Of a DNA stretch of 64,000 bases, positions 1-64,000 are shown in pieces. A model generated the notes under the pieces. The model had not been told where the DNA came from and did no database searches. It saw only the letters and a list, made by a program, of their open reading frames with translations. A program made the translations under genes and the position numbers. Numbering within the stretch: position 1 is the stretch's first letter; every line of letters begins with the position of its first letter. The stretch comes from Adineta vaga (taxonomy: Eukaryota; Animalia; Rotifera), in the NCBI GenBank assembly GCA_021613535.1, contig CP075493.1:10664001-10728000 (forward strand), given 5' to 3'.

Positions 1-1544
1 ATAATGTGTTTGATCATCAATAGTACCAGGATCCAAAATAACAATAGTTCGCACACCTTCACTATTCAATTGAGCGAAATATTCTTTTAAACCGACAAAA
101 TTTTTTGGATCAATAGTAAAATCTTTTTCAGCATCCATATAATCAATATCAGCGTATTGAACATCAAGTGGAATACCAGCATCACGATTTCGTTTAACAA
201 TATTTTGCATATGAGTTAAATTTGAATAATCCCAACGTGAAAGTTGAAAACCAAGTGACCAATAAGGTGGTAAAATGGTACGACCAATAAGCCATGTATA
301 CTGTTGAACAACTTGTTCAGGTGTTGGTCCAAGAAAAACAAAGAAATCAAGTACACCACCAATTGTTCGCATGGTTAACGATGGTGTTGTTTCAAATGAA
401 TAATCCATAGCATTTGAATTAAGTAAAAGAACACCATGCATACGACCAGATGGAACTTCATTGGAATTTGCGACTTGTTCCATAACAAGATAGAATGGAT
501 GTGAACCATAATGATTAGCATTTGTATCCCAATTTGTTCCTGTAATAAGTGTGTATAAAGATTTACAGATCAATGTATCTTAACAAACCTTGATCACGTG
601 CAAATATTCCCCATGTTTTTCTTTCTTGAACATTATGTTTAAGTGTATCATGATTATTTTCTCCAAAACCATAGACATGTGGTGATTGAAGACGTGTAAC
701 TATTTGAAGAAATTGATTATTCAAAACAAGACCACCAAGTGATGTATCAAATAAAACAGCCTTATCATCTCGACGTAGAATCTTAAATGAAAGAGTATTA
801 TCACGTGAACTATCTGATGAATAACTAAATTCGTATTGTGGCGATGATACTTGAGCAGAGGCAGGTTTTAATGGTAAAGGTACCTAAAAAATTGTTTCGA
901 AAATATTTTCATTCAATTATCTTGACAAATTCTCATACTTCATATCGTTTATTATCGGCATCGTATAATTTAAATCGAATAATATCATTGGTATAATATT
1001 GCACATCAAGTAAAACATTTTCAATCGGTTGTTTAAACATACTACCAATAGCTGAATTACGTTTTAATCGTAATCTCAAACCATTTGTTATTTGCTCTTG
1101 AGAACCTTGCATTACATAACCATAATTGGGTGAAAGATAGCATTGTGGAACACCTTGCGGAGAATTATCATCATATAAACAATTACGAGCTAGACATGAT
1201 TGTTTAGAATAACTTGCATATTGTGAACCAGCATCAGGAAAACAATCAATTCGTTCATTTGCTCGTGTAATTTGTCTTCGTTTAGTTGCTGATGTTCGTG
1301 CAGATGTATCTGATATAATTACCACAAGTATTAGAAGACCGATGAATATACATGCCGATCGAACCATTCTTGTCGAACGACACCAACGCAATAGCTGTAC
1401 GACAAGAAAAAAGAATCAATGTAAAAATTAAATCGAGAAAAGATAGAAAATTCAAAAAATATTTATATAAAACAAATCATGAGAAGCAAACCAGATGACG
1501 CTCACCCTCCTCCGGGATTTTGGAATAAGACGTCGTAAATACAT
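1..1544 (-). CDS. GH31 alpha-glucosidase (maltase-glucoamylase/sucrase-isomaltase-like), type II membrane anchor plus trefoil domain; 3' part runs off the window
   Basis: Exon 1 1544-1506 (MYLRRLIPKSRRR) splices in phase to the ORF with TM segment and trefoil (RIDCFPD...C..RNCLYD...PQCY). Later exons give NLYGSHPFYLVME, HGVLLLNSNAMDY, RTIGGVLDFFVFLGP, PPYWSLGFQLSRWDY, IPLDVQYADIDYMD. Confidence 0.92.
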
Positions 1545-2898
1545 ATTAATAATGATAACAATGATGTTTGATAATAGATGTGCATGCTGCACTTCAAAAG
1601 TGCATCGAATAAAAAAATAATTAATTAGCTATTTTAATTGCTTTTATCTACAAATCAAATATGAGCAGATCTAGTTTAGCATTTTGATTTAAAATTGCAA
1701 CATAATCATATGGATAGTATTCTCATATACCTAATCATGACATTGATAATATTATGTCATCGAACGAAAGTACAAAATTTCAAGGGATTAAATAACTGCA
1801 ACCTTTAAAACTAAAAATATGTTTTTTGCTTATCTATGTAGAACTGATATTCATAAGAAAAACTACTGTTTATCTATATGCAGAATTAAAGATAATTCAA
1901 ATATTTTCAAAATTAAGTACACTTAGTTACCATGCATTGATTGCATGATTGGATTGATTAAAAAACGACACATCTGTTATTTCTACTTTTAGTTTCCGAA
2001 GCGATAACAAAAAGAAATGAATCAGACACACAATCACACTCCTTAGCATCATTTTACTACGTGCTTTATTATTACTGAAGCAAAAAACAATATTGATTAA
2101 GAAGCACAAAACAAACCTGATTTTTCTTTTGATCTTAATTCACTTCTCAACTGATTGAATCGTCTTCTACTTTTTATATACTGTGTGTGTGTTAATACTT
2201 TTGTCACTAAGGATTATTGTTAGTATCAATCTAATCCATATTTTTTGTTAAGGTTAACATTCTCTTTACAAAATGCATTTTGTTTTATTCGAAAAATAAC
2301 AACTAAGAGTAAAAAAACACCCGAAAATGTTTGATTTACTTCAGCATATCAACCTAAAAGATAAATGTTAATTTGTTTCATCTTTCGAATGAAAATAACT
2401 TTTTAAAGAGAACATACTTAAAATTGTTTGTTTATCTTTTTTTCTCTTCATTTCCAATCTATTGATTATTCAAATCAATAGTTACTGTGGAAATGATAAC
2501 CAAAAGTACCGTACGTATTACATTGTTAATTCGAAATAAACTTGATCTTTCATGCATGTACTACATCTTGAATGAATAGCGTTTAATAATAAATCATGAT
2601 AGGCAGCGATTGAGTTGAAATCGGGTTCGAGAAGAATAATACATTATTTCGCTTCCTGTTAAATGCTGATTGGATCACATAAATTGACCAATTAAAAACC
2701 ATTCGGAAACCTCAAACTGAATTCAAATTAAAACTAAGTAACTATAATAAGAATAAAAAAGAGTGACATCTAACGAATTTATCGATTTCGCATATGCACT
2801 ACATGATCAATAAGCACAAAGTTCTCAATGATCTGAATCATCTATTTACTATGTGTTCCATTCAATTTGGAAAAAAATGTATTGTTTATAATCTTCAT

Positions 2899-3863
2899 CT
2901 ATTTATTTGGTGTACATTCAAATGAAAGTTTTTTATAAGTATTTTCATCGATTTTGATAAAACATTTTTCTTTGAATGAGAACATATACACTTCTCCTTT
3001 GTAGATATCCGTCCATAATGCATGTACTTGAAGTTCTTTTCGATTAAGTCGATCTTTGAGAAAAGGATATGATAAAAAATGTCTCAATTGTTCCAATGTA
3101 TTGACCTACAATATATAGATATACTCTATTCTATATGGAAAAGAACTATTCAATGTAATATTACTTGAGATAATTTATCCGAACTTTTGAATTCATTATT
3201 AGGATCAATGTATGCTTCAAAATCATCTTCATGATGCTGTGCACTAGCAAATACAAGTTTTTGTCTATAATCACCAGATAATTCAAGTTTTTGAAATTGT
3301 TCAACAGTTCCTTTAGCATGAGTTTTAAGCCATTGTTCCAGTGGATTTTTCGATGGAATAGAGATTTCATTACGAATTCTATATAATAGGTTCATTGCTT
3401 TACAATCTGAATGACCAAAAACAGCAATAACAGGAACATTATTTCGTGAACAAGCTAATTCTAGTGCTGCACATTCACCACTAACAATACCATTCTTTTC
3501 GAAATAATCGTAAGATGGAACTAGATTACCTGAAGACATTGAATATTCATTGAGAATTAGAAAAAAAGGTAGAAAAGAAAATCATATTTTTACCAGGATT
3601 TCGAACAATAAATAATTGACCTGGTACAGCTTGAGTTAAACGAGATGCAACTACACGACTATCAACACATGTTAGAAGAAGACCTTCAGGCTAGTAGAAA
3701 CGAGTTCTTGTTTATGATGATTAAAAATGAAACTTCTTACAGAAGGTCCAAGTGCGACTTTTTTAAATTCTTCTAAGAGTGTCGGTCTCAATGTTTGACG
3801 ATATTGCATAATTCCATCGAGTATACGATTCATTCCTTTACGTACTGCATATGACATTGACAT
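2899..3863 (-). CDS. Beta-class carbonic anhydrase (4 exons)
   Basis: Spliced translation has LLLTCVDSRV (CxDxR), IVRNPGNLVP and GHSDC (HxxC), the beta-CA zinc-binding motifs. Confidence 0.93.
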
Positions 3864-4721
3864 TCTTATATCTAAAGAAAAGTTCTGTATTGATTAGTGG
3901 GTGTGGGTGGGTCACACTCACACCCTCAAGATTCGATAATGAAGATTTTATCTGATTATTATTAAAAAAATAAGCGATGTTATATTCATTAAATTCGATA
4001 TCATAATTTAAACATGTAAATCAATACAGAATAAATAGGTGAGTGCAGAATTTAGGTTACAAAGAGGAAACTATAGTACCAAAAGTAGAACATCAATCTT
4101 TTCACATGTTTAGATTGGATTATATTGCGTAACGAATAAAATTTATTTGAAAATCTCTCAACTAAATTTCAATTAAATTTCGTATTTGTCACAATGAAAA
4201 TAATTTATACAATTGAAATTAATCAAAATCATAGAGTATAGTTATCAAGAGCGACATCTAAGACAAAATCAAAAACATCGCTGTCTCTCCCAAACTCAAG
4301 TTTGATCTCTTCAATTCACGTCGAAAATTTCAACTCGAATATTCCATTAACACACACTATGTAACAATCGTTATTAAATATATATATATATATATACTCA
4401 TTTCCTGTCATGACATAAAAAGACTAACAAAAAGCGTATAGTGTATCATAGAAAATTCAATGTCATATGTGTGCTAAATCGGAGAAATCATGATTTATAT
4501 TCTATTAATGTATATACTACTCATTAAAAAGATTTGTTAACTTTGTGAAACAGAATGTTTTATTGAATTCATAATCAATTGACGCTGTGCTCTGCCCATA
4601 TATATGATAAAAAAGAAATAATCCACACATATGCACGTTTGTCAATAGTTCAATGACGTCAATAACACAGAATATTCTCAATCTCTCTTTCTCTCTTCTT
4701 TCTCTACATTCATTCGACACT

Positions 4722-5438
4722 ATGGGTAGTCGCAAATCAAAACATATTTCTCCCGTTACAAATCTAACTGATCAACAAGTCGCAAAAATCTGCCATGAAA
4801 CAAATCTCACTTGTACCGAAGTTCATCGTCAATATCTTGACTTTCGCGAACAATATCCAGATGGTCTGATTACACGTGAACAGTTTTATGAATGTCTCAA
4901 CGAAGTTTGGCCTGAAAGTCACATCGAGAAATTTGCATCACATCTCTTTGCTATCTTGTAAATCTCGAAATACTTTCAATGCAGTTATCATTTCGTATAC
5001 ATAATCACTATTTCTTTAACAGGGATCAAGATCACAATGGTGCAATTGATTTTATTGAATTCATCAGTTTAACACATAAACTAGATCCTAATTATATCAA
5101 TGATGAAAATATCTATCTTGCATTACTTTTTGATATGTTTGATCGTGATCATAATGGGTATGTTTTGTTCATCTTAGTGATTTTATTCTGTATGAATTGA
5201 TTGAAAAATTAGATATTTGGAAAAGCGTGAACTAAAGCCGTTGGTAGAATCGATCTATGATTTAGCTGGTTTGCCAGAAGATGAAAGACATGGAATGAAC
5301 TCCACTCATGCTCAAGTGAAACATTTGTTGAATAAACTGGACAAGAATGGTGATAAACGTTTGTCGAAAGAAGAGTTTCTGAATGAACAAACATGGGCAA
5401 ATGATGAACGACTTGGACATTTCTTTTTCAACTATTAA
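4722..5438 (+). CDS. Neuronal calcium sensor/recoverin-family EF-hand protein, copy A (3 exons)
   Basis: N-myristoylation start MGSRKSK; FREQYPDGLITREQF; EF-hand loops DQDHNGAIDFIEF, DRDHNGYLEKRE, DKNGDKRLSKEEF; two GT-AG introns. Confidence 0.9.
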
Positions 5439-6708
5439 TCAAGATGCAGATCATCAATTAGAAGATAATAAACCATTTTTCTGATCCATATAAATAAAAG
5501 TTGTCCCGTTTAGTTTTATATCGTTTTTCATCAATCTATGTATATTTAAAGGTTTCTGGACAGAAAGATTCTCAATATTCATACATTAATGCGCATGATA
5601 CAATACTTCTTCTAAATTACCTCGTTAGTGGCTGATTCTGTCGATAGATTATAAAAATTGTAAATAATTCTGCGCAAGAAATCCATAGAAGGATGAATGA
5701 GAAGCGAAGACGTATCTTTTGTATGCATATTTCTTTGATAAAAGAAATAGGGATTATATCTCTTTATAGGAAGAAAATTTTAGACTGTATGTCAAAGACA
5801 ATTGAATTATTCATTAATATTGGCAGTGTAGCAAAAGATAATACTGCATTGAAAATGAGTTTATGATTTCAACGTATTTTACATCTGTGATGTTTCATTT
5901 TATTCATCAGATTGGTCATATTCTAGAATTAGTATTTTCATTTTCTTGGTTTCTGTAAAACGATCGATTCAATAGTTATGGATGGGTTCTGTTAAGAATT
6001 TTCTTTAATCTCATAACGATGTCGTTCCATTGTGAATTTCATAATTCAATTCACTCAATAGAAAAGACATTTCTTCGTTGAGTCTATTGAAACTTCTCTC
6101 TATTTTATTCTAACATGGTTACTTTCGTATTTTTAGTTTGATATATGTTTTTTTCATCTAATATGAACAATAAACATGACAAGTAGTTCTTGTTCTATTT
6201 AGTAAGTTCATTTATATTATTACTGATCAATATCGACAATATTCGTATGGCTAATATTTCAGTACATATATATATATATATATATATATTCGACATCTTG
6301 TTGCTTTTAGTACAGTAATTATCTCTTATTCTTCCTTTTCAGTATAACGTTTTATTGTAATATGCATCGAAAAAATGTGTCGTCGAATTCACTCAAATTC
6401 TTTCATCCAGTGTGTTCTATGATCTTTTACGTTATATTCGAGTGCTTTGCAATAATTTAGAAACAGTAAGAGATCAGCATATATATTTTCACTTAAATCA
6501 CGAAACATAATGCAAATTAGTTTATGTAATATATCAAATGCATCGCAATGAATAAATTCAATAAAAAGAAACATTCATTTGACGCCATTATTCCCTCGAA
6601 CTATAATAAAGTTCCATATGCACGTTTGTCAATAGTTCAATGACGTCAATAACACAGAATATTCTCAATCTCTCTTTCTCTCTTCTTTCTCCACATTCAT
6701 TTGACACT

Positions 6709-7422
6709 ATGGGTAGTCGCAAATCAAAACATATTTCTCCCGTTACAAATCTAACTGATCAACAAGTCGCAAAAATCTGCCATGAAACAAATCTCACTTG
6801 TACCGAAGTTCATCGTCAATATCTTGACTTTCGTGAACAATATCCAGATGGTCTAATTACACGCGAACAGTTTTATGAATGTCTCAACGAAGTTTGGCCT
6901 GAAAGTCACATCGAAAAATTTGCATCACATCTCTTTGCTATCTTGTAAATCTCGAAATACTTTCAATGCAGTTATCATTTCGTATACATAATCACTATTT
7001 CTTTAACAGGGATCAAGATCACAATGGTGCAATTGATTTTATTGAATTCATCAGTTTAACACATAAACTAGATCCTAATTATATCAACGATGAAAATATC
7101 TATCTTGCATTACTTTTTGATATGTTTGATCGTGATCATAATGGGTATGTTTTGTTCATCTTAGTAATTTTATTCTGTATGAATTGATTGAAAAATTAGA
7201 TATTTGGAAAAGCGTGAACTAAAGCCGTTGGTAGAATCGATCTATGATTTAGCTGGTTTGCCAGAAGATGAAAGACATGGAATGAACTCCACTCATGCTC
7301 AAGTGAAACATTTGTTGAATAAACTGGACAAGAATGGTGATAAACGTTTGTCGAAAGAAGAGTTCCTGAATGAACAAACATGGGCGAATGATGAACGACT
7401 TGGACATTTCTTTTTTACGTAA
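6709..7422 (+). CDS. Neuronal calcium sensor/recoverin-family EF-hand protein, copy B (tandem duplicate)
   Basis: Near-identical to 4722-5438 at an offset of 1987 bp; differs only at the extreme C-terminus (FFFT vs FFFNY). Confidence 0.9.
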
Positions 7423-7859
7423 TATAACGTAAACAAATAAGACAACAAAATAAGAATTGTTCTAATATCAGTATATACTATCACTCTCTTTTCGTTGTTC
7501 AAAAGTCTTTACTCTGTGAAATCGTTCGAATAAAATGATAACACTTTATTCTTTTAGGTTTATAAATGATTGATGAAAAAATATAGACGTTTTGCGAATC
7601 AACCTTGCATGCACTCTGTTTTATAATAAAAGTGCATTGAATGCACAACGTTGACATGTGGAATGTGTGTACCTTCATATCAGTCAATAGTTTTACTAAT
7701 TAGCCTCACTTCCGTGACGTAATATTTCCCTCAAGCAGCCCTGTCAAAAGTCGTTCTGAACTTAACCATATGACTAAATTATTGTTGTCCTTGATTGAGA
7801 AAATATAATCTGTTTAAAAGGATTTGAATATCATTTAATATTGACATTATTCTACGATT

Positions 7860-9417
7860 CAATGTATAGTATAAGGTCTCGTCTTCAGTAATCAATAGAG
7901 CAATTCTATCTTGGATTTAGTTCTAACACCCTTCTAGACCTGAATCTACAATTCAGCGACAATGTAAATATTTAACTAATCCTTCACCAATATTCAAGTA
8001 TATTCTGGAACTTTCCATACTTTCCATTGGTCTCTCTCTCCTGTCACATTTTATGACGTCATGTTCTAGAATATTAGATTTCGCTTGTATATATAGATGA
8101 AAAGCCGTTCGTTGCCAGTTCATTTGTACTGCACCCGACTTCAAATTGTGGTAGAATTTGATTTCAGCTTTAAAACAATCTAGAAAGCATGGCTGATGAA
8201 TTTAATCGATACTATATCAAAATTCGAACTATTTTGGGAATAAATCCAAAAATAATTTTCGACGAACTTACGGAAGCATTGGGGCCTGATGGTGCATCAC
8301 ATCCAACAGTCAAGAGATAGGCGAGGCGTTCTCGTGAAGGAAGAGAAGATGTCAGTGATGATCTTCGATCTGGTCGTCCGATTTCAGTACTTACAGATGA
8401 AAATATTGTATGTGTTCGGCAGGTTATCGAAGATGATATTATGTCTGAGACTAGTTTATCTCGTGGTACAATAGAACGAATTATCCATGACCATTTAAAG
8501 ATGAGGAAAGTTGTATCACGTTGGGTCGCTCATCAACTCACTGAAGAACAAAAACAAAAAGGACTCTGAATTTGTCATCAAAATTTAGAAACATGGCGGT
8601 TATGCGATATTATTACGGGTGATGAGACATGGATTTATCACAGACAGATTGGTCGAAAGTTAAGCAATTCTACCTGGGTTAGCGAAAATGAACCACCAAG
8701 GTCCATTGTTCGTCGGAATAGATTTGAACCTAAATCGATGTTTTGCTTGCTCTTCAAATCCACTGGTCCTGTTCTTATACATAAAGTTGATAGAGGCAAG
8801 ACTATCAATCACACAATTATTATGTAGAGCACAGTCTCATACCTATTATCAATGATATAAGAAAAAAAAAGGAAATTCATCACGCACAAGTTATAAACTC
8901 CTTCATGATAATGGTTCTCCACATGCTTATCGAGATGTTGTTGATTATTTAACAGAGGAAGGCATCGAAATAATTCCACATCCGTCATATTCACCAGATC
9001 TTGCACCGTGTGACTTTTGGCTTAGTGATTATATCAACAGCAAGTTGGATGATCAAACAAATGAAGAATCGCTGGCTCAAGAGGTTTCCACCATAGTGAG
9101 AAATATTCCAACAAACGAGTTTAAAAAAACTTTTGATAAACTGTTAGAAGGGATGGAACTCTGTATAGAAAATAACGGTGACTACTTTGGGCATCTAATA
9201 AAATAAATCTACAAATATTTTTTCCTTTTCACATTCTAGTTTATGTGGTCAGAATCTTTTCTCAGCTATAACTATTATAAACTTAATCTAGAAGGGTGTT
9301 AGAACTAAATCCAAGATAGAATTGCTCTATTGATTACTGAAGGCGAGACCTTATACTATACATTGCCTTAATAAAATTTTTAACATCCGGATCAGAACTT
9401 TTGGTACGGCCTAAGTA
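7860..9417 (+). mobile_element. Degenerate mariner (Tc1/mariner DD34D) DNA transposon
   Basis: Transposase remnant at 8189-9205; 79-bp inverted repeat at 7860-7938/9287-9365; mariner-type terminus ...cagaacttttggtacggcctaag-TA at 9393-9417. Confidence 0.9.
8189..9205 (+). pseudogene. Mariner transposase pseudogene
   Basis: MADEFNRYYIKIRTILG..., DDLRSGRP, SRWVAHQLT, IITGDETWIY, HDN, YSPDLAPCDFWL, CIENNGDYF; in-frame stops (TAG ~8318, TGA ~8567) and frameshifts. Confidence 0.92.
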
Positions 9418-10046
9418 TTTAATCAAATTAAAATATAAATCTATACTGGATATTGAATTGAATTAGCTGAATTAAACTTTTAATCATATAGCGATGTCTA
9501 ACATCATTCGTTTTTTCCACTTTTTATTACTTTTGTTTACATTTATAAACTGTTTGATTTCTTTGGTGTATATTACCACATATTTTTTGTATTCATCTTC
9601 ATACTTTTCCACAAGTTTTCAAGTGTAAACATATACGATCAAGAAATATCTCAAAGAAATGTTAGTATCGTTTATCGTAGCGCAATCTCGTGAGCGATTT
9701 TCCTTCTCATTGCACTATATTTATTTTCTTATTCTGTTCTATCACTATATATATATACATATATGTATGCATTTTCTATACTCCTTATTCATTCGTTCTC
9801 GTTCAAATATAATATATGATTCTTCTCTCGTGTTGACCGATGAGAATACTACCACATTCAATGTGTTTTACAATTTCATATATTATTGTTGTATTGTTTA
9901 TGTACCTTGAAATCTTTTAACTTCTTATATTTAATTTTAGATATAAAGTTAAATAAATATATGATAACAAACTAGTGAACTGTTAGGTACTCGAAAAGGA
10001 TATATCTTGTGTATTCCAAAACTACCAAATCAATTAATAGCTACAA

Positions 10047-11941
10047 ATGAGTTTTGTTAAAGTTACGTCGTTATTGCTCCTCATCTTTGTCATTCAATGT
10101 GAGTGTCGATGCATTGATTGTGATTAGAAAAATAATATATTAACTTGATTTAAGGTAATGGCATGCCACGTTTTGCCAATTATATACAAGATCACATGGT
10201 ACTTCAACGTGCTCCACAAAGAGCAGTTGTTTGGGGATATGGAGATCCAGAAAAATTAACAATTCTTAAATTGAATAATAAAATTTATACAACAATAAGT
10301 GATGCAAAATCAATGAATGAACAAGATGAAAGTATTTGGTCAATCACACTGAATCCTGTTTATGACGAAGGACCATTTGATATTCATGTTTCACAACCAT
10401 TAACTAATGGAACACTTGTTACAATTACAATTCATGATGTTTTATTTGGAGATGTTTGGATTTGTTCTGGTCAATCAAATATGCAACTTACAGTCAGTCT
10501 CATTTATAATGCCACAGAAGAAATTGCTAATACAGATAAATATCCTAAAATTCGAGTGTTTACTGCTGCAGATGAATCATCAACAACACCGATTGAGGAC
10601 TTGAGAGGTATTCGATTAAATTGGTCAGTAGCCTCACCAAAAAATATCGGTGGGCCAGATTGGAATTATATGTCTGCTGTATGTTGGCTTTATGGTCGTA
10701 TGACACATGTTGCATTAGGTGGACGACCTATTGGACTTATTGCTACTACTGTCGGTGGAACACCTATTGAACTTTGGATGCCACCAAAAGCATTGCAAGA
10801 TTGCGAAATTCCAACGTTAGTTCTATAGTCCTATTATTTACATTATTTTTTTCATTTTCCGTTTAATTAGTGATATTGATGTGATAGTAAAACCATTCTA
10901 TTCATCTTCAATAGAAATACCTTATAATCATTCAAGTTTATTCAATGCTATGATTTATCCATTTATGCGTACAGTTATCTATGGAGTTATATGGTATCAA
11001 GGTGAATAAAGAACATTTTTTATCATATTATATATATATATATCTATACTTGATCTAAATGAAGGTGAAGCCAATCGAGACTATAATACAGATAAATATG
11101 CATGTTCATTTTCAAAATTGATACAATATTGGAGACAAATGTGGCATGAACGTACTGATGCTATCACAGACATTCAATTTCCTTTTGGATTTGTTCAAGT
11201 AAATTTTATTCATAATCATTTCAATGTTTCTTATTGTATTACATATTGATTGGTGTCTCTTTAGTTATCTACATTTGCAAATAACAGTAAATTCATTGGT
11301 AGTTATCCTGCAATTCGTTGGCATCAAACATTTGATATTGGTTATGTTCCGAATAGTGTCGTTCCAAAAGTGTTCATGGCTGTAACATTAGATTTACGTG
11401 ATGATCCGAATGGGTAATATCAAATATTTATTTTCTTTTCATTTTTTGTTATGATCTTACAATCTTATTTATATTTAGTGATCATCCTCGGTATAAACAT
11501 GATGTAGGTTATCGTCTATCACGATCAGGTCTTGCTATTGCTTATAATCAACAAATTGAATTCCAAGGTCCCATTGTACAAAGTGTCACTTATTCTATTG
11601 ACAGTAGAATAGTGAATATAACTTATACTGCTGTATCGAACATTGAAGTACGAAATCCAAATGGATTTGAAGTGTGCTGCCAAGGTAATAAATGTTCGAA
11701 TGATAGTTCATGGATTCCAGTAACTATTTCAAGTAAAATCGCATTAACAATCACTCTAACAATTTCCAGTTCATGTATTGGACAACAACTGTATGGCCTT
11801 CGATATCTATGGCGAGAAACACCATGTCCATTTAAACAGGCAGCTATCTATAGTTATACAGATTCGAATTTGCCTTCACCACCATATTTCAAACTATTTC
11901 AAACTGACAAAGAAGATCTTAAAAATAACTTTTTCATTTAA
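10047..11941 (+). CDS. SIAE: Sialate O-acetylesterase (SGNH hydrolase), secreted, 6 exons
   Basis: Signal-peptide exon at 10047; DHMVLQR, GDVWICSGQSNM, SAVCWLYG, GGTPIELW, GVIWYQGEAN, FPFGFVQL, HPRYKHDVGYRL, LRYLWRETPC. Confidence 0.9.
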
Positions 11942-12187
11942 AAATTTGAGAGATTTTCAGATTACAATAAATATCGTTAGTTTCCTGGCGGATCAGTTTT
12001 TTAAAAAATGTGTCGAAATCAATTCATTTAATACTTTTATTTTCTTTTTCTTTCAAATGATATATCCACAAAAATCGAATAATCGTATTGGAAAAAAAAA
12101 CGAATTCATTCTTTCATTCTCTAATACATACGCAAGATTAGAGTAAAAAATATACATAAAGATATCTGACTAGACGAGAGAAAAAAT

Positions 12188-14436
12188 TTACAATTTAAGT
12201 TGATCAAAATTCGGTAAATCGAACATTTCCAGCTGATCATTCTTCAATTTATATTCTTTACTTAGTTGTCTCATCAATTGTGGTGTCGATAATTGAGGAT
12301 TTGCTTGTTTCATTGCTTGAAAATTTTCTTTGACATATAAATTATATTTATTAGTCTTTTTTGGTGTTTGTTTCTCTTCTGTATTACCATTTATAATTAG
12401 ACAAAATTTTCCCATACATTTTCCACAAAAATCAACTTCTAAACTAAGTGATTTCGAATGTCGATAAACTTCATGTTGACATTGACTACATCGATAGACG
12501 AATTTATAAGTAACATCATACGTATGTCGAATTGATATTGGTGGAAGATATGGATACGATTTTTCAGCTTTACAAGTCCATTGTCGCCATAAAGGACCAT
12601 GACCATATTCCATAACACTATCAATGAGAGTTACAGCTGCATGACACATTTCATGCAGAAGTGTATCACGACAACGTTCTAGAAAGAAAATAAGAATGGT
12701 TTTTCTTCGGAAAGAATATGAAAGTTTCCTAACCTGGTGAATCACAAACTTTATGTGAAAGTGTAATTACAGCAGTACGCGTTGCTTTACGTGTCGTACA
12801 GTGACCTGCAGTAGCAGTAAGACGACCACTCCAAACAACCGTGACTTTATCAGTTAACTATAGAAATTCGAAGAAGTGAAATATCAAGTATAAATTCAAT
12901 TTACTTGTGATGAGAATACATCTTGATTAAACAGAGAGAATAATTTATCAGCTAATTCTTGTCGTTTTCCTTTAAGATTAAATCCTGTTTGAGTAAAATA
13001 TCTACATTACATAAAATAAGATTTTATTCTAATTACTTCTGGATGTAAAACGAGACAAAGAACATACGGCTGTGCATCTGGATGTTTGCTTTCAAATGGA
13101 ATAAGTTCAGCAAGTGATTGAAGAAAATTATATGGCATCTTTTTATCTTCATTTGGTACGAATAAACGACTATCAGTTGCAATTGAAGATGAAGAACTAG
13201 ATGATTGATCTGATGTATAAATTTCAGATTTTAAACGAATACTAAAAGAAAGATGGTTTTAAATGAAGTATTTGATTGAATGAACTTACGTATAATTCAA
13301 ACTTGTTGCTAATACATGATTTTTTTCATCGGAATCTTCAGATGTATAAACATCGGCAAGTCTATAATAGGAAAAAAACAATTCAATGCAAATGTATATT
13401 CTTTCAGTAAGATTACCGTTGCCATGTTGGATCATTTTGAATTAAATGATTCGATTGTGAAAGAATATTTGGTTGTTGTTCTTTAACAATTTCATCCGAC
13501 GAAGAGGAAGATTTGTCGATGAGATCTTTCAAACTATATAATTAGAAATACAATCAACACAGTTATTGTGATCTAAAGAACATTGGTTACCTATTTCGTT
13601 TCTTTCTTCGTCGTTGAATAGGTGTGATATTCTGTTGTTTGATTACCGTTGAAGTGCGATGTTCTTGTAAAACTAGAAAGTAAAACGAAATGTATCTAAT
13701 CAAAGAGAATGTGAAAAGTCGATGAAGAAGAAAAACTCTTTATGCGAACTATTGATTTTTTATATTGTATAATATTACATTGTTCAAAGACATGATCATC
13801 ATCAACGCTACTGTCAATTGCTCGTTGATTGTTGACAAAATCTCTAGAAAATATTAAAAAAAACAAAAACAATTGCAAATGCATAAGATTCATTCAATGT
13901 TGAATATTGAAGATGATGAAGAAAGAAAACAATCTGTACATACTTTCGTGATTGACGTGTTTGTATTTTTCGATTGACTTGACCGAGCGCAGTTGCTAAA
14001 TATGAAAAAAATGGCATTTATTTCCTCTTTGGACTTTAAGTATTATCGTACGTCTTTCTTCAGTTGTGCGTGAATTTGATGAGAATATTTCATTTGATAT
14101 GACGACATCTGTATCTATTTGATGTTGAACATTTTTCGTACATAATTTTCTCCATGGATTAGGACTAATTGGTTTTCCTGTAAAGGCATTGATGATAGTT
14201 TTAGAAATCTCTTTGGTAAATGTTCTATTATGTTCAGTTGATAACGGATGTTCATTATTTTGATTAATAAAGGAGATTTCTGAACTTGCACTAAAATTAT
14301 GTTGATTTTTATCAAATACGTCTGTATATGATTCTAATGAAGATTCAAAATCAGTCTTTTTCAATGGAATATCAATGATATCAATCGAAGATGATGTTGC
14401 AAAAGAGATATCTTCATGATGACAATCATCAGCCAT
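12188..14436 (-). CDS. GCNA: Germ cell nuclear antigen (GCNA/ACRC): acidic disordered N-terminus, SprT protease domain, Zn finger, HMG-like C-terminus
   Basis: VVWSGRLTATAGHC, RDTLLHEMCHAA (HExxH), HGPLWRQW, YRCSQC...RHSKS...CGKC, YNLYVKENFQAMK; Ser/Asp-rich multi-exon N-terminus. Confidence 0.85.
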
Positions 14437-16071
14437 TCCTTTTCTTATTCATCGAATAGACACTGGTCAGTTGGTCGTCTGTCGTCCATCCATATATATA
14501 TATATGTTCGATTTGAATATTATTTGCTGATTAGTTCAACGTGCCTCACTTATATCCGCTAGATATCGCTCTATGCACACAATGTTCATGCAAAGAAAAT
14601 GAAATCTTAATTCATATAATGATTTTATTTTTCAAACAAAAAAAGTTTTAATTTATGTCAAATGCTTAAAATTAATCGAACTCGTACTACAGTGATCAAA
14701 ATATCTGGATTTTTCTTGACTGAATACGATTTCAAAATAAAATAATTGATCTTAATAGACATTAAAGACGGAGATGCCATATTTTTGAAAGCTTTTGATC
14801 TAATTAGATGTATATGAATTCGAACAGTACGTAAAAAATCAAAATCATCTGCATCGGATCACATTATTTTGGACTATGTTATGAAGAACCTCTTCTTTTC
14901 CTCAATTAGATAAGCAACTCATTTTCAATAGCTGAGATGATTATTATTATATAACTGAAGGTACATGTGAATCTTTTTCTTTATTTGTCATCGATCAATA
15001 TGATTAAAATGATATTATGCATTCAGAGATATTTCAAAGAAAAGATCTATTTCAATGATGTTTATGTATCCGTAACAGTAGTAGCGTTTATCATTTTAAG
15101 AGACACTACAGCTAGCACTACTAGGTCTACTATTTCTACGTATAGCATTTGAATGATTGTTAGATCTATGAGCACCACTGTTGTTGTATCTATGTCTATG
15201 TGTGTTTGTTTGGTCGATAGATGTTGGTATAAAACTAATTAAACAATGAAGAGTATAGAATTACAAAGAGCTCATCACGTTTCTTGTTATTTATTACTCA
15301 ATTCATTAGAGCATATTATTCGATCGTATATCTATGCATGAATAAAAATATTACATTTTGGATATTTTTCTTTTTCCTTACTACCTAATGCACTCAAACA
15401 AACGAGAATCTACGAATTAGTAATGATGTGTGAATCATGATGTCAACCTTTTTTTTCCAACATTTACTGTTTAGTTTAAGGATGATTAAACAAACGATAA
15501 AGAAAGGAAGTAGGAAGAAATAGCAACATGACACTTAGCAATTGATATTTACATAAATTAATTTGAACAATAATTAATGCGGAATATTCTTAGTCAAATT
15601 TATCGATCAGTTCCATATGTATATAAAACTTGAAATTTCTTCTTCTTCTTCTTTGCTACCTGACGACAGCCAAATCATATTAGTTTATTGCAACAGATTT
15701 TTCTGACACATTTTTGTAACGACTACATAGCATTTCGATTTTGCAAGACTTCGTAAATTACATAAAATATCAAGATAAAAGAATGTGAAGATCATATAAT
15801 CAAACATATTGTGTCATTTGATTTTAAAAAAGGAAGCATTCTATATTTAAGAAAGGATCAAACATACCTATCTGGATGAGATTAGTTGGCTTTTAAGATC
15901 TATGTTATAATCTATAAAATGGAATATTTGAACAATTTCTTCTTGAAATATTGCTTGAATAGAGTTGCCGACATTAGTTTCCAATGATCATCCGCGTTAT
16001 ATAGTTTTTCTGTTTATTTTTTTCTCAAAATAGTAATATGAAAAGCATGTGTACATAAAATTTTCCGTTTT

Positions 16072-16512
16072 TTAATCACCACCTCCGCATCCACCACCAC
16101 CACAGCCACCGCCACCGCCACCACAACCTCCACCTCCACCACAACCTCCACCACCGCCACAACCTCCGCCACCACCACAACCTCCACCTCCGCCACAACC
16201 TCCACCTCCACCGGCGTTACCACCACCGCCACTATTACTCGGTGATACTACTCCACGCATATTATAGTTATTGCCTGGTGGTCGTATCACAGGTTGATTC
16301 CTATTGCGACCAAACATTGCAGCAAGAATACTACCAAAAAACCCGAGTTGTTGAGCTGGTGGTGATGATGAATAATACATAGGACGCTGCATTACCATTT
16401 GTCTATTCGATAATTGAGGTCTTGGATATCGACGAGCATTATATTGTCTTTGACGATAACGATACGAACCATTCGATGATTGATTGGGATATCGATGATA
16501 AGGACGAAACAT
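16072..16512 (-). CDS. Arg/Tyr-rich N-terminus plus (GGGGGC)n glycine/cysteine-rich protein, paralog 1
   Basis: Single-exon ORF from ATG (MFRPYHRY); conserved with the paralog at 18038-18610; putative TATA upstream. Confidence 0.75.
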   Translation of the reverse strand: MFRPYHRYPNQSSNGSYRYRQRQYNARRYPRPQLSNRQMVMQRPMYYSSSPPAQQLGFFGSILAAMFGRNRNQPVIRPPGNNYNMRGVVSPSNSGGGGNAGGGGGCGGGGGCGGGGGCGGGGGCGGGGGCGGGGGGCGGGGCGGGD

Positions 16513-18037
16513 TGTTAACAAAAAATGTTATAGTTGTATACCACGTGTCATACAACTGTACATATATTCATATATAAAATTTGTCTTTCGATCACTTCTC
16601 TTTTCACCTATATATCATAACCGTATCAGAAAGTCAGACTTACTTACGACATAATTAACATGTGCCCGATGTGTGTCGAGTTGTTTACGTTCGGTCTTTA
16701 TTTTTGACGTTGTTAAATGAGTATCATAAAATAGAAAAAAAGTAATGGAAAATATGTGATCATCGAACACAGAATCACATAGTATTCACACGAATATAGC
16801 CATCATACAACGATAACAAAAGATCTAAGTGGATTACTATAAATATATAGATTCTAGATTAATACTGATTATACGAGTGTTTTCAATTATCCAAAGTGAA
16901 TGAATACTTAGACTTTGTCACTTATAATCATTTCAACCGAAAGTAGTCGAAGACATGGTGAAGTAAAGTCTATTTTATGATTATGTATAGAAAATTTTAT
17001 CAAGTATATTTAAACAAGATTTTAATGATGATTAAAATAATCTGTTCTAATAAAATATCAGTGAAATCAGTACAAAACAATGTTGTGAAGAAATATATTG
17101 ATGACAATTGTTTATTCCTTGTTGGTCTATATTTTGATTCGAATGTTATTCACTAATTAGTTAGACATTCTCTGGAATTCTTCTTTGAATATAAATACAG
17201 TAATATGAAGACTGTATTCGTCATCAAAGTGAAAATTTTACTGAGGTTGTATATTTGGAATCAGGTAGACACTTTGGTTTTTTAAAAATAATATGATTGG
17301 ATAATCTTATATAACCGTATTCTTGCTATATTCTTACTAAGGTAGCTGTGACGAAGATTTAATTAGTACTTTTGTTCTTCATCGATCAGCAATATATCGT
17401 GTTTGATAATTCAGATGATCTCTTAATCATTCAGTTTCTTTCTCGCTTTCTCACTCTAACACGATTAAGAATAATCCATACAATATTTCATGCAGCAAAT
17501 ACAAGAAACAATTCGTACTAATAGATGTGCGATTATTTTTGATAAAGATAATATCTTCTTTTGTTATTTTCTTCAAAGGTACAGTATATATTCTATCTTT
17601 CTTTTCGCCAGATCAATGAAAAGACATCCCATATATTCATTTGTATTAATAGTTCATCGTACGAAGGATAAGACAAAAGTGACCAAAATGAGCCACGAGT
17701 TGACAATCTATTTTCGTAAGTATATTAGTCTCAATCTGTGTTCAATAAAATCTATATGAATTGTTCAACACAAATAGAGGGATAGTAAGACTTATTATCT
17801 ATTTATTACCATTAGTTACATAAATTCCGATCATCTGCAGGTTGTTACTATTATTTTTTCAATTTTAGATTTAAAAGAATGAAAAATCGATCAATGGATA
17901 CTGTGTTAGAAAATTTTTCAACACTGGTTGTGAATTGTCGTCATATGACTTTTCTGCTGTATTTAGTCGAAGCTAATAATTTACAAAGAGCCTAACTGAA
18001 TATGTTGAAAGTCTGTTTTATTGATGTTCTTAGTACT

Positions 18038-18610
18038 TTAGTCACCACCACCTCCACCGCCACAACCACCACCGCCGCCACCACCTCCACAACCACCACC
18101 ACCGCCGCTACCTCCACAACCACCACCGCCGCCGCTACCTCCACAACCACCACCACCGCCACTGCCGCTACCTCCACAACCACCACCGCCGCCGCTACCT
18201 CCACAACCACCACCGCCGCCGCTTGTTCCCCCTCCACCGCCGCCACCACTTGTTCCCCCTCCACCGCCACCACCACTTGTTCCACCTCCACCACCACCGC
18301 TTGTTATACCTCCACCACCACCACCGGATGATATGCCTCTACGGACATTACCACCAGCTAATGGTCGTACACCAGATCCACCTCTGTTCAGGCAGAAAAT
18401 TGTAGCAAGAAAAGCCAGAAAACTGTCAAAGAAACCAAGTTGTTGCACCGAACGAGATGGTGGCATTGAATAATACATAGGACGACGAATCAACATATTT
18501 CTATGCGACAATCGAGATCTGGGATATCGCATTGCATGATGTCGTCTTCGGTGAACACGATATAAGCCATTTGCTGATTGATTAGGATAACGTTGGTAAG
18601 AACGGAACAT
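18038..18610 (-). CDS. Arg-rich plus Gly/Cys/Ser-rich protein, paralog 2
   Basis: MFRSYQRYPNQSANG...RPMYYS..QQLGFF..(G5CGGS)n..GD; aligns with paralog 1 at protein level. Confidence 0.75.
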   Translation of the reverse strand: MFRSYQRYPNQSANGLYRVHRRRHHAMRYPRSRLSHRNMLIRRPMYYSMPPSRSVQQLGFFDSFLAFLATIFCLNRGGSGVRPLAGGNVRRGISSGGGGGGITSGGGGGGTSGGGGGGGTSGGGGGGGTSGGGGGCGGSGGGGGCGGSGSGGGGGCGGSGGGGGCGGSGGGGGCGGGGGGGGCGGGGGGD

Positions 18611-19275
18611 ATTCTAATAAGTATGTAGCACGTGTTATACAAATGTATATATGTATATATATATAAACGGTCACAGGTAAAATGTGTCCTTGGACTGCTT
18701 TTCTTTTTACCTTGATGATATATTAGAAAATTAAATGTGTATACGACGTAGTTCCCATGTGCTCGTCATACGTTAATTTGTTTTATTGATGATCGAAAAT
18801 ACGAGTCTTATTGAAGAAAGAATAAACTCATGCTTATACGAATATAAGTAAAAATAGCAAGAATTTCGATCGTAGAATATTTCATAGATACACGTATTGT
18901 AAATGATTTGTTAACTTTGATTGCGGGACTATTGTTTTGATTTTTATACGAAGTCAAAAGAAAATTTGACATATTTCTAAGCATTGCTTCACCTTTAGAA
19001 CTGTAAAAGGGAGTATTTCTATCGAGGTTTGCACAATTTATCCTTTCCTATATACTTCTTAGGTAAATCTTATCATTAAACAAATGACACATTCTATCTC
19101 TGACGTAGTTCGTGTCAAAATAAATATGAATGGTGTAATAACATCTTCCGTCGCTGACTTACTTTAATATATAAAGCAATTCACAGAAACAAAAGATAGA
19201 CTTTTCTTGAGCGATAAGTAAAACTAACAATTACTTAAATTGTATAGAACAAACAGTTTTAAATCTCATAAAGCC

Positions 19276-19987
19276 ATGTCGATGATCAATCTTTATTTTG
19301 TCACAATACCTGGCAAACGTATATTTATTACATTACCTGAAGATTTCGAGTTAACTGATATGCTTCATATGATTCGAAACAAAATGAATGATACTACTGT
19401 GGAAAATTGTATTTTCTTCTGTAAAGGTAGACGTCTTTCGATGGACGATCCGATGGTTTTTCAGAATCAAAAAAGGAAATTGATTAATAATGGTGATGTG
19501 ATTCTAGTAGGTAAAAAAATGTTGTACAATAACATAAATCAAACAACAATCAATTATAATAAGGTAACATACCTTCAAAGATATGGTTTTTTTTTATCAA
19601 CAAATAATTTGATTTTTTTTTATTTAGAAAGAATCTATGATGACAATATATTTCACCACAACGAATGGAAAACAAATCGCATCAGTGATACCGCAAAATT
19701 TTACGCGAACCGACTTTTTGAAAGCAATAGAAAATAGCTTTGGAAAATACTTTCAACAGAATTCACATTTCATTTGTATGGGTGAAGAATTAAACATTCA
19801 TGATCAAATTATATTTGAGCGACAAAAATCATTGATTCGAGATAGAAGTGTCATTTTACATACAGTTCAAAACACCAAAACGATTCAGCAAAACGAACAT
19901 AATCAATTACTTTTTATCGAAAGAAATATTTTTCAAAAATTCTATATTATATTAACGTTCTTGTTCTTCCTTATCTTTTATACTTAG
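19276..19987 (+). CDS. Tandem ubiquitin-like domain protein with C-terminal transmembrane tail (2 exons)
   Basis: Phase-0 intron 19564-19627. Two similar units (MINLYFVTIPGKRI...IFFCKGRRL..D and MTIYFTTTNGKQI...FICMGEEL..D) then FYIILTFLFFLIFYT-stop. Confidence 0.6.
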
Positions 19988-21054
19988 TATTATTTATATT
20001 TGGAATGTTTTTCCGATGATATTTTTCTTCGTTTGTAAACATATTATGTAGTTTTTTCTTGTGCATAGATTTACACTTTGAATAAATTAGATTATTTTAA
20101 TGCGACTTATTGTAAATTCAATTCATTAGTAATAACAATAGAGATAAAATAGTAAAATATAAGTTTTGTAGACGTCGACGTACACATCAAAGATTTGTCA
20201 TACGTTTACGTTCTTCCTTGCCAATGAAATATAAAACTGAACGAAACTTAGATATAACCATCTATAATATGCACATCTTTATCAAATCATCTTCTAAATA
20301 AACTGAGAGATATGGTTTATGAAAAAAAGACAGATCATTTTTCTTGAGAAACAGAATTTAATGCAATTTTTTATATTGTGTTTCATTTGAATTAATAACG
20401 AAGATAATCTATGAATTATTTAGTTATTGGTTTCATCTACCAATAGTTGATTTATGTGATGAATTATCACGAACAGAACCATGTCAAAATTTACTCGTAT
20501 TGGCTGTTAATAGAATATTATTAATACAATCATAGTAAACGAATGGACATATCTCGTATAGCAATATCTAACCAAAGAGTCTCAAAATAACAATAATTTA
20601 TTTTATTACCATATTGAAATTTGGTTATACAAGTCTTGTCTGTACATATTGCTTGATTAGATGCAGTAATTCATCCAATTGTTTCATTCTATCCAATAGG
20701 ATCATTCTTAACTACTAGAAAAACTTGTGTCATAGTAGAATCAAGAATAAATTTTAATGAAAGTGAATAAAATGCTATTTCCAAGCTACTATAAATAAAT
20801 GTTCTTATTGTTTTGATACAAGTTGTAACATAAAATCAGATGATAGATAGATCAGCTTTGAGAAAATGAATTCTAACAAAAATATGGAACATTTATTGAC
20901 GAAGACTTTTTACGATAATCAGATATGGCAATGAAAATAATCAAAGAATTGATGTTCTCTAGTTATTAGCCTGTATATTTATGAATACTTTATTTAATAA
21001 ATAATGTCTAACGAAAAAAGATTTAAAAAGGTTCTTTTTGATTTCTCAATAAAT

Positions 21055-22694
21055 TCATCGATGTTGATGAAGAGTATTGATCAAACGTTTCTTACGTCCA
21101 ATACTTTGATCAGCTAGAATATATGGTCCTGCACGAACATTGTTCGTATCTTTTATATTCGCTACTAAATCACTCAGATCATATGTTGGTATATTGATTT
21201 TGTTCTTTGAGAATATGTTGCTAAAAAATGATTTCACTTTGTTGTAAGCAGATTTGACACTGTTCTTTATATCTGTAATGAAACTATTACTTTTCTTCAA
21301 ACTTGCTTTAAGATACGGTGAAAAGAATCGAAATCGTTGTCCTTGAGCAACTGCATCGGATACTTGTTGTGCTATGGCTTCTGTTGGATGAACAATGAAG
21401 AGACGATCAAAATTATCATTTCCAATTTCTTGTCGAAGATCGTTTAGAAAACGTTCAGTTGCATTTATAGCAAACGAAACAGCTTGAAAACTAAACACAC
21501 GAAAGCAGAATGCCTACTATTATCTACAAAGAAAGACTTCGTCTTACTGAAGATTTGAATGTGGTGAAAAGATTAAACTATTCGAATCTTTATTGATTCC
21601 ACCAATTGCTGGTACATGTGAGGACTCATCCATAACAGAACCATGAGAACATTTGCCAATATTTGCTGGCTTACTAATGATTTCATTATTTTCAGTAGAT
21701 TGATTGAATAAATATCCACTTGTGAGTATTTGTTGAGTGTTGATAGTTGATAGAATGTTGTTTGAACAATCATAATAAACAAGTGGACATTTTCTTATGG
21801 TGATTTTTTGCCAAAGATTCTAGAAAACATAGTATTATTAGTGTATGAGAAAGACAGAATATGTATGTACTACTTACACAGTCTTGTGTTTTTTTCGTGC
21901 AACCAGTATCGGAACATGTGGCTTGATTAGGTGCAGCAACTTGTCCAATTGTTTCACTGTGTCCAATGAGAGTATTTATATCTATGTTACCCATTTCGAC
22001 CCAATTCGAATGTGAATAGAAATCTTGTAATGTGTGAAGTAATTTTCCTATCATTTGCCGTGCATCAGTTAAATCTTTCTTAGGATTGCGTGAATCTTCC
22101 ACAACTGAAAGTGATATAGAGACGAGAATAGTTTATTGGAAAAAGTATATTTAAGATTACTTTTTTTTCTGAGTTGCAAAATACGACGACTACCATTGCT
22201 GAAAGCTTCACTATCAAAATGTGCAGCAGATAATTTTCTTGTATCTGGATCGAAATCAACCAAAGCATTATGTGTCATTACCAAATCGAGAGTAAATTTC
22301 AATGGATATGAGTAGAGTTCTACTTGCGCATCATTATATTCTGGATGTGCTAGTTTGTAGAGTTCGTCAATAGTATATTCCTTATTAAAATAATCCTGTT
22401 CTTTCATACTACCACCGTTACGGTTATTAGAAACAATGCGTGTTTCATAGAAGAAACGAGCAAGACTACGAATGAATGCAAGTTCTGTAATGTCTGCATG
22501 TGTAATACCTGTATGAAAAGAAAAAAAGCGAGTATAGTTAGTAAAGAAAAGATGGTATATAATGAAAAAAACTGACTGTCACTAGTGAGACCACCATCCG
22601 CAAGCAATGGATGTGGAATGAATGCATTGGTATGGAATGTGCAAATGGTAAAATAAAATAAACAATATGTAGATAAATTCGACATTGTATGCAA
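21055..22694 (-). CDS. Secreted VWA7 N-terminal (HET-C-like) domain protein lacking the VWA domain
   Basis: Signal peptide then FIPHP; THADITE, AAHFDSEAF, GKLLHTLQDFYSHSNWVEMG, LTSGY...KCSHG, GGINKDS...SPHSNLH; 5 exons. Confidence 0.8.
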
Positions 22695-23340
22695 TTATTG
22701 ATTGATATTAACAACGACGACTGCAATATGTTTTATATGATAAACATCGATAACATGACTAATGAATCGTCAATAGTAATAATGATGTATTTTTTCATAA
22801 CTTACCTGTGTGGTCGAATAAATCGATCATAGTAGAGTGAAACATTGTAGACAACTAGAATTAGTAAGCATACCTTCAACACTGATTCTTTACTTTCTAA
22901 TTACGTAGGAGTGTTAGCATTTACCGCTTTCTCTTTACTTTCTTTTCATGAGTATCACATTTGATATTAGTCATATCTTCTTTATCGAATGAAATGTTTT
23001 CTCTTTGACTAAAACGGAACAAACTAGATGTATCGAGACTAAACCAATATAATTCGATATTTTATCTCTTCCTAAATACCTTACTCATTCGCATCAGACT
23101 GAAACTGATCACGAAAAATGCAGATGAATAATGTTTTCAATTTGACTGAATTATAGGACTATTGGCAGAAATTAATTATAATATAATAATACTAATTGAT
23201 TAATAAAATTCAGCAAAACAAAAATTATGCTTATATTCGTTAAGAAAAGACTTTTATTCTTTTTAGTTTACATAGTTAATCAGAATAATCCAGGAGATGA
23301 CTAGAAAATGAAAAAATCTGAAAAAAAATTGCGAATTGTT

Positions 23341-23726
23341 TCAAGTAGGCCATAACCATTGTTTAAATCTTTCAAATGGACCTGGAAGATATTTGAAGTA
23401 GGAAAAAAGTATACAAATAAATTATCAAACATACTTTTAGTATTGCTAGGCAAAACCAACATGTACATAATATCATCTGATGAATAAATTAATGGTGATA
23501 GTGTAGTAATTCCATTGTCTGTTCGAGTAAATGCTGTTGATTCATGGAATATATCCCAATCATAAGTTTGGTCATATTTAAGATCATGATAGATAAGACG
23601 TAATAGATCATATCGATCAATGGGTAATTCATATTCAATTTCTTGAATCGATCCATCGATTAGTTCAAGTTTTAAGAAACGTCTATTGGATTGAAACGAT
23701 GAATAACTATGATCCGCCATTGACAT
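23341..23726 (-). CDS. Small hypothetical protein (probably 2 exons), divergent from the LEA gene
   Basis: 141-aa ORF; a probable ~53-nt intron (gtatgt...ttccag) gives the C-terminus TKSPFERFKQWLWPT-stop at 23341. No recognised family. Confidence 0.5.
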
Positions 23727-24261
23727 TATACTCTCATGGCAGAATTAATTCTATGAGAATAGTATATTGTCACCTCCTCACTTCGCTTCACATTTCTTAT
23801 TCTTATGATTTAATCTCTTGGCAACCAGCTTTATTTTCTATCCAATCCAATATAATTGATTTATTCTTTGATTATGATATTTTTTCTTATCATTTATAAC
23901 ACAAGAATACATCAATAGAAGTTTCGATTATCATAATAATTGAAATTACAACATATAATAATTTTTCGGTAGTTAGCGCCCTCTATACAGGATTATACCT
24001 AATGGGTAAAAAACAGTTTCTTCTTCATCGATCGGTCGACTACTGTGAGAGACAAACAGCAACTTGCAACTATATCTGATTGATACTGCATCACACCACA
24101 TCACGTTGTCAGACAGCTTGTAACATGTGACTCCCAAAGAGGATTCTCTTTTCTGTTTTTATTTGCATACATTTTACTTTTTTACTAGGATACATTACGA
24201 CTAGATAACTACGTTTTTAGATTTACTTACTATACGATTTTTATATTGTGATTTCGCGAAA

Positions 24262-25840
24262 ATGAACAAATTTCTAACGATTCTTTGTCTCACTCTTTTC
24301 ATTTCGGCTTCATTAGCAAAGCAAAAATCAGCTACAGAACAAGCAGCTGATACTGCTGCCGAATTGAAAGATAAAGTTGTCGAAACTGTATGTAATATTT
24401 TATTTATATTCAATTGTATAGTTCATTTCTGATCTAGGTTAAAGATGCATATGATGCAGCTGCACCAAAAGTTGTTGAAGGTGCCGAATATGTCAAAGAT
24501 AAAACTGTCGATGGTGCTGCATTTGTTAAACAAAAAGTTGGTGAAGCATACGAAAATATTGCTCCTAAAGTCGTTGAAGGTGCAGAATTCGTCAAAGACA
24601 AAGCTAATGAAGCCTATGAAAATCTTGGACCAAAGGTTGTTGAAGGTGCAGAATTTGTCAAAGACAAAGCTGTCGATAGCGCTAATTTTGTAAAGGACAA
24701 AGCTAATGAAGCTTATGAAAATCTTGCACCAAAAGTTGCCGAAGGTGCTGCTTTTATCAAGGAAAGAGCCGGCGAAGCTTATGACAATCTTGCACCAAAA
24801 GTAGCAGAAGGTGCCGAATATGTCAAAGATAAAGCTGCTGAAGCATACGACGCAATTAAACCAACAGTCGATGAAGCTTACAAAACTGGAGGTAAAAAGT
24901 ATAAGTTCATAGTTCTTTTTTATTTAATTTCATTCTTTTATTTTAGGCAAACTTGCTGGTGAATATGCTGAAGCTGGTAAAAGAAAGATTTTGTTGGTCA
25001 CACTTTTGATTGATACATGTCGATTGTTTTAGCTAAAGAAAAATTAGCAAAAGTTGCTGAAGATGTCAAAGCTTCAGGTAAAGAGAATAAACGATTAACA
25101 TATTCTTTTTTCTTATAAATAAAATAAAAATTGTCGTATTTTTTTAGCTCAACATTTTGCTGAAGATACAGTTAAAGCTGCTGAACAATACGCCAAAGAT
25201 GGTGTCAAACAAGGTGAAAAACTACGTGATGACGCTATTGAACTTGGCAAAGATAAAGGTTAAATTGATAATAAATCAGCAAAAGGAACTATTTTTACTT
25301 TTTGTTTTTAGCTAATGAAGCACTTAAAGCTGCGCAAAAAGCTAGTCAGTCGATTTGATTATTTGTTTCTTTTTGATAGTCGAAATCTCATTTGAATTTT
25401 ATAGGTGCTGATGCTTATGAAGCTTCACTTGAAACAGCTGCTGGTTTACCAAAGAAAGGTCGAAAATTAGGTACATTCTATTTCTTTTTTTGGATAATTA
25501 TTTTCTAATATTTTCGATTTTTATTAGCTGAACAAACTGTTGAATTAAGTCGAGATAAAGGTATGAATTTCTCTTTTATTGTCTCTTCATTTTTTACTAT
25601 ATTCATGTGAATTATTTCAGCTAATGAAGCTTTAAAAGCTGGTCGTCATGCTGGTAAATAATCTTTAATAGATGTTAATTCAAAATCAATATTTTTCATT
25701 ATTTAGGCTCAGATGCATTAGAAGCAGCTCAAAATTATGTTAAAGAATCAAAAAAACAAGCAGCTAAAAAAGCAAAAGAAACTGCTGAAGAAGCAAGTGA
25801 AACAGCACAAAAGAAGAAACGTCAAGCCACCGAATTATAA
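24262..25840 (+). CDS. lea-1: Group 3 LEA (late embryogenesis abundant) protein with signal peptide and ATEL ER-retention-like C-terminus
   Basis: MNKFLTILCLTLFISASLAKQK; repeats EAYENLAPKVAEGAEFVKDKA; 10 exons; ends KKKRQATEL-stop, as in Adineta LEA1 proteins. Confidence 0.93.
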
Positions 25841-26697
25841 ATTTTAAAAAAAGACCTTCTTTTCTCTTCTCTCAATTCCTCGAACGTATTATTTAGTTAG
25901 TTATGTGTCTTATCTATTCATTTACATTGATACATTCTTTTGTCTTCAACATATCTTATTCCTCTTAATCAAGCAACATATCTGTGTTTAATGTGTGTCT
26001 GGTATTTTTTTTCTCGTCAGTTTACATTGAACAAAAACAAACTTTATACAATTTATATTCTATCTTTTTTTCCTTCACAAGCTTTTGTTGTTACATTTTT
26101 GTTCCATAAAATCAAACAGAAACAACTAAAAATCATCATTGTCGTTTCCAACGCATACTATTGAAATAACGACTGTATCTAATTCAATCATCATCATAAC
26201 AAGTTAAAAACAAGGAGAGATTGCATCCGAAACAAATAAACAAATAGTAAATAATACGATCTATTTTTTCATAATTGATATTATTTTTCTTAAGTTACAA
26301 AACAACGATAAAACAAATACTAGATTTATTGATCGAATAAGATTGTCATTGACATGTCAAAGTAAAATCAGTTACTAACATCAGATAATTTGGTAGCAGT
26401 GCGAATTGAATCATTTTCTCCTTCATATAATTTCACTTTATTTTTTGACGCATGATCATACGAGATTTATATTGATATACTTATCTTTTACTAAATAGAT
26501 TTGAATGATAATATTTGATTTAAAGATAAAATACTTTGATTGTGTTTCATATATCTCGAAATCTCTTTAACTATTTTATGATAAAGAAATCAATTGAGAA
26601 CTTATTCGAATATTAGTATGACATAAAACAAAATATCAGTCCATTTTCTTTTTACTTTATACTTTATTTGTCACAAATAACAGTTTGAAGAAACATT

Positions 26698-28363
26698 ATG
26701 TATATAATTACATCAAATTGGATCGCTGTTTTTCGTAAGTATTCATTTAATATATATTATCTGCTTTAATTATTGATATATAGTTTCAATACTTATCACG
26801 AAGACATATGCTGTTCGTACAACAATATTCAACTGTGATTTCAATGCAGGATTATCAGTCGAATGCTCATTTCTTCCATCATCTGGCTCGAATCTTAATA
26901 TCTCATCTGGATTCTTACCTGATCTAACTTCACCACAACAACCGGAACAACCTTTATCAGATGCTACTTCTATTAGTGAGTTTAGTTTTAACATATTCAT
27001 GTTCATTTCTTTGCCATTGTTTTAGCTAATTCTATCAATGGTTACATATGCAATTTACCATATCAAATTAATAATTGGGATATGCATTTTTGTTTAAGAC
27101 AAGATGATACAAATAACTATACATGTCCCACCGATGTATCAAATACAAGTGTGTGTGCATCAGGTAAGAATGCTTTGATTTCTTAAACAATAAACGATTA
27201 TTGTTTAGGAAAGTATGGATATGTTGCAATAAATTCTTCTGAAACGTTTGATCGAACGTATTCGACAATTGTGAGAAAAAATACAGCAATTGAACAATGC
27301 CTAACGTTTTATTATTACTTTACGAATGCTTTAAGAAATCCAATGATTGAAGTTCTATGGCAATCATTGATGCCATATAGTGACGCTAGTATCAATATTA
27401 TTACAGTAATACCTCAATCAGACAATAGATGGTATAAAAGTGAAACAGTCTTTATTACAAATTCATCAGACTATCTTGTAATATTTCGATTTTTCTGTTC
27501 TGAAATCCTTTTTTATCACTTATTTACTAGCTTAAATTTCAACTTCATCGAGATAGTGGAAGTGATTCTGCAGACTTCTTCTTTGCACTAGATGATATGT
27601 TAATTACAAGTGGTTTATGTGGTAAGAGATTTAGTTCTTTTTCCTAATCATCATTATCTCAACCAAGATATAAATATCATTATAGAACCAGATTTACAAA
27701 ACGTTACAGCATTCACTGTGAGTTTATAAAAGTTCATCTTTGATTTATTTGCTCACGTATCTATTCTAGATTGATCAAACATCGATACGATCTACTGATA
27801 GTACAAGTATCATGTAAGGTTTACTTTTCTCGATAAATAAATTGTCAAAAATGTGTTTTTAAGTGAATCGTTTTCGACCAGTTTCCCAACAGATATAGAG
27901 CAATCAACATTATTTTCACACTCATCTCCATCTGATTTGATCGATACATCCCAACAAGCACATCAAGAAAACACCACTCTTGATGATCTATCTTCTGATT
28001 CTGACAATACAACTGTTGTTCCTACTTTTATAACAACAGATACGGACGTCAAAGAAAACACTTCATCTTCATCGACACAATCATCCAATATCGATCAACA
28101 CTATTCCATAGAAACAACTATTACAACAAAATTTCCTTTAGATCTTAATACAATTTTTTCAACCAGTGTAGGTTTGATTTCTTGTATGGATTAATATCAA
28201 TTCTATATTTTGAATTTTAACATAATCCAGAAACAAGATGAAACATTCAACGTTCCGATTTCAACAATTGTGCAGCCAAATATTCCTCTCAGTACTATCC
28301 ACATCGAGTTAACGACTCCTCAAACAACAATGAATTTCTCAACTAGTTCACTAACTAGTTCTA

Positions 28364-28404
<41 letters not shown>

Positions 28405-28692
28405 GACAATAAATCATCATCAGACAATAAATCACCAAAGAGTAAGTTTTAGTTTAGATCTCGAAGAAAAAAGTCTTTCTCTAATAAGAAAATTCTGTTC
28501 AAAGGTTATACTATATTAATTATTGGTTTATCTGTTGGCTTGATTTTACCCATAGCTATCCTATCAACTATTGGTTTTGTTTACTATTTTAAATATCATC
28601 GACCAATGTCACGTCGAACACGTAGTCGAACACGCAGTCGAACACGCAGTAGATCACACACTAACAGAACTATCACTTTTAATGATGACTAA
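26698..28692 (+). CDS. Type I membrane protein: MAM-like domain, Ser/Thr mucin stalk, TM helix, Arg/Ser-repeat tail
   Basis: FNCDF, QCLTFYYYF, RWYK, FFALDDMLITSGLC (MAM-like); S/T-rich exons; TM YTILIIGLSVGLILPIAILSTIGFVYYF; tail RTRSRTRSRTRSRS. Confidence 0.7.
28366..28404 (+). repeat. (TCA)n microsatellite encoding poly-Ser
   Basis: About 13 TCA units inside the mucin-stalk exon. Confidence 0.9.
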
Positions 28693-29828
28693 AATTATTT
28701 ATTTTTTCTGTTTCTCTGTCTCTCTCTCTCCTGACACATTCAACAAATAAAATCTCTTCAGTCAATTTCATATGCATCAATAAATCAATGTAATTTAGTT
28801 AAGAAAAGGAAAAAATTCAAGTTATTTCTTTTCGATAACCAAGATAGAGAAAATAGGAGGTACTCGAGTTTAATGGTCACAGGTGCAAATTTTCTCTTCT
28901 CACTAATCCATATCGACTTGCTCTTGCTATAAATAACAGAAACTTCACCTTCAAATCTGGTCAAACTTTAGTTTTCTTTTCAATCTATTTCTTACGTAAG
29001 ACACATGAATAAACATCATCTAATCATCGTCAATACAAAAGATAATCTTACAGTTTCATAATCTGATCTATTACATAGATGATGTATTTAATTCAACTGA
29101 TCATATATATCCTTGACTGTAAAGTTTCATGTTCCCTTCGATGTCGTCGTATATATTTTCATTCGTACTCTTTTTATGTGCATGCTTATTTATTTGTATT
29201 GCGTTTGAATCAAAACACGTCCTTGTTCTTTTCTGAATCCTTCAAAACATAAACAAAATAGTAAATAAATCTATTTCTAGATATGTATATACATATATTT
29301 CTTTACTTCGTTTCTTTATATACACAACAAGATGTTAAATCAGTTCGCAAAAAAAAATAAGGAATGAATATGACAAAAAAAAGAAGAAGCTCTATAGATA
29401 AATATTACAAAAAAACGGGATAGTAAAGTTAATGTTTATAATGAGATCTTTTCTATTTACATATACAGTATGTTTTTTTTTCTCTATACAGATGATGAAA
29501 TCAAACAAACAAAAATATATATATATATGGAACAAAATAAATAAAATCCATTCTCCAATAGAAAAACACTAACCATATCCACTTACTTTATCTCGATTGA
29601 ATACATTCTCGTTTTTCTTATCGATCGTATGGAGAATAGATTTATATAGATATCAGACAAAGAACGTCAATTATGGATTAAATGAAAAATGAAACGACGC
29701 AAAATTAGTGGAAGCACAAAAATCGAATTGTGATGTGTGTTTTTTTTCGTGTTTGTTCTTAATGCTTTCATATATAAATTTTTAAAAAAATGAAATGAAA
29801 TGAAAAGAAAAAGGAAAACACAAACTTA

Positions 29829-31217
29829 TTAGACAGTAGGAAAAGTGCGACCACAAACAACATCGGCATAGGTCGGTCGATCAGATAAATTCGTGAATGG
29901 TTTTAATGGTTTATATGCATGGGATATGAATGTTAAGTCAGATAATTCCAATCGAACAACCTTGTATGATGGTAATAAACGAACAATTAAGTCTCGACAA
30001 GATAATAATGCATCACTTTCAACCTATGAGAAAGAAAATTAGATCAATGCAAAAAAACAAAACTTGTTTTTGTCTTTTCGTACTTTGGCTAATTGTTGTA
30101 GATAACTGATTGATTCTAACCAATCGATATTCATTTCCGATTCTTGTATTTGTTGTTGCTGTTGTTTTTCAAATTCTAAACTAATAAGAGCCAAAGCAAG
30201 AATTCGAGGTTTGAATGATGCTAAACGATGATGTTGTAAACATGAAGCTAATTTAATCTCTAAATCAATATATTTTTCACAATGTTCTTCTGGTTGATTG
30301 TCCATTTTCAGCGATAAAAGTGCAAAATACTAAAAAAGAAATCAATGATTAGAAAAATGACTCGTTTGATTTTTTTTCCTTACAATTTGGAGAAAATCAA
30401 CTGCTGTTACAAAATCTGCATACCAATCGAATTTCTCCAGAATTAAACGTTCCATACGAAGAAGTTCATTGGCAGAACAAGTTGCATTACAATCGATGAC
30501 AAATTCAGGTGTTATAGATATTGTATCATCTTCTTCTTTGCATTTAGCTGCTATATACAAACAACCAACTGCCAAGCATTCCAAAAATTTCGGACGAACC
30601 TGAAAGAATGTTAGATAAGCAAAAACAAAACGTTCGCTAATAAAACAATTTACTTTGAGTGTTGCTAAAAATCGATCGAGTATATCAATACTCAATGCAT
30701 ATGTATCGATTCCGAAATGCATAGATGCAGCAACTTTTCGAAGCCATGATGATGCATGATTACGTTGAGAACTGTTCACTTCATCCTAGTAACAAAAAAA
30801 GACAAAGATATTATCACATATCAGTTTCTATTGACATTATATCTCAACAATGAATCATTCTTTTTTGTTGCTACTTTTTTTTATCAAAACAAATAAATAT
30901 TATTTTCTTATCGCACTTCTTTTTCGACAATAGTTATGTTTTCTTTTCTTGTAACATTGTTAACAAAATCGTCTAATGGTGTTATGGTTATGCAAATCAA
31001 GGTCGTCAGAACTTTATGTTTTCGTAGACTTTTCTTTCTCCTTTGTCTGTCCAACGAACGACTAAAAGCAAATAAACACCATACATACCAATTTTGTTTG
31101 ATTAAAAATACGTTCTTTCCATGTTCGATCTTCTTTTCCACATAAACGTTCTAACGATGTTGTTAATGTACTTAAAGTTTGTCCAGCTGTTCGAAGACCC
31201 AATACGACAACGACCAT
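29829..31217 (-). CDS. CCNI: Cyclin I/G-family cyclin
   Basis: SQRNHASSWLR...DILDRFLATLKVRPKFLECLAVGCLYIAAKCKEED...ELLRMERLILEKFDW...TAVDFLQI; 5 coding exons. Confidence 0.85.
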
Positions 31218-31769
31218 TGTTATGTTGAGGAGATTTATACAAAGGAATTTTATCAAAACCACTGATTATTACCTGAAATTGAAAGAAAAAAAAGATTATA
31301 AGGTTCTGTTCGTCTGTATCAAACCTGTTGTTGTTTTTGGTCAGCACTATCCTTGCTGCCCAATGAATAAATAATTATATTTCTTATTGTTCGACTGAAG
31401 TCGTTATTAAAGTAAATATCATTTACTGTTGGTTTATATACTCATTGTATGTTAAATATTTTGGAAAATAAAACGACGTAGTCGACATGATAATCAATGA
31501 TAATAATCAATAAATATCGAGGATAATTAGAAGAGTCTGCTGCAAAAAGCAGTTGCCCGTCGATATGGTTGTATGTATGCGTATATGTTTTTTTAATGAA
31601 AACAAAAATGTGAAGGAAAATTATACCAACATGTCGATATTAAAAAAACAATTGGCCTGTTTATTCTAAAACGAAAAAAAATATTGTATTTATATGTTTT
31701 TCACGACCTATTACACTTTTAAAGAAACGAATAATGTAATCTGTCGACACTTACTTTATAGAGACGTTT

Positions 31770-31770
<1 letters not shown>

Positions 31771-31801
<31 letters not shown>

Positions 31802-31807
31802 TCTCTC
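31771..31807. repeat. (CT)n microsatellite upstream of the cyclin gene
   Basis: Direct CT dinucleotide run. Confidence 0.85.
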
Positions 31808-33041
31808 CTTTGCTATAGATATGACGATTTTATGAAAAAAAAAGCTTTTCTTTATCGTTTCTTAATAGCGGTTTTGACATCAATATTAAAGAAAAAAAAC
31901 AACTCAATGATAGGAAAGAAAAATGACGATAACGATCACGAGTTGAGAGGGATGGGCAACAGTCAATGAGGTTATACAATGAGAAGCCATTTTGTTACGT
32001 TTGTCGAATGGAGGAAACAAAAACTAGAGCGACATCTAGAATATTCCATAAACATTATATTATTTCAAGATCCATCGAAGATAAATGCTGTATAATCATC
32101 TAAGTTCAGTTCGATAATGGACAGATCAGTAATTGATTACAGTAGAAATGAAAATGAAATGTTCGTTCTTTCCACATATGTTCGTAATCTTGACTAGTTC
32201 GACGTTATTTGACTGTATTCTTTGACGTTTTACTTATATATATGATGTTCTAGAATGTCCTCCGACAAGAGGAGAATACCTCGGCGATGATTTCGTTTTC
32301 TTTTTATACTTTAGCTTTGTTGGCAATGAATACATTTCTTTTATTAGATATTGACCTCGCCTATATACTATTATTCGTTTTCGACGAGAAACTAAATGAA
32401 ATCGTTTTTCGACGATATTTATCTTTATCTACTAACAACATTCGTCAGTTGAATATCTCAAATATCATAGTCATGCGAAATTCGATTTATTCGATCGAAA
32501 TGTTACAAATAGAAAAGAAAAGGAGGCAAAGAATTGATCGGAACTGGATTAATGTTTTTTCAACAACAACAAATAATTCAATAAAACATCATTTCACAAT
32601 TTTATTCTTCTTTGTACTTCAAGTTTATCATCTTTCTTTTGGATGATGAAAGTTTTCTACCGATTAGAAATGTTTCTGATGAAATACAAACATCTTTTCA
32701 TATGATTCATGATCAGCTGTTCTCTTTTCATCGATAGGAGAACTTATTGAATCATATCGATTGGTTAACCCTCAAATACTTTGAAAATTTTCAAAAATTG
32801 TTTTCAATAAATCAAAAGAATAAATTCTATAAATAAAATATCATTTCTAAGAAAAAGATTTTCTCTTCAAAATTTCTATTGAAGAATATGAGATGAAAAT
32901 CTTCGTTGGTAAAATCTGGAATAGAATAGTAAATCCATAAAGTATTCTTGTTTCTAATTCCATCGAAAAATTCTTTCACAAAAAGAAAAAAGCTAAATAT
33001 AACAAATATTTTAGATAATTAATCTTCATTCATCATCAACG

Positions 33042-33923
33042 ATGAGCGCAAGTACAAAGATTATGAAAAGTGGTAGTGAACCACCAACTGTACTTGAATT
33101 GGAAGTTTCACAAGTAAAAATTTCGTTTATCTAAACAAAGATTTTTGTTTTCTATGAAGATTTTCTTATTTAGCAATTCTCCGAACTCGAAGGACATGCA
33201 CAATTTAAAGGTCAATTACGTGAACTTTATATAACTGGTGCTAAAGTAAAGAAAAATCGGATCTGTTCATTATGAAAAATTTGATTGTCTTTTTACTTTC
33301 GCTTTTTTTCTAGAAAGTTGACTTAGGTGATGGACGATCAGCTTTGGTTATTTATATTCCAGTACCAAAAGTGAAAAATTTCCAACGAGTTCATTCATTA
33401 CTTGTCTCTGAACTTGAAAAGAAATTCAATCAAACAGTTATTCTTCTTGGACAAGTAAAAGATTTCCTTTTCTTGCTTTTTTTTCGAAATGAAAAAGTCA
33501 ACAATTTCTTTAGCGCCGAATTTTACCTAAACCAACACGAAAATCGAAGACACAATCGAAACAAAAACGACCAAGAAAGTTCGTTATCTCTTCTTTCAAT
33601 TCAAATTTCATTTCTCAATTCCCTTCATTTTAGCCGTACATTAACTGCTGTGCATGATGCTATCTTACACGATCTTGTTTATCCCGCTGAAATCACCGGA
33701 AAACGTATTCGAACTAAATTAGATGGCTCACGTCTTTTCAAAGTTCATCTTGATAAAAATCAACAAACACTTGTCGAAAACAAAGTAATTTAAATTCGTT
33801 TTCTTCTGTTCTAAAATACTACGAAGATCCTTTTTTTTCTCCTAGGTACCAGCTTTTCAATCAGTTTATAAAAAACTAACAGGAAAAGATGTTCACTTTG
33901 AATTTCCTGAAGTGCTCGTCTAA
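33042..33923 (+). CDS. RPS7: 40S ribosomal protein S7 (eS7), 6 coding exons
   Basis: MSASTKIMKSG..., [75 protein letters not shown]. Confidence 0.97.
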
Positions 33924-34348
33924 ACTAGACTAAATCTAAAAGAAGAAATGTTTTTGATCCACAACAACAACAGTTTAATATTGAAAATTGTTGTTTATTT
34001 TTATTGTCTATCATCATCATCATCATTTATTTATTAAATAACATCAACAATAAAAATATATATACATACACATACAGGGAACCGCATATTCCCATGTTAG
34101 GACAAAATAACATTCTTTTATCAAACCAATCATTAATCAGGTTTTCAATAGATTAGAAATTTCATTGTTATATATTGAATATTATTGTAGATGTATGAAG
34201 TATGTTCATTTATTTCCGACAGAAAGAAAAATCATGACGATAATAGAGAAAAAAGTGTAAACAAAAGAAAATGGATAGATCCTCTGAAGGGAGAGCGAAA
34301 ACGATTGATTTATACATATAGAGAATCATACAAAAAAAAACATTTGAT

Positions 34349-35489
34349 TTAATCAAATTCAAGTGGTTCAAATCCTCCGCTAGCAGCAGATGAACCACCA
34401 TGATTATCTTCATCATTTCGACGATTATTATTATTATTGTTCGATGATGATTGTTGTTGATTTGGTTGAAGATTAAAATATTCACGATTGGCGGTATTAT
34501 CACCATCTAAAGTCACACGACATGTTGGACAGGTTCCATGCTAAAATGACTGATGAATACAGAAAGAAAAGCAAAGAATCAAATAACTTACAAGTCGAAG
34601 CCATCGTGATATACATTCTTCATGAAAATGATGTGAACAAGGAAGACGTTTTGCCTCATCATTTTCTTTAAAGTCATCCATGCATATAGCACACTGTAAA
34701 TTATCACCTAACATCGAAAATATACATTGATTTATAAAGAGAAAATTTTAACTTACGAGCTTGTTCACCAGTTACTTTTACTGTTGGAATTGAATTGATA
34801 CGATTTTCTGGTGCTGGTGCAGGTCCACTATTTTCTCCCATTTGATTTAGAAACTATTTCAAGATAACGTTGTCTTCAAAGAACAGAAACGATAGAAGAT
34901 GTTTTACCTGCGTAATAAAAGCATCCAGATTATTTGCATCCAGAAAAGTTGCACCAGGAGCATTGTGCATCATACTATAAATAGGTCACTTTCTTTTTTT
35001 TAAATAAAGGAAAAGAGAAAATCTTATACAAAGGAAATGGTGAAGCACCAACACCTCCACCACCCGTCAATCCACCGGCAAGTTGTGACAAAAGTGTTTG
35101 CAGAAAATTTCCTAGATCACCATTTCCATTTAAATTGTATCCATCATTTGATGATGGTCCACCACCAAAGACGATAGCTGTATTACCATATGGTGTTGCA
35201 CCATGAATTTGAAATGTTCCACCAGTACGTCTTTGATTTCCTCGTGATTGACTAGAATTGAATTTGCTTTTATTCAATTATTCGAAACAAAAATAATCAA
35301 CATACGATGGTACTTCCTGAGGTGGAACTTCTTCAATAAAACTTTCATTACAACGAGGACATTCAAAATTCTAAACAAAGAAAAATGTTGATGTTTCATT
35401 GACTATTATTAATATGGAGATCTTACCATCACTTGTCCAATATGTGCTTGACACTTATGACAATAATAACTAGGCCCTGATGTGGCCAT
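34349..35489 (-). CDS. RNF126: RING-H2 E3 ubiquitin ligase, RNF126/RNF115-like
   Basis: N-terminal Zn ribbon YYCHKC...CPRCNESFIEE; LDAFITQ..GPAPAP; CAICMDDF...[26 protein letters not shown]. Confidence 0.9.
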
Positions 35490-35860
35490 TTCTACACCCT
35501 TCTTTTGTTTTTTCGGCGACACCAAGTCAAGATAAATATCTTAAAGAATGTTTTAATTCAAAAGATAACGTTGTTTAATAAAACTGATAAATTCTCATTC
35601 AATATCAGTCCTGTTAAGTGAATGGATTCAATCATTGAGTAAGAAAAAAGAGATAGTTTTAGATAAATACTTAGTAGTATAAAGAAAAAAAACAAGCAGA
35701 GACTCATTACTATTGGTAATGGTAGGAGAAGAGAAATATTAATGGTCTATTGATTAACCAATCGTTTGATCATATGTTGAAAGAGACAGACGAACGAAAA
35801 GAATCGAAGTCAAAATCAAAAGTTCGTGTTTTCGTTTATATTTCATTTCTTCAGAAAAAA

Positions 35861-36331
35861 ATGACCGAAAAAAATGAAGAAATTCGAGCAGTACTTCATG
35901 CCAAATTAATTGAAAGTGGTGAACGAGAACAGTGAGAAATAATTAAATGATTAATATAATGTATTTGATTGTTGAATTATATAATCTAAATAGAATAAAA
36001 CAATGGTTACGACAACGTTTAATAGAATCGGGATGGAGAGATCAAATGCAAGCTTATTGTAAAGGTATAAATAAATAAATTTCTATTAGTTGAATAAATA
36101 AAAAATCGAATTTCATTGAAGAAAGTGCTAAACAGAAAGGTTTAGAAAATTTAACTGTCGATGAACTTGTACAAGAAATAACGCCTAAAGGCCGTGGTAA
36201 AAAGAAACAAACTAATTTTCATCTTCTATTCGAAAACTTTCTCTTATTTTCTAGCTCTTGTTTCTGATGATATCAAAAAAGAAATGTTGGCTCGACTTCA
36301 ACAATATTTATCTAATCATAAAGATCTTTAA
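35861..36331 (+). CDS. ENY2: Transcription and mRNA export factor ENY2/Sus1 (4 exons)
   Basis: KLIESGERE.IKQWLRQRLIESGWRDQMQAYCK...[27 protein letters not shown]. Confidence 0.95.
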
Positions 36332-36546
36332 ATCATTTGTTAGTTACGAAATAAAACGATTATAATAATGATTTAAGTCAATTGTAGGTTAATTTATTTA
36401 AAAGAAAATTGGCAAATATATATGATAAGTAATAGTCAAAGCATAACTAAGTTTCAATTTCTTTTCTTTTCTTTTCTTAATATGAATTATATGCTAGTTT
36501 AAAAAATCAAGTACAAAAGTTTATCGTTGATTGTTTGAATGAGTAT

Positions 36547-37095
36547 TTAACCTTTGCTTGTTTTGGTTTTTGGTGCACATAATTTTTGTGTATGTACTTT
36601 AATTTGATCAGCTTGTGCTGAAGTTAATTTGGCTGTTGTACCATCATCAATAAGATTTGGTTCTGTGAATTTAATACCTTTCTTTTGAATACCATTGATG
36701 AAACAGGTAGCATCGGGAAGAGTTTTCCATGAACGAGCAACCATACATAATTTATTACAGACAGTTCCACCTTTGGGATCTTGTAAATCAAAACGAATTC
36801 CACGACCAAGAGCTGTTGGCATTTCGGATGATAAAACGAAATCTTTGGGATCTTTTAATTGTTTGTATGAATCAATAACATGAACTTTGACTTTACATGC
36901 TTTTGCTACTTGACCAATTGTTTTTAAATGTGGTACAAATGATTTATTAGCCATAATTTTTTCACCACCGAATTCTTTTCCACCTTTAAAGAGTGAAATT
37001 TGACATTTTTCTGTATGACTAAGGAAGAAACCATTTGTATTAGTAATGAAAAGGATTTCAGCAACAATTGCTAAGGTTATGATATACTTCAACAT
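36547..37095 (-). CDS. Secreted Cys-containing protein, peptidase M15/DD-peptidase-like fold, probably inactive
   Basis: Intronless 182-aa ORF with signal peptide; pattern AKACKVKVHVIDSYK...GRGIRFD...CNKLC...CFINGI...PNLIDDG. Family call is from recalled motifs only. Confidence 0.6.
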   Translation of the reverse strand: MLKYIITLAIVAEILFITNTNGFFLSHTEKCQISLFKGGKEFGGEKIMANKSFVPHLKTIGQVAKACKVKVHVIDSYKQLKDPKDFVLSSEMPTALGRGIRFDLQDPKGGTVCNKLCMVARSWKTLPDATCFINGIQKKGIKFTEPNLIDDGTTAKLTSAQADQIKVHTQKLCAPKTKTSKG

Positions 37096-38086
37096 TGTGT
37101 ACGTTTAGCTCTACGGTTAATGTTTAATGTCTATCGGATGTAATGATACAACAGTATTTATATATGTAGATCAGTATCTGTGAAATCTAGAGAGAGAGAA
37201 AAAAAGAGAAGTAATATGCGTCGCTGAAATCTATCAACTATAGCTTGTATAAATATACAACGAAGATAATGATTAATATCCATATGTCATAGAGACATGA
37301 GAGAACTTATCTATTTTTCTTTGAAGAAAGATATAGGAATTCATTATCTGTTGGATGTTATTCATCCATCAAGAAACTATTTTGGGATTAGTTAGAAATA
37401 ATACAATAACCTTGCTTTGTTTCGGAAGATTTATTATTGAATACAAATGTCACGACTAATTCAAAAATAATATTTTCTCATATTTACAACAAAGGATTGA
37501 TTTCATTTTTCAAAATATTCTTGCATATAGCAACAAAGACAAAGTATCATCTCAACAGCTGCGGAAATACTACCCATTGTTGCCTAAAGAAATCAGAAGA
37601 AAATTTAGTCATTTACTTAATAAATTCATTTGATGATGATGTAGATGGATTAATTTTTGCATGCCTCTCACCATCGAAAGACGATTTCTAACAGAATCCT
37701 ACCGAAAATTCTAAAATGTGACGTCGCCACTTCAATCTGGAACAATCTGTTCTTCAAAATTCTTTGTTCTTCGTTAACCTCTAGACGAGCTTGAGAAAAA
37801 CATCTTAAACACTCAAAAGAATTAATACAATTAAAGTATTCAGGATAAGAGAGGAGGGTATTTCGACTGGATCGCATCGCATTTGTAAAACTCGTCAGAA
37901 TCTATTACAAAATACTTTTGAATATTGAATGCGAAGATTATGTTTTGATTTCTTGTTATTGAATCTGATCGAATTTTACTGTCGACTTTAGTTAAATTCT
38001 TATATTGAAATCCAAAGATGATTATAGTTGAGTCCAAACAGATGCCTTAAGTAGAAACTCATTTTTAATTTTTTGTACGTACTTAA

Positions 38087-38178
38087 CCCTTTCCGGCCGG
38101 CTATTTGGAAAATACCGTACCCCCCCTCCTCCTCCTACGGCAAAATGTATTCATATGGATACAGCCGGCTGGAAAGGG
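38087..38178. mobile_element. piggyBac-type MITE (92 bp) with TTAA target-site duplication
   Basis: TTAA|CCCTTTCCGGCCGGCT...AGCCGGCTGGAAAGGG|TTAA; 15/16 TIR match; GC-rich relative to flanks. Confidence 0.88.
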
Positions 38179-38614
38179 TTAATCAACTATTTTACTTTTT
38201 TACTCTATTGGTCTTATCCGCGTATGAATAAGCTGTAATTTTTCTTTGTTCGTTATATTTATTATGAAATTTCGTTATTTTATTAGAATCGGAAACTCTT
38301 TTATCGTAAATAATATCTATAAACCATTCAAATGAAGAATCTGCAGGAAAAAATTTCATCGATATTTGTCGAAATTCTATCGACTTTATTTGGTTTTTGT
38401 TGATCATGAATGTTTAAAATAGTCACATAATTTCAATTTCTACACAATCAGATAGTGCTTTCGAATTCTATGGAATCAATATGAAATTACTAGAATTATT
38501 TTTTCTTTCAAGAGAAATGAATATAGTTATTTATTAGCGTGATTAAAATATTTGTGTAATAAGAATCTATAAGCAAGCTTTGAATAATAAGTAAAAAAGA
38601 ATAATGATATGTTT

Positions 38615-38956
38615 TTAGACTTTGATGGGAACTGTAATATGAAGATAACCATCATTTTTCAATTCCGTTTTGAGTTTATCTAATTCTGCTGTTGGCCAAA
38701 TTGTTACTTGTTTGAATTCAGGTCCAGCTAAAGGAAATATCAAATAGAATCGACGAAAAGAGAAACATGAAATCGTACCTTTATTTTCGAAGTTAATACG
38801 TAAATCATGTCCATTAAGTTTAATATCCATATTGTTAGCTGTTGTTCCAGGTTTTACTTGAAGACGCATATGAAGAATTTTTTTACCTGCTTCACCTGCA
38901 TCTTCTAAGGTTGGATTCCAGGTAGTATTTTGAAGGAATTGTTCGAGAGTAAACAT
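38615..38956 (-). CDS. Minimal small heat-shock protein (alpha-crystallin/HSP20-like), ~96 aa after splicing
   Basis: LQVKPGTTANNMDIKLNGHDLRI...FKQVTIWPTAELDKLKTELKNDGYLHITVP; 51-nt GT-AG intron at 38728-38778. Confidence 0.75.
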   Translation of the reverse strand: MFTLEQFLQNTTWNPTLEDAGEAGKKILHMRLQVKPGTTANNMDIKLNGHDLRINFENKGTISCFSFRRFYLIFPLAGPEFKQVTIWPTAELDKLKTELKNDGYLHITVPIKV

Positions 38957-40328
38957 TTTCTAAAAGAAAAGTATAAGCTTATAGTTTTCATATATCGTCG
39001 ACACTGATCAAAAGATGGGTTTCGTTCGAGGAAAAGCCAGGAATGTATGCAATTTCTATTGTGGTGACACCCAAAGAATCTGCTAAAAGATGGATTTGCT
39101 TTTCTCATCAAGAAACAAAAGAATACAAATATGGACGTTGGAATACAGTATTTATACTATCTGATGGAAACAAATTGGTTTTTCTTCAATATATAAATAA
39201 TCATATGCTAGTATGAATCAATTACTTGCTGAAAAGCAACATGTTCTTTTGATTGACACTTGTCTTTTTTGTCGTCTCACACCTACTCTCTTCCTATACT
39301 TAGATATTAGGTTTCTAAGTACAAGATAGTATTATATCACATATATAGTTTCAGTATATGTGGTATCCTACAGATATTGAATAGTTTTGTTGACATGATG
39401 AAAGCTAGCTCTTCATCTACTTGTCATATGCATTTTGTGGTTTGTTTTAATGAAATATACAATAGAAATGTCAGAAACGTAATATTCTTCTTTATTTTAC
39501 CGTAAATTTAGTTTTCTTTTGTTCTATTCATTATACAAATTGTCTGACCTAATAACGATTGGCAAAGATGTTTAGATATAATTTATAATTTGTACATATT
39601 CACAAGAAGATATTCTTTTTTTTGTGAATCATGGATTTATTCATCTATTATCGACATCTGATTCGTTTATTTTACGGTCAAATAATACTAATCATTTAGT
39701 TTTGTAGAATATTTACTGTATTTTTTGGGATAACAATGTGCCTGAATAGATGCTTTGAAATTATTGCATATTTTCGTTGATTGACACGAAAAAATATCTA
39801 TTTTGAAAATTTCTTATCTAAAATAGTGGTTCCATTTACTACTCTTGCGAATCGTAAAGGATAATTCATTCTATTGTTATACAACTTCGAATCCAGATCA
39901 AAACTATAATTGGAATATCTTTTATACATGCGAATTGGTGCTTTTTGAAACTTTGTATTTGGATGAATTTTTTTACTCAAACATTATCTATAATAAGTGT
40001 TTATGGTCTATATTTGTCTACGACTGATATTTAACTATATTCAATTCACTAGGATAGTATTTGATAGACAATCGTTATAAAAAGAATCTTTTCGTTCATA
40101 CTTTTATATAATCTCTATACAGATTCGGTACATCAAGATGCGTACTAGAACAAAATAAATTTATTATATCACCTGTGATTTTTATTTAAAATACATTGCT
40201 GGCAAATAATAAAGAGACATAAAATATATAGAAAAAAAATCTCGAATAAATGTCAGGCTTATCTCTTTATTTTCTGTGCTTTTTGGTGAAAAAATCAGAT
40301 GTTCTTGTAACTGACGGTTCCGATCTAC

Positions 40329-41940
40329 TTATTGCTGACGATGTTTCAACTTTATTTTAGGAGTTGCACCAACAACAACAGCTGCATCTTTGGCACTCGA
40401 ACTGAAAAAAATAAGATATTACCGTTTCTTCTTCTACAAATATATTTTAGTTTATAATAAACTTACGCAGCAACTTGTTCAGTAATAGCTTCGACTTTAG
40501 CATTAGCTTGAGCTTGTGTATCACGTAAAACACCCATTTTCAATCGGTTAGCTTCTTCATTCAAGTCATCGATACGTTTACGTGCTTCTTCAAGAATCAT
40601 TTCTTGACGTAAGTTTAAATCTTTTTCGAGTAGTGATAAATTTTGTGCTTTGACTGTATTGATTTCTTCAACATATCGTTGTAATTTGTGTTTATATTCT
40701 TCTTCAATAGCAGCTGAACGAACATTGGCATCAGCTAAGAGAGTTTGTTGTTGAATTTGAGTTTCGGCAACAATTCGATTGATAGCTGCTGCAACTTCTT
40801 CATCGATTTGTTGAATGCGACGACGTGAATATTCATCGATTTGTTGATGAGTTGTACCTTAAAACAAGTTGATAAGAACGAGGCAGATATATACAGAAGA
40901 GCGCTTACCAAGTTTGCTCATCAACCTAGCCATTTTTGATGTATAAATATTATTTTCACACGTTTCTGTAACGCTTTCTAATCCTAAATTTTTTATAGAA
41001 ATATTCAAAACACATTGTTTAAAAAAGCATTTTTCGTAACTTTCCAGCATTGAGAAATAAATGTACAGCTCTGTCTTATACCTCTGTCGCTCCCATAACG
41101 AAGATAGAAAGTATATCGAAAATTGATAAAATTACTAAATTCGAAAAGCTTCAAACTATAACAAATATAAATCAAACTTTTCTAATATAAACGTAACAAA
41201 ACTAAACTACTGTAATAATAATTTATTATAATATCTCATGCTATAAAACCTGCGTTTTTCTACGAGTAAACATCGATTCAATCTTTTAGAAATGAATAAC
41301 TATTCATATAATAGATATGTAACAATTAAAGTATTTCCATCTCGTTTTTTGTTTCATAAAACAAATTCGAGAGATTATTTCTTCTGATATACATGACATT
41401 AGCCAAAATAAATTTATTGATCTTACCTAACGTATTAATATGTAGTTTATTGATATAGGATGAAACATCTTTATGAATTGAAATATTAGATGGATTTGTA
41501 AGTTGTTTCTTCAATTGTATTAAGTCGTTTTTAAATTGATTCAAATTTATTTCATTATAATCATCTTCTTCACGAACCGTTGTTAATTGTTTCGCCAGAT
41601 GACCAACTTTGGTTTCTATTTGATTAATATCTTTCGTAATACGTTTACTCAACGATAGTCTCGTATCTTCTGCTGTTTGACGAATTCTTTCAATTGATTC
41701 ACGTTCCCATATATCTACTTCCTTCATTAATGAATGACATTTTGGATCTTTCATTTGTTCATTAAGCGATTGTCTAAATAAATCATGATCAAGGACAATC
41801 TCATCCAGTTGTTGATTTAATTCTTGACGATGGTCTTCCATATGTTTAAAGCAAAAATCTTGCAAGCAGCCTCCACATCTTGATGTACATTTGACTTTAT
41901 TACATTTTAAACAAAGTGTTTTACCAGTTGATGTTGCCAT
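40329..41940 (-). CDS. Predicted chimeric protein: B-box/coiled-coil (TRIM-like) exon spliced to a hydrophilic all-helical CAHS/LEA-like domain
   Basis: Exons 41940-41427, 40983-40909, 40858-40467 and 40401-40329 are all phase-compatible. B-box CLKCNK..CTSRCGGCLQDFCFKHMEDH; helical domain LGTTHQQIDEYSRRR...LEKDLNLRQEMILEEARKRIDDLNEEANRLKMGVL. Confidence 0.65.
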
Positions 41941-42549
41941 ATTCAGAATATTACTACAACGATGATATATTTTTCATGACAGTCAAAAATATAAAAGATA
42001 ACGAAACAAATAAAGATAATAGCTTCTTCTCTCTATTAAAACTACAAGAAGCATTGTTACATTTGAGACGATAATAATACAAGAACATAATATATCTATT
42101 CTTTCAATAATTGATAACAATCCAGGAATATTCTCTTCATTCGATAATGTACAGAATACGACAGATTGTTAGTCAAAATTAAACGAAACTTGTCTTGCTT
42201 TAAAATGTAAATGTACTTGATTATGCACACAAATCTTGGGTACAAAATATGAATGTATTTATACGAAAAAAAAACCCAATGAGGTTTATGTTTTCCTGCT
42301 GCGAATTGGTAAAATATATTTTTCACTGCATGTTTTTTTGTTAACAGAAAGCAAAAACTGAATTAATCCATCAAAAAAGGATATTTTGTTAATAGCATAA
42401 GCATTTCGAAAGTATGTTTTATATCTTCAGTACTATTCTTCTCATGAAAAAAAGAAGATAAAGTTGTCAACAATATGTCAGTCAAAGATATCTTTCTCTA
42501 ATATCTTAAGTATGTTTTCTATTTACTTTTGACATTCATCGAATGGGTC

Positions 42550-43212
42550 ATGAAACAAATAGCTTCATTAACATATACTTTTCTTCTTCTACTATTTTCG
42601 ATAACAAATGTTGAACTAATTTTATTAAAACAACAATTTCAATACTTTGTGAAAAAAGTTGCTTCAACATTTCATGAAAATTGGCGTCAACATTATATGA
42701 CTGAACATCCAAATACACGAAATCGTTTCAAATTAACTCACAATGGATCTCATTATAATTCATCAGATTTTATTTATCCAATGATTCTTACTGTTGGCAC
42801 ATGTCTTGTTCATCGAAATCTTAAAGTAGCACGTGATCGTTATAATTCATCTTTGATTTATATTGATATATTAAATATGGCTTATGATGAATTACCTGCT
42901 GATTGGGCTTATGAAAATGGAGCAACTGCAAGTGTAGCTTGTCGACAAGTTCTAAGAACTGTTCGTCAGAAACGTTCGTTTGATCATAATTTAATCGAAC
43001 AAATTGCAGAAAGAATTCATAATGCATGGATTAAACGTAATGAACATCGAACATCGAAAGATATGCTTTCACCGTATTCGAGTTTGCCTGAAACTGAAAA
43101 AGATAAAGATCGTCGAGCGTTTCTAATTGCTTGTCGTTTATTCAATGAACTACATTTGTATGATTATGTGAAGACAACACCTATCCATTTGATTGAACCA
43201 TCTATCGAATAG
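42550..43212 (+). CDS. Stand-alone RyR-repeat domain protein with N-terminal signal/anchor, intronless
   Basis: Two half-repeats VASTFHENWRQ...YDELPADWAYEN and IAERIHNAWIKRN...PYSSLPETEKDKDR (RyR-domain signature). Confidence 0.75.
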   Translation: MKQIASLTYTFLLLLFSITNVELILLKQQFQYFVKKVASTFHENWRQHYMTEHPNTRNRFKLTHNGSHYNSSDFIYPMILTVGTCLVHRNLKVARDRYNSSLIYIDILNMAYDELPADWAYENGATASVACRQVLRTVRQKRSFDHNLIEQIAERIHNAWIKRNEHRTSKDMLSPYSSLPETEKDKDRRAFLIACRLFNELHLYDYVKTTPIHLIEPSIE

Positions 43213-43481
43213 GAACAATTATTTTTCTTAATAAAAATATTCAAGAATATTTATGATTCACATCCATCATGAAAGTAATATTCGGTTGTGAGTAAATTAC
43301 ATGTTCTAAGAAAAAGTAATTAGAGAAAGTAAAAAAAAGATTTTTAGACGATAAAAAACATTGAATCAATTTAGTTATCGAATCTATAATTTTAATTCCT
43401 ATCTGATAGTCATTGTCATGCACCGTTTATCAAACAGTTAGATGTCGTCTCTTCGTTTTTGTCTTTCTTGATTATTTTTGC

Positions 43482-44450
43482 AGAGTATGCTTCCATGTAT
43501 TTAGAGAAGATTTAATAGAAAAATAAAATCATCTGGTTGAAAAAATTACCAACAGTCGAAATACGTCACTGTTTCTGTATTCGCGTTTGAATACAGCTCT
43601 TCGAGCTCAAGATCGTGGCCTTTTAGTACCATATTTTGATTATCTTAAATTGATTCTGTCAAATTTATGGAAACTTCAATCAGTAAGGAAAACAGTATGG
43701 TGTGATGTTAAAAGCGACCTAAGTTCACAATATCTCGTAGGAAAGACATTTATATGGTAGAGATTCAGGTAATTTGCGTATTTTTATATTTTTACTTCAT
43801 CTCTCCATTAATTTTATTTCGTTCTTGTACAGAATTGAATGTGAGTCTGGCAAACAAATTCGTCAACACTCCTATTTTCAACAGGAAATGAAATCTTTCT
43901 CCTACCAACTACTCATTTTGAAGTATTAGGTCAAATTAATCCTGTATCCAATTTTCACATCATAACTTTGAAAGAAATAAGACCATGATTTCTTCGACTT
44001 CAACCATCATTTATTTGCTCATCGCTAGTAAGCTAGCAAGAAACAAACATTGACAAGTTCTCAGTAAAGTATTGCTTTCAAACTCTACATTGCAAATATT
44101 TCAGCTAGATCATAAAAAATTTGGAGATGAAGATGTTCAGCATGTAGCTTTGGAGTTACAAGTCAACACATTTTGGAATATTTATATGCATCCGACAGTC
44201 AAGTATCAAACGTTGGTGGTATGAAACTATCTGCTACGTGAAAAAGCAACGAATGTTTGAGAAATATAAAGTTAAGCGGAAATGAAACTGAAAATATAGG
44301 TATGTCAGCTCTGGTAACAGGACTAAAGTTGAACACAACAGTAAAATAGCTAAATCTTTATGACAAGAATATTTTGGATCTTCTTTTTCGTGTGAGGATA
44401 ATCCTGGTTGTATCCGTTTAGATCGTAATCAGTTGTCTGAAAATACATAT
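43482..44450 (+). pseudogene. ADP-ribosyltransferase (ARTC-type) plus RI-like LRR pseudogene
   Basis: LNTALRAQDRGLLVPYFDYLKL, TFIW*RFS-SCT, GKQIRQHSYF, HFEVLGQ; then LRR remnants GDEDVQHVALELQVN, SNECLRNIKLSGN, GLKLNTTVK*LNLY; stops and frameshifts. Confidence 0.75.
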
Positions 44451-45132
44451 ACGGAAATTTTTATTTTGTCCTTATTTCAGAACTAAATTTGTCCACTGAG
44501 AACGCATTTTTATCGCATACTATTATGGCTTGAAATCTATTCCATAAAAGTAAATACTTTTTCATCAAAAACTATCAATAATGATTATCTTTCATATCAA
44601 TAGATTTCTAGTACTAAATACAAGACAAACGATATGCAAATCTGATAACATAAATCACGAAATCGAACAGTTCATCATATGATTATTGGAAACAAAGAAA
44701 TTTGTACACTCTGCTTGAAAACGTGTCATCTACAATAGAGAATGATGATGATGATGATGATGATTATCATCATTTGTACCTCTGCCACATCAATGGACAG
44801 GAAAGAGGGAAAATGCAAAATGAACACACAACTTTTTTCTCTTCTTCTTTCATAATAACGCCCAATGTCCATCACACATATTCATTTGTGTGCTGCACAA
44901 GCGGATGAGATGAAATAAATGTGTGTCCAAGAGAGAATAGAGGGTGCAATTATCATACATACACACTCACACAAACGTCCATCTTACTAGACATACAATC
45001 CTTAGCAAAAGAAAAGCAAAACTTTTTCCTCTATTCCTTCTCTCTCTCTCTCTCTCACTCACTCACTCACTTACACTCTCCTTTCCTCTTTCCTCTTTCT
45101 CTTCTTGTTTCTCATTCATTCAATCATCAGTC

Positions 45133-47698
45133 ATGCCGCCGTGGTGTGTCTCTAACTTTCTCATCCAATCTTTGATTATTTTTATCTTCTATTTCAATAA
45201 AACCTTTTCAACAAATGATGATCAACATAATCATCAAGTACTAAAAGCTGATGTTGGTCAAGATATTACTATGTCATGTATATTCGATGAAGATAAACTC
45301 GAACAGGTAATTGACACATCAAACAAAAGAAGGTGGAGCACTGTAACACTTCAGAAGAAAGAAAATCGTTTCTGTTGATGTGTGATCTATTGTTTTTAGT
45401 TGAACAAATAGTCGATTTAGTCTGTTCATATAAACCATGTGTGTATATCGTTTTTCGATTATCCCTTTCAAGAGTAGAAGAGTTTTTACTTCATCAATCA
45501 CTTAGTCTTGTATGGATATATTACTCGATACATCATACCGTCGAGAGGCTATTTTAATCAAAACATGCACACCGTTGATGATAATAATAAGAGGTGTAAG
45601 AAATTTTTCTTTTTCTTTCTTTTTAATCAGTTCTACTCTTCGAAATCCCTGATGACCAGATTTGCGTAACATGCATTGAATTGTCCAATAGATTGATCAT
45701 TTCATAGGTCAATGACAATTAGAATCAACTTGGACATATATTTTCTTTCTCGAGAGCTCTTCATCATTATTCATATTAGAAAGAAAAAGCAAATTAATGA
45801 AGAAAAAAAAAATTTTTTTGTTTCTTTTCAACAATTGAACATATGTTGATTATACTTGAAAAATTGACAACTGTCTTTGTCAATAAACTTCATAAGACAA
45901 CAATACAATCTACTTCTTTGTCTTTTAAGGTATCTTTTATGCGTCAGATGACAGGTGATATATTATCAGTTGGTACCGAATTATTTGTTTATCAACCAGA
46001 TATTGAATTAAAACAATTCTCATCCAATCGTCTTGATTTAAAAATAAGATCGGTCAATTTAAATGATTCCGGTCTATATACATGTATGTTCAATGATGAA
46101 AAATTATTTTCATTTCTAATTGAAATACTTGGTAAGTTCATATTAGTGTTTTTTCTCTCTCTTATTCATACTAAATCACTAATAAAATTAGTCGCGACTG
46201 ATAGCTTTTGTCTTTTTTCCTATAGACGTGTTGATTGTCTGAATAAAAAAACAATATGTATAAGTAGAAACTATTGATTCATCATCATTTATCTTTTCTC
46301 TTTTCTTTGAGACGATTCCATAGTGTGTATCTACTGGTGTTAATTGCATTCTCTTTCTCTTTTCTCTATCATAATCTTGACAGGCATCTCAATAAATTAG
46401 CGTTAATGATCCATATGTATGGACCAAAGACTTCATGACCTTTTTTGAAGATCGATACGTCCAACTAGTTGTTAGTTATGTGATATCATAAGTATTTTTG
46501 TTTGGATTAGGAAAGGTGAATATTATCGAGATTGATTAGCAAGTTGATGTAATATTTTTTTTCTTCTTTTAGTTGCACCACATTTTATTTCATATTATCC
46601 ATTGGAAGGAAGTATTTCACCTCTGGAAAATTCAACATTGAATTTTTCTTGTCATGCATTTGCAATTCCAGCTGTGAATATCAGTTGGATTTTTAAGAAT
46701 AAATTGAAACAATCGAAAAGTAAGAATGTGCTTGTACTTCGATCGTTGATTTAAAAAAGAGATTTTATGAATTAAGATGTTCATAATGGTGAAAATTTAT
46801 ATTTAACATCGATTCAATCATCAGATAGTGGTTTATATGAATGTATAGCTTCAAATATGTATCATGCATCGATCAGTCGTGCCTTCTATGTCACTGTTCA
46901 ATGTAAGTATATAGATGTACACCATTCAATTAAAAACTAAGAGTGTCGTCTTCTCAATTGACGTTTCAATTATGATAATTATTCATTTTTTTTCTCTCGT
47001 TCTTTGTTGAATTTCTTATATAATCTCATTTAGATGCCCCACATGTATTAATATTAAATGAGAAAATAAGAACTTTATCTCATAATACAGTAACAATTCA
47101 ATGTCGAATATGTTCCATTCCTCAAGTTGAACATATTTCTTGGCTAAGAGATAATCAAGTAATTCTCGATATGAATATTGATGTTAAAATTCACACTATT
47201 GATGATCAATGTTCCGAATCATTGATGAAGATTATGGTATGTGATTGTTTAGATTAGCAATTCAAATCATTGTTTTTCTTTTTTGAAGGATATAAATGAG
47301 CATCAATTTGGACAATATGAATGTCGAGCTGAAAATCTTTTAGGACATCAATCCGATTATATTGACATTCAACAAAGTATAAACATACTTGCTTTTTTAA
47401 TTTTGATAATGTTTTATTAAATTTCTAGTACCGAAAATTCGACGAGTAAAACAAAAAAATTATCCTGATGAAATCAATCGAAACGGACGGACTGCTTTAT
47501 TTACGAATAAATCATTGAAGAAAAAGAAAAATCAAACAAGTGTTGCAGGTAAAGATTTCGAGTTGATGATATTTGACAAAGAAATATGAAATTTTAGAAT
47601 TCAATGAAAATCTTCTATCACACTCAATATGTCGAAGAACTTCATGGACATGGTGGTGGATATTATGTTTAATCATCTATTGGATTTGCTTAGTATGA
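45133..47698 (+). CDS. Three-Ig-domain cell-surface protein (lachesin/IgLON/DIP-like), probably GPI-anchored or TM-tailed
   Basis: Signal peptide; VGQDITMSC...LKIRSVNLNDSGLYTC; LNFSCHAFAIPAVNISW...DSGLYECIASN; VTIQCRI..ISWLR...FGQYECRAENLLG; hydrophobic C-terminus. Confidence 0.82.
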
Positions 47699-49425
47699 TT
47701 TTCTCGCAGTGTCATTATATGATCCGGTGAATGAACTATTTCACAGAGAATTTTTCTGTTCATCTTTTTCTTTTATATAATCGATGTGCAAATGATTAAT
47801 TTGATGTTTCCTCTCTTCTTCTTTTTTTCTTCTTCCTATGATAAACTATTCAAGTAACAACAAATATGTGCGTTCAGGTATTGCTTAGTTTGAATAAAAT
47901 GTCTTTTTCTTTTTCTAATTGTGTCATTGAAAATCTGTTTATGCAAGAGAACATATATCACAAATTCATTTTCTGCTTCATATGTCTTGAACATTAACCT
48001 TGTTCATCGACACATTGGATGAATCTAAACAAAAAAAAAGAAAAGAAAAGAAGAAAGTGAAAAAATACTCGTGCATTATCATCGAACAAAGGTGTTCATT
48101 AGTCTTACGTCATTATATTGTGACCATTGTATGATGACAAGATTATTTAGATTTATGATTATGACTAATCACTTGTCAATAGAAAATGAAAAGTTCTTCA
48201 ATTATGGATAGTCAATGAAAATGAGAGATATACTTTAATAAATAAATAAAATCCTCTTCATCTTTTCTTTTCCTCAATGATTTTGTTTATGAAGATCATT
48301 ATCTTTCTGCTTGATCAACCAAAACAAACTGTAAAAATGAAATTTTCTTTATATGACATAATCAATTATTTCAATGTGAACATGAATTATATAATCCTTG
48401 ATAATTCAACATACTTCATGATAAATTATAGGCAATTATAATTAGAAATAGTTATTGAAAAGGAAATTCAATAAAAAAATTTCAAAGTTCTCTAAATAAA
48501 TCTTGAGTAGATTTTAATTACTAATAATATTGATTTTACGATCTTTTCAGAAATCATTTATATGGAGCAAGGACATAACTGACAGATCGATTACTTTTCT
48601 TCTATCCGAATGCAAAGACTACATCGATGTTAAACTGTCATTTTGAATAAACCTTTAAAAAAAAGAACAATTAATAACTTTCTTTCTTTCTTAAGCTATT
48701 TATATCACTCGGAAGTCAGATTAAGAGTGTAGTCGAAGGCCAATTATCTTTGAACAAACAAAACAAAGTCATTTTTTTCTTTCTATTGACAAGAACGTGA
48801 TTATGATCAAATAAAAGATCGCATGTGCCGACAGATCACTACGAAGACAATTGACGGAGACACGTGCTTGCATAGGAAGTTATTTACCTTATTCTATCGA
48901 TTAGAACGGAGATGCTGACGCCGATTTATCCATCTCAATCATCAAGTAATCTTTTTCAAAAGAAATACTATGTCTTTGATATATATGTATATAAAGATAA
49001 ATACAAATTCAAATTCAAATTAAATGAATGTTCACTTGCATTTCTCCATGGAATTATGAGACAATCTTTCACACAAAAGATTGTACAAAATCGTCGCTCT
49101 TATCTCAATCGGAAAGATTGAATTGAATTTGACTACATGCCATGATTATTGGATGCTAAAGACAATCTACTAATTGTTCGTAGAAAAATTAGACCTTATG
49201 GTTACATATTTACAATTAAACAACACGTATGAAATCAAATTGAAGGAAAAAAAAGAAAGATGTCACTATATAAGAAAAACATACAATTGGTAAATACTTT
49301 CTCATATCATAATAAATCATCATTGTCTTCCTCACAATTCAACTCTATAGTTCGTAACTTGATGGAATGGGATGGGAGTAGAATAATATGAGAGATTTTC
49401 ATTTTGTTTGTTTTATTTTTCAGAT

Positions 49426-49644
49426 ATGGTTAATGTCGTCAAAGGTTCAATGATTAAATGTGATCCAGCTGTGATTCAATATTTAGTTTATTTAGATGAT
49501 ACATTAGCATTTGGAGAGAAATTTATCTTACATAAATTAGACGAACAACATTTATTTGTTCAATCATCTGCAGTTTCTATGATAAAAGAAAAATTACAGG
49601 AACAAATTGATCGAATATCTTATGATTCAACCCAAACAAAATAA
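49426..49644 (+). CDS. GTF2H5: General transcription factor IIH subunit 5 (TFB5/TTDA)
   Basis: MVNVVKGSMIKCDPAVIQYLVYLDD...FILHKLDEQHLFV; 72 aa; splice acceptor 2 nt upstream of the ATG. Confidence 0.93.
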   Translation: MVNVVKGSMIKCDPAVIQYLVYLDDTLAFGEKFILHKLDEQHLFVQSSAVSMIKEKLQEQIDRISYDSTQTK

Positions 49645-49650
49645 ATTCCT

Positions 49651-50049
49651 ATGTCACATGATCAATTTGTTACTCACATTTATTCTCGTTTATCTACAAT
49701 AATATCATCGGATCCTTTCTTTTCCGATATTCATTGTCATCCTTCGAAAATATCTTTTCCAAAATTCAATCAATTCCAACAAGGTTCATTAATACTCATT
49801 TCTATTCGACGTTTTGATGATTCATTAATTCAAATTCATGTATCCGAAGATGCTCGTGTATTTCAATTGAAAAAAGTGCTTAAAGAAAACTTTTCAGACA
49901 AGAAAATCAATTGGAAAATAATCTGGAAAAAATATATATTATCAACAAATGATCAACAGCAATTAATGAATAATAATCGACGAATCAAAGACTATGGAGT
50001 CTCGAATAACTGTGAACTCTTTTTCGTTCGTCGACGTCGTTTAAAATGA
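49651..50049 (+). CDS. SNRNP25: U11/U12 snRNP 25 kDa protein (ubiquitin-like)
   Basis: DPFFSDI..., ARVFQLKK, INWKIIWKKYIL, RRIKDYGVSNNCELFFVRRRRLK match the SNRNP25 pattern (SW..VW..Y.L; LRDYGI.N.DE..F). Confidence 0.85.
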   Translation: MSHDQFVTHIYSRLSTIISSDPFFSDIHCHPSKISFPKFNQFQQGSLILISIRRFDDSLIQIHVSEDARVFQLKKVLKENFSDKKINWKIIWKKYILSTNDQQQLMNNNRRIKDYGVSNNCELFFVRRRRLK

Positions 50050-50282
50050 GTGTCTTTTTTTTTGTTTAATATATTATTTTCCTATGAAAAAGGATTTCAA
50101 AAGATATTATTCGATTGAATGTGTGCTTGATTTGAGGCAGAAGATGTCACTAAATATCGTTGTTGATTTACAGAAAAAAACCTATTGGTAATTTAGTATC
50201 GACATAGTTTTGCATGACTATGACTATGCAGAAAAGAAGAGAAAACAAATATAGATTAGTTCAGTTTTAAAAAGTGCAAATA

Positions 50283-50945
50283 ATGGTCGACCAACCACCA
50301 CTTCATCGTTCGGAAGAAATCGAAGATTTAGCTCATCTTACGGCTGAAGATATCAATAAACCATTGATTACTAAAGAAAATAAATCTCAACGTGCATTAA
50401 TCGTGGTCGATATTCAAAATGATTATTTTCCCGGTGGTAAATGGACTCTTCATGGAATAGATGCTGCTGCGGATAATGCAGCACGATTAATTTCAGCAGC
50501 ACGTACAGCTGGTGATTTAATTGTTCATGTTCGTCATGAATTTCCAACAGCTGATGCTCCGTTTTTTGCACCAGGTTCTAAAGGAGCAGAAATTCATCCA
50601 AAAGTACAAAATCGAGAAGATGAAGATGTTATCGTTAAAAATCAAATCAATTCTTTTCGAGATACAAAACTTAAAGAAATTCTTGATCGTAATGGTATTC
50701 GTGAATTGATTATCTGTGGTGCAATGAGCCATATGTGTATCGATGCAGTTACTCGTGCTTCTAATGATTTTGGATACAATTGTATTCTTATTCATGATGC
50801 TTGTGCATCTCGTGACTTAGAATTCAATGGTGTTAAAGTTCCTGCTGAATATGTTCATGCAGCATTTATGTCTGCACTTGGATTTGCTTATGCTAAAACA
50901 ATGTCTGCCGATGAATTTCTCAAAGAGGATAAAGCTGGAAAGTAA
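50283..50945 (+). CDS. Isochorismatase-family cysteine hydrolase, proteobacterial type (HGT candidate), intronless
   Basis: ALIVVDIQNDYFPGG, KNQINSFRDT, GAMSHMCIDAVTRA (D-K-C triad), DACASRDLEFNGVKVPA..VHAAFMSALGFAYA. Confidence 0.92.
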   Translation: MVDQPPLHRSEEIEDLAHLTAEDINKPLITKENKSQRALIVVDIQNDYFPGGKWTLHGIDAAADNAARLISAARTAGDLIVHVRHEFPTADAPFFAPGSKGAEIHPKVQNREDEDVIVKNQINSFRDTKLKEILDRNGIRELIICGAMSHMCIDAVTRASNDFGYNCILIHDACASRDLEFNGVKVPAEYVHAAFMSALGFAYAKTMSADEFLKEDKAGK

Positions 50946-51613
50946 ACATTTATATTTATAATATCTGTTTTATGCTTTTCGAGAAAAACAAACTTTCGCT
51001 ATCTTTAGATATTCTCTTTTTTTCCTTCTTTTTATGGTAGAATAAAATAGATTTTTAAAAAGGAAAATTAGTGATTGTAAATGTAGTAATCACAATTATT
51101 TTAGATTGTATAAATCTATTTCTTTCATTTGTTGATGTGAATTTGTGAGTTGAGAGTATGTTTAACAACATATGAAATCATTGATAAACAGTTCAAATTC
51201 CAGAACAAATACGGAAAAATATTCATGACATGTCAAATTCAATATTCTAAGTGAAGTCTCAATACAAGCAATAATTATAATGAATGCATTGAAAGTAAAA
51301 CATCAGATGTAGTGCAATACATTAAATATTCTTTTGTTCTACAAAGAATTATTTACGATCGACTGTTTTCAACCAACAACTTTTATCTATTGTGTATGGC
51401 ATGTGATGTTTTACGATCAGATAGTATAATTTCCAAGTATTTTGATGGATAGATTTTATTTATAGAAAGATTATAAAATGATAAGAAACAAATTAAAGGG
51501 AAGAATCGGTCAATAAAATGATAATAAACTAATTGATCGATCTTTATAAGCCTTTGAAAAGCACAGATTTTCTTATATCTATCTTCACGATTGAATCTTG
51601 AATATTATTCGTG

Positions 51614-53285
51614 ATGTTGCGAATAATTTTTCTTGTTGGTTGTATCTTTGAATTTGCTGTTTTAATTACAGCAATGACTATGAATAAAGATCAAATTTCT
51701 GGAATTCGATATGCATCATCAGTGCAAATTAATGAGGTTTTGGACCATCTCAATGCTTTACAGAGTATTGCAACAACTTCGAATGGAAATCGAGCTGTGA
51801 ATACAACTGGTTTCAATCGTACTCTTGATTATATTACTGATTATCTTGAGACAAATACAAATTTCATTATTACAAAGCGATTTTTTTCACGAGGAAATTC
51901 TCAATTACTTCGTAATCCAACATTTATATCAATTACTAATGGAGTTGTTAAAACACATACTTATTCGACTAATCTTGCTGTTGCAGAATTTTATCAAGTA
52001 CAATATTCTGGATCAGCATCTTTAATGAGTGACGTTCCACTTATCGTTGTTCCTAATTTAGGTTGTTCAGAGGTTGATTGGAATGCAGCACAACCATCTG
52101 TAGCTGGTCGTGTAGCTATTGTTAAACGAGGTGATTGTACTTTTGAAGAAAAAGCTCGTCTTGCTGCTCAATACAAAGTTGCAGCACTACTGATTTACAA
52201 CGATGGGAGAGCTACTGATGGTACTCGGCCTATTTCTATCAGTATTGGTGTAAATAATCGTGTTCCAGCACTCTTTCTATCATATTCTCTTGGACAAACA
52301 TTAGTAACTGCAGTAAATGATCCATCACGTATTGTAAATATTCGTCTCAGTATTGCCACTGCTCCATTGGATTCTGTAGGCAATATTTGTGCTGATACAC
52401 GAACTGGTGATCCCACACAAACAATTTTGATTGGTAGTCATAGTGATAGTGTTCCTGCTGGACCTGGAATTAATGATAATGGTAAGAAAAATTATTCTAT
52501 ATTTATAGATTTTCCGATTTTCTTTTCATATATTAGGTAGTGGTAGTGCAGCTAATCTTGCTCTAGCTGCTACTTTAGCACGTCTTATGGAAACAGAAGG
52601 TTATACACCATATCGATATCGTACTCGATTTTGTTGGTGGGGTGCCGAAGAATTAGGACTGTTAGGTTCTAGTTATCATGTATCTGAAGCAAAAAAATCA
52701 ACTATTGTTGGCGAACGCATTACAGATTATCTGATTAATATTAATTTAGATATGATCGGATCACCAAATTTTATTTTTGGTATCTATGATGGTAAAACAG
52801 CTCCTACTTCTACTCCAGCAGCTGCTAAACCAGGAAGTAATAAAATGACTGCTTTATTTCAAGATTGGTTTAATCAAAATAAACTACCTTGGGATTATAC
52901 AAAATTTGATGGTCGTAGTGATTATGGTCCATTTTTAGCTGCTGGTATTGCAGCAGGTGGTCTGTTCTCAGGTGACGGAGCGAAGACAACGGAACAACGT
53001 AATCGATATGAAACTATGCTAGGTTCAGGCTTAGGTGGTAGTTCTGGCATTCGATTAGATATATGTTATCATAAAGCTTGTGATAAAACAACTAATATAA
53101 ATGAATTTGCTCTTAATAAAATGATCCAAGCAAGTGCTTATGCTATTGAAAGTCTTGGTCAACAATCCGATTTAAAAACATGGTTATATCCAACCAAAGA
53201 AATTCAACAACTCGAGAAACAATCAGAACCATTCAAATACGAATATAATTCAATGAATGAATACTTTGGAATGCCTTATGAGTGA
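51614..53285 (+). CDS. Secreted M28 aminopeptidase with PA domain (aminopeptidase Y/SGAP-like; HGT candidate), one intron
   Basis: VAIVKRGDCTFEEK (PA), GSHSDSVPAGPGINDNGSG, WWGAEELGLLGS, NLDMIGSPN, DGRSDYGPF, CYHKACD. Confidence 0.92.
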
Positions 53286-54142
53286 CACTGTAACTTTTGT
53301 TTTCCGGTATTTTTCTTTTTCAATTTTCCAATACTGTGAAAACAAATAAATCTTGATCATTCTAATTATCAATATCTCGAAAATTCTAGCTCCACATGTT
53401 TATGTTTGTGTTTCTGTAGGAGAATTCGCCATTAGTTCAACAACTATTAGAACAGATACACTTGAGCCATGTTTCTTCTGCTTGCAAGATTTCTCTTGAA
53501 CAATAAATTACAGTGTTATTCATATCATCACAATTTTTCATTAAAATCACCTTGATCAACGAATACCGAGTCAGTATAAATCTGTGAATGGTATTATAAT
53601 TATTTTCAGGATACGATCATGCTTCTTGACATGAAACTTTACAAACAAATGAAACAAAAAATGATATTATATCTTAAAACTATAGTTGCAATTGCAATGG
53701 CCAATCACCCCCAACGTAGAGGAAAAACGTATCAACGACGAAACATAATTTAATTTATCTGACTTATGTTCATGATTGTCATCTTTTTGTTGCTGCATTG
53801 AATCAATAATTAAAAAAGAATAAAACACATCGCTAGTTGAAAATTCGATATAATTGCTTATTGAATACTGTCAAATATAGAGGAATAACAAATACTAAAA
53901 TTCGAAAGGTTATAAAAGAAACTATTTTATCCAGCATTGTCATAAAGAGAAGATGATTATGTCAACTTGTATCATCACTATACAATGTAACAAACTAGGA
54001 AGCAATTTTATTGTAAATTCATTTCATAAAAATTCATAATTTTGAAAGCAAACTAAGCATACAACATAAAATAATTCACGATAAAAAGTATAGGCATTTC
54101 ATATACGACAGGAGAATATCTACTCTTATATCGCTATTAATT

Positions 54143-55583
54143 TCAAGATCTAATAATCCATTTATTAACCATATTATATTCTCCTTCTAAAACGATCTTA
54201 TAAAAATTTGATCGATATTCTGATATATTAAATACAGCTGATTGATTTATGATTGGAACAGTACCAAGAAGTTTATAATCATCTCTTGAACCATTTTTAA
54301 ACATATTCGTTGTTGTTAACCATACCTTTATATTTCCTGTATTATCAATCATTTTCCATTGAACTGTTAATGCATTACCAGATAATTGAACATTAGGTCT
54401 GGCCAATGAAACTTGTCCAATTAATGGTACACCATCGAATTCTCGTTCTGATTCTAATGGAGCTTTTACTTTCATGAATCTCATCATTGTTGGCATAATA
54501 TCGACTATTGCAGGTTGATATTCTTCAAAATATCGATTCGTATCATGATAATTAGTTACTATCCAAGTAGTTCGTTCTCTTTCTGTTTGATCACCATGAT
54601 TTTGACCAGTAACTGGATCTCGGCCATGATCTGTCGTCAAAATCAAAAGCCATTCTTCGTTGTGATATGTTTGTCGATATTGAATAGCTTCATAAATTCG
54701 TCCGACTTGTTGATCGACATAATCAATTGCTTGATTCATCTGTTCACTATCACCATATTTATGTCCAATATCATCTGTATATTGTAAATATACCCATGAT
54801 ACATCTGGACCATTATCTCTAATACATCTTGATGTTTCATCAACGACACGTTCATCAATACGATGAATATAAAAACTGGCAGAATCATGTGGATAAGTAA
54901 CTAAATCGAATTCATATCCATCGGATTTGTAATCGAATATGAGATTTCCTGCATTAGCTAAACCTTCACCAACAAGTCGAAGACGATTGACAATCCAAGT
55001 TGAAAAGATACCAATCTTTCTTGTTGATTGCTGTTCTTTAATTAATCGAAAAATATTCTTATAATTATAATTTGCATTTCTAACATCATTATCATAAACA
55101 TTGTGTTTATTTCCCCATGTACCTGTGATTAAATTCATATAACCAGGTGCAGATATAGTGATAGTTTCTGAATAAGTACCAATATCACCTCCAACATATG
55201 CTCGTTTATATCTACCAGCTTCTTGAATTTTTCGTATGTTAGGAGCAGGTGCATTTTCGATCGAATTAGCTGATATACCATCAGCAATAATAAATATTAC
55301 TTTTTTGTTAGAAATAACTAAAATAATATGAGAAAAAAACGAATATTTCAGACGATGAATAATAATGAATTTTTTTCTACAATATACCTGTTGAATTTGG
55401 TTTTGATGATACTTTCATAACTACTAATATTAATATAATAATAGTTGCAATTAAAATCAAGATTGCAAGTGCCAAAAGCCATTGTTCGATTTTGATTTTT
55501 TTTCTCCTCACAATTATAACGGTTTCATCTGTTTTTTCGATCTTGTCCTGTACAGGTGATAATTGACCATTGTTTGTAGCCAT
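54143..55583 (-). CDS. Alkaline phosphatase-superfamily phosphodiesterase/nucleotide pyrophosphatase, Bacteroidetes type, with added type II membrane-anchor exon
   Basis: KKVIFIIADGI, RAYVGG, TISAPGY, TGTWGNKHNV, YLQYTDDIGHKYGD, TTDHGRD; exon 1 encodes TM WLLALAILILIATIIILILVVM; intron ~55318-55387. Confidence 0.88.
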
Positions 55584-57676
55584 AAGAAAAGGTGTTTTCG
55601 AAGATTCACCTGAAATATAAAGAAGTTTAATATGTATAAGTTTTATCTAATAAATAAATAGCAGGCAGTCAATTCTATTGAGCTAAAGATTAAAATCTAG
55701 GTTTAGTACATTGTAAACTACATGTTTCATTAAAAAAAGAAAACTATTTATACAATAGCAGCATCATAAACTAAGCTATTGTCCATTCTATCATTACTCT
55801 CAGATTGTAATGGAGAAAACGTTGAGTCGTTCGACATTCTTTTGAAATATAAAATAATAATGAAAAGATAAAATTATACGACTTAGTTAAGAATAAAATT
55901 CTTATCGATTCGAAATATATCACTACTAATATGTGATATTTATCTTTATTGTGCATCTCTTAGATTATTTCTTCTCATTTTTCTTTCTTTTACGTGCTTT
56001 ATTCGATCAAAGTGTATGGTGACCCTATCATTTCTTCCTAATGGATTTTATCTTATGCTTACTTGTCTTTTTCATTATCAATAAGATCTTTCGATTGAAG
56101 GTTACAATGAACTTGACATGTAACATACGTGATGTCTCTTTATATTCGAGTCAAATCGATCCTTTTGTACAAGGCAATATGAAATGAATACTTTACGTTT
56201 GAGATCGATCTTCTTTCTCTTCTTAGATGAACAATAAGAAAAAAGAGACCACAGTTGCCTTTTGAATACAACGATATATAGTTATTTTGATAATGCACAT
56301 AAATCATACCCTTTAGCTTGGAGAATCAATGATGGACAGAATTCTGTTCTTTTAATCTTAGTGAGAAAAAGTCATTCAATAGGTTAGAGCAAACTTACGA
56401 AATGATGTTTATTTCTATAGTTTGTATTTAATCATTTTTATATTCAGCTCTCAAATGGTGTTATTCAAGATTCAGAATTATGAAATTCAATCTTTTAGAA
56501 ATGCATAAACAGATTCTTACACGGCTATGTTTGCATGTTCGTAGAACAAAACTATGTTTTTTGTTATTAACGATATATATACGAGAAATAATAACTTACG
56601 TCTATTATCGACTGTAACAATGTTTTCAAAAAAATAAAGACTTTCGAAAACAGTAAGCGCTCAAATCATAAGAAAAAAAACGCATGAATTCATTATTTCT
56701 AGTTTCGGAGAATATTATCTTGTATACGGTCACTTGACAATCATTGTTTTATAATATTTTCCAGTATTTTTATTCAATACTGACTCGATTTGATTCATTT
56801 CCTGTATGTAATTAGTATATTGTGAAGATTCTCATGAATATATTTGAAGAAAAATAATTCATGTTTATTTATACTAATATAATCAAGAATAGAGAAGATA
56901 TTAGTACAAAAAATATCAATTAGTCAGGCATCTACTACGATGAGAAAAAAAAGAATAACAATGAATATGATTTTGAGTACAGAATGCATTGCACTTGTCA
57001 TTAACAACTATAGAAAAGATCAAATGATTCAAGCCATGTAAAATGAGCTAGTATTATATTTCATACAACGAAATAGATAACAAAAGAAATTCTGATTTCT
57101 CATCATCGGAATGAAGACATTGAGTGCAATTTAAAAATGTATCGACGTCATAAGATTAGCCACAATTATAATGATGTCGATCGATCCACTGTAGAATCTA
57201 TTTTACGGCATGTATTATAATACCTAAAGAAATATGCTACTCTTCAAATCAACCTTGTTAAATTATGTTGTTGAATCAAAGAGCAAACTGAATTGACAGT
57301 GTATTCATTGACATTGATAGATAGTTAGGATTAACTGCAAATATCTCTTTATAATTTTTTTTTCGATTCACATTCTCGTTATCGTATAATGAATCGCAGC
57401 TGTGTCATCATTTTTCATTCGATTTTAATATTTGTGTATGTAAAATATAAATCGTAGAAAAATCGCTGAAAATTTCAAAAAGTAATCTGACGAATAAAAT
57501 CAATATTTTTGTCGATATATCCTCATATAGTCAATCGAACGGAATGCATATTTTTTTTCATGTGATTACGCAAGAATTTACACAATTACATCGTCATGTA
57601 TTCAAACGTGGCATTCACGATAACGACATATATATATATACTTCTTTCGTTCCATTCTAATATCGACATATACGAA

Positions 57677-58430
57677 ATGACTAACGATTCAATCACCATA
57701 CCAACAATGACAAATAAAAAACCAATCATTGCCCTCGATTGTGATGGTGTTCTTTTGAATTATCATTCACAATATTCACACATCTACGAAAAGACATTCG
57801 GAACAAAACCAACTGTCGTTTCACCAAAAGCATTTCATGTAAGTTTAGTTAAATTTAGTTTCCAACTCAATGATTCGAATATACAATCAATAGGCTCGTC
57901 ATACATATGGTATTAATTTTAACAATGAAGAAAAAAAACAATTCGACGATGTATGGACTGAACATGGTTGGAGAACAATGCCAACGCATGATGGTGCAGT
58001 TCAAGCATGTCAATTATTACATGATGCTGGCTATGAGTTAATTTGTGTTACAGCAATGCCTGCTCGTTTTATCGAACATCGATTAGAAAATTTTCGTTCA
58101 CATGGATTTCCAATCGACAATATTATCAGTTCAGGTTATAATGCCCAGGACGATAGTCATAATCCAAAACGAGAAATTATTGAAGATTTACATCCAGTTG
58201 CGTTTGTAGATGATTTTCGAAGAAATTTTCGAAATATTGCCGGTGTTCATACAAAACTTGTCTTTATTGATCATGAATATGAAAATGATCCATGTCAACA
58301 TGATAACATCTATTATGATGTCAAATATCCATCATTGTTAGATTTTGTCGAACATTTTTTGAAAACCGAACAACATGGAGAAAGTATCAATTGGCCAGAA
58401 CGACCAGTACATCTTATTCCTTCTAGTTAA
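57677..58430 (+). CDS. HAD-superfamily hydrolase (5'-nucleotidase/phosphatase-like; bacterial/phage type), one intron
   Basis: IALDCDGVLL (DxD), ICVTAMP, NPKREII, FVDDF; intron 57839-57892. Confidence 0.88.
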
Positions 58431-58563
58431 CTTTTTTATTTATTATTTTCGAAATGTTAAACCTTATTTGTTTCCAATAAACGATCATCATATATCATCT
58501 CTCGCTAAAATATTTATTATTGATATAAATATTCTACAAAAAGAATTGTTTGATAGAAACTAT

Positions 58564-60192
58564 TTAGTCTTCTAATCCTGGAAATTGTTTGTTACGAATA
58601 ATATCAAAAAATAATTTATGATCACGTCGAACTAAAGCTCCATAAACCTAAAATATAGAAGAAGACGAATCAAATTATTATTCTTTCTAACAAATCTCTC
58701 ATCTCTAACCATTCCAAATTCTACCATTTCATCAATAAATTCATTGTCATGACCATGAATAGCATCACGGATTGTTTTTTCGATATGTCGTGGTATAACT
58801 GAGAATGGTAAACAAGCAGCATCTTTCGGTGTATTAATACAATCCGAATCGGCGACGCAATGAATTTTCGCTAGATGAAAAGAAAAAACAAAATTTATAT
58901 TTCAATAGGCAAATATCTTCAATTAACCTGTTGCTTGTCCTAAATATCCAACAACTTCAAGAACATCATTGAAATCATTAATATTCTTCCAATCTAAATC
59001 TTCGGCATGTGCAGTAACTTCATCAACTAAACAAGGAACTGATCCAAGTGTTGTATAACCTAACCATTTCGGTGTCGCTGCTTGCATTGCATATGAACAA
59101 AGAACAATACGAAGACCATCATGATGAAAATATTTTTCTAGATCCGGATGTTCAATGACATAACTAATTGCTGATTTTTGTGCTGGTTTCATATAGAGAA
59201 CAACATCATTTTCAAGTGTTTCTGTTGGACCTTCGACTAAGATTGAATAGGAAATTTTACCAGCCGATCCAACACCTGGTGATGAACGTGCAATGATATC
59301 TTTTATTCGATAATCTTTTCGTCCTTCGTGATCATTCTTTCTTTTCGATTCAGGAATTGATTTAACATATTCATGAAAAGCCTAGAAACAAAATATCACA
59401 TGCCTATTTTTTCGATTTGTTTTTTTTTACCCGAAGAATTTCTTCTCTTGTTTTCTGATCAACATCTTTGTTTGTTTCTGATCGTTTAAATTTTCGATCA
59501 TAATTTTCAATATTTGTCATTGCATTCAAATGAGCCACATGATCTTTCGTTCGAGTTTCATTCAATAATTTTTTAATTTTTCCAGTTGTATTTTGCAATG
59601 TTAATGAAAAATGATCATTGGCTTGTCGATAAAAATCATAAACTTTTTTCAAATATGATTCTGCACAAGAACGTAAAACATCTTGAATTTCACTATCGGA
59701 AAAACCTTTACTATGACAAATTAAATATAACGATGCTAATAAACGTTTAACATCCCATGTAAATGGCCCACAATAACCTTCATCGAAATCATTGACATCA
59801 AAATTCAATATGCCATGATTATCCAAATAAGTACCGAAATTTTCAGCATGTAAATCTCCCTAGAGAAGAATAAAGATAAGAATTTTATGAATAGTAATAT
59901 TTACATGTATAAAGACATGTCCAGCTTCTTTATTGCCATGAATCCATTGATCTTTATCGATTTTTAAATCTTGATAGAATAGGAGTGCGGATCCACGATA
60001 GAAATTGAATGCTGTCGAAGCCATTTTACGAAAACGACCCATAAATGCTTTTGGATTGTCTCGAATGGCATCAGCAAAAAATTTGCTAAAAACATCAACT
60101 ATATATTTTGCTCGTTCATTATCACTTGTCGATCGAATTCGTTCAATCGCTTTTTCATGTGCATTACATTCGATTGATAATTTCGTTGACAT
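58564..60192 (-). CDS. DUF2252 family protein (kinase/APH-like fold; bacterial type), 4 introns
   Basis: RFRKMASTAFNFYRGSALLFYQD, HGDLHAENFG, FDVNDFDEG, WDVKRL, GVGSAG, MKPAQKS, MQAATPKWLG, LGQATAKIH. Confidence 0.9.
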
Positions 60193-61122
60193 GATAGTTC
60201 GTCTGTTCTTCGTATTTCTTTTTGAAAGAATAAAAAAATCGAGTTGATCGGTGACTTTTTTTTACCGGTTGTTAGACATTTCTTTTGCGGCAGAAACTAT
60301 TGACAATCGTTGACAAGAATTCGTATTGTTTATTACTGAATTTTTGTTTTGACGACGATGTGAAACGTTCTATTAACATACTTTACACTCCTCCCTCTAA
60401 GAAACATTTGAAAAATTATAATAATAATAATAAAAAGGAAACTCATGTTTATTCAAATATCAAATGCATAAATAATCAAAAGAATCTATTTTTATGCGTC
60501 GATTTAAGATAAAAGTTTTGCTAATCTACTTATTTTATTCGTTGTTTCTCTAATAGATTTAATTTGAGTAATCAAACATCTGAAATTGACTTCAGCATGA
60601 AAATATTTCTCTACGGGATACATCAATACATTAGAAATTGATGAATAAACAAGAAAAAATATCTTTGTAACCTTGAAAATGACTTGATTGTTCGTTTTCT
60701 AACTATTGTCAAGAGATTCCATCTAGTCTAACTTCTATATTGTACATATACGAATCAATATTCATAAGAGAAATGAATAGGTATATTTCTTTCGTTTATA
60801 ATTCATTGAGAGTAAATAAAGTCTTGTTTAATTTTATTTTAGAGACACGTTAACTAACGAGTCTTGATAATGATATAAATTCCACGAAAAAAAAGAAAAA
60901 AAAAAGAAAAGCAATAAATTGTACCTAGAGAGAAACACACATAGTCTTTTGTTTTGTTTTTTTGTTGTTGTCTAAAAGGTAAACGAAAGAACATGGACTA
61001 GAAGAAGAGAATAGGCGAGAGAAAGAAAGGATATATCATTCTGGTAGGAGAATTTTCAAGAGACTAAGACTACCACAACATATGTATGGCACAACATCGA
61101 ATGAAAAGAATTTGTTTGCTTT

Positions 61123-64000
61123 TTAAGATAAAGAATTGTATGAAACTCTTTCTTGATTTGAATAACTCATTAATTTTTGACGAATTTCTCGAATACGTTG
61201 AATAAGATGACGTTTATTCGGAAAGAATTCTTCGTTAGTTATTTGAAATGTCGCTATTGATGAATCTAAATATGAAAATCAGTCAAGAAAAGTTCGCGAA
61301 CATTTCTTTTTGTTTTTCTTCTTCTACCTGATGGATATAATTGTTGTTTAAGAAATTCAATAACTTTCAATCGAGAAGCTAATTGTATTCGATTAGCAGA
61401 TTCATTTGTTGTATGTCGCGTTGAACTAGATTTTATGTATTGATTTTTCATTTCTAAAAATTTCATTTTCATTTTGAAATAATTTCTTCACTATACAAAA
61501 TTTCTTTCTTTTTACCTTCTAGTTTTTTTGTGTAATCAATTGCTGGTTGTTTTATATCAATTGGATTTTGTTCACCAACAATTGATGCCTTTCGTTTACG
61601 CGTTACAATTGAAGATAAATCAGGCATTCCATTACGATCACTAATACTCTGTGATCGAGTCCTTGGACCTTGATTATCCTAAATTACAAATGCATAAAAG
61701 ATTCAATTCTTCATGAAAGAAAAAAAGAAACAACGTCTCTTTCGTATAGAATTAAGATATTCAAAATCGTTTCAAACCTCTGCAATCATGAGTTTTCGTC
61801 GTTTATTTATTGGTTTATCTAAATTCATTTGTTCTTGTTCATTTAAAGTTGAAATTTTATATGAAAAATCATCGTCATTTGATAATTGATATTTCATTGA
61901 TAACATTGGTTTAAAAGATGTTGGTGATGTTTTACTTCTTTCTGATAATGAACTATTTGATCGTGAACTAAATGCTGATAGAATAGTACTACATCCATCG
62001 ATGGATGAACCACTCGAATAACCCGTTGATGATGAACATGAAGATACTAAAATAGTAATTGTTAGAAAAGAAACACATATCAATGAAGATTTTCATTACT
62101 ATATGAATGTGTTGGATGTTCATCAGAAGAGACGGATTTATTCGTTGATTGTAAAGATTTTAATTGTTGTTCAAGATCTATATTTGCTCGACGTTGATGA
62201 ATTAATAATGAAAAAATAGTTCGACAAGTTTCAGTATCAGATACTTGGGATGGTGAATTTGATAATGAATGTTCTGTTGAACAAGGATAAGAATCAATTA
62301 CATGTAATGCTTTATCTGAATCTGCCAAAGTATTATTGTTAGTTTCGGTGTCTAAAATAAAGGAGATTTCTTGATTTCTATTGACTTGATAGAAAGCTTA
62401 TCGCGTATTTTTCCAATTTGTCTGCATTAGAATTATCTTTCTGATAATGTATATCAGCAAACAACAACAAAAAAGAACTTCCGTTGAAACTTTACATATT
62501 AATCAACTAATCATTTGTGATTTAGAGTAATAATTTCTCTTCTCTACTTAATCTGTTTTTCGTGTTAGATTTCTTTTCTCATTTCTTATATCAATGCCAA
62601 ACTAATCAGATAAACTATGAAAAATATACATAAATGTTGGCTTTTTTTTCTCCTGGCGAAGATTAATTGTAATTTAATAAAATAGATCATATCGATTGGC
62701 ATGTAGTTTCTTTAGTAAGATTATCAGATGTACGTGTGTTGTTAAACGTTGACCTCGATGTTAATCAAAATGAAACGATTAAGTATTTGCCTTTTCTTTT
62801 TTAAGATACGATCAGTAAAAACTCCTGTATTTTAGAAAATTTAATTATCTTTACCATCATTTGATGCATTCGGTTGTAATTGATCTGTAGTATTGCATGT
62901 TATATTGGCATGAATAGGAACAGGTGTTATCAAATTTGTGACAGATGATGTTGTTTCACCGGATGGTTTTGTAATCGGTGAGAAACATTCGGTTAATTTC
63001 GGCATATTTGTACAAATCTAATGAAAAGATTTATAAATAGAAAGAAGTTTTGACGAAAACGGGAAAAAAACATAAGTACTTGTGCAAATGCTTGAAGTGG
63101 ATCGGGTGAAGGCGATGTTGATGATGTATTTCTTTGATTCGATTGTAGTCGCGCTGATCTTCGTACTTGTTCATTATTTTGTTCATTGATTTCTTTGGCT
63201 CGTATTTTATATTGTTGTTGTTGATCTTGTGTTAATGAATACCATTTTTCTCCGAGCATTTTCGATACATTCCGATTGTCATGATGTGGATTTTCAAGAT
63301 GAATTTTGCCTCGTTCTTCTTGAGAAAATAACATGAAAGCATTGATTGGACGTCGAGGAGACTTTTCTTTTGATGGTGTTTGTTCAGTTGAAAGTACCGG
63401 TGTTGTCGATGTTGAAGGAAGATTTGAATTTTGTTGTTTTTCTTTTAAAGATAAATGTCTTGAACAATAACTAAAACGTTGCGATTCTTTGGAACAATTT
63501 TTAAACGAACAAAGTCGTCGCCATTGTTTTCCATTGTATCGTTTTCGAACTTGCGAGTCCGTGACAATAATATCACCTTTACGATAAGATTTTTCTGTTG
63601 GTATATTCGTTGAAATGTTACTAAGTAAAGAATTTTTACCCGATAATGAATTTATAGAAGAATCTAGAAAAAGATAAGAATTCAATTTAATCAATAAGAT
63701 AATATTCGTACCATTTCGAGTATTTTGTGTAGGAAACAATCGTGTATGTTGCAGTACAGCATACCAATCAATTGAAAATTCTAAACATACGAGAAAGAAT
63801 ATGAAGAAGAAAATCTTGAAAATTTCAAAACAAACCATCATGCCATGGTGGTAGAAATAATCGAATCGCTTGTCTTGGTACACATAAACTTTCATTTTGA
63901 TCTGGAAATAAAATTTGAAATTTTCCTTCTTTTGTTTTTTCTGTTATAATTGCCATTTGATAAATCGGTGAATTTGATTGATTTTTACATAAAATATATT
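61123..64000 (-). CDS. CIC: Capicua transcriptional repressor (CIC-L type), 5' end outside the window
   Basis: N1 domain YRKGDII...[13 protein letters not shown]...[14 protein letters not shown]; HMG box [12 protein letters not shown]...[16 protein letters not shown]; C1 domain LYPS...[20 protein letters not shown]. Confidence 0.88.

Follow-up and report, generated by a model that had tools for sequence, protein, structure and literature searches.

Bdelloid rotifers tolerate desiccation in the absence of trehalose; the protectants most often cited for them are LEA proteins. CAHS proteins are called unique to tardigrades in the excerpted texts of PMC7640644 and PMC3429414, which define them by an HTD/E region and the motif ASAARIS (PMC7640644) together with two 19-mers (PMC3429414), the 19-mer motif being built as octapeptide-tripeptide-octapeptide (PMC3429414). 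According to the excerpted text of PMC10949331, the amphipathic linker of CAHS D, residues 91-195 (105 residues), brings about antiparallel dimers, strand contacts between unlike ends then produce the network, and gelling requires both ends, variants reduced to the linker failing to gel. The excerpts of PMC10809525 mention neither CAHS nor B-box.

The window, i.e. the whole 64,000-nucleotide stretch of the Adineta vaga genome that was analysed, carries on its minus strand a gene in which a B-box-like/coiled-coil exon is joined in frame to a long charged helix, the latter sitting in the slot of NHL repeats. Such a chimera had been announced in a preliminary description made from the letters alone, and it proved real. 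Its helical half is a trimmed copy, 94% identical, of a bdelloid gene of about 245 aa, hereafter the parent (P0002, I4U23_003421, 243 aa), which is a neighbour of the chimera. No description of the chimera or of the parent family was found in the literature searched, although subscription papers and supplements might hold one.

Structure and transcripts of the chimeric gene

The open reading frame comprises four exons on the minus strand (41940-41427, 40983-40909, 40857-40467 and 40401-40329), adding up to 1053 nt and 350 aa with a single terminal stop. Exon 1 (41427..41940) encodes a Cys/His zinc knuckle of B-box1-like type and then a long coiled coil, 171 aa without a RING, and ends on a phase-1 donor. 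Intron 1 (40984..41426; 443 nt, GT-AG, phase 1) shares part of its sequence by homology with the first intron of the B6 chimera. The 75 nt of exon 2 (40909..40983) encode a diverged linker, after which the parent-derived helix begins, and stand in for the N-terminal strand region of the parent. Intron 2 (40858..40908, 51 nt) occupies the position of the parent's first intron. The long amphipathic helix is carried by exon 3 (40467..40857, 391 nt), which matches at 100% the A. vaga protein P0001 (I4U23_003440) and at 94% amino acid identity the paralogous parent, with 17 nt differences from the latter. After intron 3 (40402..40466, 65 nt, phase 2), the coding part of exon 4 (40329..40401) lacks, through an internal deletion, the Thr/Val-rich C-terminal strand of the parent and ends in a short basic tail produced by a 2-nt indel, the parent contigs omitting two letters at 40353. 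The 3' UTR (40160..40328) contains AATAAA near 40186 and extends to a poly(A) site at about 40160, where a contig of run X20 ends.

The strong phase-1 donor and phase-1 acceptor on which the preliminary description relied are both canonical: TTAG/GTAAG after 41427 and TTTAG/G at 40983 are present in the sequence, in phase. The usual downstream NHL exons are absent as it stated, none being found from the end of exon 1 down to the poly(A) site, and the helical stretch of about 130 aa is free of Pro, Trp and Cys, as reported, and of Phe too. That this stretch is helical agrees with the single helix predicted for it, the prediction having been made on the parent protein.

Eight runs were examined in all for the joints of the chimera. 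The RNA-like ones are recorded as 'RNA?' or '?' and are taken as RNA because their assembled contigs are spliced. The joint between exons 1 and 2 (40982/41426, CT..AC on the plus strand) was found in contigs of four RNA-like runs (X15, X16, X17 and X11) belonging to three studies (P6, P7 and P5). It was found in neither of the two DNA runs (X1 and X3), where all 30 bins are covered and intron 1 is present; a processed or deleted DNA copy was rejected on these grounds. One 758-nt contig aligns to 41984-41426, 40982-40908 and 40855-40733, and the joint is spanned by a pair of allelic contigs in run X11 and by another in run X17. The RNA contigs of the chimera start at 41955-41988. In run X20 only the 3' end of the chimera is covered, showing the joint 40401/40467 and the poly(A) end at 40160, and run X18, with 6 bins covered, comes from another organism and has no bearing on the joint. 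As exon 1 and exon 4 are joined by no single contig, we infer the full-length mRNA.

The NCBI model P0001 (258 aa) describes the same fusion with a donor placed after residue 80. The corresponding joint was seen in none of the runs examined, and the RNA contigs back the donor of the preliminary description over that of NCBI. An independent start of the helical gene at 41050 was rejected as well, the segment 41018-41365 being without cover in the RNA-like runs and contigs joining across it, while the ATG at 40933 may serve as the start of a minor form. Since this ATG could begin a shorter helical protein, and exons 1 and 4 never lie on one contig, two separate genes linked only by read-through or by a gene-model error have to be considered. 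We hold this highly improbable, given that the canonical in-frame joint recurs in four runs of three studies and on both alleles and that the identical architecture recurs in other lineages. The contig depths of chimera and parent in four runs were 19/1448, 14/981, 17/184 and 23/6147 (0.4-9%); because contig depth measures expression poorly, calling the chimera scarce is a rough estimate.

The knuckle of exon 1 is formed by residues C10, C13, C22, C25, C30, H33 and H37. Across 52 rows, Cys10, Cys22, Cys25, Cys30 and His37 are invariant and Cys13 is nearly so; His33 is invariant in 6. The AlphaFold model of exon 1 (pLDDT 88.5 overall) consists of a three-strand knuckle (strands 7-30) and of helices 31-64, 70-125 and 130-148 (pLDDT about 90), and this prediction of helices directly after the knuckle would place the coiled coil right behind the B-box. 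The best Foldseek row was the PML B1-box (probability 0.85, rmsd 1.5 over 33 columns) with a non-significant E of 1.0; TRIM19, TRIM72 and TRIM5alpha were weakly alike, all with E of 1.0 or more. VIA-align returned generic helices only (best Z 8.1). With Pfam, an ANCHR-like B-box was matched below the cut-off in 5 of 9 relatives (E 0.003-0.18) and no B-box was matched in exon 1 of the window. A TRIM25 match had an E of 0.2. No RING match was obtained in the 350-aa frame, which opens with the zinc knuckle. Exon 1 is B-box-like and RING-less.

NHL repeats, named as the usual partner in the preliminary description, do follow this exon in 49 of the 52 longer relatives surveyed, the others having a SPRY-like end (2, e.g. 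P0315) or an unnamed tail (1), and a DUF7910 end was also seen (P0104). At L012:1101-2214, a truncated fragment of a Tpt1/KptA 2'-phosphotransferase (Pfam E 1.5e-21) lies downstream of another B-box-like/coiled-coil exon, a candidate fusion. The labels Tpt1, SPRY, DUF7910 and stonustoxin (see below) were taken from Pfam or from source names. Since NHL, SPRY-like, DUF7910 and Tpt1/KptA modules are found behind it, the B-box-like scaffold appears to accept varied C-terminal modules.

Just downstream of the chimera lies a small HSP20-like gene (38615-38959, minus strand; Pfam E 0.11), and a single-exon frame at 36547-37104 (minus strand) has Cys pairs and a start resembling a signal peptide, and Pfam gave no match for it. 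A bacterial-type cluster at 50271-60261 includes isochorismatase-like, M28 peptidase and DUF2252-like genes, flagged for HGT in a published table by gene order, and a phosphodiesterase-like frame (54143-55414) labelled by eye. Also labelled by eye were duplicated Gly/Cys-rich genes (16072-16527 and 18038-18613, minus strand), a tandem EF-hand gene pair (4611-4961 and 6610-6948, plus strand) and a mariner-like transposase remnant (8856-9206, plus strand). The published table (PMC12220480) uses FUN numbers, onto which NCBI locus numbers do not map. If gene order alone is followed, FUN_001951 may correspond to the parent, and either FUN_001934 or FUN_001935 to the chimera, unless the latter is unannotated; being matched in this way, these assignments are not counted as evidence.

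Origin and spread of the fusion

When seven genomes were queried with exon 1, the top match was a chimera in four (B1, B4, B6 and B15), the B4 and B6 loci being identical, and no chimera appeared among the top three exon 1 matches in B3, B9 and B16. The window and B1 both have the frame of the chimera open, and so does the B4/B6 lineage, which is divergent though labelled as the same species. There the chimera (L010/L011) is a syntenic frame of 354 aa, with an exon 1 shorter by 8 codons and a displaced intron-1 acceptor; intron 1 of the window and of L011 agree at 67% over 146 nt. A RyR-domain neighbour (42502..43212, plus strand; E 2.5e-7), a single long frame lying head to head with the chimera, is kept beside it in B4 and B6 (window versus B6: dS 0.28, dN 0.11, dN/dS about 0.4). 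In A. steineri, two chimeras are annotated, P0009 and P0042, each in two assemblies. The exon 1 of a further locus, L013, is 90% identical to that of P0009; it has an early stop after the helix, and the RyR-domain gene is absent from the 1.1 kb upstream. The C-terminal strand is lost or degraded in all four of the window, B6, P0009 and P0042 chimeras. The fusion is probably old and is shared among Adineta lineages.

In the A. steineri fusions P0009, P0007 and L013, about 37 aa of the helix are duplicated internally. P0007, a gene model of 877 aa and a candidate fusion, places the helical exon of the chimeras after a series of stonustoxin-like MACPF, helical, thioredoxin-like and FN3 domains; its accession is close to that of P0009 in one assembly.

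The two halves of the chimera tell different histories. In a quick tree of 61 rows, few of them non-chimeric A. vaga rows, all five chimeric B-box exons fell on one side of a branch (SH-aLRT 98). The dN/dS of exon 1 was 0.49 (p 0.003) between the window and B6 and 0.37 (p 2e-6) against B15, values that place exon 1 under purifying selection. The helical half follows the parent. A tract of the window (40384..40944, minus strand) has 96% DNA identity to the parent locus of genome B1, introns 2 and 3 included, and is probably a gene-conversion tract. Similarly, the B6 chimera and the B6 parent are 90% identical over 601 nt, introns included, and their helices differ by a dS of 0.07, versus 0.27 between the window and B6 chimeras. 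Of the informative sites of the helix, 24 follow lineage and 2 follow orthology, with 2 showing some other pattern. A single clade of the three chimeric helices was rejected (p-AU 0.017) and a clade of the window and B6 helices, at the protein level, was not (p-AU 0.15); the helical halves group with own-species parents. At the 17 diagnostic sites, haplotype L001 has the parent letter at 9 consecutive ones and L002 at 2, and the L001 tract may be a recent conversion or an assembly error.

As the exon 1 sequences group together yet the helix matches each lineage's own parent, one fusion before the split of A. vaga and A. steineri, followed by repeated gene conversion from the parent, is very probable. 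Gene conversion is much discussed in the bdelloid lineage. Independent fusions in each lineage would also bring the helical halves next to own-species parents, and would suit the missing RyR-domain gene upstream of L013 and the fact that synteny was not seen in A. steineri. They would leave aside the grouping of the chimeric B-box exons, the intron 1 and neighbour gene common to the window and B6, and the two residues with which exon 2 opens, identical in B6, P0009 and P0042, and we find them improbable. The exon shuffling proposed in the preliminary description was not of the classic phase-matched kind, for the parent's first exon is uninterrupted at that point and the parent-derived DNA begins inside exon 2. 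The result is a fusion gene whose halves have different histories, one inherited by orthology and the other re-copied from the parent, so that co-evolution by gene conversion becomes directly testable.

A match to the parent need not be selected, since conversion between nearby paralogues occurs passively. Between the B6 chimera and its parent the dN/dS of the helix was 1.07, and the window differs from its parent by 8 nonsynonymous and 7 synonymous codons. On these counts the chimeric helix evolves faster than the parent, which relaxation or a decoy role would fit as well as the capping role discussed below. The chimera might then be a weakly constrained by-product, a low-expressed duplicate matched to the parent by passive conversion, with a helix lacking a function of its own. 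Besides the B6 ratio near 1, this would agree with tails that decay differently per lineage, with the patchy presence across the genomes tried and with allelic differences of 10 synonymous to 11 nonsynonymous and 7 to 10. We regard it as rather unlikely in view of the purifying selection on exon 1, of a frame kept across dS values of 0.47-0.86 and a shifted acceptor, and of the lack of any stop in exons 1-3 of L001 and, outside 59 uncovered codons, in L002.

The parent family compared with CAHS and LEA proteins

The family yielded 102 relatives, mostly of 240-260 aa, the named ones coming from Adineta, Rotaria and Didymodactylos; a profile search matched 288 cluster representatives and listed 150 of them. 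Structure prediction gave the parent a single helix (33-199) with low-confidence ends. Across the family, the hydrophobicity period is 3.66-3.68 in the helix (11/3), and a period of 2.0 appears in residues 18-42 and, more weakly, in residues 196-214. The parent is thus predicted to have a strand-helix-strand organisation with 11-residue periodicity, a CAHS-like layout. Pfam, PDB sequence and Foldseek searches yielded no name for the helix family, the Atlas named clusters returned nothing for the helix, and a pattern scan of prokaryote genomes and viral contigs, a weak negative, gave no relative.

Unnamed homologues of the parent were found at 38-42% identity, with close relatives on contigs of GC3 0.70-0.92 (L005-L008), compared with the 30% GC of the A. 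vaga genome. These high-GC homologues possibly reflect a gene-transfer link or a wider family. The homologues that look non-bdelloid are L005-L008 and P0133, P0135, P0136, P0141, P0145, P0142 and P0253.

The preliminary description had likened the helical domain to CAHS or LEA proteins. As to layout, the likeness stands for the parent as a prediction: a dumbbell organisation is predicted for it (helix 33-199, period 2.0 at 18-42), and the chimera does not have it. As to sequence, two hallmark motifs are missing and the lead is one Atlas match. In place of the N-terminal HTD/E region the parent P0002 has HTA, it has no ASAARIS, and the chimera has neither. The best class match to the 19-mer pattern was 12/16, obtained once, at parent residue 153, a score that any 11-periodic helix might reach; the family mean was 11.65 against 9.89 +/- 0.89 for shuffles, about 2 SD above. 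In the Atlas, a mostly tardigrade cluster of 224 aa, not named CAHS, was the second match at 0.88 (0.89 for P0133), below the 0.9 line. No CAHS-named sequence occurred among the matches listed (150 of the 288 profile hits) or in the PDB profile searches.

The LEA side was similar. No Pfam LEA family matched any of 46 parent-family members at E 0.01, but the search is insensitive, since a LEA-like frame of the window (24438-24959) was missed as well. The LEA 11-mer was matched at best at 8/9 in the parent family, with weak apolipoprotein matches, and tandem 11-mer repeats were not apparent, the 22-mer score of 11.64 lying within about 1 SD of shuffles (10.62 +/- 0.94). The LEA-like gene in question (24438-24962, plus strand) is a group 3 LEA-like repeat frame some 16 kb from the chimera and corresponds, by gene order in the published table, to lea-1B' (FUN_001941). 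This gene and the chimera lie in one common region, to which the parent probably belongs as well.

From the predicted layout, it is plausible that the parent works like a CAHS protein. It marks an undescribed, conserved and apparently abundant family with a CAHS-like layout, which makes it a concrete candidate for drying protection.

Possible roles of the chimera and comparison with known systems

By analogy with CAHS D and from the predicted structures, the chimera could be a scarce, sequence-matched partner that co-assembles with the abundant parent and caps or tethers its assemblies, a reading to which we give a probability of roughly 0.4. Like CAHS D, the parent would pair through its 11-residue-periodic helix, its end strands serving to form networks. 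The chimera, which retains the pairing helix, would enter parent helix bundles without extending the network, because its C-terminal strand is lost. Its TRIM-type coiled coil would dimerise it and so present two helices, and repeated conversion from the parent would keep these matched. The chimera contig depth, at 0.4-9% of the parent's, and the loss of the C-terminal strand in four chimeras agree with this role; against it stand the relaxation of the helix relative to the parent, the possibility of passive conversion, the patchy presence (not seen in B3, B9 and B16) and the early stop of L013. The chimera is a natural end-deleted variant of the parent.

A bolder version, which we think doubtful, is that bdelloids own an extensive gel-forming family of CAHS type that has been overlooked, which would have homologues in high-GC eukaryotes and possible kinship to CAHS, and that the Adineta chimera is its dedicated regulator, a pairing helix mounted on a TRIM-type dimeriser and kept compatible by repeated conversion from the parent.

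The variety of C-termini borne by the scaffold (NHL in 49/52, SPRY-like in P0315, DUF7910 in P0104, the Tpt1/KptA fragment downstream in L012) leads to another proposal, that of an integrated decoy or sensor. Integrated-decoy immune receptors provide the analogy for such a bait module. The helix copy, placed in the slot of a recognition domain, would lure a parasite factor or a damage signal that targets the parent, and conversion would keep this bait matched. The modelling of the same helical exon behind the stonustoxin-like MACPF-FN3 protein P0007 of A. steineri would fit, although P0007 is a candidate gene model, and so would the alteration of the same few residues just past the start of exon 3 in both A. 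vaga-labelled chimeras. A. vaga does have fungal parasites (PMC11258130), but the excerpts of that source are without mention of NHL, B-box or TRIM, an immune role of the bdelloid B-box family is only putative, and no dN/dS above 1 was supported. We consider a decoy unlikely, if worth keeping in mind.

As a RING-less TRIM-like protein, the chimera could instead act as a turnover adaptor, its helix binding the parent and its coiled coil pairing with a ligase or autophagy partner, so that assemblies are cleared after rehydration. Low abundance would suit an adaptor, and the fold is weakly like that of TRIM19, TRIM72 and TRIM5alpha. With no RING in the frame, non-significant fold matches (E 1.0 or more) and a partner that is only putative, this role seems quite unlikely.

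The parent is close to CAHS D in size (243 aa), in the disordered, strand-prone ends predicted to flank one long amphipathic helix and in belonging to no Pfam family. It differs by a helix of about 167 aa versus the 105-residue linker, by the lack of HTD/E and ASAARIS and by a single partial 19-mer instead of two; the chimera differs further in being without the end strand that CAHS D needs for gelling. With the 11-mer helices of group 3 LEA and apolipoprotein-like proteins the parent family shares its periodicity of 3.66-3.68, but in place of tandem repeats it has one helix, conserved site by site, between strand flanks that are conserved too. Like TRIM/RBCC proteins, the chimera combines a zinc knuckle, then a long coiled coil with predicted dimerisation, and a variable C-terminal module, and its bdelloid relatives end in NHL or SPRY-like modules as in the TRIM-NHL and TRIM-SPRY classes. 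Unlike TRIM/RBCC proteins, it has no RING, has 7 conserved Cys/His and has no Pfam B-box above cut-off, and where TRIM-NHL and TRIM-SPRY proteins have NHL or B30.2/SPRY, it has the copy of a self helical protein. The Sdic gene of Drosophila is reportedly a chimeric duplicate with conversion among its copies, and the chimera resembles it in that parts of two genes were fused before conversion among copies. What sets it apart from Sdic-type chimeras and from integrated decoys is that conversion would have taken place, in two lineages at least, between the chimera and a parent that is still intact, the N-terminal half keeping to orthology.
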